From Raillietiella orientalis (taxonomy: Eukaryota), in contig JAYWIR010000034.1 in assembly GCA_036172245.1 (NCBI GenBank), positions 558,001-622,000 of the forward strand: a stretch of DNA of 64,000 bases, given 5' to 3'. This document shows positions 1 through 64,000 of this stretch, piece after piece. The notes beneath the pieces were generated by a model. The model did no database searches. It saw nothing but the letters and a program-made list of their open reading frames with translations, and had not been told where the DNA came from. Both the position numbers and the translations under genes were made by a program. Position 1 is the stretch's first letter. Every line of letters starts with the position of its first letter.

Positions 1-3000
1 AGGAACTGTCAGGAGAATGTCTCCCCTGCATGCTATCTGGAAAACGGGAGTTGCGCCGTTCTGTGGAAGTTAGATGGAGATATGGAAACGAAATGAAGAC
101 CTGCTGTTCTATGAAAAGGATCAGGAAGAGGTTACGAATTCTGGTCTGAAGGAGCATGTCAGAAGAGTAAGCAAGCATGGTGCGGATTACCGATGATGTG
201 CGCAACTGGAACAGGGAATGTAAGATCACTGAAAATTCACAAAAATTTCAAAGACTGCAAGTGCAGTTTCTAACGGCTTCTCATAGCCCAACTCTCACAG
301 CTGCCGAGGGAAAAATGTACCAGCACTTCGAGGTAACCACCATCCAAGAGTTCGGATCATAGCTTCTCTCTCTCTTCTCTCTGTAGGTGGTAACTAGTCT
401 TTCCTCTATCGATCTCTCGAAAGGAAGACAAAGGAGTTGTCAGTAAATGTGAACTATACAAAACCTTTAAAATCTCAAAGAAAGCTCAACGGTTATCGCA
501 TTGACTGAGAGTTCTAGATACGTTAGCCAGATGTTTCAAGTATCAGTGCCCTTTCTGATACTCCTATCCTGGCTTGTATCTTCATAACTAGTAGGTTCTC
601 TCTCCTTTTCTTGTCACATACTAATGCTAAAATCATACTCGTCATCTCTTCGTAATAGCCTCAAGATCAACTGGGCTTCTAGATGAATGGCATTCACAGT
701 CCACTGGCTTGTGATAAATAAATAGAGGTTGAAAACTGGATGTCGTGAAACTCCGACCATCGCCTTAGCTGAACCGAATGATCATCTCAGACAGCTGAAT
801 TGCAACGGAAGCACAAAAGAATGCTTATTGTTCTGAAACAAGACAATTTGATTTCCTAGGTGATCCCGGACGGTGGCACGTGAACGACGGCAAACAGACA
901 AAACCAAACCAACTGTTGATTCTCCTCGGGAGGAACTGATAACGGATCCTGGCGTGTTCTCAGCGTCTCGAGGAGGCAAGTTTCCGGGATAGCGAGGCTT
1001 TACTCCCGTCTCGATTGCACACAACCTGCAACCAGTGAGAATTCTTTGAATTACTCTTCCGGGAACTCTTCCGAAAACACGTGGAAGCAGGATTTCTGCT
1101 AGCTAGGAAAGTTCTCGTAAAAGAAATTGGAATCAACAATCAACGAAAGAGAATGGATCTCAAAGACAGGGCATGCCTCCGCAGCGTGGAGGAAAGGTCA
1201 TTGAATCCTATGCAGCTCTCAAGGCGAGGACCCTTCTATTTTCATCTGGTCTTCATTAGGCAGGCTTAAGAGAGGTACGAATGGGAAAAAGTTTCCATTT
1301 GAAAGAATTTTCCGGTCTGGGTGGCAATCCCGTCTACCTGTACTCAACAAGAGGATGTGGTTCGCGGTGGGGGTCTCATGCTTTCGGGATATGTTTCCAA
1401 AGTTGTGGACGGCCCTACTTACCGAACAGGACGAAAATCTTCCGAATCCGGGATGCTGAGACCAAACTTCCTCTGGACATAATCGTTGCAAGGGTCCCAT
1501 TGCTCTTGAAGCATGATGGCGGCTACCATGAGTCTTTCTAATCACATCAGGGAACAACAAATTTGTCCCGTGCTCTTACAAGGGGCTTCTGCTTGCTGTC
1601 GAATGGGAAGATGATGTGATCGGTAATGGCTGCGTATGTGGAGAACGAGACTGCAATTGATGAATTCAGCAGATGAGTCGAAGGTTCCATCCGTAAGGAA
1701 GTGTTTCTTATTCCCGAGAGAAGAAAGGTGCGTTCAAGGCAGTTTATTGGATGTTCTAACGGAAAAGTTCCACAGAAGAAACAGGAAGAGGGACCTTTGC
1801 GAAAACACAAAGCTTGTACATGTACTTGTGGGCTCAGTGGAAGAAGTTCTGTTCTTCCTTGCTTTAACGAACGGGCCAGTAGGAGAAGTGTACGGCTTGC
1901 GGACGCATGTACTCTGTACCTGCAGATCCTCTCGATGCTACTTTCCTGCTAGTCGATAAAGCGGCAATCGAAAACAAGTAAGCAACAAGGAATGAATGAA
2001 GCATGCTTGCGTGAAGACGCGGCCTCTTCTGGAAGTTGGATTGCAGGAACGGAGGAAACGATCACCTCAGAGGTGATCTCGTCTTTCGTTTCTGACTTCT
2101 GCTGCAGCTGCGTGATGTTGCCGAGGTTCTCAGTGCGACGAACAAAGACGCCACAGGGAAAGTCGCTATATGGAAGGGAACGAAGCGAAGCGACTTGCAG
2201 CTTGGATGATGAGTGCAAATTCGGAAATGAGTCCAGCTTGCAGAAGAGAGAAAAACTGATCTAAATCATCAGAGATTCCATATCAGCGAAAAGCTATAAA
2301 GAAAATCGAAGAAACTAATGGAGCCTTGATGAAAGTAATTGTGGAATTTTGACTATCCGCGAAAACCAAAGAGTGTCGGGATGCGAGATCAATGGGAGTG
2401 CAAAGACCTTGTTGATTGCCTGAAAGCCGATAATCAGAGCGGACTGAAGGTACACCCACGAAATCCCAATGCGGATAAAAGCAGTGGCGATCCTCGTGTC
2501 TTGTTCTAAGCTTCCCTTGCAAGGCATTTCATTTGCGATTGCATTTTTGTTGAATACAGGCACGGAAGAAAGATCCTAGGCTTTCGGTGTCTTGGGATTT
2601 ATTGCGAAAGGAAAAGACACCTCAAAAGACAAATTTGTGTTCCTACGAATAGCAACATTCCGATCAAAAAGTTGAAATTCGGGAGTAAAGGCACGAGAGT
2701 TCCTTTCATGAAATGCCAGCTTTCAATTTAGTGCATTAAAGGGAAGCCTGACTTCAGGGTATAAAAGCGAATCTTCATGCGAACATGACATCTTCCGCTT
2801 CGGATAGGTTGATGGGTTGCCCTCACGCACTCACACTACTTTTGGAAGCTCGAATGCTCGAATTCTTGCTTTGAAAATTCCCGTCTTTAGGGCGGAACTC
2901 ATGGGCCCAAATCAAAAACTGTTATCCCCTAAGGGGGAAAAAAAAAAAAAAAGTGTTTGTTCGATAACCGTAAATTTGACCTTTCTCTTTCGAGAGGCAC

Positions 3001-3389
3001 CACCGGATAAGGTTTGATTCTACAACCACCAAGTAGTTTGCTTGCTAGTAATTTCAAATCGGGAATTGCCGTGTTTTGAAAGTCTCTCACCTCTGGCTGT
3101 CATGTCACCTTCCTCACCTTCCAGGACCAGAAGAGCCTTCGAAAGACAATGAGCCAAGAGATGAATCAACAAATCCTCTTAAGAAAAGTATATTAACAAT
3201 AAAACCAAAGTACGTCCCAGATACTTGAACACACTTGCATCTCAAAGGAAGCCATCGCTAGAAATTCACCGATGCGACTGCACCATCCCCTCTTGCAAAT
3301 AGTCATCAAGGTGTCTGGAAACTTCAACGATTGCAGCACGTTTCTTCATGCATCGTTTCTTCCTCATAAGTCAGGGTGATTCCTCGAAT

Positions 3390-6300
3390 TCCGGGACGTT
3401 CATTCCTTGAAAAGCAAGCAAAGAAAAATTTGGGAAATAAACGAAAGCCTGCGGATGGATTCACCGATACGCAGGTCGGGCAAGCAGAGAGTCCGAAACG
3501 AACGAGAAGAGACAATAAACAGAAAAAAACGCCCTGCAGCCTCCTCAAGATGTGCATCAGCTATTCAGAGACTTCTTGCGGCAGGTCTTCGCCTAGGCGG
3601 CTGCTAGGCTTTTCATCGAAGTCGCCTGAACGTTTCCTGGAAACAATAAACATTACAATAGGATGAGATCTTTGGCCTTATCAAGTCCCAGTCACGCCTT
3701 ACCAAGTGACCGGTGCGCAGACCGGAAAGGATGGCCTCAGCAGCAGAGGAGATGGAAAAAACGAAAATCAAAACGTAACCATCTATAACTCTGGAGAAGC
3801 ACGGGAAGGGATCACTGCCTGCTAAAGGCCGTCCACCGCATACTCTCCAGGATGCTGGCAAGTTCTTCACGGGTTTTCTCAAGGTGGGGTCATCTCCTTG
3901 CCTTTTGCAAAAACCGTGAATGGCACCTGTGCGGCTTCTTCCTCCACTGGCGGCGCTCCACGCAGCCTCAATGCCACGTGGGCGGCAAAGAGCTGCTAGC
4001 GATGCAGCCAGCGGCAATGCATCGCGCACGAAGGAGGGTCTCAGTGAGTCCCTGAAGTTGCCACACGATGTCCGGAGGATCCTCGCTGTGAAGCGTCTCC
4101 TCAACGGTTAAATGCCAACAAAGAGCACGAGCAGGTGCAGGAAGGTTTCACGTTCCCCACACCTGCAGCAATTCGGGTTCAGATATCCCCGGATCCAGTG
4201 ATGTCGGCGCGCGCAGCATGAGAGGCCCCAGAGGAACAGCATGGGCGCCGAAACCTGTCCTTGAGAGGGAGCGTGCGGTTGTTCAAGAGCTCTGGGGGCC
4301 ACTCGAGGTCCTGACAGAGAATCCTCAGCAGCTCACCCGAACGCACAAGTCGGTTTGACTGGAGACTTGAGATCGTGATATCAGTCAGCTGACCCGTGGT
4401 CATCCTACTTCTGGAGGAAACTTTGCACAAGACTTCCTATTTCGCCGGTAGGTTTCTGCCAAGATGCTTCATTAGGGAAGGTAGCTCCGCGGCAAGGGAA
4501 CTCCTTCGTGCCCACACACAATCGATGGGATGCACGATGGCCTTCTGCAGCGAGCAGTCGTTGTACAAGGAGTGCGGCAGTAACTTCAGGCTTGGCTCGT
4601 TGATCTTTGCACACGTGCTAACGGTTTTTCGCAATCAGACACTGCGTTCGCGGGGCCAGGAGATCCGGGCAGTGTCCCTGGTCAGTGCAACTACGCGTCG
4701 CACTTGTAGCCCGCAATGGGATATGCTGCAGCAGCTCCGTGACGCATCCGCGGCCGGCGGCTCGTCTGACCAGGAAGCGTGCCGGTACGCACCAGTCGTT
4801 GCTCCAGAGCTTTGCCACTGGGGCCAAAGTTCTCCATTGGAGCTACCGCTCCAGGAGCTCCAGCGTCAGGAAGCCGAGACCACGATCGTGCGGCGGAGCA
4901 CACAAGTGCTTCAGGCAGACTCTTGATCTCCCTTTGCTCCACTGGACGATTCGGAGGAGGTCTCAAAACTTCTGGGAGGAGGACAAACAGAAAGAAGGAG
5001 GGGGAAAAGAAAAGCCACAAAAGTGTTTCACACCGTGGCTCGTTGCGTCTGCCTCCTTGGAAACGGGCCGAGCGCCTGTTCTGCCTCCTGAAGATGACCG
5101 GACCAGGATTCTGCAACGCAGAAGTCACCCAATGGAAAGCTAAGGTAAGTTACGCTCCAGCTCATGAGGGTCTCCAGGAAAATCCAGTCTGACCGTCCAG
5201 ACCACGCTGCTCCAGTCGGTACCACCCACGAAACTCTCCCTGTTCCCTTGCAAGCCTGTGTCCGACTCAGCAAATCGAAGAAGCTATCGAGCAGTGAAGT
5301 CGGGGTGGACATGGGGAGCAGCAGCAGAAGATCGTCGGCGTAATACGAGCCGAAGGAGTGCCAGGCTGCGAACTTGGTGGAGAAGCAAGAGTATTCCTGA
5401 ATGCCCTCAGCACCGCTTCAGAATGGGTGCTGAAGAGCAAAGGGCTGTCGCTTTGCCTCATCCCGCGGCATCCTGTGAACATGCTCTCCGCTGAAAGAGA
5501 CGTTGATCAGCGTTCCGCGCCAGCAGGAACCCAGATAGGTCGTTAAGGTGGCCGGGAAACCCGAGCGTTCCAGGAGCTCCAGTAGATGTTCCTGCTCAGC
5601 GCAATCGAATTTCTTGCGCAAGTCGGCTGCCACCGCCCGATCCTCTCACCCCAAACCAACGGACGACTCGGAGTTCGAACTGCCAATCGTGCTGCTTTCT
5701 TGTTGGAACTGAAACCATGTGCTGGCGAATAGCACGTTGGCTTCCACGCTTGGCCCGGGAACAGAGTAAGTCTGCTTCGGGATAATCACAAATCAGACAA
5801 CCGGCTTACAAGCTCAGCGCACAGTTTGGCTAGCAGCTTGGCGTCCGCGTTTACAACGGTAACCGGCCGCCAGTTGCGTATGCCTTCAAGTCTTTCCCTT
5901 CAGGAGACGACGTACTGTTGCTGATCGCAATGTGGCGGGTGACTTCCCGCTGCTGGAGGGGTAGCTCCTGTGAATGCCGCGATGGCGCGCACTCAAGTCA
6001 ACGTCTCCGATCGTAGCATCGGGCGAGTCCGCCTCGTGCAAAGAGTCGCTGCGGCAAATTCCTGTCCTTATCCTCCAGACGAAGAAGCGCTGAAGCCAGC
6101 ACCCCGCTGCCGCTGTTCTTCGAGGTCACCGCAGTCCGGCTACAGGGGAGGCAACGATTCGACCGCCCCGCACCCGTAACAGTCCAATGTCTCCATTTTC
6201 CTGGGAACGAGGTGCAAGCGTTCTTTGCAGCGGAAGCTACAGCGGCGAGAGAACACCGTCTGGTGCTTCCCACTGAGAGAGAGACGTCTGTGCAAAGGGC

Positions 6301-6585
6301 AGGGAGCATCTGTTTTTCGGGGAGCACCCGGAGTACGGTCCTGTCTTTGACGTGAAACCGTGGGATGTCAGCGTCGACCAACTCACTCGTCCACTAGCCG
6401 TGTTGGATTTTCGTGACTCCCATTCTGCCTCTTGGCTTCGTTTCTTTGCAAGGCTGTCTCTTGATGTCGCCTCTGCTGACTGCTTCGTAGCTGTCGCCGG
6501 AAAAGACCGGAAAGAAGTAGCAATGCGACTGCACAGATACAGCCTCGGTTGGAGAGAATTACAAAGTGAACAGAGGCAGACAAAG
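3390..6585 (-). mobile_element. Degenerate 5'-truncated L1/Tx1-like non-LTR retrotransposon (ORF2 linker, RT, zf-RVT-like finger, 3'UTR); copy 1 of an inverted duplication
   Basis: Minus-strand translation across frameshifts gives NWRPVTVVNADAKLLAK, AADLRKKFDCAEQEHLLELLERSGFP, YADDLLLLLPMS and NPNCCRCGERETFLHLL, then a T-rich 3'UTR. Many stops and frameshifts. Confidence 0.88.
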
Positions 6586-9500
6586 AGCACTTGCAGCAAA
6601 AGATTCTCATGTAGGAAATCCCACAGATTAATCCTAATCCCTATTGTGAGCAGATTCTCCAGCAACTTCCAAGGAAGAACCTTGCAAATAACTTCATTTG
6701 TCCTGGTATGTCTGAGGAAATGCTAGGAATGATATGTGACTGACTGTGTTTGTCATAACGTGAAGGGAAAACGGATGTCTGAATTGAAGGACAGCACCAC
6801 CGTTAATAGTGGTTGAGGAATGAAGTCCATCAAAACCTTCTGCATGAATTGAATCGGATGGCCTTGGAATGGAGTCTGAACTCACTCTCAACATACCAGA
6901 GCTCATAAAGCTCCCAGGTCAACTGGAACTACTTGAAACTTCGCTGTTGCTTCATGTTGATAGCACTATGTCGTACCAGGGGACCACGGACATTTGATTA
7001 CCGGATCTTCTGTTCGTTCTATGATAAAAAAAGCAAGGATATCGAGATGGCTAACATACACGAGTAGGATCACTGTCGAAATAGCAAATATGATGCACTG
7101 GTTTCCTCAAGGCAGCAGTCTTAGAAAGCAAAAGAGACTTCCGGAGAAAAGCGCAATTATTCGCTGATCTGAAACATTCTTCAGATGCTTTTTCATACCA
7201 GTTGTTTGAATGTTCATTTACGGCTGATAAATTGATGTAAAAATGTCACGCTTTGCCCAGAGCAAACATATGGATGTCAAACCTCGAACTAGACTGTGCG
7301 CAGTGCTTAGAAACTGGCTGGGGGGTGAAGTGGAAGGAAAATGAATAAATGTGGAAATGAGTAGGAAAGAAGACAGGCCGATCTCTGGATGCTATTAAGT
7401 CCCGAAATCATGAATCTCAAGGGTCGGTAAGTAGGAGAAGGAGGAGAAGGAAGAGGAATGCAGGAGAAAGGGAGAAAGCGTCTATTCACCGAGTTTGATT
7501 GAGACTTCTGCCCAGAATTGTCACGAGGCACTCTTCAGTATCTGCCTTGGCAGCTGAAGCTTATTGTGTGCACATTTTGCATCAATGCAATCACGGAGAG
7601 CCAGCCACTCCAGTCTGCGGTGATTACTGCTCACAATTACAAAAAATAGCTAACGAGACGAGCAACACTCTTATGAATCCTTGAAGAGCACCACTGGAGT
7701 GATGCAATGCTTTCGCATATGCATTGCAACTTTCGGCGTTCCAGGAAGAAAACCTTGGGCAAGGGAAACTTACGATCCCGCATTGTGCTCATCCTTTCCA
7801 GTCATGAAAATGACGCTCATCAGAGCAGCGGCAACAATGCACTTGCAAGATGGCTCTGTGCTAGAAGATCAAGACAAGATGGGAGCACCCAGCAGGAAGA
7901 CATCTTGATAGTGAAGAGCTCTTGGAGAATCCCTGGAAACTCTCTCCATCTTCAATGACCCACCCAGTGCAAATTCTCGAAACCTGAAGGATGCATGTAT
8001 AGTTCATTTGGACCACCTCGGTTTCAGACGACCTTAATCTGTGTTCCGTTCTGGTTGAGGATGTTTGCTGAGTACTTGTTTGTCCCTGTGCATTCCATGG
8101 AAACGTATGCCTGAAGATTTTTGAAAATCAGCAAGCAGGTCAACTCTATTCATGTCTCCAAGTTTTGAAACAGATGTTTTTGATTGACTTGGTTGAAGAG
8201 TCAGAAAGCACTAATTCCAAAAATCAAGCATCCAGATGAGAAACTCATTGTGAGGATTGGAAAGGTGAATCAGAAGGAACTTGTAGCACTCACTTGGGAT
8301 CTCCAATGCCATATCGGCCAGGGAGATCCTAGGAACAAGTTGGTAGTCTGGAATCCTTGTTCTCTCATTCATCTTATACTCCAAAAAACAAATCGATTGC
8401 GGGTACTCACAGCTCCAAAGCATCAGTTCATTCATTCGGTCCTTGTGACTGTTGCGTTGGTCTTTTGTCTGAGGTTTGAATTTGATTTGATTTGAAATTG
8501 TTCGAAGAGCCTTGCCATCAGGAGTTTGACAATATGCGGATCTTGGATGAAATATGAGCGTTTAATTCCCGGTTCTCCAGTGGTAAGACCAGCAATCAGC
8601 TTTCTTCCACCATCATGTCTGTCACCAAGTCAGTTTCCGCAAGGGTTGGGAGAAATGCTTGTGTAGGATGCACTACTGCAAAGAGTCGCAGGGTTCGACC
8701 CAACATCTGTTTTGAAGCGCTTCCTGGACCGAAAGGATGAAACAGGAAAACAGACGCCAGATCAGCCCTTGCCTCGTGGTGGCAGAGTGGCTTGCGGTGG
8801 AACGGCAGATATGAGCGAGTGCGATCTCAACTTGACGACGTGAAATTTCGAGAAAGACACGAACGATAAGAATTCTCTGCGAGTCCAAGGGGAAAAAGAT
8901 AACTCAGAAAAATTGTTAATCCTGCTCGGACCTTGTGGTTATTAGAGAATCGTTGCGAGCTGAGGTGGTTCTAAACATTATTATATAGGAATTTCGAAGC
9001 AAGAAGAATGGATGATGCGTTCGTCTAATCGCAAGGCGTCCCCAGAGTTCACAAACAGTAAGGGCAGCACGTTTGGCACTAACGATAAACGATCGAAAAG
9101 TTATCTCCACGAGCGCGTTCCACAGTCCCACAGGAATTCTTCCCTGAATATAAGGTCTCGAAAAAATTCATGAGTAGCGTTGTCTGGATCTTGAAATGAA
9201 TTGTTGAGGAAAATAAACAAAGTGAAAAGGGAAGTATCAGTCCTTCGAGGAAACGCGAAATTTTCCAGAAAAGCGTCCTTGAAACGAGACGATGCAGGAA
9301 ATGATTGGTCAGTGCATTTAAGCTTGCCGATCAATCTGTTAGATCGAAATGCTCATGTGGGTCCACGTGGAGGATCGCAGCGCTAAAGATTCCAGCAGTG
9401 TGCGGACATCGTGGCTGCACTCGTCAAAATACCTGGATCAGTGGAAGGCGCCACAAAAGCTTCGAGTTTCTGTGCTGGCGGTCTCCTTTCAGAGATTCTT

Positions 9501-11910
9501 TGCATATCTCTCTGCAATTTTTGTAGATGCGACGTACACGTCTCACCTCTGGGATTCCTAAAGGGAACTATCCAGTGATGAAATTTTTCATGGGGAACCC
9601 TGTGGTTTGCAAACTCAGAGGGAACGTTCATACTCTGTGGGCAATCTTTGAAAAGGGTAGGAAAACAGTAACAGCTCGAAGGGAACAGGCAACTAGAACA
9701 TCCAGAATGATTACATCGGGTGATAGCAGATTTTTTTGCCGACTGAGATTCCGCTAGGTTGCGGGAGAAGCACTCGAGAGAAAAATACGTTTCATGTATG
9801 AGAACATCGTAAGATGAAAGTACAAAAAGGAGGGAAAGGGAGGGTACAGAACGTTTTTCAATGACAAAGAACCGACAGCTGCGGAGGAAAAAGAGCGTGA
9901 ATACCATTGATCAATCACGAGTACTATGATATGAGAGAGGCATCCACAAAGATGCAAATTCTGTTTCCAAGCGACAATGCTAGATGGAAAACCCAGACTG
10001 CAGAAGTGGATTCCCATCCTTTTCTCTCTCCTGTTTTACATGACTACTTTCAGGGTATTTATCCGTATGAATGGATGTGGAAATGTCTCTGAAGGCGCTC
10101 ATTTTGCATGCTAGGATGCCTTCTTTCTAGTGCAGCCATGTTTCTGCAAGCAATCAGGAATCTCCGAAGACTGAACTACTGTCGGATGTATCGTGTCACC
10201 ACGGTGATCTAGACTCAGAAATCGAATGAATGAGATGAACAGCATGCGAAAACGAAATGCCCAGTCAATAAATGTTCTCTCAGAATCTCTTTTAGATCGA
10301 GTGCTGTTTATCATGTTAATGAACGAAGCAGAGAAACTTACTGAATACGTAGCGCAAGACGGATTGGAATAATCGAATGAGTGGTACGCGCGAAATTAGG
10401 GAAACTTTCTAGATTCAAATTTAAAATAGAGATTTCAGTACCCAAGCAACTAAATATTTTCTCCTGAGAAGCAGCTGAAAATCTTTTTTGCGTTTGCTCT
10501 GCAGTCACTACTAAAGCTGTTCATTTCTTAAGCAGCAGGGCAAATGCATGAGTGCCACAGATTCCTCACTGGGAAGACACAAAATACCAATAGTCAGCCG
10601 ATCTGCCTGAGTTCCCGTTCTGTATATGTTAAAATGCATTACGGGAAAAAAACATGAAAGGAGATTATCATCAGGAAGCCCATGGAACAACTCAGGGACA
10701 GAAGTCATGCATGCGCACATGCGTATACACAACCTCACGCAATAATTCCCGAGCCGTTAGAATTCCATATTTCATGATAAAGGTTTCGTAGAGTCCTACT
10801 CTCAAGGCAAAACGGAAAAAGAAGGAAGAGTTTCTGCATCGCCACTCAGCACATTGCCCTAAAGCAAACCATGTGTCGGAAAGACTCACGTCTTTGGTGC
10901 TTTAGAGCGGCAGAAAACTTGCTTTATCTGCTTTCTTTCTGTTCTGGTCAAAATTTCCTCTGGGTTCCCGTTCTCCTCCCTGCGTACGGGATCGCATTCT
11001 CCAGCGACGAAGAACTCTGTCCCAAATTGGCATGCAACAGTTCCAAATTATTCTGGTGAGGAAGGCAGCAAATTGGAATGGACAAAGTGGATCTCTTGCA
11101 GCGACCTTTTTCCTCCGCCCCGGAGCTAACGTTGTTAGATTTGTCAGCAGCGAAGGACCTCTTTGGTGCGTAGAACACAGAACAGTCATCGAACAGTGAC
11201 TCCCGTCATAAGTGACATGTCATGCTGAGTCCTTTGTCATGCGGATGCGTGCGTGTAACTTGCGCAACCCTTCACAGCCACGGTTTGAAACAGCCACGAT
11301 CGGTTTGGCTCCGGGGAGATGGGAACGGCATCGGGAATGAACTGCAATTGATATCGACTCAGTAGGGCGGATGACAACCAATCAGCATTAAAATCAACAC
11401 CATGTTTTCACACACGGTGCTGATCTTAATTCTTTAACTGCGTGCATAAAGTACACATGTACACACACAAGCCCATGCACTAAGCATGGGTTTGCAAATA
11501 TTCTTGGGCATTCCTTGGCGTGAAGCTTCAAATTTCGTCTGAAGATTCGGTCGAGTTGAGAGATTTAAAGTTTCGAGGCTGCAATGGTCGGGCATGTTGC
11601 AATCGTTCGCGAAAGCAAAGTTCCGTGAAAGCTCAAGAAACCAGAAGGGAATGACCTCCGCACAAATCAAAGGACACGCATGGATTCTCCAATCAATAAG
11701 TCGATCACACATGGAGGCTAATTAAGCTTTTTTCTTTTTTCTTGGTAAGGGAGCAGGATGCAGAGAGCCGTAAATTGAATAAATCGACTCTTCGAGCAAT
11801 ACAGAGCAAACCAAGAAGCCCCTTATGTGATTCAGGCGATGGAATTTTCATGATGGATTTGTCGCTTCATTATTTTTTTTTTCCCCCTCCTGCAGGCTGC
11901 TTTAATGATT

Positions 11911-11975
11911 CTCGGAAACATTCCGAGCTGCGGCTCAGTGTTTAGCGCTTCACGGAAGCGCTAAACACTGAGCCG
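11911..11975. repeat. Two adjacent perfect hairpins (7-bp stem at 11911-11927; 21-bp stem with 3-nt loop at 11931-11975)
   Basis: ctcggaa-aca-ttccgag followed by cggctcagtgtttagcgcttc-acg-gaagcgctaaacactgagccg; the arms are exact reverse complements. Confidence 0.9.
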
Positions 11976-14189
11976 AGAGTTAGTTGCATGCTTCATTTCA
12001 ATGCAAATTACACCGCTTTAGCAGATTTTTCGTTACAGTGACTCCGTTGTGATTACCACGAGGCCGGCTCGATTCAACCTGAGAATCCAGCTCAGCCCCT
12101 CATCCCTGACTATCTCAGCGTCCCTTCGAGCTGATACTGATTGCACCGGTTTTCGCTCGTTTCGAGCCGGCCATATGACGGTCCCTCCCCAATTAGAAAA
12201 ATTTATTTAGCCCTTTTTTTTTTCTCTCTATACATGACCTGGCAGTCGGGAACGAAAACGTTTTCACTAAGGCCACTCGCCTGCTTTGTAATTCGCCACC
12301 GGCAAAGAGCATGCTGCAGCAAAAGTCGCTTATCCAGATCCCAGGCAACAAATTCATTTAGGATTTCTTAGAGATGCATTATTGACATTCTGCCTCATTC
12401 TGCCTCTGCTAAACTCTTTTCCTCGTCACCCGCGGGAAAAAAAAAAAAAAAAAAAATGCAAGATGCTTACGGAAATCCAATTAGCTGCTTGATTAACTTG
12501 GAAGCACTCTTTCTCAGTAATCTTTGCCCGGTGCTTGTGTAATCACTCGGATTTAATGACGTCAAATCAGCACCCCACGCTCTTAATCCGTGGTGTGTGG
12601 CTCCGGACAAACCACCTTAAATCTCCATTTTTTTCATCGATGTGAAGCGCTGCTTTTAGCCTTCGGTTTCCATTAGGACATCCACGATCATCTGCCTAGT
12701 TACCTGGAAGAATGTATCCAGGTGGGTGTTTCTGTCACCGGGACGTTCCGTGGCTTCATATCACTCTATAAAATGATGCGAGCTGGCAACCGGATACTCG
12801 TACCAGTCAGGGTGACTGAGTGCATCAAATCGAAGATACCGAGCTGCTCTCTATACACGCTCTTCGTAAAACTCTGATATCCTTGCAGAGGATCTTACCT
12901 TCGTCAAATTTTCCGTTTTGAGGTTTCATCACGAGCAGCAATGCAGCTTGTGGATCAGCTCCACAAATGATCACCTCCTCCGATGAGGTGCCTGTTAATT
13001 GCTTTTTAACTGAAGCATCCAAGTGAACATCTCTTTTCCGAAATGATATTAGGTGATTACTGTGCTGGGCCTTTAATGGTTACCATCAGATAAAGTTAAG
13101 AAGTCTCTTCATTTGAGAAAGGAGGGGGGAGAGGACAGTTATTTTCCATACAATAAATGTGTTATTGTGTCATTATATTGATTGCCTTTATTCGAATCAA
13201 TTTCAACCTATGAATCAATTGAATCTCTGCTTGTCTTCATAAAGATGTTTTATTAGTACTCGGTGCATGATTTAGAGTGAATCTGATCTATTTCTACTGT
13301 CACCCGAGACCAAGACTCAATCGAGTGATGAGGCGTCAACTGATGCAATTTCAAGATGAACCATGGGATGACTCAGCATCTTGCCGGACCATCCCGTGAA
13401 ATTAGTTCCTCAGTCACGAAAAGTGGTTCAACCTCTTTTTCTCTTATTAAGTGAGAATTTCCTGGAAAGCTCCTTCGAAGTATGCATTTCAAATCGGCGG
13501 AACCCAAGAGATCCGGACAAAAAGTAGCCGCGTGGTTCTTCGAGAACGAAACCCTCCTGTATTTGTGCACGAAAGCTGGCAGCGTCCACCTCCTTGAGGA
13601 AACTTCTTGCAGTCGTGGTGCATCTCACGTCAACAATGCCATCTATAAAGTATCTTTTTTCTGGCTTCCCTGGATCTCTTGAGGTCCACTCCGATGGATA
13701 AAACAACAGCCAGGGGTGAATATGGATCCAGAAAATTGAAGTCCGGAGACCATAAGCGATTGCATTCCCAAGGGCGGAAAAAGCTCTGCGTCTGCGGAAA
13801 ACACTGCGAGAAGGTGCGTCGGAGGGAACGTGCAACTTACTGAAAACGTTCTGTATACCTTTCTTCAGAATGCATAGAATCTATCGTCTCACACTGAGTT
13901 CTTCGGTTTCTCTATTTTCTTGATGTTTTTTTTTTTTGGTTCTGTTTGCACTCAAGAGCTGTTCGCCTAAGGGCTCACGAAACTCTTGGATACTGTCCAG
14001 TAGCTGGAATGCTGGACGGCGCGTCAGCTTGCTGATGCATGTACCCCTCTTCCTACCTAAAGGAATTCTGCTCTGTGTACAACTCCTGGACATCCCTCCC
14101 GAAAAGGCAGAAATATCCTCAGAGTTTGTCGACAGCTCCACGTCTTCCCTGAAGTCAGCATCGGCATTGCAGTCGCTGCACCGAAAGAT

Positions 14190-14840
14190 CCCATGCAACG
14201 CACAAGTCCACTACTGGTCAAGAAGGAGTGTAGCCCTAGACTGTGTCAAGGTGCAAGGAAACGAGAAACCTTTCCGCACCCGTTGTTAAACCGTGTTCCC
14301 CCCTGAGTGTCCGGGAACGCTTTGCTGCGGCCCTCCCACTCCCGATAGACAACTACAGAAAGGTCTAGCGGTGCCTCTTCACGTGCGACTCGATGTTGCA
14401 TGCAGCTTCCATTGCAGCCCTGTTCTGCCTTCGTAAGATCGTGGAGACGAGAAGACGCGCCGAAAGAGGCCACTCGAATGATGAGATCATGCAAAAGTCT
14501 ACTCCTTCATGACGAGGACGGCAAGATAGCCACATCTCTGCCATCAAAAGCAGGGAGTTGCCAACATTCTCCAGAAGATGCTGAGCACGCCAGGATACGA
14601 TCTCTTCCCTTCCCCTTCAAACATTTTAAACTGAACTTTTGTGCTTTTGCTTACCCCTTCCCCCCACTTCTCCTATGCAGACCTCATCCGGGAGCTGCTC
14701 ACGAGAAGCAGCACCTCCGAGGTGCTTTCTTCCGTAGTGGTCATGTGAAGCCACTACGAAGAAGGACATTTTTTATCTTGTATATGGCTGCTTTTTTTTC
14801 TTTTTTTTTCACAATAAACCCTCCGGCTTGATCGGGTGAA
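14190..14840 (+). mobile_element. Old 3' end fragment of an L1/Tx1-like element (zinc finger remnant plus 3'UTR)
   Basis: Frameshifted C..RCKE(R)ETFPHPLLN remnant near 14235-14290, a pyrimidine-rich UTR, and the terminal aataaaccctccggcttgatcgggtg at 14813-14838 matching the end motif of other copies. Confidence 0.6.
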
Positions 14841-14869
14841 AATAAAATGTCCACTCCACCCAAAGATGA

Positions 14870-15438
14870 GGGTACTCCGGGAGGAGACTTATGGAGACTT
14901 ATGGAGGAAGGAGTCCTTTTAACTCTTGGGAGGAACACCCGAGTTGAGTCTTTTCTTCATTCTCTCCCGAAACGGTGTCCTCTCTTCATTTCTTCTCCTA
15001 AGGAAACTCGGAAAGAAACCACCCCTGGAATTTCTACAGAGGAAACCTGCAAGGGAATCGCTCCTTGTTTCCTCCTCTGGAGAGGAACGCTCCCAAATTT
15101 TTGTGAAGGCCACTCCTCAAAGGGAGCAGAGCGCGTCTTGCAGTCTGGAGAGACAGCATTATTAACCGGTTCCATAGAACGCGATGGACGGCTTCGTTTT
15201 TACAACCGAAGAGGAACCCTGAAGGAAACCGGTCCTTGATTCCTGGAAGGACCCCGGGAGGGTCAACTTCCAATCCCAGACAGTCAACGGGAGCATCCGA
15301 TTTCCGGTTTCCGCTATTGCCGTTCCCTAATAGGCCAAACCATTTTACCAAGTCGATCCTTTCCCGGGTGGGATTATGAACCCACAACGCATGGCACTAA
15401 GAACGAAGTCCGTAGCTAAACGGCCACCAACGCAGACC
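14870..15438 (-). mobile_element. Putative tRNA-derived SINE-like repeat, copy A
   Basis: Minus-strand head ggtctgcgttggtggccgtttag...gttgtgggttcataatcccacc carries A-box-like and B-box-like motifs. The body aligns in blocks with 31967-32550 (e.g. plus-strand ccttgattcctggaaggacccc matches the reverse complement of copy B, ccttgattccaggaaggacccc). Confidence 0.5.
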
Positions 15439-18400
15439 AGTACCGTATAACATTGATTTTATATCCTTTTTCATCATCCCAGCCTAAGGATGAGAACAGC
15501 AAGGTATCGTTGACACGATGGCATTCTTTGCTATGAGAATTACTATTTCACAAGAACGCAGTGCTACTAAGTTCTCCAGCACACTTATCGTCCAGCGGAA
15601 GTAGTTTTCCCTGCTACTGATTAGCTCTCTCATACATCGTAGTCAATCAAAAAAATACAATTGGAACACTGGAGGCTCGTGTACATTATAAGAAGAAGAA
15701 AAAATGCATCGCATGAGGAATAACTTACTACCTTATATTTTGCAAAGATGCAGATTTCCATCGGCGCTGCTTCCCATGAGGAGCAATACACTTGGATCTG
15801 GAAAGTTTCTTCATTCGTTCAATGGAAACGTGAGGTTTTGGTCTTTGGAAAGCTCCTCTGACTATCCAGATGATTTTTGTTCCGGCAGAAAGGAACGTGC
15901 TGATTGGGAGCACCTGTTTCGCATGAGAAAACAGCGAGCTCGATGCATTCAAAATGGGTGATCCACCTTCACATACATGAAATGCAACCCTCTATACATC
16001 GTATAGTAGTTGATGAACCAGACCTGAGAACATGACTTAGAGGTCCAAGTAGAGCCAATGTTCCCACTCGTTTTCTCAAGCTTCCCTAAGAAATGTGAAA
16101 ATCCAGAATCCCAGGAGTGCTGAATTTCTGATGTGCGAACTGTTGTTTTCCTTTCTGGGAAGAAGGGAACGGTGACCTCTAATTTTTCATAAGAGTATGG
16201 TTCGAACGCAGCTGATGAGTCTGAAGGACAAGTGCACCCGATGAGTTTCTCATCACTTCACGTCTCACTTCACCTGCTGAATGCGAAAGCATCTCGCGGA
16301 ATGTCATTGCTGACCAACACCTTTGCTCTTCCTTATTCAGTAAGTCTTCTTTGATTCATACGTATTTAAGATCAAGTACTGACTTGTTTATGAAGGCGAC
16401 TCTTCAGAATCAAGGGAACGAATTAAAGCGCTAATGGATATATGAAGCCGTTGAAGTTCTTCAATGATACGAATCTCAGTGCACGTTATAAACGCCTTTC
16501 TAAACACTCCAATGCCGTCTGCTCTAATTCTAAAATAATATAGTGGATAAATGATGGGTCGCAAAACTCCATTTTTGGAACTTGAGTGCACGAGTTTTTG
16601 CTCTTATTTCGCTTATTCAGCACCGTCCTGGAGATCTGCAAAAGAATCTAGAAACGGGGGAGATTCCTTGCAATGTGAAGTTTCCAGGGCATTATCAAAA
16701 ATAACTGAAAAAAGCTTTGAAGCATGAATATGTTAGGCAGATCGACTTCTAGAGCCTATTTTTACATACGTAGATGTTCTTAGATCACTGCAGAATATCA
16801 AGGCTTCATAATGCATGCCGAATTAGATCACAAAAAAGTCGCTCACGAAAATGGTCAGTCCGGAAAGTGCTTTTTGTACAATGGCTCACATGAATCTTCA
16901 CTAAAGTAGACTTCTAGGTGATCTGAAATCTCAAAGCCTCCCAAAATTTCTGTAAATTTGAGGAGACCTGAAAAAAAAAATACAAATACGTTGGATGATG
17001 CAAGCGAATCCATCGTTTAAGCGGGATTCGCCTGATGCTCTTACCATCCGCAAGAACCTCTACTTGATTGCTATCATGGTCCAGTGCTGCTGCGGCGTGA
17101 GTTCAAAATGAAAGGCGAATCAGGACAAATATCAAAATGGCGGCACATCACTGAAATTTCTTCTTCATTTCGAAAGCATCAGGAGATATTGGCGTGTTTA
17201 CCACTGCTATATTGAAACGAATGTGCAGTCTTGTGACGCCGTTTATTAGAAATTCCTCAACTATTGTCATTGGATCAGTGCTTAAACTCAGAAACATCCC
17301 TCTAAATTGGAAGCCTCCCTTTATGAAACCTCTGACCACCTCAACTTAATTAACTGGATGTACTAAGCGCTTTTAGCCTACATCTCTTTTTTCTTATTGC
17401 TATCATTTAATGACCTTTCATTTTGGTGAGGTGGGAAGATCCTGAAGATAATCACCACAGCGACCGTGCACCATTGTATCTTACGAAATTGTTTTCCTCA
17501 TACTTTGCATCCAGTCATCGTAAGCGAGGTGTTACAGACATTTGTTTGCAGGAAAGTATTACTTCCAAAATGGCTCCAAGAAGGTTATCATAAAGTGGAA
17601 TTTTCAAGACAGGGATCCACAACTACTTCGGGACATGGGTCTTGCGCTTAAGAACCAAGGATTTGAGGCCAGTTTTTTTAAAGGGGAAAAAACATTCCGT
17701 TTTCTTTTCGATTTTATTTTGCAGGGTTCAGGCGTCAAGAGCGGAGAGATACACTTCAGTGTCTCAGTAAGCTCCAGTAAATATTGTGCATCAAATGATT
17801 CAATTTATATTCGTTTACTTGAGACCTACGATGCTCACAATAAACATGCAGTACTGAGCTTAATTTGCTTCTTTGCCAAAAAGGAACGCATAAACAAAAA
17901 TAAAAATACAATGTTTCACTCTACACGTAGACGCAGCTTCGCGGATGTTTACTAAGCACACATGTAAGTTCCGTGCATAGGGATTTGTACGCTTCTCTTT
18001 TCGGAAGAAAACTCAACTACGAATTCCATTACTTAATGATCTGGAACTGGATAATATAACCAACTTTACATCTACCGGACGCACAAGATATGTGTGTATT
18101 GTATGTACAACTGGCTCCTTGAAGACTTTGAAGTTCTCACCACTTCCATGACAACGATCACTTCGGGAAATATCCGAGAATTCTCAAAAGCGATTGACAT
18201 AATTATTCTAATGTTTTTACTGATGCTTCTCGGATGTCAAACAAAAACTCTTAAGCATACGTATTCAATGCGAATGGATTTCTCCATATGCACATATTAC
18301 CAGCTGCGTAAAGAGCCGTCATGGAGCTGGTAATTTCGGCCACCGGTCATCGAAGACAAAGCCATTTTCCGAATGCTGAGAGAATTTTCAAGCTGTGAAA

Positions 18401-21400
18401 GTAAACCTGCCGATGATGTGCGCCATTCGCAGCCACCTCCTCTCATTCTGTTTACGAAAAGATATGAATCCCAGTCATGAAAACCTTCGGCATTACGAAT
18501 CTCAAATACAGATTCGCGCTTGTTCCACGAGCCAATACGATGCTCGTCAGTAACATAAGAATTCAAAAGATTTCCAAAGTGATGTTGGCGTTAACCCTAC
18601 TTTAAGTTTAAAAGCAATGTCTATAAGGAGTAAATTCGAGCGAGTATCAAGGATAACTCCTGGAAGTTCTGCTTGAAGACTTGGATATCTCGGGAGCGAT
18701 GTTTCAACAAGCAGATGCTTCGTTTACGTCTTGAACTTATGTGGTGGTAAATTGTACTGAATTCGTGGATGTGGGAGCGGCTTGAAAAAACTCGATGCTG
18801 CTGGGAATGCGGTGATTTATTGCCATTCATAGTAGGAGAAAAGTAGTATCCATTCACAAAAGAGATAGGAAAACTGGACACACAGCTAAAACTCAAAAAA
18901 TCTCAACAGATGGGCAAAGTCATCTCGAAGGGCTCGAAAATGACATATCTTCTCCGTAGATCTGATTTCAAAGGGATGTGAGAAACTTCCCATAGAAATG
19001 TATCACGTGCAATCGCTTTTTCGAATTTGGACGGAACACCTCTCAGGTGTTTTCCATGCTCTAATAAAATCTCCTGATTTCTGTTTCCATCCGGAATCGC
19101 GTCCGAATGCTAAGTGCATCTGGTGTCAGTGAATGATTCCTTTCAAATCATCGGATAAGTCGATCTCTTGCTTAAGAGAGTAGTTTCGTAAGATCCAAAT
19201 GTGGAAGAGAAGCTAGTCAGTGGGAAAGCAGATCTGATGCTAAGCTTCCTTTTGATCTCTCGTGTTAAATTTCGCATCATTCAGATGGGAAAACGTGACC
19301 TTGACTTCCAAGAACAGCCTGAAAGTGTTTTCTCGAACTCTTAGCATTGTCCGCTTGTCCGTTATTAGGAGCATAGCAAGTGTGCACCTGATCTTGCGGA
19401 AGCAAACGAAATTATATGAGAGAGGCCGTGAACGGAACCCCTGATCTTCAAATTGGGAAGCCCTTCCGACTTTCCTACTTCTAGAAGAAAGAGGAAATCT
19501 TCTTAATCTGGGAAGCTGGCTACCAAGTCACTAGAAACTTTTCAAACTGCCTCGAGGACAAGGGAGGATCTGAGCTCTGGAAATCGGTTAAAGAGATGTG
19601 GATATGAAACCATGCCGTCCACTCCGACAGCAACGAATGACGAAAATTTTCTTAACTCTTTCACTGAAGCGTCTAAAACTGTCATTTGCAGTGTGCACAC
19701 ACTTAAGCGCAAAAAGTTTTTGGTTTCAGTTTCAGATGATAAGGAAGTGCTAGAAAATGACTTGTCCCAGGCCACTTTTCATCCAAGATTGTCATCATCA
19801 TAGACATCTATCTTATGCGGCAACTCAGACGCCACACAGTACTGGAATTCATCCTTCTCGCGGGAGTGCACAGTGGTACTAGTTGCCAAAGAATAGAAAG
19901 ACAACTTCTGAGATTGCTGAGATGGAAACTGATTAAGTAGTTCCGAAGCTGCTGTTGATGATAATACAAAGAAGCATTCCATCGAGTTGCTTAGGTTGCA
20001 TTCAGTACAAAATGCAGGCCTAGCACAAGTACATTGCAGATTCAATCAAGAAGGGATTCACAGGAAGATGTGAAGTTTTCGCCAAGCAGCTTCGAACTAC
20101 GAATCTTTTCAATGAGCCCAACTCTTCCAGAAGTCGCAAACATCTTTGGTGGAAGTAAAGTAAGATGAAATTATGCCGAACGAAGTAACCCGGAGCAATT
20201 CTTGAAGAAAAAAAGCTGCTTGCTGAGGTTCACTCTTTAAGAGTTCGGTTTGGAGACATCTGCAAGAAAAACTTGTTCCTGAGGAACTCTGAGCTTTTCG
20301 TCAGGGAAGTTTCCAGGAGAATAATTTTCAGAGAGGGAAATGAAAGTTTCCTTCATTAATTCGAAGACGATCAGAATGAGTCTTCAGCCTGGAGAATAAA
20401 AAAAAAAAAAACATCGCAGCTGCTGTAGTGAATCTTGACTAGTTTGGTGAGATGGAAGACTTCATCATTCATACCCTCACGATAACGAAAAGAGCCCAAT
20501 AGTCGAATGCTTTTGGGAGAGTTCTGATGTCATTTTTAATTTTAGTGCATAATGAAGATAAGATGGAAAGAAATCGATTGAAAGGAGAGTACAGTACCGA
20601 AACACTGGATGCAGCGCGAAAAAATGTACATTTTTTCTGAAGAATCAGCTTCTCTTGAATTATTTACAAAGCCGGCCGCTCTGTGATCTCCCTGAAAATA
20701 ATTTGTAAGCAATGGAATCTTGGAAACCGTGAGAAAACAGAGAAAGAAAATTGCTATTTCTCTTTCGAATTTTTTTTGAATGAGAAAATCAAAGAACAAG
20801 AGCAGGAACATGCGGAAAGTAATTGCTACTTTTTGGAGATTTGAATATCACAAACAATTTTATAAATTCACCCAAAGTTGAAGTACTGGAAATAGAAAGA
20901 AAAGGATGACTTTTCACGATATCCGAACTAACTTGCAGAGTTTGCCTCCAATAGGTCACAAGCATACGTAAGGAATGTCACCAGAAAAAAATGCCTCATT
21001 GAGAAAAAAACAGTCTGAGTCATGTGACCCTCACGCGTGAGGCGGCAACTTGAATCTTCCTGTGGATTCACCTTGTTACCCATCTGGACACAACAAGAAT
21101 GAAAGGATGGGGACTTAGGAGAGAAAATTCCATCACGAAGTAGGCAGTAGGAAAAGGTAAGAATTTGCCATCCTGACAGTATCGTAGCTCCTGAGGTTTT
21201 ATCCGAGGTCACGTTTCATCATGAAGAAACTTGGAGAAATGCTGCAGACATTTGCCATTTTAGAATGAAAACGGAACATGAGTCGCGTGTTTGGGATCAG
21301 AGTTTGTTGCCTACTCTAAAGGGGAGAATGAGTTTCTCAAGATGACGAGATAAGGTCTAAAAGGAGCTCCCATGCTGCATCAGGTCATCCTTTGTATTCA

Positions 21401-21579
21401 AACTGAAGAGTGTGTCGTACCAGAAGCATTTCACCTCGCGCGCGACTGAGATTCCAAAGAACGAGTTCTTTTAGGATCCTGGAATGTTCCACATTATTAG
21501 AGGATAGGTTGGATGGAAACAGGTTTGTTAATCACCGCAGGAAGTCTAAAGTTCAACATGGCTAATATTAGTACATTTA

Positions 21580-24500
21580 ATGACTGGTCGTGAGCAATCT
21601 TGGAGAAATCTGGGCATTACGAAAGCAAAGATTGGCAGCATCAGTAACGTACCTAACTCCATCAGAAAGACTCGAAATTTTCCGAGAACTGAGATCACAT
21701 ATTTCTCTTCGTTGTTCTCTGAATCGCGTCAGACGCCTTTCAGATTGATTAGCAAACTCGATCTCCCTTTCAATGGGCCAAGCAGCCGCGGAATCCATGG
21801 CAACGCGTGGAAGGGAAAACCGGATAAAGAGTGCTGTCAAGGTTGAAGGGAGGTGAGTGTTTCGAAAGCAAAAAAATAGAAGAGGGAGAAAAAGAATCCC
21901 ATAGGACGGTTTGCGTCTGTAGGAGCACGCACGCTGTCGGCAAGACCCACGGAAATGATTTTCTGATTCTTGTTCTATGAAAAATTGGACCCAGCGGAGA
22001 GAGGAACCTTCTAAGAACGAAAAGCAGCGAGTAACCAAATTCACTTTCCTGTTCACTCTAATTTAAAAAAGCAAATGGTGGAAAGTGGAAACCATGGAGG
22101 GGTAGCAAGTTCAGGCAATTCAGACTTCTAATGTGCAAGTTTGCTAACTTGCACATTAGAAGAGATGAGAATTTGTGATACAAGGAGGAGCCCAAAATCA
22201 TTGAGACTAAGGACACCAAATGAAAGAGAGAAATGGTGTGAGACTTAGGTGCTGTTCGTCCCGTCCATCATTGAAACCTGAATACAGCGACTAGCCAACC
22301 TCTGCATCAAAAGTGTCATGGGCCATTCATGGAATTAGATGACTTCACAAAGTCATCATAAATCCTCATCCTTCGAGCAAAGTGAGAAATACGGAACGAT
22401 GAGATGAAATCAGAAACGCACGAAAAGGATTTCGCTAGAGTCACTAGGATTTTGTTCCTCTGATAACGTTAAGTGGCGAAGGAATTCCAGAAAGCCATAA
22501 GAATCATCATCATTCAAGATGCAAGCTGGAAAGTTATCAATTGGAACTCTATCGCAAAGGAAAATCAATATGATGTGTGCTCTCCTTGGATGCATCCGCT
22601 TTCGCAGTCCTTACTGTCACGTGTCCATCGAGATCCACGAATTAGGAATAGAAAAAAACGGAATCGCCTACATACCTGCGATCCCGTTTTTAGAACTCCT
22701 TCCACTCATTGGTCGCACTCTGGCCATTGCACGTACTCTGGAGAGAAAACATTTCCTTTGAGCTGAAAGAGCTTTTTCAGTTCCCTGGACCTTTGCAAAG
22801 GATGAAAGACAGTTGCTGCACAGTGCTGCCACAGTGAAGAGTAGAAGAGTCTGGATTCTTTTCTTGCTATTCCGCCCTTTTCAGCTTTTTTCGAACCACT
22901 CCTGGAAACCGAAGAATAGAGAATAACGTGGAAAATTCGATAGAAGGAAAAAATATACATTTATTTTTTTTATTGGCAATCATCCTGCAGTCATTTATTA
23001 CTGAAAGTCGCTTTCTGTCTTCCCCGCGGAAGCGGACCAACAGACAAACTTTCTGAAGTCATCCGACACAAATCGCCAGCAAGTGGGTTTAAGATGCACG
23101 CAGACTCAGCCTGAGAAAAGATCTGCGATCGTGGCCATCGTTGGCACGGAAACTGCCGAATGAAAAAGCTGAGTTGCGGTAGCGATCTGAGGGCTTTCCT
23201 GACACACGCACCACCATACTACAGGGTCGGAGGCAGCTCGGCGTCTGAATATCTGACGGGTTTTTGGCAAACAGAGAGCTTCCATTCTTTACAAGGAGTC
23301 CATCGAGCAACCAGTTCTTTACCAGCCTCCACCTGCAGGAATCATTCAGCCGCGAGTGTCTCACGCCCGGATGGTTGCCTTCTGTGTAGGTATTTCCTCC
23401 TTCGACTCCTTCCTTCTAAAGGAGTTGAAGGCGATGGCGCTCCGAGGTTGCATTTGGGTAGGGGAGAACCGAAGAATGCGCGCGCGCTCCACCTATGTTC
23501 CGTGTCATTCGACCATTCGATCCTTCAATCTTCAAGCGAGGCCACCGAAATCTTGGGAAGAGCTCCCATTTCCGGGCCGCACAACAACTCACCGGGAAAC
23601 CACAGTTCTGGTGGACGGCAGAAGGCAGACGAACTCCCTGCTAGGATGACGTCTGTGGTCAGCTGATTAAAAATTCATTGGACCCCACACGATCTGAATT
23701 AGGGAGGCCTCTGTTGGGGAGTATAACGGAGTAACCCCTCCTCGCACGCTTCCAGTTTTCCATACTTGCAAGATAAGACAGCCCTCTTTTCTATTAATTA
23801 GCTGCATTCCTTCATCGCGTGCAGGAAGGGAACACACGTTCACCTGACAAGCACATCTAGCCGAGCTGCCGCCGTCGCCTCTTCTTGGACGAAGAAACGC
23901 CAGGAACGGAGATCCGGAGATAAGAAAGGATCTTCGCCACTATGGTAGCTCATCCCTCTTCGGAATGGATTCACGCGACTGGCAAGACGGATGGTGGATT
24001 TCTTTTCCTCCGGTCACATTTGCAAGTAGATCGCTTCAGAATCCGTCAGTCTTTACGGCTGGATCTTCTCTACGCCTCTCCGATGACCACCAGCCAAAAA
24101 GTTCACTTTCCTTGGCTTACGGAGAATCCCTCGAGCTGCAAATCCCTTCGTGAGAAGTGGCGGATGGAGGGATAAATTTCACGAACTCAGATGCTCCCGT
24201 GGTATCCCGCTTATCGGCAGGAAAAAAACCTCGCTCTCATGGAATGGCGTCGAAAGGTGGTCTTCGCGAAGCGTAGAAGCGAATCACTGGCAACCTCCAA
24301 GAAAGGCGTACCATAGCTGGATGTCCCTCTGTGCCATGCTGGAACGTAAGCGAAAACGAAGTGATCTCAGCAGCTCTCGGATTTCTGGGAAACGGCTGCT
24401 CTGCTTTTGAAAATGGTAGGAAACCATGTTTTGTGTCCACTGAAGAATTCTGAGGCTCTGTTGGCTTCCAACTGTCACCCAGAGAATGCGCTTTTTTTTT

Positions 24501-26640
24501 TTTCTTCAAAAAAAAGCGAAACCACGTGTGCATTTGCGTTTTCAACAAGGGAAAGAGGAGCGCATTCACTGAGGACTCACCTCCGAATTCAGTTTCTGAA
24601 GTTCACTCGAAAAATTCATCATCAGAGCTATTTTCGATCGTTTGGAGTGAACATAGAAATCGAGCATGGTGGGTGCTCCGAAGAAACAGTGCGCACGTCG
24701 TGAAACTTGTCTTTGGAACCTTCTCTCCCGAGACAATTCTCCCATGACAGTTCTCTTCCAAGAGGTCGCCTAGAGGTACCTGAGAGCCGCCTAGGGCGCA
24801 CTTCAGAAGTTCAAGCTCTGCGTACAGCAAAAAGGCAGCAATAGAAAATACCGCTTAATGCGACCTTTTTTTGAAGACCTCGAGCAAGTTCCTTTCACTC
24901 TTCTAGCGAGTTTTACCGATTCTTCAGAATGCATTCTAGGTAGAGCATTCGGTGGCTACTCGGATATCCTCTTCGAGTAGGCCCGAATTAATTTGATTTT
25001 CGCTGCCAAAGTTAATGGAGGTCCGTGAGTCTATTCCCAGGCATTGAGGAACGCAACATTTCCAGTGTTGCTTATCTCTTGGCAACTTGTCTTGTCCTCC
25101 CACAGATAGAAGAGATTCCTAAATCTCCTGCTGCATTCAAGCTATGGATGCTCTGTGCTACCATCCACACACAGCGAAACCTTCTTTGGAAACCATCTCC
25201 AGCTTGGAGTAAGCAGCCGATGCGTCCCATCCCGATGCGGTAGCAACATGCTGCTGAAGAATCCACTCTGTTTTGGGACAGGGTTATCAGGAACTTGCAT
25301 GAAACTCCTGAAAAGTGAAGAATCGGAAACGAGCGCAAAGGGAATGAAAACGCTTGGCATGCAAGCGAAAGATGGCCTCGGCTTTCTTTAAGATGCACAG
25401 ATCGTTTATTGGGAACGCCAAATCGCAATTGCAGTCTCAGACGTTCTCACTGTCCTTGTTGGTGCGTCCAGGTTCTGTTTCGTGCGCAAATGGAAAGAGA
25501 ACTTGAAAATGACGACAGCTATCTCCTAGCAACAGCCACCTTGAGCAGTGCTCTTTCTTGCTTCTGAAAAGTTGCCACTGTTTCCAAAATCCAGTCGTTT
25601 CTTCTTTTCTCCCTTATCTGTTTCCTATAGTTATAGGACTACTTCAGGCTGGTGGTGGATGCATTTCTGATTTACTCTCTGAGAATACTGAATGAGGAGT
25701 CGATGCCTTTTTATTACTACGCCTACTAGTTTGGTTCCTGTTCCTCCTATTCCCTCTTTCCTGGTTCCTTTCCCTCTCTGAAAAAAACGGCTCTTCGATT
25801 TCGTCGTTGCATATATTCCCAAGGAACCATTTGCTGCTGATCTTTCCCTCATCATCAGTATCTCCGTCCCTACCTCACAACCCGATTATTTTTGTCCCTT
25901 TCGCACATTGGAATGGATGAGACGAAAAGGCAACGGAGATCATCCGGAAGTTTTCAATAAAGAGGGTTGCTTCCGCGAACTTCGTAAACCCCTTAGCGCG
26001 ATTCCCTTATTAAGAGGTCTGACCTCTATCGGGACGCCACGTTCCCCTTCGGCATTCTGTATAGCTTGTGCCTCTGTATGCTCTCCTTCAAAACCTTCTC
26101 GTATCAAACTGCGAGACGAAGTGCTTGACAGAAATCAACAGATTACTGCGGTGCGTCTCCAACTCCTCATTTCTCCCTTTTGTTCTTTGCCCAACGGGAT
26201 GCTTCTCCATTCTACCTGTTCTTTTACTTCCTCCTTCTCTATTTGATTTGCCCTGCTTAGATGATTCCCAGTACTCAGTGATGGATGGACAACCACGCAA
26301 TGGGTGAGAAAAATGAAGGTTTTATCGATTTTCTCTCCGTTCTGCCGAAGCTGAGCAGATTAAGACACGCATCCTTGATGAAGCAATCAAAGGAAATGCA
26401 GGAGGCTGCAAAAGGAAAAAGGACCTTTGAGAGCAGTTAAATCGCGATTGCAGCAATGAAGATGAGCCCAAGTTTGCTCTACAGATGTAAACCAGATCGA
26501 GACTTCCTTTCTTACAGAAACAACCTCATCTCTAAGCTCTGGGAGCGCGTGGATCTCACGTAGTGCCGGCATCTCCTGGTGTGAGTTAAAAAGGTGATGC
26601 AGGAACAGTGTGAATTGGTAGCCTACGTTCATTCAAATCC
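21580..26640 (+). pseudogene. Possible highly decayed leucine-rich-repeat-like host gene remnant
   Basis: Scattered fragments such as LISKLDLPFNGPSSRGI, LLKELKAMALRGC, SSCKSLRE and RSDLSSSRISGK on one strand, separated by pyrimidine-rich intron-like tracts. No continuous frame. Confidence 0.2.
22125..22162. repeat. Perfect 17-bp hairpin with 4-nt loop
   Basis: cttctaatgtgcaagtt-tgct-aacttgcacattagaag. Confidence 0.9.
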
Positions 26641-26892
26641 GGTTTCGTCGGGTCTGACTTAACCTTAAAGCGATAGTCTTCAGGTTTCTGCTGCACATAG
26701 CAGCTCAGAAGGAAGCTTCAATCTCTTATGTCTTTCTATTCTCCAAAAGATTCAAAGATTCAACAGCGTTTCAAGAGACACGACAAGAGAACAAAGGAGA
26801 ATTGACTCTGCTTTTCCCCTCGAAAGGTGCACCACCATACCTGTTGTATTTGCTGAATTGCGGTCCTTTTCAGGAACTGCAACAAACCGCTC

Positions 26893-29800
26893 TGTCTGTC
26901 TGCCTCCTTTCACTTTGTAATTCTCTCCAACCGAGGCTTATCTGTGCAGTCGCATTGCTACTTCTTTCCGGTCTTTTCCGGCGACGGCTACGAAGCAGTC
27001 AGCAGAGGCGACATCAAGAGACAGCCTTGCAAAGAAACGAAGCCAAGAGGCAGAATGGGAGTCAAGAAAATCCAACACGGCTAGTGGACGAGTGAGCTGG
27101 TCGACGCTGACATCCCACGGTTTCACGTCAAAGACAGGACCGTACTCCGGGTGCTCCCCGAAAAACAGATGCTCCCTGCCCTTTGCACAGACGTCTCTCT
27201 CTCAGTGGGAAGCACCAGACGGTGTTCTCTCGCCGCTGTAGCTTCCGCTGCAAAGAACGCTTGCACCTCGTTCCCAGGAAAATGGAGACATTGGACTGTT
27301 CCGGGTGCGGGGCGGTCGAATCGTTGCCTCCCCTGTAGCCGGACTGCGGTGACCTCGAAGAACAGCGGCAGCGGGGTGCTGGCTTCAGCGCTTCTTCGTC
27401 TGGAGGATAAGGACAGGAATTTGCCGCAGCGACTCTTTGCACGAGGCGGACTCGCCCGATGCTACGATCGGAGACGTTGACTTGAGTGCGCGCCATCGCG
27501 GCATTCACAGGAGCTACCCCTCCAGCAGCGGGAAGTCACCCGCCACATTGCGATCAGCAACAGTACGTCGTCTCCTGAAGGGAAAGACTTGAAGGCATAC
27601 GCAACTGGCAGCCGGTTACCGTTGTAAACGCGGACGCCAAGCTGCTAGCCAAACTGTGCGCTGAGCTTGTAAGCCGGTTGTCTGATTTGTGATTATCCCG
27701 AAGCAGACTTACTCTGTTCCCGGGCCAAGCGTGGAAGCCAACGTGCTATTCGCCAGCACATGGTTTCAGTTCCAACAAGAAAGCAGCACGATTGGCAGTT
27801 CGAACTCCGAGTCGTCCGTTGGTTTGGGGTGAGAGGATCGGGCGGTGGCAGTCGACTTGCGCAAGAAATTCGATTGCGCTGAGCAGGAACATCTACTGGA
27901 GCTCCTGGAACGCTCGGGTTTCCCGGCCACCTTAACGACCTATCTGGGTTCCTGCTGGCGCGGAACGCTGATCAACGTCTCTTTCAGCGGAGAGCATGTT
28001 CACAGGATGCCGCGGGATGAGGCAAAGCGACAGCCCTTTGCTCTTCAGCACCCATTCTGAAGCGGTGCTGAGGGCATTCAGGAATACTCTTGCTTCTCCA
28101 TCAAGTTCGCAGCCTGGCACTCCTTCGGCTCGTATTACGCCGACGATCTTCTGCTGCTGCTCCCCATGTCCACCCCGACTTCACTGCTCGATAGCTTCTT
28201 CGATTTGCTGAGTCGGACACAGGCTTGCAAGGGAACAGGGAGAGTTTCGTCGGTGGTACCGACTGGAGCAGCGTGGTCTGGACGGTCAGACTGGATTTCC
28301 TGGAGACCCTCATGAGCTGGAGCGTAACTTACCTTAGCTTTCCATTGGATGACTTCTGCGTTGCAGAATCCTGGTCCGGTCATCTTCAGGAGGCAGAACA
28401 GGCGCTCGGCCCGTTTCCAAGGAGGCAGACGCAACGAGCCACGGTGTGAAACACTTTTGTGGCTTTTCTTTTCCCCCTCCTTCTTTCTGTTTGTCCTCCT
28501 CCCAGAAGTTTTGAGACCTCCTCCGAATCGTCCAGTGGAGCAAAGGGAGATCAAGAGTCTGCCTGAAGCACTTGTGTGCTCCGCCGCACGATCGTGGTCT
28601 CGGCTTCCTGACGCTGGAGCTCCTGGAGCGGTAGCTCCAATGGAGAACTTTGGCCCCAGTGGCAAAGCTCTGGAGCAACGACTGGTGCGTACCGGCACGC
28701 TTCCTGGTCAGACGAGCCGCCGGCCGCAGATGCGTCACGGAGCTGCTGCAGCATATCCCATTGCGGGCTACAAGTGCGACGCGTAGTTGCACTGACCAGG
28801 GACACTGCCCGGATCTCCTGGCCCCGCGAACGCAGTGTCTGATTGCGAAAAACCGTTAGCACGTGTGCAAAGATCAACGAGCCAAGCCTGAAGTTACTGC
28901 CGCACTCCTTGTACAACGACTGCTCGCTGCAGAAGGCCATCGTGCATCCCATCGATTGTGTGTGGGCACGAAGGAGTTCCCTTGCCGCGGAGCTACCTTC
29001 CCTAATGAAGCATCTTGGCAGAAACCTACCGGCGAAATAGGAAGTCTTGTGCAAAGTTTCCTCCAGAAGTAGGATGACCACGGGTCAGCTGACTGATATC
29101 ACGATCTCAAGTCTCCAGTCAAACCGACTTGTGCGTTCGGGTGAGCTGCTGAGGATTCTCTGTCAGGACCTCGAGTGGCCCCCAGCGCTCTTGAACAACC
29201 GCACGCTCCCTCTCAAGGACAGGTGTCGGCGCCCATGCTGTTCCTCTGGGGCCTCTCATGCTGCGCGCGCCGACATCACTGGATCCGGGGATATGTGAAC
29301 CCGAATTGCTGCAGGTGTGGGGAACGTGAAACCTTCCTGCACCTGCTCGTGCTCTTTGTTGGCATTTAACCGTTGAGGAGACGCTTCACAGCGAGGATCC
29401 TCCGGACATCGTGTGGCAACTTCAGGGACTCACTGAGACCCTCCTTCGTGCGCGATGCATTGCCGCTGGCTGCATCGCTAGCAGCTCTTTGCCGCCCACG
29501 TGGCATTGAGGCTGCGTGGAGCGCCGCCAGTGGAGGAAGAAGCCGCACAGGTGCCATTCACGGTTTTTGCAAAAGGCAAGGAGATGACCCCACCTTGAGA
29601 AAACCCGTGAAGAACTTGCCAGCATCCTGGAGAGTATGAGATGGACGGTCTTTAGCAGGCAGTGATCCCTTCCCGTGCTTCTCCAGAGTTATAGATGGTT
29701 ACGTTTTGATTTTCGTTTTTTCCATCTCCTCTGCTGCTGAGGCCATCCTTTCCGGTCTGCGCACCGGTCACTTGGCAAGGCGTGACTGGGACTTGATAAG

Positions 29801-30087
29801 GCCAAAGATCTCATCCTATTGTAATGTTTATTGTTTCCAGGAAACGCTCAGGCGACTTCGGATGAAAAGCCTAGCAGCCGCCTGAGCGAAGACCTGCCGC
29901 AAGAAGTCTCTGAATAGCTGATGCACATCTTGAGGAGGCTGCAGGGCGTTTTTTTCTGTTTATTGTCTCTTCTCGTTCGTTTCGGACTCTCTGCTTGCCC
30001 GACCTGCGTATCGGTGAATCCATCCGCGGGCTTTCGTTTATTTCCCAAATTTTTCTTTGCTTGCTTTTCAAGGAATGAACGCCCAGG
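26893..30087 (+). mobile_element. Degenerate L1/Tx1-like element; copy 2 of the inverted duplication of 3390-6585
   Basis: Near-identical reverse complement of 3390-6585; the ORF track returns the same peptides on the opposite strand. YADD codons near 28138, zinc finger near 29300, cagtgatccctt ORF2 end at 29660. Confidence 0.9.
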
Positions 30088-31966
30088 AGCCATGGGATGG
30101 AAAAGAGGGGGTTATCGACATTGAACGGAGAGGTAGCAGCGTGCTGTAATGAACCGTGGGATGGAAAGTGCTATGAAATCTTGAGGGCACCTGAGATTCT
30201 TCACACGTATGCAGACCGCATGAAGGAAGCGTTGATGTATTCCAACGTTTTACGTATCCTAGATACATCGTGTGGATCATCAGATGCAAAGTGTGGTTCC
30301 CACTGTAGGCGAGAATGCAACGCCTCTGTCTTGGACGAAATAAGTAGGTAGACCTTGGTTTCGGATCTTGTTTACCCACGTTGGGGAGAGAGAAAGCTGC
30401 ACTGAAAACGATTGCCACGAATTCAGATGCATCCTGGTAACCAACCGGAAATTGTCCTTCGAATCGTCATCATTTTTGATGCCTTCCGTGCCTATGAAAA
30501 GAGACAGCTCTAGAGGAGGCGCGACGAAGGAAACTAAGAGAACTGACCCTTCCCTTGTCCTCTAGAGGAGCAAAGGCATTGTTAGAGGCGCGGTATCGAA
30601 GAAATCAACAGGAAGAATCTTAAGACGAATCAAGATCTCTCGCAAGCATGCATGATTGAGCATGGTAGACGCATGATGGGACGTTCCAGAAAACAGTACA
30701 GCCAGGATGCACCTCCGTTGGGTCACTGTCCCCATGAAGTATCTATATGGAGTCTTGAACGCTAACTAGGAGAGAACGAAATATGCAGTTCTCTTTGAAA
30801 GCGGAAATACAGCATTGGTCTCCAGGAACAAACAGATGAATTGCGGAAATGCTGAGAAAGTGACCCCGAAGATTTGCAAGGGACCTACTGCAAATACTCC
30901 AAGTTTTCGATCGTTCCCAAGTATCACGAGATCTACAGAAAAAGAAAGGAAAGAGCCATTTCTTCAAGCTGTAGACTGTTTTTAGGTAGCCATCTGCGCT
31001 GCATTAATGAGGGAAGCTTTCCCGGTAGGGACTTTCGATGTGAAAGAAAACATCGAATTTTTCTGTGTTCCTTTGTCGTACGAATTGACATCTCAGGAAC
31101 AGGCCGCGATTCGGTGATCCCATGAAGAACACAGTACTGTTGCCAAGTGGACAAGTAGACCTTATCCCAGGAGCTGTTCAGATGACACGGAGGGAAGGAA
31201 GGAGCAGGAAGAAGGCTGAAGGAAACCGGGAATGAAACGTAGTCGGCACAGAGGGGAAAATTTGATACGGTAGAAGATCCAATGAGCTCGTGCTCACATG
31301 GAGGATCGTGTCTCCATTGAGACTCGTCTGCAAAGCAGAGATTTGGAAAGCGTACACCCGTGTGATGGAGGGTTCAGCAGATGCAGTTATTGCTGCATTA
31401 AAGCGATGTGAGCAATGCAGGATGCGCATCGGCTCTCTACAAACAGTAACGGAAGACGATGAAAGCCTGGGACCATGCAGCAGCAGCGCCGATTTGCTGT
31501 CACGCCCCCACTGCCAACGAGACCCTATGACCGAATGAATTAACAAATACGAAGGAGTCCTTCACCATGACAACGCTCTGTATTCGCATTCCTTCCTGCG
31601 CTCCCTAATGATCATCTGATCGTCGATGAGGGAGAGGTTTGTTTGTTCGATTTGGGAGGAAAGGGGATGATTCGACAGAATCCCAAAGAATGCGAAAAGC
31701 GGGATTTTCTGTGCGGAATACCAATAGACATTTTTCAGGAGGTCCAGGACCCCCCATTCAGAAAGCAACACCTTCTCATCTTTAGCTCAGTACCTCCTGT
31801 TTTCCTTCATGTGAAACCGATCTACATCGGACTTCGATGACCGGACTACCTCACGTTATGCAGCCATCCACGAAATGGAGTTTCCAAGAGAAACAGAAGA
31901 CTCGATCCACAGGCAAGTCTCGTAAGTTAACTAAGCGCTGCTTCTCAAGTTAAGGCGAGGAAGCCT

Positions 31967-32550
31967 GGCCCACGTTGGCAGCAGTAGTTGTGATTGTGGT
32001 ATCCGCGTGTGGTACCAATCGTTGCGGGATCGAATCCCCACATGAAGGATCGGCGCCAAGAATGGAAGGTGAGTCGTGAGTTTCGAGTTCCCCCGCAGGA
32101 TGACGCTGGTTGGCTCGCGGGCTTTGAGTACGGCACAGGTGGAAACAGGATGCCTCCGTTGACTGACCACAATCCGAAGCTGGCCCTCTGGGGTCCTTCC
32201 TGGAATCAAGGAGGCGATTCCTTTCGAGGTTGTTCCCCTCCTGTTGTGGAAAGGGAGCTATTCCCTCCCCCTCTGGGGGACCTTCCATTGCATTCCATGG
32301 AGCTGTTGATGCCACTCCAGAGTGTCAAGTGCGTTGCTCCCTTCGGGGAGCGGTCCTTCAAAGAAAATTTGGAATGGAAGCTTCCCTTCGGGGTTTTCTT
32401 TGGGAAAGGAAACAAGGAGAGATTCCCTCTGCAGGGTTCCCTCGGGAGAATACCAGGGCTATGGTTTCCTTGGGGATTCCCACCCAAGCGTAAGAGAAAA
32501 TCAGGCTTTCTCTGGAGCCCTCCTGGATTCATAGGGTTGTCCCCCCCATA
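31967..32550 (+). mobile_element. Putative tRNA-derived SINE-like repeat, copy B
   Basis: Head ggcccacgttggcagcagtag (A-box-like) and gttgcgggatcgaatcccca (B-box-like GGATCGAATCC at 32027-32037). Body is homologous to 14870-15438. Confidence 0.5.
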
Positions 32551-33280
32551 ATGCCCACTATCTTGAAGAGTTGACAGGTACCTTCGAGTCGCGTGGAACA
32601 TGGTTTCGTGAGTCCCTAGGCGAACGGCTGGCTTTTGAGTATTTGGTGCAAAGAAAGCCTCCGTGTGGGACCACGAGCACCGCTCAAGTGCCCTGGTTCC
32701 ACGCTGAGTGGAATCTCTTGGTCATTGGTTCTTCGGAAGAGCGGTGTGCTGCGTTTCCGTGATCATGCTCACGGACTCGGAATGTCAGGCACGCTTGTGG
32801 GAAGCACAGAAACGCATGCTCGTAGCAATCTAGAGGATCTCTGTGGGCTAGGGATCGTGTCACGTGATCTTAAAGGAGCACGAAACAAACGGTGCGGAGG
32901 AAACGGACGGAACCACCTACACGGCGCACTCTTCACGTGCGGTTGCTTAGGCTCCTACATCCTAAATATGGTATTGGAAGTGTACCCTTATTCCCCCTTC
33001 CTACCCCTTCGTAGACGAAACTCATTTCCAGCACGTGCACATCACGTTATTCAGATATGAAATCTTGTCTGCATCTCTGGATTTGAGTGATCCACGAAAT
33101 ACAATACACAAATCTCCCTTCGCTACCCTAAATTAGTGTCGGAAGGCGCTCCAAACCACGAGCACACGTTGAAGGGATTTTTTTTCGTAAGGTCGGCCCC
33201 CACTTGCATGTGGTCACCTGGAGGTGTGTCGAGTAATGCATCTAAGAGCCTCTTCCAAAGTTCTAATCGCGATTCGTCAA

Positions 33281-34498
33281 ATTTTTTATTGCTTAGGTAT
33301 ACAATTCTACAAAGCGTTACAGGGGGACTCCTGACATATTTTTAGAATTCCTCCTCTGCTCATTTGGGGAGCCCGTCGCCCCTCAACATGTTGCTTCCTC
33401 AGCGCCTTTTCATCCGTCTCACGAGAGCTGACCGTTGGTCTTTTCCGTCTGTATCTGATTTTCGTTTCTTCGTGCGACGTGGGCTGCACAGAGTATTATC
33501 ACGAACTGCCTTTTCGGAATTCCAAGATCCTGCAGCACTTCTCCGTTACCTGGATCTCAGACTCCCAGGGAGTCAACGATAAAAGCGTGCACCCTGCATT
33601 GTTTCCCCTCTCCGCCTATCTAGAGGGCTACTTCCTTATACTTTTCCTGTTTGTTTCTTCTGGATGTGCTGAATGTCTCTCTTCCATCTTTGAATGAGCA
33701 GCAGGCGTCCAGCACTATTTTCCGGTTTCCTTTCTCCACCACTAAGTCCGATCTTCAGAGGAAATTCGTTCCTGGAGTTCTCTGGTTAGTGGGCACTAGG
33801 GTCCACTTTGCTTCATCCACCGCGGCCCTGCTGACCATTTCTTGGAATGCGCTATGTCGTGCAATGGGCAGGTGAGAGTGCCTCCTGCATCTGCTTGATG
33901 TATGAGGGAATGTTTCGTCTTCTGTCCAGCAGCGCCGACATGCGCGTTCTTCGGGTTCCATCCTGGGCCCAGCCCTAACTGGTAGGACGTTTAGATGGAA
34001 AAGATGAATAAATGCGTAGGATGAATCTGTAATCCTGGAACCTGAGAAATTCTCCATTGGTGAGTAAGAAGTGAGGCATGGTGCATGCCCACACACTGAA
34101 TGACTCTCTCTTGACTGAGGTGCTTTTGAACTAGGGATTGCCATGCAGTGCTCTCACATCAGAAGTAAACTTTCTGCTCATGATGCTGCTGAAGATGACG
34201 CCGTCGACCGTTATATCGGACTCTCCATCATTGAACTTCCAGCGGGCTTTTGTTCTTCTCGAGGCCCCTCATTTTTTGGACCAAAAGGCTCTTGGTATCT
34301 CTGCTGCGCTGTGCGAATTGCCCGGAGAAAGCCCTTGTCATGGAAAGTCCGAGATTCTCATCCTTTCTCGAACGAGCATTTTTTTCTGGACCACTTCCCT
34401 AAGCGTTTCCTGGGCCAATTTCTTCAGCGCGTTGTCTGGGAGATGAATAATTCGAAGCAGTTTCCAGTGGCGAACGTGTCGGATTTATTAGTCATTTG
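33281..34498 (-). mobile_element. 5'-truncated RLE-type (R2 group, NeSL/Utopia-like) non-LTR retrotransposon: post-RT domain, CCHC knuckle, restriction-like endonuclease, short 3'UTR
   Basis: Translation gives FIHLFHLNVLP...CRRCWTEDETFPHTSSRC...IARHSAF...L*RSDLVVEKGNRKIVLDACCSF...RRNKQEKY...VHAFIVDSLGV*DPGNGEVLQDLGI, the RH/PD..D/K..KY RLE signature. Upstream fragments SPDNALKKLAQETLREVVQKK and FWSKK*GASRR. Ends near aataaaaaa at about 33281-33290. Confidence 0.85.
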
Positions 34499-34591
34499 GC
34501 GTAATGATTTGCGCAAGTTAGTTCGTTGGTTGTATATCAAGATTTTGTTAATTATTCTGCGAGTGAGTTGCTTAGTCTTTGTAGGTTGTTG
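34499..34591 (+). repeat. Terminal direct repeat of the viral insert, left copy
   Basis: gcgtaatgatttgcgcaagttagttcgttggttgtatatcaagattttgttaattattctgcgagtgagttgcttagtctttgtaggttgttg; matches 36563-36656 with 5 substitutions and 1 indel. Confidence 0.95.
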
Positions 34592-35188
34592 TCTTTAGCT
34601 CAACAGTTTGAATTTGTTCGTCTTATTGGAGTAAGGTGGACTTTTGAACAATTATCGGAAAGTTATACTGATGAAAGTGAAGTTCCTATTGGATCGTTTA
34701 ATGTGGAAGGAAATTACAGTCATGTGAATTACGTTATATTGACTAATCCAGCTGAGGAGTAGCCTTTTAATAAGTTTTATGATTTGAAGTTTAGCGAATG
34801 TATGAAGAATTTTGCTTGGCATCACTTCATTCTTCTACAAGTTTAAGCAAAGGGATGAGTCTGCATATAGTAGATGTTGTGTGGAGAAGCAGATTGTATT
34901 GACCTCGAAGGGCGACTCTGTACTGTATATAGTCGTCCAAGATGTCCATGGTTAAGCACTGAAAAAACCACTGGAATAAACTCTTTCCTGCTGATCGGAC
35001 GTCCCATCATTTGTAAACACATCGTTGGATTTAAGGTACCAGCCGAGTGGACGCAAGACAAAACTATTAAAGAAGTCCAAGGGATTAACAAAAATGCACC
35101 AATGTTTCGAATTTGGAGAAAATTTTATTTTCAATTGAAGAGAGCCAGAGACATTAGATATTATAGAGAGGATACGTATTTGTTATGA
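34499..35188 (+). pseudogene. cap: CRESS virus capsid protein, central and C-terminal part
   Basis: VVYQDFVNYSASELLSLCRLLSLAQQFEFVRLIGVRWTFEQL...SRPRCPWLSTE...MFRIWRKFYFQLKRAR...YLL*. Resembles circovirus-type jelly-roll capsid motifs (F-YYRI-KVKV-F, PW, terminal YVQFR strand). Overlaps the N-terminal part via the terminal repeat; has internal stops. Confidence 0.75.
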
Positions 35189-36149
35189 CTGATTTGTAGT
35201 GTGTTTACTTCTTTCGTTGATGAAGTGGACTATCCATCTATCGAACTCATTTTTTCATACAGTGAGGATCCATGTTGGCGAAAATCATGACATGTGGACT
35301 TGGGAACATCTTTACATGTCCTTGACATTTTGTTGAGAATGGTATTCCATTTTTTATGGTTTCCATCAACCCATAATTTATCATCTCCTATACATCTTTT
35401 GTGAGGTCCATAATAACTATCTTCTGTCCATCGTACATATAAGTGGCATCAGCTTTTTTGCAGTTGTTCAAGTAAAGACCATCGTACTTTATACATATAT
35501 GTATATATATATATGTTTTGCAGCTGTTGTCTTGCCTGAATTGCCCTGATAGTCGGTGAGCCAGTGGATGTCTCTATCGTTTGGTTCAGTGGAAATGATG
35601 TCAATTAAATTCTTTTGCCATTGTGGTAAAGCCTTTCCTTCTATTGGATCTTGGTTTTAGAATTTTGGAGATCGAATGGTGTCGTTTGTGAATTGCCTAT
35701 GTTTGTCGTACACATCAGGCTTTCCTTTCCATATCCATTTCTCACTTTTTCCATTGTGTATCCAATCTTGTATCTGGAAATATCTGTTGTTGATAACTGT
35801 TTCAAATAGATATATTTGCACCTGTTTGTAGATGTTTGTTTTCATTTCCGTTTGTAGTCGTCCATATATCCAAAGGTTCTTTGTCTTCTTTCGTGCAGTA
35901 ATCTGCAGCTTGTTTTGGAGTTCCTCTGCTTGATTCTATGTGCGCTCGTCTGAATTCTATTCTATTTTTTTTAGTTTTGGTATTGCTGTCGGATCTACTA
36001 GTTGAAAGCATCCTTGGATATGTTTGGTTCCTTGGATGCCAATTTCTTTTGCTAGAATTGCATGAGAACATTTTTCTTTTAACTAGGTTTCAAGTAATTC
36101 TTCTTCGTTGTTAGTGTATGCACCAGTTGTTGCTCACAGCGTAAGGCAT
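35183..36149 (-). pseudogene. rep: CRESS virus replication initiator protein (HUH endonuclease plus SF3 helicase), pseudogenised
   Basis: ATG at 36149 (MPYAVSNNWC, degenerate motif I); motif II TKHIQGCF (36011-36022); AHIESSRGTPKQAADYCTKE motif III (35886-35900); WQKNLIDIISTEPNDRDIHWLTDYQGNSGKT Walker A (35528-35545); IVIMDL Walker B; INYGLMETIKNG..FSTK; PHVMIFAN motif C; DRW arginine finger; TAA at 35183-35185. Several stops and frameshifts. Confidence 0.95.
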
Positions 36150-36200
36150 CTTGTTTTGAGGGTGCTGGTTCGTACCCTGAGGTTGTATATAGTAGTTGTC

Positions 36201-36234
36201 AAGGTCAAGAGGATAGTATTACCCTCTTGACCTT
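36201..36234 (+). other. Rolling-circle replication origin stem-loop with nonanucleotide TAGTATTAC (36214-36222)
   Basis: aaggtcaagagg-atagtattac-cctcttgacctt: a perfect 12-bp stem with the canonical circovirus/nanovirus nonamer in the loop, lying between the Rep and Cap starts. TATATA at 36186-36191 lies on the Rep side. Confidence 0.96.
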
Positions 36235-36302
36235 TGAGTTGTTTACAAGTATTCTGCGTTGAGGAAAATTGATTCCCGGAAGGAGGGGGGGGTTATGTCG
36301 TG

Positions 36303-36656
36303 ATGGTGTATGTAACTCGTGGTAGATATCGTTCTTATCGAAGGCGTTTGTTGGCGTATCGTAATTTGAGGAGGCGACGTGCTGTCGCACGTCTCCGCAG
36401 ACGTAATTAAAGGTCGCGTAATTATCGTGGTCGTAATTATTTGCGTAAATTAGCTTGGACTGGTCCTTTGGTTCGTTTGTCTAGTAAATTGAAGCGTGGA
36501 TGTTTGGATGTTACAAAACGGCATATTGTGGTTACGGATACTGTGTATTTGAATTTTTTGAAGCGTAATGATTTTGCGCAAGTTAGTTCGTTGGTTGTAT
36601 ATCAAGATTTTGTTAATTATTCTGCGGGTGATCTGCTTGGTCTTTGTGGGTTGTTG
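36303..36656 (+). pseudogene. cap: CRESS virus capsid protein, Arg-rich N-terminal part
   Basis: MVYVTRGRYRSYRRRLLAYRNLRRRRAVARLRRRN*RSRNYRGRNYLRKLAWTGPLVRLSSKLKRG...VVYQDFVNYSAGDLLGLCGLL; a single premature TAA at 36408-36410 interrupts an RNY repeat. Confidence 0.88.
36563..36656 (+). repeat. Terminal direct repeat of the viral insert, right copy
   Basis: Matches 34499-34591 at an offset of 2064-2065 nt. Confidence 0.95.
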
Positions 36657-38342
36657 GCGCACAGTCGTACTGATGTGCCCACCAAAAGGTTGCATTTTTT
36701 ATCGCAGCAGCTGCAGATGGAGGCAAGAAGGCCAGGTGAAGGGGCATTCCACAAGTCCAGCAGGAGATGGAGTTGGAGAAGGAAAGCCTTTAGAGTTAAG
36801 GTCCACAGTGTTTTTCTCTGTTTTACGGAGGGTCACCCCCTAGATTGCAGAATCCAGCCGGTGCCTTAATTGGAATCCTCCTTTTGCCTTCACGAGAGGA
36901 CCGACTCCTTCCTGAAGGGAGTTGCCACCAGGAGCTCATCCCGTTTGCATGATCTCCAGTCCAGAGAAGACTGCGAAGCTCCGCCACTTTACCTGCGAGT
37001 GCTTCAGCAGAGTTCGAACTTTGAGAAAACAGAGTCGTGTAGGCATGTGGGGGTCATGTAGGCACTCAGTCTTGATGGCTCTTAACGGAAAGCCTCGAGC
37101 AACTGTCAAGGGACCAGGAGCTCTTTCTGGATTTGCGGAGGCAGAGTGGATCGCCATTGGATCTGCTCGCTCCCTCGCAAGCATCCTGCGTTGGTGCCCC
37201 TCCTGCGCTGGACTGTACTACACAATGAGCCCCGACACAAAATGACGGAGAAGGTGCAGTGGGAATATGGAATCGTAATCACATTTTCATCTGGATCGCG
37301 GTTCTTTTCATTCCCGGCGAACATGCTCGGACAGGATACCCTTCCTCACCCTTGTAACGAGCAGAAACAAACTAGGACTCTTCTTCCCGGATAAGCTACT
37401 TACTCTCGAAGCACCCACCACCCTGTGCTGCGTTCTCAGAGCCGCGCTGGCAGCGTGTCATCCGTGGAAGCGGAACGACGAGGCTAAGCGGAGCATGGAA
37501 GTGGATCCACGTTACCATAGGAAACTGTACAAGGAATTGTCTGCATCATGAAGGAACTTGCTAGAGAGAGATACGCTCCAATCCGGTGACCCTAGGCTCT
37601 CCCTCACGCATTGAGTGCTTTTTAATTACTTTCCATCGTCTCTTCCGCCCTTCTCTCTCTGCAGCCATTCCTAGCGGATGCATGGGCTCGTGGCTGCACT
37701 GTCCTGGTAGCCGTGAGGAGGGAGCGTTTCAAACAGGTGACGCCGGGACGTTCACTCGAAAATAAACTTACAGGTCACTGAGAACTGGGTTCACAGAAAA
37801 CAAAAACCAAAAAAAAAAAACCTCACAGGAAATGACCCGGCAAGCTCTTAAAGAAGTCGGAGTGGGAGGGAGGCAAAACAAATAATTTAAAAAAAAAAGA
37901 GTGGTGGGATGGGAAGGGATTTTTGTTTCGAACCACTTCGTTTTCCTAGAGCTGGAGTTGTATGTTGGTGATTTCTCTGGCGTTATTCCTGGAATGAAGT
38001 TACCTTGCAGCCGTCATCATCAAGGCGGTTACCATGCGTGTGGCCTCTCTTTGCTGCACTCGAAACTCCAGCGCGTAGCGGACTGTGACGATGGTGCGAA
38101 TGCAGCATCTCGTGGCGATCACGGCGTCCTGCCGGTCGAACGTGAATCTGCGCGCTCCACGAGGTCAGGAACCCGTGAATTGTGTGCTAGTGTTTGGCAG
38201 CTGCCCGAAGGCCCCAGAACCTAACGGGCCAGCTGTCACCTCCCTGGGAGTAGGGGCGGAAGTCTCACTACTCGGGGTGAGGGAGGTGGATGCTGTTCTC
38301 TCCAAAGAAGGATCGTTTTCCCACAGCGAGAAGAACTGGGGC

Positions 38343-40200
38343 ATGGTGGCTGCGGCACCCTTGCCTCCGGCAGCTGCCGAAGCGTAGGCCTACCACGTCT
38401 CAGGCCATAATCCATACCTGAGATATAAGGTAGGCCCTTTGTATGACCTTTCGGTAGCGCGCTTCTTCTCGGAGGAGCTGCAGAGACTGCAAATCAAACC
38501 GGAAGAGCTTTGCGCGCTCTCCGTTCTGGCCGAGGAAAGGGTCGTTGAGGTGGCTTTCAAGGACCCGAGCCTGGCCTAGCGACTGTCGCGAACCCCGATC
38601 GTGATCGGAGGGCGTAGCTCCTCCCGTAAAAGAGGACCGCTCCCTGATCTTGCACTCACCGGCATTACGGTAAGGACGACCAAGAAGGTGGTCCACCAGA
38701 AATTGGAGGAGTTGCAGGACGGTGCACGCACTGTGGGCGAAGCCCCGCATCTTCCCTGAATACCAGGGATCTGCATGTCTGATCACTAGCCTCGCAGCGG
38801 CACGCATTACCGTCCACGAAGGGGGGACGCTACCCTACAGATTGGACGTCGACGGGGAACCCGTCGACATCTGGTACGAAGGGATTCTCCTTGTGTGCGC
38901 CCACTGTGGCAAGTCGCAGCACCGGAAGAGGGGGTGCCCCGACATCGAGTGCTACCGTTGCTGCGCGAAGGGACGCATCCAGTTCGTGGGCCCCTCTTAC
39001 GGCCGCCATCCGGTCAAACATGCGTCGGCTATAAAAAAGAAAAAAAAGAGCAAAAAAAATAAAAATAAAAATAAAAAGAGTAAGAAAAATAAGAAGAACC
39101 GAGCGCTCACAGCTGATTCCACATCGAAGACCATTCTGGAAAGTGACCAGCAACCAGCGGCATCCACCACACCTGCACCTGAGGCAAGCAGCCATGTAGA
39201 AGCAGAATAGAGGGAAGAGGAAACAAGCTGAGTGCAAGTTTTCTTTTTTCCACTATTTGTTTTTTCCGGTAGGAAAAAACAAATAGTGGAAAAAAGAAAG
39301 GGGAAAAAACCGCCGATTGCTCGCGAAGTCATTCCACGACTCGCGAAAATAAAAAACGTGGAAGCTGTGGCGCAGCACATCGTCTCACCTCATAGGGAGA
39401 GTAGCAAGGTCGCACAACCCGCAACCGGGAGCACGGTAGACGGGACCTGCAACATGCAGGTCGTCAAGGTTGTTGACCTAGCGGCAGCCCTGCAAACCTC
39501 CCGGCAACCTCTGGAAAGCGCCCTAGAGTCATGACGCTCGCGGCCACGAGAGTCGCTCGGGACGCTATACGCAGGGCCACCGCGCAAGAATAGCTCTACC
39601 TGACCTCCGAGGTAGAGACGAACGCTGAACTGGCGCCTCCCGTGCAGGGACTACGCCACAAGACCGCGCTCCATGTAGAAGCGGTCCACAGGGAAGTGTC
39701 CCTGCAAGGGGGGAACGACGCTGGTTCTGACCCAAAGATGGAGGAAGGCTCACAGGACTCCTCCATGGAGACAGCCCCGCCCTTCCCGCCGCAAGGTGAA
39801 GAGGGCATAGGGCGTGCCACGGAAGTCCGGGAAATGCCTTCCCCCAACGAGAACGCGCCACCTGCAAGCCAGAAGGGAGCCGCACTGCCAGATTCCCAGA
39901 AGCAATGCGCGGAGTCGCGTACTCCCGTCGCTTGCGCGTGCCCCTTTGGAACGTGAACGGCCTGCAAGGCGTCGGGAAGAGACGCGACAAAGCCAACGTC
40001 CTACGAAACTTCGACTTGGTGCTCCTCCAAGAGATTCACGTGATCTCGGACGAGGATGCCGCCGACTTCGAATGGATCGCGGGTGGAAAGCTTCATTGGC
40101 GGTGTGGCACCAGTAAATCGAGAGGGGTGGCATTCCTGATACAGCCAGCCACCATGCGTGCGGTGCATAGCGTGCGATTCGACGTTGTCACCTGGTCACG
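38343..40200 (+). mobile_element. 5' half of an L1/Tx1-like element: ORF1 with two CCHC knuckles plus the start of the ORF2 APE endonuclease
   Basis: LPYRLDVDGEPVDIWYEGILLVCAHCGKSQHRKRGCPDIECYRC (ORF1), then LWNVNGLQGVGKRRDKANVLRNFDLVLLQEIH...SKSRGVAFLI (APE motifs WNVNG, LQE, RGVA). Confidence 0.88.
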
Positions 40201-40402
40201 CCAGAGCGTTTATTAGAAGCTTGACCATTTTTGCGGTATAAGGCCGCAAAAATGATCAAGTTTTTAATTCTTTGAGTTGAAGTAGCCCCCAGTGATGAAG
40301 GAAGCAAGGATCCTTTCCCTGAAGTGGCAAGAGTCGGCGCTGCTGCTGTTGCAACGGGTCTCCCCCGCCGCGCGCGCTGCCACCACTGGACGCTGGGGAG
40401 TT

Positions 40403-42550
40403 CCCACCCGGTCACACCGGGGCGTTTATTTCTAAACACAGTATATTTGCGGTACTAGGCCCGCTACGGCCAATGGTTCATGGTGCCTGCCGGGTCGCCG
40501 GCGCGCAGACAGGCGCGACTCTCCTCGGCAGCGGTGGGGAATGGGGAAAGAACAAAAATAAAAATAAGAAGAAAACAAAAAAAGAAACACTCCGGTGGTC
40601 TGGGAAGGGATCACTGTCCACCAAAGGAAGAGACAATCCTTTCCAGGATGCCCTCGAGGTCCCTTTGCATGGCTCCCAGAAGGGACCAGCCGATCGCGAT
40701 TCGCAGGTAGCGACCCGCGTGTACGATGGGATCCCTATCGCTGCTTCCTCTGTTGGCTGCGCTCCACTCAGCCACAATCCCTCGAAGGCAGTAGAGCGCT
40801 GCCAGGGTTGAGGCTGGTGGCAGGGCGTCTCGCACGAAGAGGAGTCTCACAACGTCTCTGGGGGTACTGCCGACCGGCATAGGGAGGGTCGTAGCATAAC
40901 GTTCCCACAAGGGCCGGAGGGCAGCTCAGTCCACTAACAGGTGGGGAAGGGATTAATTTTCCCCGCACACGGCACAGTTCTGTCCCACGTTCCCCAACGT
41001 CCAGTCGTGGCGGCGCGCGTTGCAGGGGGTACCCCAGTGCAACAACAGCGCCGTTTCCTGCCACTTGAGGGCAGGGTGGATGCGTCTCTAAATAACGGGG
41101 GCCACTCTAGGTCATCCGCCGGGATGCCAAGCAGCTCGCCCCATCTCCGTATTCCATGCGGGTGAACGCTTGGGGTTGCGGCGTCTGCCAGTTCCCTCAT
41201 TGTCCACCCGCTTAGATCCTTCTCCTTGCCCGCTATCCGGCAGGAGACTTGCCATCTCGGCTTCCGGCTGTTTTGAAGCGCCCTTCGTAGGAAGGGCAGC
41301 CCTGTGGCCAGTGGGGTCGTCTCCGCCCAAGTGCTTCTGGCGGGACACTCGATCATGTTCTGCAGCGTGCAGTGGGTGTAAATGCCGGTGCGCAGGCGGT
41401 TGCAGGATTCTCCACTGATGTGTTTCAACTTTGCCCACGTTCCAACTGTTTCTTCCAGCCATGCGCTGGAGTTGGCGGGGCTGCAGGCCATCCATCCGTT
41501 CTCCTTTGACAGGGTGGCCATGCGTCCCAGGAGAAGTCCTTATCTTCTTATTTTCCGGCCGGGGCACAGAAGAAAAGACGCGAGTCCTTCAGTCCCGGAC
41601 ACACGTCTGGCGAGAAGGCGTGCTGGAACGCACCAAGGGGTGCTCCACATTTTCGCTGCGATGGCTAGAGTACGCCACCGCAGCTGTGTTTCCATTCGCT
41701 CCATCGTCAGGACGCTAAGACCTCCGTGCCGACGTGGAGCGCTCAAATTCTTTAAAGGCAAACGAGACCTCCTGCCGCCCCACAGGGGGATGCGTAGGAG
41801 GTCCTTTGTTCTTTTTTTCAGTTCACGGGGTACGGGGCAAACAAAAAGCAGGGGGCGAAGGAGGGGGGCCGCGAACGCGTTTCACACCGCAGCCCGTTCC
41901 GTCAAGTGAAGCTTGTCTTCCAGGAACGGGCCGATCGCTGACTCCACTTTTTGGAGACGACCTGACCAGGCTTCTGACTGGCAGAAGTCCCCCAACGTAA
42001 CGCCGAGGTACTTCAAGTACCTCTCCGTGGGGATCCCCAGGCGGATTCAATCAGGTCGTCCTGCCCACTTTGCACCAACCGCAACCAGCGACGACTTCGT
42101 TCTGCTCACCCGTAGTCCTGTCCACGGCTCAGCAAGTCGAAGAAATCTTCGACTGCCGAAGCCGGGGCGGACATGGGCAGCAGGAGCAAAAGATCGTCAG
42201 CATACGCCGACACGGCCGGCGTACCTGGACACGAGCTTGAAAGGGCAGCCAATGTCACCCTGTATGCTCTCAGCACTAGTTCGAAATAGGTGCTAAAGAG
42301 CAGGGGACTCAGGCTGTCGCCCTGCCGGATGCCGCGCCTCACCGGCACGCCGAACACGTGCTGTCCTCTGAAAAACAAGTTGATGATCGCATTGCGCCAG
42401 TAGGCGCGCAGGTAGGCCGTTAAGGTGTCCGGGAAGCCCATGCGATCCAGGAGCTCCAGAAGGAGTTCCTGGTCCACGCAATCGAACGCTTTGTGCAGAT
42501 CGACTGCGATCGCTAGAGCCCCCTTCCCTTCCCGGTCGTCCCTTCCCTGC
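40403..42550 (-). mobile_element. L1/Tx1-like element: RT core to 3' end
   Basis: AVDLHKAFDCVDQ...RGIRQGDSLSPLLF...SAYADDLLLLL, FKYL, GGLS, zinc finger remnant, ORF2 end Q* at about 40611, and 3'-terminal aataaacgccccggtgtgaccgggtg at 40405-40430. Confidence 0.92.
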
Positions 42551-42659
42551 CCCGCTGGCGCTCCCAAATCAGGGTTGCCGACATTCCGTTCTTTTTCCTT
42601 TTTTTCCTCGACCATGTAAGAGTTTAAATAAATGTCACGGCGTACCCGGGTGGCATCAT

Positions 42660-43013
42660 CAAACCCAGGGGGCAGGCTGTGCATGGGGAACTCCTCGCAG
42701 AATTCGCGGACAGAGGCCTTCATGCGGTCCCACTCCGTGAGATTCCGGAGGGACAGCTTGCTGGCATCCTCCAGAGGATGACGGACCCTCCCAGCAGACA
42801 GTGATCCCTTACCGTTCCCACCCCAGTTTTGTTTATTTTTTTGTTTTCTTTTTGTTTCAATCCCCCTCCCCTCTGCTGCCGAGGTCGACCACACCGGTCT
42901 GTGCACCGGGAACCCGGCAGGCTGAATGTATCTAGGACGTGGCTGGACTACTGGTCCAGTCACAGTTTATAGAGGTTTGTTCGTAAGAATAAACGTCCTG
43001 GAGCAACCAGGTT
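42660..43013 (+). mobile_element. Short 3' end of an L1/Tx1-like element
   Basis: LAGILQRMTDPPSRQ* ending in cagtgatccctt (42799), T-rich UTR, and terminal aataaacgtcctggagcaaccagg (42988-43011). Confidence 0.75.
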
Positions 43014-43059
43014 TCCAGCGAGATTCCGGAGGGTGACGCCTCTCAGTAATCGGCGGAGA

Positions 43060-43625
43060 TGTTCCTTCGCACCTGAGATCCGAGTCCAGTCCCCGGGTAG
43101 ACGCCACGCCCTGGATGGTGGCCCTTTGTCGCGAAGCATAATCACGAAAATCAACCGGAAATGGTCGGACAGCGTCGATGGAATTCCCTCGTCTGCCGAC
43201 CCTGGGTGTCAAGGAAAACGTGGACGACGCTTTGGATCATTACCGGGAGGTAACCCAACAAGTTGCGCGCCCGCATCGCCGCGCACAACTCTTTGGCCGC
43301 GTCTTTTTGCCCGCATGGCACACCTGGCAGCAGACAGATGTTAAAATCTCTGCCGATCAGGTGTGCCTTGCGTACGTTTGTATCAGCCAGACAGTCGCAC
43401 TTCAGGGTTTCAAGGAACCGGGAACGTTCCCCGTACCCTCATCCGCCGCTAGGAGCGTACACGTTTGTCACGACAACGTCGATCTAGTCGGACCATCTGA
43501 GGATCAGCTGGCCAACCCGACTATCCTTGTCGAAGCGTACGCCCTTGACGACAGTGTCAACTGCTGGCTTCGCAAAAAAAGCGACGCCACAGGTGTTGCG
43601 AGCGCCACATTGCCAATACAACCAA
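43060..43625 (-). mobile_element. APE endonuclease fragment of an L1/Tx1-like element
   Basis: LYWQCGARNTCGVAFFAKP...VRFDKDSRVG...VVTNVYAPS...HLIGRDFNICL...SIDAV. Confidence 0.85.
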
Positions 43626-43649
43626 CCAAACTGCACCATCGCAGGAGCA

Positions 43650-44460
43650 ACACGACCCATAGGCGGCTGGAGGACTTGCGAGCTGGCAGACGCCGTCACG
43701 CCTCGCCACATCCCGAATGGACTCCTTCGGTGGAGTGACCACTTGAGTGTGCCACCCGAAGAACTTGGGATCCCTCCTCGTGCGTGGACACTTCCGTGTT
43801 CCTTTAACTTGGAAGCAGGACGTCATCATGCTGGTGCATTGGGGTTTTCACTCCAACCAGCGGACGAACCGTGTTTCTGGGGGAGTTGTCTCCCCGAACT
43901 GTAAGCGGTGCGGGGACGTGGAAACGCTCCCGCACCTGCTCCTGGACTGCGGTGCCTCCAAGGACTGTGACGGAGGCTGGCTTCAGCTCTCCTGCACCAG
44001 GGGAACACCGCAGGAGACTTGATGCGCCGCTTCTTCACGCCAGGCGGCCTGTCCTTAAGTGCTGTCATCACAATGGTCTGTTGCACCCGCGTCATCGACA
44101 AGGCCCACCAAGAGCTGGAGAAGCTGGCGATTCTTAGACAGGCCACCGGAATAGCCGGCATGAACATGACGTCGGCTGCCGAGTGGGCCCATCTTCCAGA
44201 AAACGTTAGGAGCGAATCACCGGCATCCATAGCCGGTTCTGAAGGAAAGGAACGGTCCAAACCAAAGAGCCCTGTCCTCTCCCCTTCCCATATCTTTATT
44301 TCTATTTTTTATATGTGTATTTGTGGTCCCCTCCCTCCCGTTCCGGACTTTCAGTTTACCGACCTGCGTGTCGGGGATCCTTCTATTCGTTATTCTGTGT
44401 CCTTTGTCCGGGAACTCTGTTCCTGTATCGTTTAGTAATAAACTTCTTCCCTCACCTGGG
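43650..44460 (+). mobile_element. ORF2 C-terminus and 3'UTR of an L1/Tx1-like element
   Basis: VSPNCKRCGDVETLPHLLLDC zinc finger followed by a pyrimidine-rich UTR and aataaac at about 44437. Confidence 0.85.
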
Positions 44461-45170
44461 TGAGAAACAACCGACCCCTTACGATCCTCTCTATCTCCTG
44501 GGCGTTCTCCGCAGTGAGCACGTGGATCTCTTGCAGGAGCGCCAGGTCGAAGTCACTCAGGGTGTCGGCCGTATCCCGTCTGTTGCCGTCGTCGCGCAGC
44601 TCGTTGACGTTCCAGCAGGCTACGCTGATCCGACGGCGACAGGCGAGCCCAGGTGCTAACCCTGGGAAAGTGACAGTGAGTCGCCCGCCACCTGGTCGGG
44701 TAGGACGCTAGGAGGAGGGGGTACATCGCTCACCGCTTCTCCCTCCTCCATGGGGGCCGAATGGTCGGCAAAGCCGTGCGAAGGAAGGGGGTTTTCATCC
44801 ACCTGCTCTTCCTCCTCCATGGGGGTCGCCAGCTGCACGGTGTCGGGGAGTGAGAGACTCCTACCCTCCGTTCCCATGCTGCCGTCTTCCCCCTCGTCTG
44901 CCAGTTCATCCCCTTCCTTCTTGGTCCGGATGCGCCTCTTGGAATTCTTGGACTTGCTTCCTGTCTTCTTAGGAGGCGCCTCCGCTGAGGTGGATGCACT
45001 TCTGGCATATGGGTCGGCCTCACCTGCCTCCGGAGTCTTCCTCGCTGCCGGCCTTTGCAAGACCTTTCGCGAGTTTTTCTCACGGCCTTATAGTTCGGCC
45101 GCGAGTTCTTCCGCCACCTGCTGAAAGGCGGCCTCCTCGATTTTGTCGAGCGCGTCGCGCAGCTCGCCCT
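44460..45170 (-). mobile_element. ORF1 low-complexity tail plus endonuclease N-terminus of an L1/Tx1-like element
   Basis: SVACWNVNELRDDGNRRDTADTLSDFDLALLQEIHVL preceded by a K/E/P-rich ORF1 tail. Confidence 0.8.
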
Positions 45171-45174
45171 CTGT

Positions 45175-46810
45175 GTTAGGAGAGGGTTCGCCTCCGGCTA
45201 TCGCGGCTCCGGAGGAACCGAGGGGGGGTTTCTTCCCTGGTGGCGACCTCTAAGGCCTCCACGTGCTCCAAAGCCAAGCGTCCGTCGTCCAGTGGCAAGA
45301 AGGTCGGCCAGGAGTAGGAGCCCTTGCGGTCGTAGTCGATCTGCACAAGGCATTTTATTGCTTCGACCAGGAGCTCTTTCTGGAGCTGCTGAAACACTTG
45401 GGCTTCCCGGCCGCATTGTCGGTCTACCTGAGCTCCAGCTGGGGCCACACGCTCATCATTATCTCTTTCAGCGGGCAGACATTGCATGGAGTCCCGATGT
45501 GACGCGGTATACGGCAGGGAGACAGTCTGAGCCCCTTGCTCTTTAGCACCTATTTCGAATTGGTGCTGAGAGCATACAGGGAGACTCTGCCTCTCCACTC
45601 GCGCGTATGTTCCGGCACGCCTGCCGTCTTAGCATACGCGCACGATCTTCTGCTGTTGCTCCCCATGTCCACCCCGGCATGCGCACTCGACGGTTTCTTC
45701 GAGCTGCTCAGTCGTGGAACGGGCCTGGTGGTCAACAAGGCGAAGTCATCCGTGGTTCCCGTAGGCTCATCGTGGGCAGGGCGGCCGGACTGGATTCGCA
45801 GGGGGATCCCCATGGCCCGTTACATAAAGTACCTGGGCGTTCCGTTGGATGACTTTTGCCCCTCAGAAGCCTGGTCCGACCGTCTTCAGAAAGCACTGCA
45901 GATGCTCGATCCGTTCCAAAGAGCGGTGTGGAACACGTTTGTGATCCTTCTACTCCGCCCCTTGCTTTTTGTTTGCCCACCGCCATGCAGCATTTGAAAG
46001 CGGACAAAGGAACTCATCCGGATCGCCCTCTGGGGCAAAAAGAGGCCTCGAGTCCACCTAAGGGACTTGTGTGCTCCGCGTCGGGACGGCTGCCTAGGCC
46101 TTCTGACGCTGGAACGGATGAAGCTGCAGCTCCAGTGTCGAACATTGGTCCTCGCGAAAAAATTCTGGAGCACCACCTGGTGCCAACCTGTACATTTTCT
46201 CGTCCCGCAAGCCACAAGCAGCCTGGGAATCGCGTCCTTCCTTGCGCGTCGTCCATGCAGTCTCATCCACGGTGGACTGCACCTGCGGCAGGTAACCACG
46301 CTGGCGAGGAAAAGCGGATGGATCTCGTGCCGCCCTTGAACGGAAGTGCCTGTTTGCAGAAAACCGTTCGCACGTGGGCGAGGATCCAGGAGCCAAGCGC
46401 GGAATAGGGGCGACGTTTCCTGTACGCGAGCAACAACAGCTGCACGCTCCGGGAGATCCTGGAAGATCCCGCGAAGAGTGCATTGGCAAACAGAACCTCC
46501 GTCGCCGCCATGCCGCCCTCCTTTAGAAAGCAAATGGACCATGGATCAAATGCCTTACGGCTAGATGGGAGGTTCCTACGGAAATTTTCGGAGGGAGAAA
46601 AGGACTGAGCGAGTGTACGTTGGGCCAGCTCACTGATGCTGCAACCCAGGGTGCTCGACCTCGTGGACTTTTGCGTTGGAACGTGCTAATGGGTATTCCG
46701 AAGGAAGACCTGCAGTGGCTCTTGGTGCACATGAACACCCGCAACCTCTCTTTAAAGTGGCAGCAGTCGGCATTGCTGCTGCTGCCTCCCGCGCAGCGCC
46801 CTCTGGCATC
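45175..46810 (+). mobile_element. RT core and downstream ORF2 region of an L1/Tx1-like element
   Basis: VVDLHKAFYCFDQ...RGIRQGDSLSPLLF...LAYAHDLLLLL (YADD mutated)...VNKAKS...IKYLGVPL...DGCLGL. Confidence 0.9.
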
Positions 46811-46918
46811 CGTCGACACAGGTGTGTGTCACCTGGTCATGCCGGGCCGTTTATTAAAAACTATCTATACGTTAGTGGTATGAGGTCCCGCGACGGCCAA
46901 TACAACATACCAATACCC

Positions 46919-47502
46919 CGGACGAACCGTGTTTCCGGGGGAATTGTCTCCCCGAACTGTAAACGGTGTGGGGAAGTGGAAACGCACCCGCACCTGCACT
47001 TTGACTGCGGTGCCTTCAAGGACTGTGGCGGAGGCTGGCTACAGCTCTCCTGCACCAGGGGAACACCGCAGAAGACTTGATGCGCCGCTTCTTCACGCCA
47101 GGCGGCCTGTCCTTAAGTGCTGTCATCACAATGGTCTGTTGCACTCGCGTCATCGACAAGGCCCACCAAGAGCTGGAGAAGCTGGCGATTTTTAGACAGG
47201 CCACCGGAATAGCCGGCATGAACATGACGTCGGCTGCCGAGTGGGCCCATCTTCCAGAAAACGTTAGGAGCGAGATCACCGGCATCCATAGCCGGTTCTG
47301 AAGGAAAGGAACGGCCCAAACCAAAGACCCCTGTCCTCTCCCCTTCCCATATCTTTATTTCTATTTTTTATATGTGTATTTGTGGTCCCCTCCCTCCCGT
47401 TCCGGACTTTCGGTTTACCGACCTGAGTGTCGGGGATCCTTCCATTCGTTATTCTGTGTCCTTTGTCCGGGAACTCTGTTCTTGGATAGTTTAGTAATAA
47501 AC
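46919..47502 (+). repeat. Close paralog of LINE 3' end 43861-44443
   Basis: Collinear high-identity match from cggacgaaccgtgtttc to tttagtaataaac. Confidence 0.9.
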
Positions 47503-47533
47503 GCCCCTGCACACCCAAGTGGGAAACAGCAGG

Positions 47534-48165
47534 GCCTGCCGGGTCGCCGGCGCGCAGACAGGCGCGACTCTCCTCGGCAGCGGTGGGGAATGGGGAAAGA
47601 ACAAAAATAAAAATAAGAAGAAAACAAAAAAAGAAACACTCCGGTGGTCTGGGAAGGGATCACTGTCCACCAAAGGAAGAGACAATCCTTTCCAGGATGC
47701 CCTCGAGGTCCCTTTGCATGGCTCCCAGAAGGGACCAGCCGATCGCGATTCGCAGGTAGCGACCCGCGTGTACGATGGGATCCCTATCGCTGCTTCCTCT
47801 GTTGGCTGCGCTCCACTCAGCCACAATCCCTCGAAGGCAGTAGAGCGCTGCCAGGGTTGAGGCTGGTGGCAGGGCGTCTCGCACGAAGAGGAGTCTCACA
47901 ACGTCTCTGGGGGTACTGCCGACCGGAATAGGGAGGGTCGTAGCATAACGTTCCCACAAGGGCCGGAGGGCAGCTCAGTCCACTAACAGGTGGGGAAGGG
48001 ATTAATTTTCCCCGCACACGGCACAGTTCTGTCCCACGTTCCCCAACGTCCAGTCGTGGCGGCGCGCGTTGCAGGGGGTACCCCAGTGCAACAACAGCGC
48101 CGTTTCCTGCCACTTGAGGGCAGGGTGGATGCGTCTCTAAATAACGGGGGCCACTCTAGGTCATC
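47534..48165 (-). repeat. Near-identical copy of LINE segment 40485-41116
   Basis: Constant offset of 7049 nt at both ends; only one substitution noticed by eye (ggcatag vs ggaatag). Confidence 0.92.
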
Positions 48166-48384
48166 TGTTGGGATGCTCAGCAGCTCGTCCCATCTCTGCA
48201 ATCTTCACGGAAGGACTCTCGAGGTCGTGGCGTCGGCCAGCTTCCTCATGGCCCAACCGCTTAACCTCTTGCCCCTGCCTGCTATCCGGCAGTAGACTTT
48301 CCACCTCGGAGTTCGGTTGCTGCCGAGCGCCCTCCTCAAGAAGGGCAGCGCCTTGATCAGTTGAGTCGTCTCCTCCCACTGTCG

Positions 48385-48977
48385 ACATAGGTATGTGTGA
48401 ACCCAAACTGTGCAAGGTGCGAAGAGCGGGAATCTTTCCCGTACCTCTTAGTGAACTATGTTGCCCCCGATCCCTTTGGGGACGCTTTGCTGCGACCCAG
48501 GGTCTTTGTAAATCACCTCTTCCTGCGTAACACCCTCACGACGGCCGCATCTCTAGCAGCACTTTGCTGTCCACGCAGGATCGTGGCTGCAAGGAGCAAT
48601 TCCAGAGGAGACCAGAACCACTGGAACGCACATCTAGTTTGCTGTCCTTTTCATGTGAACAGCGTCAAAATGGTCCCATCTGGGGAGGATAAAGGAGCCT
48701 GCCGGCATCCTTACAAGGATGCAGAGGATGCCCTCCAGCACACAGTGATCCCTTCCCGAACCCCCCTCCCTTTCTTTTTTTGGCTATGTGTTTTTGTTTT
48801 GCTTCTTTCTTTTTGTTTGTTTTCCCTTCCCTTGTGCTGCCGAGGAGCACCCTGCTGGTCTGTCTGCGTGCCAAATCCCCGCAGGCTCCTTTTCTTATCC
48901 ATAAGTAACGTGACAGGATCAAATGTCCTGCCACAGGCATGTAGGTTTAGAAATAACGCCCTGGCGTGACTGGGTGT
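48385..48977 (+). mobile_element. Zinc finger to 3' end of an L1/Tx1-like element
   Basis: NPNCARCEERESFPYLL, cagtgatccctt at 48743, and terminal aataacgccctggcgtgactgggtg. Confidence 0.8.
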
Positions 48978-48979
48978 CA

Positions 48980-49345
48980 ACCAATGCCTCACTCGAAGCC
49001 CACAGACCAAGCAGCAGCATCCTGAGAAGGAACTCGAAACCTATTTCTTGGTATCCCATCCCGCAACGCTTGGTATCACGCGGGACAGCAGCCATACGGC
49101 CTCCAACGCGGACCATGGCATTTCTTGGGTCAGGACGAACAAAGAGCAAAGGACGAAGGAGGGTAAGCAAACACCTTCCTCACTGTGGTCTGTTCTGATG
49201 AGAAAAACCTCTCCTTGGAAGGGGCCAGGAGTCTCTCTGCCTTTTGGAGGCAGATGGACCAGATTTCTGCCCCGCATAAGTTTTTCAGAAGCGAGCCAAT
49301 GAAACTGCATTGTCTACTCGCTTGCGCCCGTTCTCTTCTGGTCCA
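48980..49345 (-). mobile_element. Post-RT ORF2 fragment of an L1/Tx1-like element
   Basis: LTLLRPLLFVRP and VPRDTKRCGMGYQEIGFEFLLRMLLLGL pieces homologous to the other copies. Confidence 0.55.
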
Positions 49346-52300
49346 TCCGTTCTAGAATTCCATTTACAAAAAACCATTACTCAAAAAAGTCATTTATCCG
49401 TAGTGGGATGGTAACTACCACTGCATCGTTTCGTAGTCCAAGAGGGACCACTGTTTACGAGTAGACTGTCAAGCTAGATCCCCAGAGGAAAAGCTGGGGA
49501 TTAAAAATGAGAACTCCGAAAAGAAATCAACTGCTGCTCAAAGTGTAGATCATCACCTGACGTCTCTGCATGTTCCGCATGTTTAGCAGTCCTGGATCTT
49601 CAGATGCTGAAATTCTTGTGGACCGCCGAGCATAGCTAACTCATCAGGGCTCTCATGAAGGTAATGTTTGATCCCGTTATGTTGACCCTTCTCGGTGCGC
49701 CTTCGGACCACCAGCACGCCACGGAAGCAGGAGAGAACTGCGATCGCCGCGACAGGCAACATCCCGTTCCGAGAGAAGGAGCTTCCCAATGCAGGGGCGG
49801 CTGCACGCAGCAGCCTTAGCAGCTGGCATCCTATCACTAGTGAGTTGGACGCCTAGTTGGCTTCTAAACCGGGGATCGATTGCCTCAGGAGGGCGACGGA
49901 CTCCTCAGAAAACTCAGAGCAAACAGGTGCTACTCCCAGAAGAAGGATGGAAACCAACGTATTTCTTCCCCCATCCATGGTTTTGTTCGCAGAGGGGAGA
50001 GATGCAGGGCTAACAAAGCTCGATACCCACTTTTGCCAAAGCGTTCATCGACGTGGTCACCCTATGTGAACCGGTGGTCGTGTCAGCCAAAAGTGGACGC
50101 GAGGATTCGGTTGCCTCCAAAGCGTGCATCAGTAGCACGATGGACTAGTGATACGTGTTTCAAATGGACTTGAACACCGTCCGCGTGTGCTGGGTGATCA
50201 GGGTGGGGGAGGAAAGTCCTCTACCGAGTATCCTGCCAGCGATAGAATCGGAGAAGGACGCGTGCTCACATGGAGGCAAACAGCATTCCGGGTCGGGATG
50301 GGTAAGGGAAGGAATCGGTTGTGTAAATAGAATCTCAGTGAGGGTTAAGGGACAGGAAGGGAGATCTCGATGAAACGAGCAGCCCTTGTATCGGGAAGAT
50401 TGCTAGGAGTGCATCAACACGGAAGATCGCAAAGGCAGGCTCTGACGAGAAAAGCAAAATAGAGAACAGGGAATAGGAGATGGTAAGAAGAGATTCGGGG
50501 GACATTCACCATTCCACGAATCACTCGCTCCATCCGCACAGCATTTTAGTGAACAGAGTCCCGCTATCTGGATTGGATGCTGACGGTTCTTCTGAGGACG
50601 TGTCGCGTGCGACTACGACCGTCTAGGCTGCGGCCTGGGCACTCCGTGCATCACGGCGAGCAGTTCGGAGTCAACAAGTCCTTCCCTGCCTAAAAGTTCC
50701 GAGCACCATCTGTCGGATTGCGGTCTAGGAGATGATGCACAACGGCAAGTTTCCTCCGCGCTGTTCGCAGAGCATCGCAGCTTCTGTGGCCGCTTAAAAC
50801 GTCTGCGAGACCTGGTGGTGGCGAGAGTGCTCACAGTGGGAAAGATGGGCCTGCAGGTCCACTTCAGAATGATGGATTTAGTGGAGAGAAATTGAGTGTG
50901 GCACTCAGTCCTTCCAGAATGCGACGTTTCGAGGCGCACAATTGGCCGCGAGGGAACGGCATCTCTGCTGTCTCGCAACTGCGACCTGATTCTCTCGGTT
51001 TCTCCCCCTGAGACGGATCGCATGTTTGAGAGAAGAACTCCAGTGGCTCTCCTGCCGTATCCTACCGTGCAATGCACAATGACAGGAGGCAATGGACATC
51101 TGGATACCTGGACCTGCACCATGAGGTTCGACGCCACCTTGATTCGTTCAATCCATTGCCCGGAGGCATCCTTCTTGAGGGAAGGGAGACGGGACCAGAA
51201 GATGACGGCCTGAGACACTACCTCCACCTCATTATCCGCTGCATCGTTTTCTCTACAGGAAAAAAGAGGCAGTTTCTGACAGGCAGGGTGGAAGATTTCG
51301 TGCTCCACAACATGAGTGGAGAAACTCCTGAGCAAACGGTCGAAGAGCCAGCTGACCGACGCAGCAGCAGCCAGTGCCAACGCGACAAAACCGCATCCCT
51401 GGGCAGGATATCTGCTAAATCCTCTCTAGTTACCCGCGATCCTTTTTTCTTATTTGGACGGCTTCGTAATCCCCTTCAAGTTGCATCACGATAGTTTGTT
51501 CTTCATGCATAGTTACTTCCGAGCAATTCGAGACAACATCTGGCGAGGAGGAGCGTTTATCCGATCAACACCGCTTGCGGGGAAGTGGGAAAGAATTTAA
51601 ACCCACTACTGGACCTTGATGCCCTCCAGAAAATTTTAAAAATACGTCATGGCTTCCTTGTTGACCCTCCGAGGTCTTCCGAAAGAACTATATCTTTGAC
51701 ATGGACTTTCGTCTGTCTTCCCGATCGCCTTCCCGTTCTGCGTCAGGAGGACCGTCACTTCCCAGTACGCTCAGAAGACGCGTCAGCAAGGACCAGAGAC
51801 CATACTATTTACCTTCTTAGTGATTAGGAGTGCGGAGAATGACCTCTCTAGAAACAATTCAAAAGAAACGCTATTGTATTAACCGAAGGCTGCTGAAGGC
51901 GTCTGCAGCCTGCAACCGATGATTCTGTTTTCTTCCTCCCTTATTAACCTATATTTTTATCGTGCCGTCTCCCTTCCATGATCTTGTCTTTCCTTCTAGA
52001 CGACCTAGGAGTTCAGATCTCATTCTTTCCCTGCCATAGTCTCCAAGGATCGGAGTTTCATTTTGCTCCAAGAGAATCAACGTCTTGGATTCATAGGAAA
52101 CAACGATACCGTCCCTGGTTGCAAAAGAGACCCCAGCACAAGAACAGCACGTTTGCGCGCTGCCAGCTTCAGTGTTGAAAGAAGATGAGGAATTCTGTCA
52201 CCCTGAAGGCATCCGGATCCATTCCGAAGGTCCAGTGTTTGAGTCCTCGATTTGATATGCTAGGCATGGCATCCAGAGCTTTGTCGGCAATCGCAATGGT

Positions 52301-53169
52301 CCAGGACAGGTTGTGGTTCAGCTTGTCTATTGCAGCCATCACCCGGGTTCCTTCCCCTCTCGGGCTGCCCTTAACTTGAAGAGTCAACACTTACTCTCAA
52401 GTGGCGTAGACAGTGTTGAAGAACTTTGTGGGCTCTTTCTAAGAGATGAACAGTTCTTCAGCACTTAATGAACCCAAAAAAAGTAAAAAGAGACAAAAGG
52501 AAAGCAGCGAAAACAGAAGAACCCGAATTTCCATCTCTTCTGAGTCACTCGTATGAAGAAGGAACGTCCATTTAACGTCCCTTCATCCTCCTGACGACGC
52601 CAATGCTCAGTTGGTCCTGAGCGTGGCTATCCAATCCGTTGCAGATTGTTGCTCACAGCCTCCTTTGCACTTGGATCCTGCCGACGCCGCCACCAGCGCG
52701 GTGTCTTTCTTACGTGAGAATATATCCGCCCTAGAATTACGTTTCATCGTGCGTTCTTTCCGTGGATCACGTGAACGTTGAAGCGTACACACCAGGAACC
52801 TCCGAGGCGGAGCTGCTCACCTACGGAGCTGCAACCTATGGGTTGCAGAATGCCTCCTCGCTGCCAGCGCGGAGAGCGGATGAACCGATCTTCCCTACCG
52901 TGGCGGACCGTTCGTCAGCTCTAGAGTGCGTTTCGGGACAGACGAGTGCCCGAGACGAGGCTCCGTTCCCTCTTCCACCTCGTTGCTGGAGATGAGACTT
53001 TGCTGGCAGGATCTCCTTTCCGTGCGACGTCTTCGTCGAGAGCAGCTGCTGTCGCGAGCTGCCAGCGCGCGGACTCACCTGCCCGAACCCGGTGGACTCG
53101 CCCCTTATCACGAGCCCCCACGGGCTCGTGATGAGTAGGAACACAGTGTGTTCCCTCTGTGGATTATCA

Positions 53170-53540
53170 CCAGCATGGACGTGCGCATGGACGTTTATTT
53201 CATATAAAGATAAACATGTACTAACTCTGCTGTTAAATCGGTGGTCCAACCACGTCCTCTTCAGAAGAAATCTGCCTGCCACGTTACCGGTGCGAGACCG
53301 TTGAGATCTGCCACTGTAGCAGGAGAGGGAAAAGGGAAGGAGAAAGGGGGCAAACAAAAGAAACAAAAATGAGGATAAATAGATAAATTTGGGGGTGCAG
53401 GAAGAGATTACTTCTGGGGCGATCCTCTGCATCCTTTGGAGGATGCTGGCAAGCTTTTGCTAAAGGTTGTTTTTCAGGTGGGGTTATCTTGTTTCTATCC
53501 TCATAAAGCGGACGGCGAAGTGGATTATACTCCTCTTGCA
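53170..53540 (-). mobile_element. Old LINE 3' end fragment
   Basis: ASILQRMQR-type ORF2 terminus, T-rich UTR, and aataaacgtcc on the minus strand at about 53188-53198. Confidence 0.5.
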
Positions 53541-55584
53541 TCGCTCCAGAAAGCTACAATCCCCCGTGAGCAGCAGGGGCTGTTAGCAGTGCTGCCGGCT
53601 GAAGGATGCGTCAAGAAGATTGAGCCACCTGGAAAACAACATTCCCTCCGTGGAGGTGATTACAGCGTGACCTCACGCACAGAGAGGCGGCTGCTGCTTC
53701 TGTGCTTCGTCTACTCTCCCGTCGCTTCTGCCACTCCACCGTTCGAACGCATGGTAGGGTTTCTTCTCCCGGTTCAGAAACCATACTTCTCTAGTCGCTC
53801 GCGGAGTCTCCCAGAACTCTAGCCGTTTCTTTGCGGGAGACACCCTATTATTTATTGGCGCTCTCCAGGATACCGATGGTCACCTCCTCCACTGCGGAAG
53901 CAACGGTCTCAACCCTCTTCCTCCTAGGGAGAGGGCTTTTCTCTCGTCCATCCACCCCTTGCAGTCGTTCCCCATTCGGCAAATGGCTACCTGACGGCGG
54001 AGACTGCCTGCCTCAGGACAAGAATCCTGTAGGTGGCCGGTCTGACCGCAAAGGATGACATTGGGTCATGCAGACAAGCGAGGCCTCTTTTTCAAGTGAC
54101 CCGCTCCTCGTAGTGGCCGCAATCTTTTGCAGTTCCGAGTATCAACAGTCCGATGTGGCCATGCCGTCCAGATGCAGGACGCGGGAAAGTCAGGCTCGGT
54201 CGCTCGCACTTTCATTGAGCGCAGCCGCATGTCGGCTTTGGACGTCGCCGAAACGCACAATGATCTTCGGTCTACACCCCAGTGCGTGCATCGTCGCTTA
54301 CTATGTGAATTATTTGCCGAATGATAGCCAGTTCTCTTTCATTTGTTCCCTCTGGAACGTTGATTTCATGGACTACGAAAGAACGGTCCGCCACGGCAGG
54401 GGAGACCTTAGCGAACTTCTAGGGTTAATAGGACGTGCAACAGCTTCTGCGTTTGGAGACTCAGCGTGCAGACCGCCTCCGAAAATCGGCTGACTGCACA
54501 ATCGTGATGAGGTCTTCCTTGAGAGCGACCTCGCTCCGGAATTCCTCTTCGAACTCGGTTGGCTTCACCTGCTGATACCTTATCTCACTCTCCTCACTGG
54601 CTGCGAGCAGGCTTTCTGCATCTCCTGGCTACGTAGGCGCGTAGCTCTGCCTTGGAGGCCTGGTTCACATCAGTTGGCAGCGGTCTCCTCGCTTCTCCAG
54701 GTGGCCCCTCGGGAACTATTCTCGGTGGGAAACGAAGCACTGCTCTTACTTTGGACTTGTTGACTCTCATCATCATGGAATTTTTGCATCACCTTGAACA
54801 CCGCCGGACTCCTGTACGATGACCCGTGTAGATGCTTTTCTTGGAAAAGTCCTCTGAGAATCGATAAGGTCCGAAATTTGTCCTTGAATACTTAGTGGTT
54901 CCCACAGATTCGGAGCTCAGAAAAATGACCGTGGCTGCCAGCTGGGGAACCATCACTAGTGCTTCCAGGTACGCCGGATCCTCAGACGTGTCATCGCCTG
55001 GGAAAGGCAAATATTCCTACTTCCCGATGGAGTCCCTCGGCTTCCCACTGCGGCAGATGGTCTTCATGATGGAAGGAAAGGAATGAACATCCTGCTTACT
55101 ATTGAACTTCAATGTATGACGTCAGGAGCAGATAGACAACTGAGCAAAGCTGACGGGAGAACGTTCCGAAGAGTTCCGTCGACTGCAATCCCTCAGGTAT
55201 GTGTCCCTAGAGGACGCGATAAAAAGTCCTAAGTGAACCTTCTATCGTCTGTGCTGCAGCTCTGTCATCCTAAAGGAAAGAAATGACGACACGAACATGA
55301 GGACATCTCCTCTGGGCGAATCGGCCTTCTTCAAGGGAAACTGGTGATTCTCTTTCTGTACCTCAACATTTCTGTGTTCTGGATAGCCGCCACACCCTTT
55401 GCCGCAGCACTGTTTTCCCTCAGGGCAAGAAATGACAGTTGCCAACTGGCGGGGTAGGCGTTCTGCAAAACTTCAGAAGTCGCAATGCTGCTCGACGGCT
55501 GCAAGTCGAGAGAGTTGGTAGGTGACGCCACTCCTCGTTCTTGGACGAAGGGACTCCTTTGGTGGAAGGGCCTGCTTCGTTTAA

Positions 55585-56400
55585 CAGCCGGTAATGCCGG
55601 GGCGTTTATTATAAAAAAGTAATAAGCATAAGGCCATAAGGTTAGTTTAAGGGCCATCGACCCTACATTGTCCGAAAATGTGCAGAACCTGCCGAGTGAA
55701 CCGGCACGCAGGCCGGCGAGGTTCTCCACGGCAGCAGTGGGGAAGCGACAAACAAAAGTAAAAATACAATAAATATCAATAAAAAAAGAAAACCCTAGGG
55801 GGCAAGGAAAGGGATCACTGTCCGCTGGTGGGCGTCCTCTGCATCTTTCCCAGGATGCCTGCAAGTTCCATCTGAGTTTGCCCCAGGTGGGGCCATCTAT
55901 CTGCCGTCCGCAGGAAGCGCAGGGCGGAGCAAATGGCGGTCTATCGCGCCGTCCTCCTCTCGAGTAGCTCCAGCCTGCCACAAATCCACGTAGGCAGCAA
56001 CAGCTGCTGGACATGCGGCACGTGGAAGGGCATCGTGCACGATGAGGGGCTGCATAACGTCCCAGGGATTCTCCCTTGGTGCAGCAAGGGCCGTTGTTCC
56101 ACAAGAAGACTCTCAGGAGGGCCTTCATCCGCCTCTTTATACTATCCTGTGAGGGCAAACAAGAATTAAGGGCAGGACAGCGGGGTCATGAACCTCTTCC
56201 ACACCGCAGCCCATTCTGGCAAGAGAAACTTGCCATCCTGGAACAGGCCGATTGCCAACTCTGCCTTCTGGAAGCAGCTAGAACACGTCTCCGTCCCAGA
56301 ATAGTCCCCCATCGGTACAACGAGATACTTAAAGTACCGAATTGTGGGAATCCCCAAGAGGATCCAGTCCAGTTACCCTGACCACGCCGATCCAAATGCT
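55585..56400 (-). mobile_element. Internally deleted L1/Tx1-like 3' fragment
   Basis: GIPTIRYFKYLVVPMGD...FQKAELAIGLFQDGKFLLPE, then the C-terminus, cagtgatccctt (55809-55820) and terminal aataaacgccccggcattaccggctg (55585-55610). Confidence 0.8.
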
Positions 56401-57529
56401 ACCACGAACAATCTGTGGTCTTATGAGAAACCAAAGTTAAATTCTACAAAACGACTGCATAAAATGATTTCTGTTGCCACCTCATCTTTTTGAGAATGCA
56501 CTCAATGCTTCGAAAGGGTCGAAGGCGGTACCAATTGCCTGCGATCAAATGTTACAAATTAGTTGTTCATATACATTCAGGAACGATTTATTTAACATGC
56601 GACTGAGATAACTTTTAGGCCACGTAATCTGACTCTGTGTGTGGATAGCATGGTTACCTAGTTTCAGCTTCTCTTTGTTTTTTTTGCCGTTCCGAGAATG
56701 TGTGACAGCCACGCATTAAAGAACAAGCGCAAATCCCAAAAAACCCAACAACATTGATTTAAAGAAAAGGCGTATTCCGTTACATCGTGATCAGTTCCGG
56801 AAGAACTAAGATCTAGAATCAGGACCTCAAAGCAGGATCAATGCAGCAATTAACTTTGGAAAAAAAAAAAGAAAAAGGAAGAATTCGTCGGATGGAGAAG
56901 AAAAAATTTCCATGGAAAAAACTTTCCCCGTTTGTGATGCTCAAACAGCAGAAGGGAAAAAAAACCATAGAAAATGTAAAGTAAAGGAGGAAAAATCCAT
57001 CTTAACCACGAAAAGAGATGAATGTGTGTGAACGGAACGGTTCTCAAATCTTAGAGAAGAAAGCTTTCGGAGCCACTAACTTTATCTTTTTGGAAAGCAC
57101 GAGCGTTCGTTCTCTTTCCTGGGAAACCTCTTTGCCACGCTCGTCTGGACGCCTGACCTGTTCTCCTCCGGTCCGGTCCCACGGCTTAGCAGCTCGTGGA
57201 AACCCTCGAGTATGGGCGTTGGTCAACGCAGTCGAATGCTTTGGGCAAGTCAGTGCGACCGCAAGGACCTCCCCTCTCTTTTCCGGCCATGCTGCTTACC
57301 ACCGGTGGACGTCCCGGAATTCGGGGTGCCGACCGTGTTCGCTCCGTTCGCTTTGCACCTCTGGAACTCCAGCGAGGCGTTTGCGAAGAGCAGGTTGGCA
57401 TCCATACTCCTCCCGGGAATAGCGTATGGGTGTTTCTTGTTTATTGGAGCGATACACATCTCTTTAAACTAATGGTTTTTTAATAAACGTCTCGGCGTGA
57501 CCAGGTTAAAACCGAATCAGCAGCATTGA

Positions 57530-57940
57530 GCGCTACACCAGGCAGAGCAGCTCTTTTATGAAGCATTGATAGAACTTCTTGGGCAGGTCGTCTTCTGCTG
57601 GAGCCTTCCGCCTCTTAAGCTTCCCGATTGCGTTGATGATTTCACCCATCGTGAAAGGCTCGTCGAGACGTGCTTTGTTCTCTTCGATCGCTGTGGCGCC
57701 TTTGGGAAGCAGCAACTAAGAGATGCCCCACTCCTGAGATGTTCAAGTCTACAGAATGCAGTAATAATTGCTCACTAGGCTTCAGGGTTCGAGTGCTCCT
57801 GACCGTTGTCGTCCAGCAGGCTGGCCGACCCGGATTGCCAGGTTTGCCTCACGGCTCCGGCTTTGTACTCTACTAGTCGGCAGATGTCCCATATTCGGGT
57901 GTAGCGACGAGCCTGCAAATACATTCCTTTGTTCCGAACA
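57530..57940 (-). mobile_element. Pre-RT ORF2 fragment of an L1/Tx1-like element
   Basis: EENKARLDEPFTMGEIINAIGKLKRRKAPAEDDLPKKFYQCF, the L1-type KAPGPDG..EFY region. Confidence 0.85.
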
Positions 57941-57944
57941 CCCT

Positions 57945-59535
57945 TGCCAAAGCCTGGTCAGGTGGTCTCCAGAAGGTAGAGTTGGCGATCGGCCCGTTCC
58001 TGGAAGGCAAGTTCCTCTTGCCGGAACGGGCCGCGGTGCGAAACGCGTTCGCAGCTCCCATCCTCCGCCCTCTGCTTTTTGTTTGCCCTGTCCACTTCAG
58101 TTGAAGAAGCGAACCAAGGACCTCTCCGTATCGCCCTGTGGGGCAACGGGATGCCCTGAGTGAAGCTGCAGGATTTATGCGCTCCTCTTCCGGACGGCAG
58201 TCTCGGCCTCCTGACGATGAAGCGCTTGGAAATCCAGCTGCGATGGCTTACCATTGCCATCGCAGAGAAGGTGTGGAGCACCCCTTGATGCGTTCCGACC
58301 CGCCTCCTAGCTAGCCGTATATCCAGGACGCAAGGACTCGCGTCTCATCTTGTGTGCCCCGGCCGGAAGATCAGAAGATGCGGCCTACTTGGACGCATGG
58401 CCACACTGGCCAAGGAAAACGGCTGGATGGCATGCAGCCCCGTCAACTCCTCTGCATGGCTGGAGGAATCTGTTGGAACGTGGGCGAAGTTAAATGCCCC
58501 GAGAATTAGCAGCTGGAACTACATGCGATTCGGGCCCTAAGCCCGCTGCACCCTGCGGACCATTCTGGAGTGTCCCGCAAGGAGCACGTGGGCGCAGACC
58601 ACTCCTTTAGATACGGCGCTGACCTTCCTACGGAGGGTCTTCGTCAGCGGCCGGACGCCGAAGTGGCAAGTCTCCTGTCGGATCGCGGACAGAGGGAAGA
58701 TGAGCGGTTGGACCATGAGAGAGCTGTCGGATGCCACGATCCCGAGTGTCCTTCCGCGTAGACTTTTGCGATAGGGCGAGCTGCTCGGCATCCCGACGGA
58801 TGACCTGAAGTGGCTCCCGGTATTAAATGGTTCCAGGATCCTCCCCCTCAAGTGGCAAGAGTCGGTGCTCCTGTTGTTGCATTGGGGTCTACCCTGCAAC
58901 GCCCGCCGCTTCCATTGGATGAGGGGCAGAGTAAACCTGAGTGTGCCAGGTGCGGGGAGCGGGAGTCCCTCCCCCACCTCATAGTTGACTTTCCTGCCCT
59001 CCAGCCCCTGTCGGAACGTTTCGAGACGACCCTTGGGATACCAGTTGGCGGCAATCCCAGAGACGTTTACCGCCTCCTCTTCGTGCGGGACGCTTTGCAG
59101 CCAGCCGCAGCCTTGGCAGCACTTTGCTGCATCCGTGGGATTGTGGCGACCTGGAGTGAAGCCGATGAAGAAACCAACGAGAGGAACGTCATCCCGTTTG
59201 CTGTTTGCTTCCTGCAGAGAGCTACCGGATGGCCGCAGCTGGGTGGAATGAAAAAGGACCTCGAGGGCATCCTGCAAAGGATGGACCCTCCTCTTAGTGG
59301 TTAGTGATCCCTTCCTAGACTTCCAAATTCTTTTTTTTTTGTTTTGTTTGTTTTATTTTTCTTTTTGTTCTTTTCCCAACCCCTTCCACTGCCATTCCAC
59401 GCTGGTCTGCTTCCCGGCGTCCCGGCAGGTCCTGCTAAATGTTAGCCGTTAGTGGGACCTTGTACCACGTACTGTCATGACTATACGGAGAGTTTGAATA
59501 AACGTCCCGGCGTATCCGGGTGGCAACGTCAAATC
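57945..59535 (+). mobile_element. Post-RT ORF2, zinc finger and 3'UTR of an L1/Tx1-like element
   Basis: AWSGGLQKVELAIGPFLEGKFLLPERAAV...DGSLGL...KPECARCGERESLPHLIVDF...LEGILQRMDPPLSG*, with terminal aataaacgtcccggcgtatccgggtg (59497-59522). Confidence 0.9.
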
Positions 59536-59944
59536 CTCTTGTGAGACGGTCCAAGGGGAAACGCTCGCAGAACACTCGGACGGAACTTCAAATCGTCCCA
59601 GTCGTCGAGCGTCTGCACGCTGCAACCTTGCAGGAACGAGCGGAAGTGTTCCGCTGCACATGGCATGTTGAGCCAGTCCCTCGGAAGTCGCCACGCCAGC
59701 GAGGGGGGTCCCCTGTCGTGCGGACAAACTTCAAGTTCCGCCCGGGAGTGGCTATAGAGCGTGTGAGAAACCTTTCCTCGCCTCCCCACACGAGAGCTCA
59801 GGTGCTTGTCAAGGAAGACGTGGTCCACGCTTCCTCCATCCCGTGCTCCCCGGCTAACAAGTTGGACGCATGCATCGCAGCACACATCTCGTTAACCAAG
59901 ATGGCCTCTTTCTTCGACGCATCTGACAGCAGGCGGATCTAGAA

Positions 59945-62800
59945 ATTTTTCACCCGTTCACGCCGGGGCGTTTATTTTCATAAACCAGTTGGGAACAAAT
60001 GTTGCCAATCTCCGAATACGAGAAATAAAGGGGAGGGTCTACCGACATGCAGGCTGGGAAAATCAGATGTCCAGAACCGGTGAGGGACAAGGGGGCAAAA
60101 AATAAATAAATAAGATTGGGTGGGTTGGAGCAGGGATCTTTGGACTTGCTCCGCAAGAACCGGGGACTAGACAAACAGAAAACAAAAATTAAAAACACCG
60201 GGATATTGACGGAGAGAGGAGGGATAGGGAGTACAGAAAAAGGAAGCAAATTTCAATAAATAAGGGAGGGCAGGGGACTGGGGTCACCAGGATGGACCGT
60301 TCCAAAACATTCATAAACCGGTGTTCTATGCCGACGATCTCCTCCTTCGCCTCGTCATCAAGGTGATGCCACCTTGAAGCCGTACCGATGTAGGTGCCTG
60401 CCAAAGGGGTCCCTTGCAGCCCGATGCGCTCCAGCGTCAGGATCTCCAAGCCGACATCCCGTCGCGGAGCCGTCAAGTTCTTGAGCGGGATCCTGGACCT
60501 CGCCGGTTCCCAAAAAGCGTTTCTTAGCAGGCATCAAGTCCGCTTCTTCGCCTCGTATGGGGAGGATAGAACAAAAAACAGGGGGCAGAGGAAGGGGGTC
60601 ACAAAGGTGTTCCAGATAACTGCCCGTTCCGGCAAATAAAACTTGCCACGAAGGAACGGGCTCGAGGCCAACTCTGCCTTTTGAAGACAGTCCGACCACG
60701 CTTCGACAGCGCCGAAGTCTCCCAACGGAACGTCGAGGTACTTGAAGTACCTGCCCGTGGGGATCCCTAGGAGGAGATACGCGGATCTTGAAATCACCAG
60801 CTATCAGGTGTGCCTTGCGCACGCCTGTCTCCGCCGGCCAGTCGCGCTTCAGGTGTCGGAAGAATACTCTCCGCGCCATGCGCACGCAGCCACTGCTCGG
60901 TGCGTACAGTCGTAACAACGAGGTCGATCGAGTCGGTGCACCTAAAGATCATTTGACCGACTTGACCTGCCTCGTCGAAACGTACTCTTTGCACCGCGCA
61001 TTGCAAGGCAGGCTTGAGCAGGATGGAGACCCCGCGCGACCGGCGAGAGCCGCAACGCCACAGGAGCTGACCGCCCGCTACCCTTTCGATCTTTCGCACA
61101 TATTCTGCCGAGATCTGGTGGATCTTCTGCGAGAATACAAGGTCGAAGGACTGCACGGCGGCAGCTGTCTCATCTCCTGTCGTCCTCGCGTAGCCCGTTG
61201 ACGTTCCAGCTAGCAACGCGTAGTCGGTGGCAAGTGGTGAGTTCCGGCATTACTTCTGGAAAAGTGATGCCGGAGCTCCCGCCTCCGGTTCGGGAGGAGT
61301 GCTGTTTGGGGACCCTGCGGCTGGGAGCACCTAGGCGATCCTATCCTCCTTTATAGGCTCCATCTCGTCCGAGTATCAGGGGACGAGTCCTGAGCTCCCA
61401 GGTTCGCCGCACTCTCGTTTCCAGAGGATTCCCTTTCCTCTGAAGAGTCGATCCTCCTGAGATTCCTGAACTTCCGTCGAGGCTTCCGAGGGGGTGCAGA
61501 CGCGGATGGTGAGCTTCTGACGACGGGGTCGGAGTCCAATGTCTCGGACTCCTTCCTAGGGACCGGACGTCTGTCGGCCTTCTTGGCTGCCTTGGCGGAC
61601 TGCCGTAGCATGGCTGCCAGCTCCACTGCCGCCCAGGAGAAGGTCGCGTCCTCGCGGCTCTCTCTTTCTCCGCAACCCTCGCTGACTGTTTTCACTGTCG
61701 CGGAGGTGTCGGTGCTGTTGCACACGGCAACGTCCATTTTGCACTGCTTCTCGGCGACTGGAATGCGCTGCAGGTTAAACGTGCATTTTTTAAGTTCTGA
61801 TATTGCGTTTATCGCTGTTTCTTTGGAGGTCGATTTACTTTTGTTCTTATTTTTCTTTTTGTAGCTGAGCATTTGCCTGTCAGGTTCCACTCCTTCCACT
61901 TCGGCACCCTGCGTTCCACAGGCAAAATGGTCGACGTGACCTTTTCGGCTGGCTTCAGATCAACCTTTCTATCGTTCTTTGACCCGGTTTTGCCAGTTTT
62001 GTTTTGCTGCTCGTAGCAGCCGGACTGAGTGGAACCTTTTAGGGTCACACTTCTTCGGTGTATCCCTTCGTTTCTCACTGGCAGCATGAGATGTTGGGGC
62101 ACCCTTTTTAAGGCGCCCCGTGGCCTCACAATTGCCTCAGTATTTGGGCTCCCCTAAGTACCAGAGGTCGATGGGTTCTCCACCGACCACCGGTTTATGG
62201 GGGAGTCCTATGTCCTTTGCTACCGTGATGCGCACCGCGGCTTGCCCATTAAGTATCCCGTCAAATACGCGGAATCTGTTGGATTTTTCCAACAGCGCGT
62301 CGACGGTGCTGAATTCTTTGAGTTCTTCCCGCACGGCTCTCGGTAACATCCGTACGGTAATGCCTTTTAGGTGGACCACGATGGAATCGTCCACCGGAAC
62401 GTGCGTGAAAGACCTGACGGCCCTCGATCTTCACGGGGATTCGCAGCAATCTCTGTGCTAGACCCGCTTCCTTGCAGATGAGCTCTACACGCTGACCCCC
62501 GCTTCTGATCGTCAGCCCCGTCAGGTCTTTCTTCCTCACGTTCACTCTGCACAGCTCCTCCTCGAAGGAACGCGCAGTGCAATCATCGAAAACCCTGCCT
62601 ACCTTGTAGAGTAGGCTAGGTGAAGGCTAGGGTAGGCGAGGGTAGGCTAGTTCCGTAGGCCTTGTAGGCCTCAGCCTCGGCCGTGTCCGCTGCAGAGGGT
62701 GCGGCGAACACGGCATTACATTCCCTTCCCGGCGCGGGGGATGAAGCTTTGGGAACGGATGCCCCCATCCCCATGGGTACGAAGAGCGATCTTCTAATGT
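59945..62800 (-). mobile_element. Internally deleted L1/Tx1-like element retaining ORF1, endonuclease N-half, a short post-RT piece and 3'UTR
   Basis: ORF1 (VHLKGITVR...LPHKPVVGGEPIDLWYLGEPKY) is homologous to the ORF1 at 38343. ASWNVNGL...SRGVSILL...LYAPS...HLIAGDFK is joined near 60785 to GIPTGRYFKYLDVPL. Terminal aataaacgccccggcgtgaacgggtg at 59951-59976. Confidence 0.88.
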
Positions 62801-62879
62801 ATCCCTGACAGTTTTTCGTGGTGGTTTCAGGCATTTCTGCCTTCCCTTCACCACTGAAGCAACGCAACAATACCAAGTA

Positions 62880-63685
62880 AAGCCAGGAGTCGAGAGTGCT
62901 AACAAAACACGTCCGCGGCACGACTGCCAACAACCTATTTGTCGGGACCTGTTTGGCGTGCTCCCCGGGGAACTTGTGATCCCTTTTCTGTGTAAGGATA
63001 CCTTCGTGTTCCAGCAGTGCTGGAAACAGGATGCTCCTCTGCTTCCACACTGGGGGGATTTCAGTGCAATCGGCGCAAATGCCTGGTTTCCAGGGGAGTT
63101 GTCCCCTAGAACTGTCTGAGGCATGGGACAACGGTATCGTTCCCGCACCTCCTGTTGGACTGCAGTGCCATCGAGGGCATGTGGCGGAGACTCGCTTTGG
63201 TTCCCGTCGACCGCTGGATCCCTTGCTTCGGACTTGCTGCGGCGCTTTTTCTTCACGCAACGCGGGCTGAAAACGGACGCTGTGATAGCAACCATCGGTT
63301 GCATCGGCGCCATGGTGACAGTCCACCATGTATTGAGGTTACGTTCGTAACTAAGGGAGGCCACCAGCACGGCATCCTCTTCGATGAGGACGACTGCAAG
63401 GTAGCCCGAAGCCATAAGGGAGGTCGTTACCATATGTAGACTCTTCTAGAAAGAAAGGAACGGAAAAAACCAAACCACTGACTCCTGTCCGTACCCTCCA
63501 GTCTTTTTCATTTATTAATTGTCCTTTCCTTCATTCCTCACTTTTATAGAAGCCGATCTGCATGACGGTGGTCATCTCCAATAAAAAAAATTTTTCCAGG
63601 TACCTTCTTGTATTTAGAGACGCTGGAACTCCTTCTGATTAATAGTTTATTTTTAAAAGAAGCCTCCCGGCATGACGGGGTACAA
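62880..63685 (+). mobile_element. Degenerate ORF2 C-terminus and 3'UTR of an L1/Tx1-like element
   Basis: GVVP*NCLRHGTTVSFPHLLLDCSAIEGMWRRL...LLRRFFFT, homologous to 43880-44100; a degenerate end hairpin cccggcatgacgggg lies near 63666. Confidence 0.7.
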
Positions 63686-64000
63686 TCATTTCTCTGCTTC
63701 TCTTCCTCATTTAACAGACGACGGCTCTGCCGCAGCATTAGAGATTCTTCAACAACAGGCGCCACCATCATCTGAAGAGGGAGGAAATTTTCCTCGAACA
63801 GTGAGAGGTGTGGTGGACCGGAAGAGCACACACCTCACCTCTTTCTGAGCCGCAGTTTTTCTCGTGTGGGTCGGCAGAGAGTGATCAGAGCCTTCAACAA
63901 CACGGACAACAACTCTCCGATGACCTTGTGCGTCGTTTCTTTGTCCGAGATGGCCTTTATCCAGGCACCATAGTCTCTGCTACACTCTGCGGTTGCAGTC

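Follow-up and report, generated by a model that had tools for sequence, protein, structure and literature searches.

How did a complete genome of a small circular virus come to lie against the broken end of a retrotransposon? In the window analysed here, a stretch of 64,000 nucleotides (64 kb), a degraded viral insert 2158 nt long, which amounts to 1.045 times the 2064-nt circular genome of a Rep-encoding single-stranded DNA virus, adjoins with its left end the 5'-truncated end of a dead retroelement of the restriction-like endonuclease (RLE) type, and the element points away from the virus (Table 1).

Table 1. Positions of the viral insert, the retroelement remnant and their flanks in the window.
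Feature	Position	Strand	Basis or remark
Presumed 3' untranslated tail of the element	33281..33427	-	Ends in AATAAAAAAT (33290-33281, minus-strand reading); ORF homology stops at about 33428
Coding remnant of the RLE element	33428..34457	-	Homology to relatives and to solved R2 proteins
Stretch from the end of firm element homology to the viral start	34458..34498	-	41 nt
Endogenous viral element	34499..36656	+	Both break points inside the putative Cap gene
Terminal direct repeat, left copy (Cap codons)	34499..34591	+	Repeat alignment
Putative Cap gene, remainder	34592..35190	+	Same frame as the left repeat copy
Rep gene remnant	35250..36075	-	Pfam profiles, match to a viral-contig Rep, frame reading
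Origin-like hairpin	36201..36234	+	Folding; loop with TAGTATTAC
Putative Cap gene, 5' part	36297..36656	+	Translation; continues into the right repeat copy
Terminal direct repeat, right copy	36563..36656	+	Repeat alignment
Segment immediately right of the virus	36657..36693		37 nt; no significant sequence match
Candidate flanking repeat ATTTTTTATCGC	36694..36705	+	11 of 12 bases shared with ATTTTTTATTGC at 33281-33292; not significant

The limits of the viral insert can be read from the insert itself. Its two ends carry a direct repeat (93.6% identity over 94 columns, E 1.65e-34, blastn within the window), and because the identity of the copies breaks off sharply at the outer side of both, the viral start at 34499 and the viral end at 36656 are exact; the first viral base is thereby fixed where the initial annotation had placed it. 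At base level 88 of 93 positions are identical, with four transitions, one transversion and one one-base indel (K2P 0.056), and all five substitutions fall in the last 30 nt of the right copy, beside the right junction. The copies are spaced 2064 nt apart and the Cap frame is unbroken across the join. By this terminal redundancy and the continuity of the frame the source genome of the virus was circular, and the redundancy amounts to 94 nt. The GC content of the insert is 0.35–0.38, against 0.47–0.55 in the flanks, and its translations contain about 8 in-frame stops in 595 codons. Elsewhere in the window no viral sequence was found (nothing by blastn; best E 0.031 by tblastn with nine viral pieces), and no viral amplification is seen within these 64 kb. 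Since viral sequence is absent to the left of the element as well as from the rest of the window, the locus is not simply a longer viral array interrupted by the element.

The minus strand of the insert carries the remnant of a predicted Rep with an HUH endonuclease domain. Two Viral_Rep matches, collinear and in neighbouring frames (profile positions 9–61, E 0.0012, and 55–82, E 0.036), each of which is individually under the Pfam cut-off, are followed collinearly on the same strand by an RNA_helicase match (E 0.012, 16.5 bits against a Pfam cut-off of 21.5), and a GNSGKT Walker A motif is readable in the frame adjoining the latter; the two together mark a possible superfamily 3 helicase downstream of the endonuclease domain. 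The Rep also matches the Rep of a viral contig with 52% identity over query residues 32–73 (E 4e-11), and a Pfam scan of 16 short ORF pieces returned a single weak Viral_Rep match. Among the motifs, which are spread over several frames, we take HIQG and YCTKE to be those of the HUH endonuclease, GNSGKT to be Walker A, VIMDL Walker B and MIFAN motif C. The gene shows at least four frame changes and at least two in-frame stops, and an (AT)n run occupies 35487-35521. The hairpin, placed where the 5' ends of Rep and Cap diverge, has a stem of 12 bp (-11.6 kcal/mol, z -5.5; equalled by 0 of 200 shuffles) and, at 36214-36222 in its loop, the nonanucleotide TAGTATTAC on the Cap-sense strand, which occurs once in the window where 0.04 occurrences are expected. 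Such a hairpin, bearing a nonanucleotide and flanked by divergently oriented Rep and Cap genes, is a feature of elements derived from the Cressdnaviricota. The 5' part of the Cap gene has an arginine-rich N-terminus and one in-frame stop; in the remainder the first stop lies at 34763-34765, and about five further stops are met if the frame is continued to 35190. The gene presumably reached past 34762, and the 3' ends of Cap and Rep would then converge at about 35190-35250. No Pfam family, Circo_capsid included, was found on the six Cap-strand frames, and the putative assignment of Cap is drawn from position, polarity and composition.

The affiliation of the virus is harder to narrow down. Neither its Rep nor its Cap has a recognisable similarity that would place it in the Circoviridae (Circovirus or Cyclovirus): the PDB chains matched at E<=1 by two Rep frames included no circovirus Rep or Cap, and the sole Rep chain among them was 5xor_A (E 0.58). 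Word-index homolog searches with the N-terminal piece of Rep (against longer proteins) and with the Rep frame bearing X at the stops gave no match, and the ESM Atlas gave no usable one. The viral-contig scans yielded one relative (L001), which is distant and has a coat of the geminivirus type. A nonanucleotide on the Cap strand is a cyclovirus-like polarity, and at this locus we read it as a resemblance only. The genus Krikovirus of the family Draupnirviridae is a lead taken from PMC10193959. When identity was sought through the cap-rep-cap spacing, the spacings in Table S4 of that paper were similar and none fitted cleanly.

By homology, the neighbour of the virus is the C-terminal part of a non-LTR retrotransposon of the R2 superfamily, on the minus strand. 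The remnant retrieved 556 proteins at E<=0.001, and RVT_1 lies upstream of the matched part in 10 of the 11 relatives scanned, with no other enzyme family listed. All 16 proteins tried align within 33428-34090, and the relative P0005 reaches 34454. Residues 922–1086 of the solved R2 protein 9nl2_A align to the remnant (E 1.1e-5), as do R2Tg and R2Bm, and P0005 matches solved R2 proteins with E 1.6e-68. An R2-superfamily reverse transcriptase upstream in the same ORF, with no APE endonuclease, is true of the relatives, while the copy at the locus lacks the reverse transcriptase through truncation. The position of the cut follows from P0005 (1298 residues), whose RVT_1 ends at residue 830 and whose residues 943–1044 align to 34457-34146 (E 1e-4); it lies about 100 residues past the reverse transcriptase domain, which bears out the earlier view of an element truncated just downstream of this domain. 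What is left comprises the post-RT linker/thumb region, a CCHC zinc knuckle (C..C...ET..H....C....RH) and a PD-(D/E)XK restriction-like endonuclease to the end of the ORF, with about 6 in-frame stops in 343 codons and at least one frameshift near 34150. Other copies of the family in sequencing run X1 differ from this one by 15–20% (12–17 differences per 61–101 nt). A word-index search with the fragment against longer proteins gave no match. The label NeSL/Utopia-like, given initially, gained no support: four U2-derived words (PMC4640811), sought on both strands of 33000-33450 with up to two mismatches, had no match at the junction and a single internal one at 33355; Rfam over 28000-42000 gave no snRNA; and no duplication of the 20-bp size is present, the best candidate sharing 11 of 12 bases. 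A 20-bp target-site duplication is reported for the reptile Utopia, and duplications are rarely recognisable at non-U2 insertions in crocodilians (PMC4640811).

At the left junction, the initial annotation had traced the element frame up to 34498, with no spacer before the virus. The viral start stands, but element homology extends only to 34457 (E 1e-4) and, weakly, to 34478 (P0145, E 0.06), and the frame supported by homology differs from the open frame traced to 34498. The intervening 41 nt may be element sequence or filler; compared with the virus and with the right flank they score no better than 22 of 200 and 20 of 200 shuffles, respectively. The 37 nt to the right of the virus were compared with the virus, the element and the left flank, in no case with a significant match, and in five comparisons templated filler was not significant at either junction. 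A target-site duplication around 33281-36656, which had been proposed as a check, was not detected at a significant level: the best and sole candidate (Table 1) is equalled by 28 of 300 shuffles, and no exact word of seven or more bases is common to 36657-36696 and 33101-33450. Nor does the element resume after 36656. The 155 family proteins produced 76 matches at E<=0.01 in 36657-45000, of which 0 fall in 36657-40749, and Pfam found 0 families in the three minus frames of 36657-39000 and in nine flank frames. The simple insertion that had been named as the refuting case is therefore not what the right side shows, and a plain viral insertion into a longer resident copy is disfavoured. The right flank was also considered as more of the same element, either continuing or inverted, and was rejected as such on just scattered matches with E>0.09.

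For the composite as a whole we favour a single compound insertion event by which virus and element entered together, and we give this reading an even chance; both the joint arrival of the two parts and the enzyme responsible are what we infer. The element would have started target-primed reverse transcription at its presumed 3' end, near 33281, and cDNA synthesis would have halted about 100 codons past the reverse transcriptase domain. Viral DNA would then have sealed the open 5' junction, bridging the gap from the truncated cDNA to the chromosome end upstream; the viral piece was more probably a double-stranded replication product of greater than unit length, added by host end joining. Capture by end joining is more probable than copying by the polymerase of the element. 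The left viral end lies 0–41 nt from the last recognisable element sequence, with the polarity expected for an addition at the 5' junction, and since the remnant is the sole RLE-type fragment in the 64 kb, a chance abutment of a viral end and its 5' end within 41 nt would be unlikely. The density of stops in the two parts is comparable (about 6/343 codons in the element and about 8/595 in the virus). In the parts of the following reports used here, microhomologies, extra bases and upstream deletions are described at 5'-truncated R2 junctions (PMC2718515), integrated rep-plus-cap circovirus elements are ascribed to viral DNA joined via host repair (PMC3205384), and tandem whole circovirus genomes are present in carp (PMC6372831). 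Counting against a joint event, the composite is not surrounded by a significant target-site duplication, the adjacency was chosen after the fact, stretches of unassigned sequence (34458-34498 and 36657-36693) border the virus on both sides, and the element fragment may be a piece of DNA and not a target-primed insertion. The age signals, which are loose, also count against it: the viral repeats differ by 5.6% (five substitutions, with a wide error) as against 15–20% between other copies of the element family and this one.

Two separate events are a serious contender, to which we assign a little under an even chance. In one version ordinary end joining brought the virus in first, and the element then landed at its left margin or close to it, target DNA being lost in the process; that R2-type insertions can remove target sequence on the upstream side is described in the part of PMC2718515 used here. 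In the other version the virus hit a resident element, the upstream sequence of which was deleted then or later. No significant target-site duplication links the virus to the element, and the divergence of the element copies, set against that of the viral repeats, is compatible with an element copy older than the viral insert. Endogenous viral elements beside transposon debris are, moreover, common, and this locus was selected for its oddness. Both versions, however, require an additional deletion or an exact strike on an end already present; nothing viral was found to the left of the element and nothing of the element to the right of the virus, and with a single RLE-type fragment in the window the abutment is improbable as a coincidence.

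We consider it unlikely that the reverse transcriptase of the element copied the virus. It would have left its own RNA about 100 codons past the reverse transcriptase domain, switched to a Rep-sense viral template and followed it for 1.045 turns before the cDNA was joined; in a possible mirror form, second-strand synthesis from the upstream chromosome end would have run along a packaged Cap-sense circle before moving over to the truncated first-strand cDNA. A switch of the cDNA onto a Rep-sense template had been proposed at the outset. Its geometry survives, since the element is on the minus strand and 5'-truncated with the virus at its 5' end, so that onward first-strand cDNA would need such a template, and the polarity agrees with it; for the copying itself, however, we found nothing positive. 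The reverse transcriptases of RLE and APE LINEs jump between templates without homology, copy DNA as well as RNA and displace strands (PMC6895275, in part), and with circular RNA as template that of Bombyx R2 shows some rolling-circle synthesis (PMC11331410, in part). Among other causes, synthesis that became error-prone towards its end would suit the clustering of the repeat differences in the last 30 of 93 nt. On the other side, the viral part is not mRNA-like: it is longer than one unit and includes the origin as well as both genes, an AATAAA of the Rep strand at 35129-35124 is read through, and there is no A-run at the junction. Because the nonanucleotide is on the Cap-sense strand, the packaged strand would be the opposite of the template required, and the free single strand in infected cells would be of a polarity unsuited to extending the first strand. 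There is, furthermore, no 3' end on a closed circle for the enzyme to jump onto, and concatemeric replicative DNA accounts for the redundancy without a reverse transcriptase. That a stalled R2-type polymerase switched, in the nucleus, to a circular single-stranded DNA virus genome and wrote it complete into the germline in just over one rolling turn is unlikely. LINE-1 template-switch chimeras such as U6-L1 and the L1-made copies of RNA-virus genes have a 5'-truncated sense LINE fused at its 5' end to unrelated sequence; in both, the partner derives from RNA, a poly(A) tail is present and the target-site duplications are clear. Unlike these, the locus has no poly(A), no RNA-derived partner and no significant target-site duplication flanking the whole, the last two being among the marks by which LINE template-switch chimeras are recognised.

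One low-coverage sequencing run (word share 0.06) contributes 31 contigs that match the window, and three of them are identical to it (33909-34081, 35594-35744 and 35913-36063), the run being perhaps not independent of the assembly. An assembly artefact, whether a joining of unlinked real sequences or the collapse of a longer tandem viral array, is very improbable: no contig of this run spans 34498/34499 or 36656/36657, but both parts are degraded host-resident sequence, identical contigs occur in the run, and the repeat copies differ at six positions and hence are not a collapsed identical repeat.

The entry of small circular DNA viruses into animal germlines is poorly documented and is commonly explained by the end joining of replicative DNA. 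If a virus was indeed joined to the unfinished 5' end of a retrotransposon, its integration would be tied to the breaks or the polymerase of mobile elements, and if the template-switch reading were true, endogenisation of DNA viruses would have a route independent of both viral mRNA and host end joining. The locus is a single junction; it is suggestive and hints at a joint chromosomal entry, and a link to mobile elements is testable across other viral fossils via LINE 5' ends.

As a virus fossil, the insert belongs to a kind that has been catalogued before from the genomes of reptiles. Whole-genome endogenous krikovirus (Draupnirviridae) and circovirus elements are described from saurian genomes (Kinsella and van der Hoek 2023, PMC10193959), and, in the part of that source used here, they resemble our locus in having degraded Rep and Cap adjacent in viral order, low GC and many stops. 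Cap-rep-cap layouts like the present one are listed for Pelusios and Podocnemis turtles (PMC10193959 Table S4), and one turtle entry of 2248 nt with cap matches at both ends also exceeds one unit. The main text of that paper does not link endogenous viral elements to the ends of retroelements and mentions retrotransposition for poxvirus gene capture. The LINE-1 fusions of carnivore endogenous circovirus elements (Dennis et al. 2019, PMC6372831) join, as here, a circovirus-type element to a non-LTR retrotransposon, and the tandem circovirus genomes of cyprinid fish are likewise germline copies of over unit length. In the sections of that report used here, the carnivore fusion is invoked to explain how an APE-type LINE-1 later expanded the copy number of rep fragments, and not the original capture; our locus differs from it in having an RLE-type stump as partner and a complete viral circle. 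Truncated RLE copies with foreign bases at the junction, as at our locus, are known from the 5' junctions of R2 and R1 (Stage and Eickbush 2009, PMC2718515), and template jumping, DNA copying and strand displacement from the R2 reverse transcriptase (Khadgi et al. 2019, PMC6895275). As far as the parts of these two papers used here extend, the extra material consists of non-templated bases or short duplications of the target gene (PMC2718515), in contrast to a 2.2-kb viral genome, and the acceptor is either the target on the upstream side or the end of some other linear template (PMC2718515, PMC6895275), in contrast to a circle.

Further to the right, reverse transcriptase signals at 42.2–42.5 kb (minus strand) and 45.3–45.9 kb (plus strand) were considered as parts of the element and rejected; they are parts of LINE copies of the APE type, in which an APE motif precedes the signal in frame. 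Nearer to the virus, 37112-37139 matches the reverse transcriptase region of the APE-type LINE copies of the window (89% over 28 nt, E 7e-4), and the right flank also gave an 18-residue peptide match (E 0.005 among about 1500 queries). The LINE-like matches of the right flank are possibly old LINE debris on the plus strand.

The viral insert (34499–36656) is set apart from its surroundings by base composition, with a GC fraction of 0.35–0.38 versus 0.47–0.55 in both flanks. Base-level alignment of the two copies of its terminal direct repeat revealed a sharp loss of identity at 34499 on the left and at 36656 on the right, so that the insert is 2158 nt long and amounts to 1.045 times a circle of 2064 nt. 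Between the two repeat copies there are four transitions, one transversion and one indel (K2P 0.056). All five substitutions fall within the last 30 of the 93 aligned bases (34563–34591 / 36628–36656), four of them being A/G or T/C exchanges, and a one-base indel is the sole difference in the first 63. The a priori chance of such clustering, (30/93)^5, is about 0.004; possible explanations are that the inner part underwent gene conversion, that synthesis close to the right junction was error-prone, or that two slightly different viral templates were used.

Two collinear minus-strand pieces in neighbouring frames match the Pfam Viral_Rep profile (profile positions 9–61, E = 0.0012, and 55–82, E = 0.036), and an RNA_helicase piece comes next (E = 0.012); each of these matches is singly below the Pfam cut-off, and the set as a whole is in order. 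With the Rep of a viral contig, the N-terminal piece shares 52% identity (E = 4e-11). When the frames are read, the Rep motifs are distributed across four or more frame changes, and in-frame stops occur. A microsatellite, (AT)n/(TA)n, occupies 35487–35521, inside the helicase region and directly after the Walker A motif. Rep and the plus-strand gene diverge from either side of the origin hairpin. The loop of this hairpin carries the nonanucleotide TAGTATTAC, which occurs once in the 64 kb against 0.04 expected and stands on the Cap-sense strand. The plus-strand gene has an arginine-rich start at ~36297 and, reading through the repeat, keeps the same frame from 34592 on; it matched no Pfam family, and we call it a putative Cap by its position and composition. 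Sequence comparison did not place the virus within the Circoviridae, and a krikovirus affiliation may be taken as a lead from the literature. Both viral break points are inside Cap, away from the origin nick site, so integration by the viral Rep itself is disfavoured.

Features of the viral insert and of the LINE copies to its right (window coordinates)
Feature	Position	Properties
Terminal direct repeat	34499–34591 and 36563–36656	93.6% identity over 94 columns, E = 1.65e-34
Origin hairpin	36201–36234	12-bp stem; −11.6 kcal/mol, z = −5.5, equalled by 0/200 shuffles
APE-type LINE inverted pair	40485–41329 and 47534–48378	one arm pair, 92.9% identical over 845 nt
APE-type LINE RT	42.2–42.5 kb (minus) and 45.3–45.9 kb (plus)	

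The minus strand of the left neighbour (33410–34153, with X at stops), searched against 1.84 billion representatives, retrieved 556 proteins at E ≤ 0.001, 159 of them at E ≤ 1e-10. Pfam placed an RVT_1 domain upstream of the matched C-terminal part in 10 of the 11 relatives scanned and listed no other enzyme family. Among solved R2 proteins, the fragment matches the end that holds the zinc knuckle and the restriction-like endonuclease (RLE; 9nl2_A residues 922–1086, E = 1.1e-5; also R2Tg and R2Bm), and the full-length relative P0005 aligns to such proteins at E = 1.6e-68. These alignments and the RVT_1-bearing relatives identify the left neighbour as a minus-strand R2-superfamily element, of which the 3' part is present. 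Its named relatives are from turtle, crayfish and nematode, hosts that do not give its clade placement. Neither U2-like target words nor a 20-bp duplication, both used as criteria after PMC4640811, gave support to the NeSL/Utopia label of the initial annotation. Beside the presumed element end, GTTCTAATC at 33261–33275 (+) matches part of an oomycete U2 fragment (PMC4640811); we treat this as chance: a 3' target of the element would lie on the other strand, and about 0.5 occurrences of a 9-mer are expected per 64 kb. The top-scoring relative, P0001, is an annotated turtle protein of 1107 residues that matches the fragment in four separate stretches and is the sole one of the scanned relatives without RVT_1; it looks like a gene model spanning several RLE-element remnants.

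The tblastn matches of all 16 family proteins tried fall within 33428–34090. With 155 family proteins, homology reaches upstream to 34457 (residues 943–1044 of the 1298 in P0005, E = 1e-4), with a weak extension to 34478 (E = 0.06). The RVT_1 domain of P0005 ends at residue 830, so the element is cut about 100 residues after the RT domain, in agreement with the truncation just downstream of RT that had been proposed. That the element runs right up to 34498 is not supported: the final 41 nt ahead of the virus could not be assigned, and the frame that is open to 34498 is different from the one supported by homology. The 3' boundary placed at 33281 turned out to have the word AATAAAAAAT as its sole basis.

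The composite of element and virus (~33281–36656) has the polarity to be expected had material joined a target-primed insertion at its 5' junction. We consider it an even chance that the composite goes back to one compound event, in which viral material would have been added at such a junction of the inserting element. Within this reading end joining is favoured over polymerase copying: viral DNA would have been captured either at the 5' junction while it was open or at a shared break. Inserts longer than one unit are the expected product of concatemeric replicative DNA. The mechanism points weighed here lead us to rank a compound event above separate events or an artefact, and end joining above copying. 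The junction is a good candidate for a targeted survey rather than a demonstrated mechanism.

Two separate events are a serious possibility, and each history of this type needs an extra deletion or an exact strike on a pre-existing end. No further viral sequence was found left of the element or elsewhere in the 64-kb window, so the locus is not simply a longer viral array interrupted by the element. Insertion of the virus into a resident element, the alternative raised in the initial annotation, was probed through family RT-coding sequence on the minus strand past 36656, and none was found. Pfam gave nothing on the three minus frames of 36657–39000, and the 155 family proteins produced 76 tblastn matches at E ≤ 0.01 in 36657–45000, none of them in 36657–40749. 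The best flanking duplication of the composite (33281–33292 versus 36694–36705, 11 of 12 bases) was equalled in 28 of 300 shuffles and is not significant; no templated filler was found at the composite junctions. In-frame stops are of similar density in the element (~6 in 343 codons) and the virus (~8 in 595, Cap being read to 35190). Other copies of the element family in one sequencing run differ from the window copy by 15–20% over 61–101 nt, which may reflect subfamilies or an older copy, and the age signals of element and virus are loose.

Copying of a viral template by the element RT seems improbable to us, although the enzymology is permissive. LINE reverse transcriptases can switch templates with no need of homology, accept DNA as template and carry out strand displacement (PMC6895275), and the Bombyx R2 RT performs some rolling-circle synthesis on circular RNA (PMC11331410). 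The first-strand cDNA is the window plus strand from 33281 rightwards, and a continuing polymerase would need a Rep-sense template, as the initial annotation proposed. Viral RNA is a poor candidate, however: the insert spans the origin, both genes and the Rep-strand AATAAA at 35129–35124, it is longer than one unit, and an A-run is absent at the junction. First-strand copying of packaged DNA also fits badly, because the nonanucleotide is on the Cap-sense strand and the packaged strand should thus have the opposite of the polarity needed. Had second-strand synthesis copied the packaged circle instead, this objection would fall away; such a mirror version is a candidate only. An assembly artefact is very improbable; the same sequencing run contains pieces identical to the window inside both element and virus, none of them across a junction.

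Virus fossils of this kind are already known. Published accounts describe whole and tandem genomes in carp (PMC6372831) and cap-rep-cap layouts in turtles, one spanning 2248 nt (PMC10193959 Table S4). No account of an RLE-type element bearing an entire circular-virus genome at its 5' end came up in the full-text literature accessible to our search, which was confined to sources outside subscription journals. Carnivore circovirus fossils are likewise joined to LINEs (PMC6372831), but there the partner is LINE-1 and the fusions are tied to later amplification rather than to capture.

The right flank of the virus may represent old plus-strand LINE debris, judging by its sequence. At 37112–37165 (+) there is a remnant resembling the RT 'RQG.SPLSPLLF' region of the LINE copies in the window (28 nt at 89%, E = 7e-4; 18 residues at 56%). 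In the APE-type LINE copies, ORF1 is gag-like and has zinc knuckles from 38674; the C-terminal motif C..C...ET..H....C of their ORF2 also draws RLE-family protein matches. RT signals at 42.0–42.5 kb and zinc-knuckle signals at 43.5–44.0 kb, considered as a continuation of the element, belong to the inverted pair of these LINEs. A dispersed repeat of the left flank (32141–32471) recurs inverted 17 kb away at 15012–15305 with 73–82% identity, and is uninformative on the former contiguity of the composite's flanks. Finally, 28000–30088 and 3390–5478 form an inverted duplication of 2.09 kb with 99.1% identity, to be explained by a segmental duplication of recent date or else by duplication in the assembly.

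What the first reader, a model, noticed from the sequence alone, without database searches (positions are those of the whole stretch)
34499..36656. Complete endogenous CRESS ssDNA virus genome that can be re-circularised in silico
Seen: every part of a monopartite ambisense CRESS genome is present: Rep with HUH motifs II and III (motif I degenerate) and all SF3 motifs, an Arg-rich Cap, a TAGTATTAC stem-loop between the divergent starts, and convergent stops. Joining the terminal repeats gives a circle of about 2064 nt with a continuous Cap. Established: endogenous CRESS elements are most often reported as Rep fragments, and germline copies are used to assign hosts to orphan CRESS lineages. Inference: this is a fossil whole genome tying a CRESS lineage to this host.
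Basis: partly seen in the sequence, partly recalled or inferred. Interest (0 to 1): 0.92.

Follow-up and report, generated by a model that had tools for sequence, protein, structure and literature searches.

The report
Decayed whole CRESS virus genome insert
A complete but heavily broken copy of a tiny circular single-stranded-DNA virus lies embedded in this eukaryotic chromosome; it is a genuine viral fossil, but whole-genome fossils of this kind have been reported before.

Summary
Window 34499-36656 carries slightly more than one unit (2064/2065 nt plus a 93/94-nt terminal redundancy) of an ambisense CRESS-DNA virus genome.

- Rep lies on the minus strand (36149-35183). It has a degenerate motif I, then HIQG, YCTKE, GNSGKT, IVIMDL and IFAN.
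- An 11-bp stem carries the window's only TAGTATTAC. It sits in the 153-nt region between the divergent starts.
- An Arg-rich ORF on the plus strand reads in frame across the repeat junction.

A profile of 14 metagenomic Reps hits only the two minus-strand frames (E 1e-32 and 2e-31). Rep has at least 5 frame changes and 3 internal stops. The Cap frame has 6 internal stops. The two repeat copies differ by 5 substitutions and 1 indel. This is an old integrated fossil, not a contaminant.

- The Cap frame most likely runs on to 35188, tail-overlapping Rep by 6 nt.
- Cap has no detectable homologue, so it rests on architecture alone.
- No read or contig spanned either junction.
- The Rep clade is metagenome-only. 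Its helicase half did not match the solved circovirus Rep.

Whole-genome and tandem CRESS fossils are already published, so this is a new member of a known kind. Interest is moderate.

The parts
34499..34591 (+). Left copy of the terminal direct repeat (inside the Cap frame). It has one T fewer than the right copy, which shifts the frame at 34508.
36563..36656 (+). Right copy of the terminal direct repeat. It keeps the Cap frame (…KRNDFAQVSSLVVYQDFVNYS…).
35183..36149 (-). Rep pseudogene (HUH endonuclease plus SF3 helicase). It has at least 5 frame changes, internal stops at 36085 (TAG), 35659 (TAA) and 35390 (TAG), and a final TAA at 35185-35183. It carries about 60 extra codons between the two domains compared with the clade profile.
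35491..35515 (.). TA-rich microsatellite-like run just after Walker A, at the position where relatives read KHICI. It coincides with one of the Rep frame changes.
36150..36302 (.). 153-nt intergenic region between the divergent Rep and Cap starts; contains the origin.
36201..36234 (+). Origin stem-loop: 11-bp stem, loop ATAGTATTAC, nonanucleotide TAGTATTAC at 36214-36222, on the Cap-sense strand.
36198..36209 (+). Tandem hexamers GTCAAG GTCAAG overlapping the 5' arm of the stem (candidate iterons; could be chance).
36303..36656 (+). 5' part of the putative Cap: Arg-rich N-terminus (20 R in 49 codons), one internal TAA at 36408, running through the right repeat.
34499..35188 (+). 3' part of the putative Cap. 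The same frame runs from 34508 to a TGA at 35186-35188, with internal stops at 34760, 34844, 34856, 34868 and 34871. The cluster of four may instead mark a short stretch read in another frame (ORF 34806-34955). The tail overlaps the Rep tail by 6 nt.

Best explanation
This is a dead, chromosomally integrated copy of a roughly 2.06-kb ambisense CRESS-DNA virus (phylum Cressdnaviricota).

Anatomy (shown): Rep and a capsid-position gene diverge from a 153-nt origin region. That region holds a TAGTATTAC stem-loop on the Cap-sense strand. The two genes end tail to tail with a 6-nt overlap.

Integration (inferred): the inserted DNA was a linear piece slightly longer than one genome unit, broken inside Cap. 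It was most likely a double-stranded rolling-circle replication product captured at a chromosome break by end joining. This would explain why 93/94 nt of Cap are present at both ends in the same register.

Decay (shown): Rep now has at least 5 frame changes and 3 internal stops. The Cap frame has 6 internal stops. A TA microsatellite has expanded inside the helicase. The two end copies differ by 5 substitutions and 1 indel.

Function (inferred): it does nothing today. Its value is as a record that a virus of an otherwise metagenome-only Rep clade once reached the nuclei of this lineage.
For: Rep identity:
- One read-through piece of Rep (149 aa) found 246 proteins at E <= 1e-3 among 1.84 billion, best 6e-9.
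- 12 of 12 top hits checked carry PF02407 above cut-off, and 2 of 12 also carry PF00910.
- The 10 looked up lie on contigs of 1,015-3,208 nt.
- tblastn of those proteins gives collinear minus-strand matches from 36080 to 35250 in alternating frames.
- The clade profile hits only the minus frames, at E 1.3e-32 and 2e-31, and nothing elsewhere in the window.

Origin: stem-loop z = -5.08, and the nonamer is unique in the window.

Architecture matches the relatives:
- Of 22 related viral contigs of 2.7 kb or less, 20 had both a Rep ORF and a second ORF of at least 100 aa. In 20 of those 20 the two are on opposite strands.
- The second ORFs are 214-401 aa. 13 of 21 start with at least 10 R/K in the first 45 residues.
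- TAGTATTAC is present in 22 of 34 loci, and in 21 of those 22 it lies on the strand opposite Rep, as it does here.

More than one unit, in register.

Decay.

Composition: the element is 37.9% GC against 50.5% for the rest of the window.

Independent run: a low-coverage DNA run holds error-free pieces of the left flank (depth 3.4) and of Rep (depths 3.0 and 2.6). This is weak evidence, and the run may be the sample the assembly came from.
Against: - No read or contig spans 34498/34499 or 36656/36657, so the junctions rest on the assembly alone.
- Cap has no detectable relative. There was no Pfam family at E up to 10, no protein-database hit, and the best phmmer E against the ORFs of 34 related contigs was 0.29. 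The protein-atlas hits were meaningless and the single-sequence fold was unusable at pLDDT 32.7. 'Cap' therefore rests on position, orientation, length and the Arg-rich start.
- Pfam scores for Rep are each below the curated cut-off.
- The end-joining capture of a rolling-circle product is inferred. No clear microhomology or target-site duplication was seen at the junctions. A later local duplication could also create the terminal repeat.
- No second copy or empty site was available, because no genome is held for this window.
Confidence: 0.85

Rival explanations
1. Assembly chimera: reads of an exogenous CRESS virus present in the sample were wrongly joined into a host contig.
For: CRESS viruses are common contaminants of sequencing samples (recalled, and raised in PMC6069186, passages seen). 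No junction-spanning read was obtained.
Against: A replicating virus would have open Rep and Cap genes. Here Rep needs at least 5 frame changes and has 3 internal stops, and the Cap frame has 6. The two copies of the terminal repeat differ at 6 of 94 columns, which a circular contaminant assembled with an overlap would not show. The insert sits 34 kb and 27 kb from the contig ends. Pieces of flank and of Rep occur at similar low depth in run X1.
Confidence: 0.04
2. It is a true integration of exactly one genome unit, and the 93/94-nt terminal repeat arose later by a local duplication or repair event, not from a longer-than-unit replication product.
For: Nothing in the sequence fixes when the repeat arose. 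The repeat divergence (about 5%) looks low beside the number of stops and frame changes in the genes. That would fit a repeat younger than the integration. The numbers are small.
Against: The two copies sit exactly at the two ends of the viral DNA and in circular register (spacing equals the unit length, with Cap frame continuity). This is what a longer-than-unit linear molecule gives. A random later duplication would not be expected to produce it. Tandem multi-unit integrations are documented for circoviruses in cyprinid fish (PMC6372831, passages).
Confidence: 0.1
3. It is a retrotransposed viral transcript (LINE-mediated), as proposed for amplified rep-only circoviral elements in carnivores.
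For: LINE-type reverse transcriptase remnants are abundant in the window. LINE-mediated copying of circoviral elements is reported in PMC6372831 (passage).
Against: Both oppositely transcribed genes and the untranscribed origin stem-loop are present in genomic order, with more than one unit and no poly(A) tail at either end. A single mRNA cannot give this.
Confidence: 0.01

Closest known systems
Whole-genome endogenous krikovirus (Draupnirviridae) elements in snakes, lizards, turtles, beetles and an earwig (Kinsella & van der Hoek 2023, PMC10193959; abstract, found passages and sections 6-7 read)
   Same: Rep and Cap are integrated together as one genome (17 of 36 Cap elements there are paired with Rep). 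Both are riddled with stops; their example has 3 in Cap and 7 in Rep. They are used to tie an orphan cressdnavirus lineage to hosts. The elements have lower GC than exogenous viruses.
   Different: Membership of Draupnirviridae could not be tested here, because no reference sequences are reachable. Their common Cap type is circovirus-like by HHpred, whereas this Cap matches nothing. This window is not CpG-depleted (observed/expected 0.85), which does not look like a reptile genome. That paper does not mention terminal redundancy or the origin stem-loop in the text I read.
Tandem full-length circovirus genomes in the germline of carp and Sinocyclocheilus (Dennis et al. 2019, PMC6372831; highlights and found passages only)
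   Same: More than one unit of a circular ssDNA virus genome is integrated head-to-tail.
   Different: Those are genus Circovirus (about 70% nucleotide identity to barbel circovirus) and comprise several full units. Here there are 1.05 units of a non-circovirus lineage.
Uncultured CRESS genomes of IMG/VR (L001-L034) and metagenomic Reps P0061, P0004, P0003 and others. The only named ones are WAE42473.1 'Cressdnaviricota sp.' and QXP07654.1 'Arizlama virus'.
   Same: Rep has the same motif set (GNxGKT, IxIFDxxR-type Walker B, FAN, …DRWxI tail). Genomes are about 1.7-2.6 kb, ambisense, with TAGTATTAC on the Cap-sense strand.
   Different: Identity is only 27-56% in the matched Rep stretches. No Cap similarity was found. 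Those sequences are intact and free, while this one is integrated and broken. Rep here has about 60 extra codons in the inter-domain linker.
Cyclovirus-type genome organisation (Circoviridae), recalled and not taken from a call
   Same: Ambisense genome with the origin nonamer on the Cap-coding strand and little or no 3' intergenic region.
   Different: The clade profile matches solved PCV2 Rep (7lar) only over the endonuclease domain and not over the helicase half. No circovirus capsid family hit was found.

Membership tests
Cressdnaviricota (CRESS-DNA virus genome) | HUH endonuclease domain with motifs I-III (Pfam Viral_Rep PF02407) | tested here: met
   Motifs II (HIQG) and III (YCTKE) are present and motif I is degenerate. 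PF02407 positions 9-61 (21.0 bits) and 62-82 (14.7 bits) match in two frames. Each is under the 26-bit cut-off, but they are collinear. The clade profile gives E 2e-31.
Cressdnaviricota (CRESS-DNA virus genome) | Superfamily 3 helicase with Walker A, Walker B and motif C fused to the endonuclease | tested here: met
   GNSGKT, IVIMDL and IFAN are in order. PF00910 scores 17.5 bits (cut-off 21.5) over positions 30-105, with Walker A in the other frame. The clade profile gives E 1.3e-32.
Cressdnaviricota (CRESS-DNA virus genome) | Origin stem-loop with a NANTATTAC-type nonanucleotide in the intergenic region next to rep | tested here: met
   11-bp stem with TAGTATTAC in the loop, z = -5.08. It is the only copy in 64 kb. 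It lies 52 nt from the Rep ATG. The strand is the same as in 21 of 22 relatives that carry it.
Cressdnaviricota (CRESS-DNA virus genome) | Capsid gene (jelly-roll Cap with basic N-terminus) | tested here: inconclusive
   An ORF of about 316 codons is in the right place and orientation, with 20 R in 49 codons. There is no homologue and no usable fold (pLDDT 32.7).
Cressdnaviricota (CRESS-DNA virus genome) | Small circular genome (about 1-6 kb) | tested here: met
   Circularity is inferred from the in-register terminal redundancy, which gives a unit of 2064/2065 nt. The parts add up exactly: 967 + 950 - 6 + 153 = 2064.
Circoviridae | Rep (including the helicase) and Cap recognisably related to circovirus or cyclovirus proteins | tested here: not met
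   The profile of the nearest Reps matches PCV2 Rep 7lar only at residues 13-102 (endonuclease). It matches nanovirus endonuclease structures equally well (E about 3e-21). Cap hits no Pfam family at E up to 10. This test is indirect, because no phylogeny with classified references was possible.
Draupnirviridae / Krikovirus | Rep falls inside the CRESSV3 clade in a phylogeny with classified references | not testable with these tools
   No named draupnirvirus sequence could be fetched. The only named relatives are 'Cressdnaviricota sp.' and 'Arizlama virus'. The supplementary tables of PMC10193959 were not opened.
Endogenous viral element (germline fossil) | Viral DNA contiguous with host DNA on both sides | tested here: inconclusive
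   This holds in the assembly, with 34.5 kb and 27.3 kb of retroelement-bearing flanks. No independent read or contig spans either junction.
Endogenous viral element (germline fossil) | Inactivating mutations consistent with neutral decay | tested here: met
   Rep has at least 5 frame changes and 3 internal stops. The Cap frame has 6 internal stops. The terminal repeats have diverged by 6%.
Endogenous viral element (germline fossil) | Fixed or orthologous in other individuals or related species | not testable with these tools
   No genome is held for the window. Only one low-coverage run was found.

The most novel reading that the evidence does not exclude
The fossil may be the first host anchor for a CRESS clade otherwise known only from metagenomes. 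That clade has Rep with a GNxGKT / FAN / DRWxI helicase, genomes of about 2 kb, and the origin on the Cap strand. The anchor would be a large-genome eukaryote that lacks CpG depletion, so probably not a vertebrate. The fossil would also preserve that clade's capsid gene, which has no detectable relative. Its in-register 1.05-unit ends would record the capture of a rolling-circle replication intermediate.
Probability: 0.35. Interest if true: 0.55.

Novelty: new member of a known kind. Interest (0 to 1): 0.4.

Why it matters
Most CRESS-DNA viruses are known only as metagenomic circles with no host. A chromosomal fossil is one of the few sequence-only ways to assign one. This fossil carries the whole genome, including the origin and a capsid-position gene that homology searches would never have found. 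That is useful because surveys of invertebrate genomes reported rep-only elements and suspected that cap was being missed (PMC6069186, passages). The terminal redundancy also gives an internal clock: two copies that were presumably identical at integration. It also hints at the integration substrate. It does not change what is known about this kind of element, because whole-genome and tandem integrations are already published.

Tried and rejected
- Whole-genome searches of the window's own assembly: no genome is held.
- Earlier notes of this scan: nothing on this genome or this sequence.
- Sequencing runs: one DNA run with a 0.10 share. No RNA holder was listed.
- Laid contigs cover only 33790-34081, 35594-35744 and 35913-36063, and none bridges a junction.
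- Cap identification:
  - Pfam on pieces and on read-through: 0 families.
  - Word-indexed protein search: none at E <= 0.01.
  - tblastn and phmmer against all ORFs of 34 related viral contigs: the only plus-strand hits were antisense shadows of Rep, and the best Cap E was 0.29.
  - Protein atlas on the 104-aa open C-terminal piece: recognition below threshold, with bacterial CxxCxxCC clusters at 0.89. I rejected this as chance.
  - AlphaFold single-sequence fold: pLDDT 32.7, so no fold search was run.
- Word-indexed search with the Rep piece, 'longer' lengths: no hit.
- Profile too diverse for a locus search. This was solved with a smaller alignment.
- Naming the Rep clade: only two named relatives, both uninformative. 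'Arizlama' occurs in nine listed papers, several of them on microviruses, which suggested no specific clade; I saw the listing only.
- L032, a 1,022-nt Rep-only contig, is not the solved nanovirus Rep.
- Host identification:
  - No Rfam family and no tRNA.
  - 123 ORFs of at least 110 aa gave only one more reverse-transcriptase piece.
  - Protein atlas on the RT ORF gave Chordata-rich clusters at 0.80, below the level that counts.
- Idea that the insert sits inside a LINE (a CCHC-like CRRCWTEDETFPH in the left flank, a GDPP-like piece in the right): no Pfam support on ORFs or read-through frames, and no other copy of the flanks in the window. It is left as an impression.
- One literature search returned only irrelevant papers.
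Full report
**What is there**

Window 34499-36656 (2,158 nt) differs sharply from its surroundings. It is 37.9% GC against 50.5% for the rest of the window. Its first 93 nt and last 94 nt are a direct repeat. The alignment has 94 columns at 93.6% identity, with 5 substitutions and one single-T indel. The start-to-start spacing is 2064/2065 nt. No other copy of the element or of either flank exists in the 64 kb.

**Rep**

On the minus strand an ATG at 36149-36147 opens a reading that must change frame at least five times to stay homologous. In order it reads:
- MPYAVSNNWC, then a frame change into YTNNEEELLET. This is motif I with a residue missing.
- HIQG (motif II).
- YCTKE (motif III).
- A long linker.
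- GNSGKT (Walker A).
- IVIMDL (Walker B).
- IFAN (motif C).
- FDRWIVHFI, ending at TAA 35185-35183.

Three stops lie inside homologous stretches: TAG at 36085, TAA at 35659 and TAG at 35390.

Short single-frame pieces hit Pfam Viral_Rep only weakly (E 0.004-0.012). Read-through frames with X at stops gave three sub-threshold matches:
- PF02407 positions 9-61: 21.0 bits.
- PF02407 positions 62-82, in the other frame: 14.7 bits.
- PF00910 positions 30-105: 17.5 bits.

These are collinear halves, each below its own cut-off.

A 149-residue read-through piece was scored against 1.84 billion representatives. It found 246 proteins at E <= 1e-3 (best 6.1e-9, none below 1e-10), matched around their residues 100-200.
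- All 12 of 12 hits that I scanned carry PF02407 above cut-off, and 2 of 12 also carry PF00910.
- The 10 looked up sit on contigs of 1.0-3.2 kb.
- tblastn of the 150 listed hits onto 34000-37200 gave collinear minus-strand matches from 36080 to 35250 in alternating frames. This held in each of the twelve best, at 27-61% identity.

An HMM of 14 of these Reps was searched against the six read-through frames of 34700-36400. It hit only two minus frames, at E 1.3e-32 and 2e-31, covering profile positions 21-259 of 276. Run over the whole window in six frames, it hit nothing else.

That alignment shows about 60 extra codons between the endonuclease and helicase parts. It also shows that a TA-rich run at 35491-35515 sits where relatives read KHICI. 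A microsatellite appears to have expanded inside the helicase and caused one of the frame changes.

**Origin**

Rep starts at 36149 and the plus-strand ATG is at 36303, leaving 153 nt between them. They contain an 11-bp stem (36201-36234) with loop ATAGTATTAC.
- As single-stranded DNA it folds with z = -5.08, and 0 of 200 shuffles fold as well.
- TAGTATTAC occurs once in the window against 0.04 expected. 3 of 100 shuffles had at least one.
- Two tandem GTCAAG hexamers overlap the 5' arm. They are candidate iterons but could be chance.

**Cap**

The plus-strand frame from ATG 36303 begins with 20 Arg in 49 codons. That is the highest of 127,708 such windows in all six frames of the window; the next best is 17, in a GC-rich stretch. 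It has one TAA at 36408. It reads through the right repeat copy as …KRNDFAQVSSLVVYQDFVNYS…, and the left copy continues the same peptide.

The same frame does not end at the TAG at 34760. It continues to a TGA at 35186-35188, directly opposite the Rep stop, so the two genes overlap tail to tail by 6 nt. The parts then add up exactly to one unit: 967 + 950 - 6 + 153 = 2064. Four of the six internal stops are clustered at 34844-34873. There the neighbouring frame is open (34806-34955), so the true path may include two compensating frame changes.

Nothing confirmed that this is a capsid protein:
- No Pfam family at E up to 10.
- No hit in the word-indexed protein search.
- No similarity to any ORF of 34 related viral contigs.
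- An uninformative protein-atlas answer.
- A useless single-sequence fold, pLDDT 32.7.

The assignment rests on architecture.

**Relatives and architecture**

A pattern search of IMG/VR with a small alignment gave 147 pattern matches, of which 34 were confirmed.
- Of the 22 loci of 2.7 kb or less, 20 had both a Rep ORF and another ORF of at least 100 aa. In 20 of those 20 the two are on opposite strands.
- The other ORF is 214-401 aa. In 13 of 21 it begins with at least 10 R/K in 45 residues.
- TAGTATTAC is present in 22 of 34 loci. In 21 of those 22 it lies on the strand opposite Rep, as here. The exception is a 1,022-nt Rep-only contig.

The fossil therefore has the organisation of its clade.

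The clade profile matches solved endonuclease domains of a nanovirus (6h8o, 2hwt) and of PCV2 (2hw0, 7lar) equally, at E about 3e-21. In full-length PCV2 Rep, however, only residues 13-102 match, not the helicase. By recall, the helicase motifs (GNxGKT, IFDxxR, FAN, DRWxI) resemble nanovirus or alphasatellite Reps more than circovirus Reps. No call tested that.

The only named relatives were 'Cressdnaviricota sp.' and 'Arizlama virus'. I could not test membership of Draupnirviridae.

**Is it really integrated?**

For integration:
- The genes are far too broken for a replicating contaminant.
- The two end copies have diverged.
- The insert lies 34 kb and 27 kb from the ends of a contig whose flanks carry reverse-transcriptase remnants.
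- One public low-coverage DNA run holds error-free pieces of the left flank (depth 3.4) and of Rep (depths 3.0 and 2.6).

Against, or still open:
- That run may be the assembly's own source.

**Host**

No genome, tRNA or Rfam family helps.
- CpG observed/expected is 0.85 across the window and 0.89 in the element. The host genome is therefore not CpG-depleted as vertebrate genomes are (recalled norm 0.2-0.3).
- The 64 kb hold no recognisable gene apart from retroelement pieces, which suggests a large, repeat-rich genome.
- The protein-atlas lead to Chordata for the RT ORF scored 0.80, below the level that counts.

**Mechanism and age (inferred)**

A single crossover with a circle would give exactly one unit. 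In-register redundancy at the two ends instead points to a linear, longer-than-unit double-stranded product of rolling-circle replication. It would have been broken within Cap and joined into a chromosome break. I saw no convincing microhomology or target duplication.

If the two end copies were identical at integration, 5 substitutions in 93 sites give K of about 0.054. Age is then K/2μ, roughly 5-30 million years for μ of 1-5 x 10^-9 per site per year. The Poisson error is about threefold either way and the host rate is unknown. The number of stops and frame changes in the genes suggests the older end of that range, or an already defective virus.

**Comparison with what is in print**

[quoted passage not shown] 17 of 36 Cap elements are paired with Rep 'as whole virus genomes', in snakes, lizards, turtles, beetles and an earwig.
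- Dennis et al. [quoted passage not shown] They found only four cases with both rep and cap.
- Dennis et al. 2018 (PMC6069186; passages) found only rep-derived elements in invertebrates. They suspected that divergent cap genes go undetected.

A whole-genome, longer-than-unit CRESS fossil is thus a known kind. What may be new here is the lineage, the probably non-vertebrate host and the recovered capsid-position gene. I did not open any supplementary table, so I cannot exclude that this very locus is already listed.

**Verdict**

This is a new member of a known kind, of moderate interest.

Noticed in passing
window 42109-42966 (-), 45503-45994 (+); also 45278-45718, 27773-28222, 5256-5747: Reverse-transcriptase (PF00078) remnants of LINE-like retroelements. 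The two best copies are 65% identical over 147 aa. They are the only recognisable protein domains outside the viral insert among 123 ORFs of at least 110 aa.
   Followed up: partly
whole window: CpG observed/expected is 0.81-0.90 in every 8-kb block at 43-58% GC. There is no CpG depletion, so the host is unlikely to be a vertebrate despite a weak protein-atlas lead to Chordata for the RT ORF.
   Followed up: partly
window 33758-34153 (-) and 36823-37053 (-): The flanks of the insert read on the minus strand like decayed LINE ORF2 pieces: a CCHC-like CRRCWTEDETFPH…C on the left and a …GGDPP… piece on the right. This suggests the virus landed inside a retroelement. Pfam gave no support.
   Followed up: partly
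window 35660-35860 (-): Rep of the fossil has about 60 codons more than the 14-sequence clade profile between the endonuclease and helicase domains. This may be a lineage-specific linker or inserted junk.
   Followed up: no
window 39031-39098 and 40555-40586: A-rich low-complexity tandem repeats (periods 11-30) about 2.4 kb downstream of the insert.
   Followed up: no
L032 (1,022 nt) and L005-L007, L009-L013, L015, L029 (contigs of 4.4-4.7 kb): Among the Rep relatives in IMG/VR, one is a 1-kb Rep-only circle with TAGTATTAC on the Rep strand, so satellite- or nanovirus-component-like. About ten sit on contigs of 4.4-4.7 kb, twice the usual size. The clade therefore spans several genome formats.
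   Followed up: partly

What the first reader, a model, noticed from the sequence alone, without database searches (positions are those of the whole stretch)
35183..36656. Unusual module combination: nanovirus/alphasatellite-style Rep helicase, circovirus-like Cap, cyclovirus-like strand layout
Seen: the helicase reads WQ..L...I..EPNDR.I.W..D..GN.GKT / IVIMDLT / INYGLMETIKNG..FSTK / PHVMIFAN / DRW. Established: this pattern resembles Nanoviridae, alphasatellite and related Reps rather than the circovirus G.PG.GKS / WWDGY / DDFYG type. Cap has an R-rich arm and circovirus-like strands, and the nonamer sits on the Cap-sense strand with Rep complementary, as in cycloviruses. Inference: the virus is neither a circovirus nor a multipartite nanovirus, and may belong to an unclassified or recombinant CRESS lineage.
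Basis: partly seen in the sequence, partly recalled or inferred. Interest (0 to 1): 0.72.

Follow-up and report, generated by a model that had tools for sequence, protein, structure and literature searches.

The report
Decayed endogenous CRESS-DNA virus genome copy
This is a broken, fossil copy of a small circular single-stranded DNA virus genome lodged in a eukaryotic chromosome; its mix of gene types is common among unclassified viruses of this kind.

Summary
The motifs and the strand layout are real. They lie in a decayed endogenous copy (34499-36656) of a 2,065-nt ambisense CRESS-DNA virus genome, carried as 1.045 units with a 93/94-nt terminal direct repeat. Rep (minus strand, 36149-35183) can be read only by changing frame five times and passing four internal stops. 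The putative Cap (plus strand) carries six in-frame stops. A 12-bp stem-loop with TAGTATTAC sits on the Cap-sense strand.

The helicase is of the widespread "GNxGKT / IVIFD / KNGxxFSxKY / PHVxVFAN / DRW" type. It has 1,392 database relatives. Named structural neighbours include the banana bunchy top virus master Rep and alphasatellite Reps. Porcine circovirus 2 Rep is not detectably similar in this part. "Neither circovirus nor nanovirus" therefore holds.

"Unusual" and "recombinant" are not supported. Four of ten metagenomic relatives with a recognisable origin have the same layout. Eight of 20 unclassified arthropod CRESS genomes in a published table have it too. Chimeric Reps are reported as the norm.

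"Circovirus-like Cap" is unsupported, because every Cap search and the fold prediction failed. Placement among named families could not be tested; no named reference sequences could be fetched.

Verdict: ordinary in kind, a new member of a known kind.

The parts
34499..36656 (.). Whole insert: 2,158 nt, equal to 1.045 units of a 2,065-nt circular CRESS-DNA virus genome. GC is 37.9%, below the 42-60% of 1-kb windows either side.
   Evidence: Self-comparison and repeat spacing of 2,065 nt. No similarity continues beyond either end. Composition.
34499..34591 (+). Left copy of the terminal direct repeat, which lies inside the Cap gene.
   Evidence: 93 nt against 94 nt, 5 substitutions and 1 single-base indel, 93.6% identity.
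36563..36656 (+). Right copy of the terminal direct repeat. Host sequence follows from 36657.
35183..36149 (-). Rep pseudogene (HUH endonuclease, oligomerisation region, SF3 helicase), about 321 codons, with five frame changes and four internal stops.
   Evidence: Three-frame translation and alignment to 203 relatives. Stop positions. It is the only Rep-like locus in the window.
36114..36149 (-). Rep start and first half of HUH motif I (..NNWC..). A stop at 36111-36113 ends this frame.
35960..36133 (-). Second half of motif I (YTNN) and motif II (GTKHIQG). In-frame stop at 36083-36085.
   Evidence: Pfam Viral_Rep 8.5e-5, profile positions 9-58 of 82. Alignment.
35805..35972 (-). HUH motif III with the catalytic tyrosine (AADYCTKE).
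   Evidence: Pfam Viral_Rep 0.0038, profile positions 53-82 of 82. Alignment.
35492..35845 (-). Linker/oligomerisation region, the WQ..L...EPNDR.I.W..D box and Walker A (GNSGKT). In-frame stop at 35657-35659.
   Evidence: BLAST against relatives reaches 3e-13.
35487..35521 (.). TA-rich microsatellite between Walker A and Walker B, at the point where the reading frame changes.
   Evidence: Sequence. Skipped as a repeat by read laying.
35250..35489 (-). Walker B (IVIMD), the KNG..FS.K box and motif C (VMIFAN). In-frame stop at 35388-35390.
   Evidence: phmmer finds 1,392 hits; the best Rep hit is E 3.8e-16 at 54% identity. Pfam RNA_helicase 0.0014. AlphaFold2 model with pLDDT 88.3.
35183..35284 (-). 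Rep C-terminal tail with DRW (the likely arginine finger). Stop at 35255-35257, final stop at 35183-35185. It overlaps the end of Cap by 6 nt.
36150..36302 (.). 153-nt intergenic region between the divergent Rep and Cap starts. It holds the origin of replication.
36201..36234 (+). Origin stem-loop: 12-bp stem and 10-nt loop ATAGTATTAC. The nonamer TAGTATTAC is at 36214-36222 on the Cap-sense strand.
   Evidence: (I7).
36303..36656 (+). Putative Cap, 5' part: arginine-rich arm (21 R/K in the first 50 codons). In-frame stop at 36408-36410.
   Evidence: The frame is continuous with 34508 onward across the repeat.
34508..35188 (+). Putative Cap, remainder. It reads in one frame with in-frame stops at 34760, 34844, 34856, 34868 and 34871; the natural stop is at 35186-35188. 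Another frame is open at 34812-34955, so a pair of frameshifts there is an alternative reading.
   Evidence: No homologue was found.

Best explanation
**What it is.** The element is an endogenous viral element. It is a germline-integrated, slightly longer-than-unit-length copy of a monopartite, ambisense, 2,065-nt circular Rep-encoding ssDNA virus (phylum Cressdnaviricota). It sits in a eukaryotic chromosome and has since decayed.

**How the ancestral virus worked (inferred from established knowledge of this virus group).**
- The strand carrying TAGTATTAC was the packaged strand, and it was Cap-sense.
- Rep was expressed from the complementary strand of the double-stranded replicative form.
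- Rep's HUH domain nicked the nonamer in the loop of the origin hairpin and primed rolling-circle replication.
- Rep's SF3 helicase unwound the template.
- The arginine-rich arm of Cap bound the ssDNA inside a small icosahedral shell.

**How it integrated (inferred).** The host-virus junctions lie inside cap, not at the nonamer, and 93/94 nt of cap are duplicated at the two ends. This points to end-joining of a linear, greater-than-unit-length replication intermediate. It does not point to Rep-mediated integration.

**Present state.** The copy now has no protein function. Rep needs five frame changes and has four internal stops. Cap has six in-frame stops.

**Where it belongs.** Its Rep belongs to the very large, mostly unclassified cloud of CRESS Reps whose helicase resembles that of nanoviruses and alphasatellites rather than circoviruses. 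That helicase type combined with a cyclovirus-like (type II) layout and an arginine-armed Cap is common in this cloud.
For: **Anatomy.** Rep (967 nt), the intergenic region (153 nt) and Cap (951 nt), less a 6-nt overlap, add up to the 2,065-nt repeat spacing.

**Rep identity.** HUH motifs I-III, Walker A and B, motif C and DRW align with the consensus of 203 relatives. The helicase piece has 1,392 relatives at E<=1e-3. Pfam gives Viral_Rep and RNA_helicase.

**Origin.**

**Endogenous and dead.**
- Broken frames and stops.
- The terminal repeats have diverged by 5 substitutions and 1 indel in 93/94 nt.
- Element GC is 37.9%, below its surroundings.
- The flanks show no viral similarity.
- The neighbourhood holds non-LTR retrotransposon fragments: RVT_1 at 7e-13 and Exo_endo_phos at 3.5e-4.
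- No prokaryote genome is held for the window.

**Helicase type.**
- Foldseek against BFVD gave 44 hits at E<=1e-3. They include the BBTV master Rep (rank 10, E 6.9e-6, 32% identity).
- Two BBTV satellite/alphasatellite Reps are ranks 42 and 48.
- No named circovirus or cyclovirus is among the named rows of the 50 listed; about half the rows carry no name.
- PCV2 Rep is not found by sequence. It is rank 36, E 1.3, by Foldseek against the PDB.
- A profile of 98 relatives plus the element's helicase piece matches PCV2 Rep chain 7lar only over its HUH and oligomerisation part, residues 14-161 of 314.

**The layout is ordinary.**
- Of 43 Rep-bearing metagenome loci, 10 show a nonamer in a stem: 6 Rep-sense and 4 opposite, as here.
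- L048 and L055 are ambisense, with an R/K-rich-armed Cap on the nonamer strand.
- In Rosario 2018 Table 3, 8 of 20 unclassified genomes are type II.
Against: - No independent individual or related host genome could be examined. The single public run found holds only two 151-nt pieces identical to the window, and it may be the source sample.
- Cap is called a capsid gene only from its position, orientation, size and basic arm. No homologue was found.
- Placement among named families was not tested, because no named reference sequences could be fetched. The element could still fall inside an established family.
- The loci used to judge how common the layout is were picked by a helicase motif pattern. 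Only 10 of the 43 had a recognisable origin.
Confidence: 0.85

Rival explanations
1. One reading: the source virus had an unusual, possibly recombinant, mix of modules from different families (nanovirus-type helicase, circovirus-type Cap, cyclovirus layout).
For: - The helicase piece resembles nanovirus and alphasatellite Reps but not PCV2 Rep.
- The nearest neighbours differ between the two domain trees: P0251 in the HUH tree and P0013 in the SF3 tree. Distances to the element in the two trees do not correlate (Spearman -0.14).
- The Caps of relatives with the same layout are satellite-tobacco-necrosis-virus-like (Pfam TNV_CP). The element's Cap does not match them, so Cap modules do differ among these genomes.
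Against: - The sister groupings have weak support (0.80 and 0.45). The element sits on branches of 1.34 and 1.13 substitutions per site, so the incongruence is within noise for a decayed pseudogene.
- The 'circovirus-like' Cap has no support.
- The same helicase type with the same layout occurs in unrelated metagenomic genomes.
- Published work reports that layout does not track phylogeny and that domain shuffling is the rule (PMC6186406 and PMC5923481; passages read). The mix would therefore not be unusual even if the source virus were chimeric.
Confidence: 0.12
2. It is an endogenous copy of a virus from an already named family. The main candidate is Draupnirviridae (genus Krikovirus), which is known to have left whole-genome copies in insect and reptile genomes.
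For: Kinsella and van der Hoek 2023 (PMC10193959; sections 6 and 7 read) report:
- Rep and Cap paired in 17 of 36 cases, showing integration as whole genomes, with many stops.
- A Cap judged circovirus-like by HHpred.
- Element GC below that of exogenous viruses.

The window is not CpG-depleted (observed/expected 0.86). That fits an invertebrate host better than a vertebrate one.
Against: - The same paper uses Circoviridae, Vilyaviridae and CRESSV1 as outgroups for this family. Kazlauskas 2018 places CRESS1-3 basal to Circoviridae.
- Here, by contrast, the helicase shows no detectable similarity to the circovirus helicase but does match a nanovirus helicase.
- No krikovirus sequence could be fetched, so this is an argument and not a test.
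- The supplements of the paper that were held gave figure legends only.
Confidence: 0.15
3. It is a free virus genome wrongly joined to host DNA by the assembler, or sample contamination.
For: - The element is complete, with an intact-looking origin hairpin.
- It is more than one unit long, as assemblers often render circles.
Against: - A replicating virus could not carry five frame changes and four internal stops in Rep plus six stops in Cap.
- An assembler's terminal redundancy would be identical, not 6% diverged with an indel.
- Host-like sequence continues on both sides within one 64-kb stretch.
Confidence: 0.03

Closest known systems
Whole-genome endogenous cressdnavirus elements (for example krikovirus-derived elements in reptile and insect genomes; Kinsella and van der Hoek 2023, PMC10193959)
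   Same: - Rep and Cap are integrated together as a whole genome.
- Both genes carry many stops.
- GC is lower than the surroundings.
- It is a fossil of a small ambisense CRESS virus (for the paper; here).
   Different: - Family membership was not tested.
- The helicase here is not detectably circovirus-like.
- The Cap has no detectable relative.
- The host DNA is not CpG-depleted.
- Here the origin hairpin and a diverged 93/94-nt terminal redundancy are both preserved.
Unclassified type II CRESS-DNA viruses of invertebrates and environmental samples (Rosario et al. 2018, PMC6186406, Table 3), and metagenome contigs L048 and L055
   Same: - Genome of about 2 kb.
- TAGTATTAC or CAGTATTAC in a stem-loop on the Cap-sense strand, with Rep on the complementary strand.
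- Cap with a basic arm.
- Rep helicase with the E..KNG..FS.KY box.
   Different: - Rep pieces are only about 29-48% identical to these loci.
- Their Caps match Pfam TNV_CP. The element's Cap does not match them.
- Those are free genomes; this one is integrated and dead.
Nanoviridae master Rep and alphasatellite Rep
   Same: The helicase C-terminal part is similar. The BBTV master Rep scores E 6.9e-6 at 32% identity, and BBTV alphasatellite 2 Rep is at 31%. The shared motif style is my own recollection, consistent with that result.
   Different: - Nanoviruses are multipartite, with segments of about 1 kb (PMC11945456, passage read). Alphasatellites lack a Cap.
- Here Rep and Cap share one 2,065-nt circle.
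- Unnamed metagenomic Reps are closer, at up to 54% identity.
Cyclovirus (Circoviridae)
   Same: Ambisense layout of about 2 kb, with TAGTATTAC on the Cap-sense strand (type II; for the convention).
   Different: - The helicase piece has no sequence match to PCV2 Rep and only E 1.3 at 15% identity by Foldseek.
- There is no Pfam circovirus-capsid match.
- No cyclovirus sequence itself was available for comparison.

Membership tests
Cressdnaviricota (CRESS-DNA virus) genome | Rep with HUH motifs I, II and III | tested here: met
   WC|YTNN (split by a frameshift), GTKHIQG and AADYCTKE align to the consensus of 203 relatives. Pfam Viral_Rep scores 8.5e-5 and 0.0038 on two pieces, each below the 26-bit gathering score.
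Cressdnaviricota (CRESS-DNA virus) genome | SF3 helicase with Walker A, Walker B and motif C | tested here: met
   GNSGKT, IVIMD and VMIFAN. 1,392 relatives at E<=1e-3. Pfam RNA_helicase 0.0014, at 19.6 bits against a 21.5-bit cut-off.
Cressdnaviricota (CRESS-DNA virus) genome | Origin: NANTATTAC-type nonamer at the apex of a stem-loop | tested here: met
   TAGTATTAC in the loop of a 12-bp stem, z -5.5. It is the only copy in the window.
Cressdnaviricota (CRESS-DNA virus) genome | A capsid gene | tested here: inconclusive
   An ORF of the right size, position and orientation with 21 R/K in its first 50 codons. No homologue was found and the fold was unusable.
Circoviridae (Circovirus / Cyclovirus) | Rep helicase related to the circovirus helicase | tested here: not met
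   phmmer of the helicase piece against the PDB gave 0 hits at E<=10, with PCV2 Rep present. By Foldseek, PCV2 Rep ATPase is rank 36, E 1.3, 15% identity. The relatives' profile matches PCV2 Rep only over residues 14-161. Only PCV2 was available; no cyclovirus was.
Circoviridae (Circovirus / Cyclovirus) | Circovirus-type capsid protein | tested here: inconclusive
   No Pfam family at E<=10. The PDB search gave only three chance-level matches to unrelated proteins (best E 0.23). A decayed gene may simply be undetectable.
Circoviridae (Circovirus / Cyclovirus) | Genome-wide identity above 55% to members (threshold as quoted in PMC6186406) and Rep nesting in the family clade | not testable with these tools
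Cyclovirus-type (type II) layout | Nonamer on the Cap-sense strand, Rep complementary, genes divergent from the origin | tested here: met
   Not specific to the genus: 8 of 20 unclassified genomes in Rosario 2018 Table 3 and 4 of 10 relatives with an origin share it.
Nanoviridae / Alphasatellitidae | Multipartite genome of about 1-kb single-gene circles (nanovirus), or a Rep-only circle (alphasatellite) | tested here: not met
   Rep and Cap lie on one 2,065-nt unit.
Nanoviridae / Alphasatellitidae | Rep nests with master Rep or alphasatellite Rep in a tree | not testable with these tools
   Only similarity was measured: 31-32% identity to BBTV master Rep and alphasatellite Reps. Unnamed Reps are closer, at 44-54%.
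Draupnirviridae / Krikovirus | Rep nests in the CRESSV3 clade | not testable with these tools
   No reference sequences were available. The paper's supplements that were held gave figure legends only.

The most novel reading that the evidence does not exclude
The element may be the only known trace of a family-level cressdnavirus lineage that has no sequenced free-living member.
- Its Rep is at most 54% identical to any cluster representative over the best-conserved 70-odd residues, and about 30-45% over the other pieces.
- Its Cap has no detectable relative in the word-indexed search of the 5.8-billion-protein collection.

If so, it also gives a direct host link, to a eukaryote without CpG depletion, for part of the large cloud of host-less metagenomic CRESS viruses with nanovirus-like helicases.
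Probability: 0.3. Interest if true: 0.5.

Novelty: new member of a known kind. Interest (0 to 1): 0.3.

Why it matters
- Endogenous copies are among the few direct clues to the hosts of CRESS-DNA viruses, most of which are known only from metagenomes.
- This copy is nearly complete. It keeps Rep, Cap, the origin hairpin and a terminal redundancy that records how it was linearised. It therefore documents both a past infection of this host lineage and a route of integration that did not use the Rep nick site.
- The divergence between the two terminal repeats gives an internal clock, once a host mutation rate or an orthologous copy is known.
- It does not bear on the claim of an exceptional gene combination, because such combinations are ordinary in this group.

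Tried and rejected
**Rep searches that gave little**
- Close relatives in IMG/VR: none, using the Rep piece.
- Word-based homologue search with the Walker A piece against longer proteins: 24 candidates, none significant.
- Rep profile search: 224 hits at E<=1e-5 among 4,301 candidates. The source names were only 'hypothetical protein' or 'Putative viral replication protein', so no family labels resulted.
- Alignment-based locus searches were rejected for lack of a conserved stretch.
- A motif pattern in IMG/VR gave one hit, in a 61-kb contig; I took it for chance without checking the translation.

**Cap searches that failed**
- IMG/VR, with both Cap pieces.
- Pfam at E<=10.
- PDB: only chance-level matches to unrelated proteins, best E 0.23.
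- The word-indexed search of the 5.8-billion-protein collection: 207 candidates, none at E<=0.1.
- phmmer against 1,338 ORFs of the fetched loci: best E 0.89.
- Profiles of the relatives' STNV-like Caps: best E 0.62.
- ESM Atlas on the 104-aa C-terminal ORF: best score 0.89, to unrelated bacterial clusters.
- Single-sequence AlphaFold2 of the 226-aa reading with X at the stops: pLDDT 32.6, unusable.

**Structure searches with the 80-aa helicase model**
- Foldseek against the PDB: nothing at E<=1e-3.
- VIA-align wide: best Z 5.0, to unrelated alpha/beta folds. The fragment is too small to be diagnostic.

**Other**
- Host genome: none is held.
- Rfam on the whole window: no match.
- Earlier findings of this scan: nothing by place, sequence or words.
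- Sequencing runs: one coded DNA run with a small share (0.08). Two 151-nt contigs are identical to 35594-35744 and 35913-36063, and one 38-nt partial match is probably unrelated. No RNA holder is listed.
- Domain trees gave no supported placement.
- Host-domesticated gene: rejected because both genes are broken.
- Rep-mediated integration at the origin: rejected because the junctions lie in cap.
Full report
**Anatomy**

Between 34499 and 36656 the window holds 2,158 nt that differ in composition from their surroundings. GC is 37.9%, against 42-60% in neighbouring 1-kb windows.

The first 93 nt (34499-34591) recur as the last 94 nt (36563-36656) at 93.6% identity, with a spacing of 2,065 nt. 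No similarity continues beyond either end. The insert is therefore 1.045 copies of a 2,065-nt unit.

Inside the unit:
- The minus strand carries a Rep gene, 36149 down to 35183.
- The plus strand carries an ORF with an arginine-rich start, from 36303. It runs in one frame across the repeat (36573 corresponds to 34508) to a stop at 35186-35188.
- The 153 nt between the two divergent starts hold a hairpin.

Rep (967 nt), the intergenic region (153 nt) and Cap (951 nt), less a 6-nt overlap of the 3' ends, add up to 2,065 nt. The whole unit is accounted for.

**The observation**

All of them align to the consensus of 203 related Reps: WQ..L...PD.R.I.W..D..GN.GKT, IVIFD, NY..IE..KNG..FS.KY, PHV.VFAN and DRW. 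The HUH motifs are there too: WC|YTNN, GTKHIQG and AADYCTKE.

This is far beyond chance:
- The 80-aa piece with Walker B and motif C finds 1,392 proteins at E<=1e-3 and 131 at E<=1e-10 among 1.84 billion.
- The best Rep hit is E 3.8e-16 at 54% identity. I dropped one listed hit, P0002, a repetitive non-Rep protein.
- Pfam reports Viral_Rep and RNA_helicase on separate pieces, each just under its gathering score because the pieces are short.

The nonamer TAGTATTAC occurs once in the window, where 0.04 are expected. It sits in the loop of a 12-bp stem that no shuffle matched. It is on the Cap-sense strand, so the layout claim is correct.

**What the finding's text leaves out**

The gene is broken. 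Rep can be followed only by changing frame five times (1>2>1>2>1>2). One of the changes falls in a TA-rich microsatellite between Walker A and Walker B (35487-35521). In the frames used, Rep has internal stops at 36083, 35657, 35388 and 35255.

Cap has in-frame stops at 36408, 34760, 34844, 34856, 34868 and 34871. Four of these cluster where another frame is open (34812-34955), so a pair of frameshifts there is an alternative reading.

Several further observations point the same way:
- The two terminal repeats have diverged by five substitutions and one indel.
- The surroundings hold non-LTR retrotransposon fragments.
- The window has no long ORFs typical of a prokaryote.
- No prokaryote genome is held for it.
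- CpG is not depleted, at observed/expected 0.86.

The element is an endogenous viral element in a eukaryote, not a working virus genome. A free virus or an assembler's artefact would not carry these lesions or a diverged terminal redundancy.

**Helicase type**

I folded the 80-aa helicase piece with 98 relatives as its alignment (pLDDT 88.3) and compared the model with named viral proteins.

In BFVD, 44 proteins match at E<=1e-3:
- The two best carry no name in the tables at hand (54% and 44% identity).
- Named hits include the banana bunchy top virus master Rep (rank 10, E 6.9e-6, 32% identity).
- They also include a BBTV satellite Rep (rank 42) and BBTV alphasatellite 2 Rep (rank 48, 31% identity).
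- Other named hits are 'Cruciviridae sp.', 'uncultured virus' and loosely named 'Circoviridae sp.' entries.
- About half of the 50 listed rows carry no name. Among the named rows there is no named circovirus or cyclovirus species.

Against solved structures, the PCV2 Rep ATPase domain is rank 36 at E 1.3 and 15% identity. A redondovirus Rep is rank 10 at E 0.6.

By sequence, the piece has no PDB hit at E<=10 although PCV2 Rep is there. A profile of the relatives matches PCV2 Rep chain 7lar only over its endonuclease and oligomerisation part, residues 14-161 of 314.

The closest relatives, however, are unnamed metagenomic Reps.

**Is the combination unusual?**

I fetched metagenome contigs carrying the E..KNG..FS.KY box.
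- 43 of the 119 loci then held encode a Rep of this type.
- 10 of the 43 have an NANT[AG]TTAC nonamer in a stem of at least 7 bp.
- Of those 10, 6 have it on the Rep-sense strand and 4 on the opposite strand, as here. The other 33 had none, and many are partial contigs.
- Two of the four, L048 and L055, are clearly ambisense, with an R/K-rich-armed Cap on the nonamer strand.

Published data agree:
- In Table 3 of Rosario et al. 2018 (PMC6186406, section 10 read), 8 of 20 unclassified arthropod-associated genomes are type II. Three of them are about 2.0-2.1 kb with TAGTATTAC.
- The same paper states that genome organisation does not correlate with phylogeny (passage read).
- Kazlauskas et al. 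2018 (PMC5923481, abstract and passages read) report that 71% of unclassified CRESS Reps are chimeric between the nuclease and helicase domains.
- Kinsella et al. 2022 (PMC9615429, passages read) extend the numbering of unclassified lineages to CRESSV39.

A CRESS genome that is neither circovirus nor nanovirus, with this layout, is the expected case.

**Recombinant?**

I aligned the Rep pieces to 203 relatives of 265-400 aa (taken from the 266 kept of 267 proteins fetched) and built FastTree LG+gamma trees. The HUH tree used 97 columns and 192 relatives, after dropping 11 for low column occupancy. The SF3 tree used 135 columns and all 203 relatives.

The element sits on long branches, 1.34 and 1.13 substitutions per site. 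Its sisters are weakly supported: P0251 at 0.80 in the HUH tree and P0013 at 0.45 in the SF3 tree. Distances to the element in the two trees do not correlate (Spearman -0.14). For a decayed pseudogene, in a data set chosen by helicase similarity, this neither shows nor excludes chimerism.

No protein is close overall. The best total BLAST scores come from Reps that are 28-64% identical on individual pieces.

**Cap**

The basic arm is real, with 21 R/K in the first 50 codons. Such arms are common to many ssDNA virus capsids. [quoted passage not shown]

All searches failed; they are listed under Tried and rejected. The single-sequence fold had pLDDT 32.6.

The Caps of relatives L004, L048 and L055 match Pfam TNV_CP, the satellite tobacco necrosis virus coat. 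A local iterative search linked ORFs of three further loci (L029, L068, L079) to them. The element's Cap does not match their profiles. Its type stays unknown.

**Family placement**

Named reference sequences could not be obtained.

One lead is Draupnirviridae/Krikovirus. That family is documented to have left whole-genome, stop-ridden, low-GC copies in insect and reptile genomes, with a Cap judged circovirus-like by HHpred (PMC10193959, sections 6 and 7 read). That family is treated as a neighbour of Circoviridae, whereas this helicase is not detectably circovirus-like. I rate the lead at about 0.15, but it is untested.

**Mechanism**

Shown:
- The gene order and the strand of the origin.
- The motif complement.
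- The junctions inside cap.
- The terminal redundancy and the decay.

Inferred from established knowledge of CRESS-DNA viruses (recalled, not from a call):
- Rep nicks the nonamer in the hairpin loop of the packaged strand and starts rolling-circle replication, with the SF3 domain as helicase.
- The packaged strand is the nonamer strand, which here is Cap-sense.
- The arginine arm binds DNA.

Inferred from the anatomy: a linear, greater-than-unit-length double-stranded intermediate was joined into a chromosomal break. The ends are in cap rather than at the nick site, and 93/94 nt are present twice.

**Verdict**

The circovirus-like Cap is unsupported.

The object is a nearly complete endogenous CRESS-DNA virus genome, a new member of a known kind. 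It is of modest interest as a host link and as a record of how the genome integrated.

Noticed in passing
window 38722-39210 (+), 39905-40216 (+), 42106-42966 (-): Fragments of non-LTR retrotransposons lie next to the element. One is an ORF with what look by eye like CCHC zinc-knuckle spacings (no Pfam hit), followed by an A-rich tract. Another has an endonuclease/exonuclease/phosphatase match (3.5e-4). On the other strand there is a reverse transcriptase (RVT_1, 7e-13).
   Followed up: partly
whole window: CpG observed/expected is 0.86 throughout, at 50% GC. The host DNA is not CpG-depleted as vertebrate DNA usually is. GC rises to 55-60% from about 38 kb to 50 kb.
   Followed up: partly
window 35487-35521: A TA-rich microsatellite lies inside Rep, exactly where the frame changes between Walker A and Walker B. 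It probably expanded after integration.
   Followed up: no
window 36194-36243: Short repeats surround the origin hairpin. GTCAAG occurs twice in tandem (36198-36209) in the left stem arm. AGTTGT lies on both sides of the hairpin (36194-36199 and 36238-36243, seen by eye). These could be Rep-binding iterons.
   Followed up: partly
protein P0001 (database hit, 354 aa): The best-scoring database protein holds two tandem copies of the Rep helicase half without an endonuclease domain. It may be a tandem or concatemeric Rep-derived insert in another genome.
   Followed up: no
loci L004, L029, L048, L055, L068, L079: In these six loci an ORF beside or opposite a Rep of this helicase type groups with satellite-tobacco-necrosis-virus-like capsids. 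Pfam TNV_CP scores 8.9e-12 for L055, 2.1e-7 for L004 and 4e-4 for L048. L068 had no Pfam hit, and L029 and L079 were not scanned. All six were linked by a local iterative search.
   Followed up: partly
window 1551-1694 (+): A marginal tblastn match (E 0.004, 39% over 49 aa) of one related Rep's helicase region, far from the element. It is probably chance.
   Followed up: no
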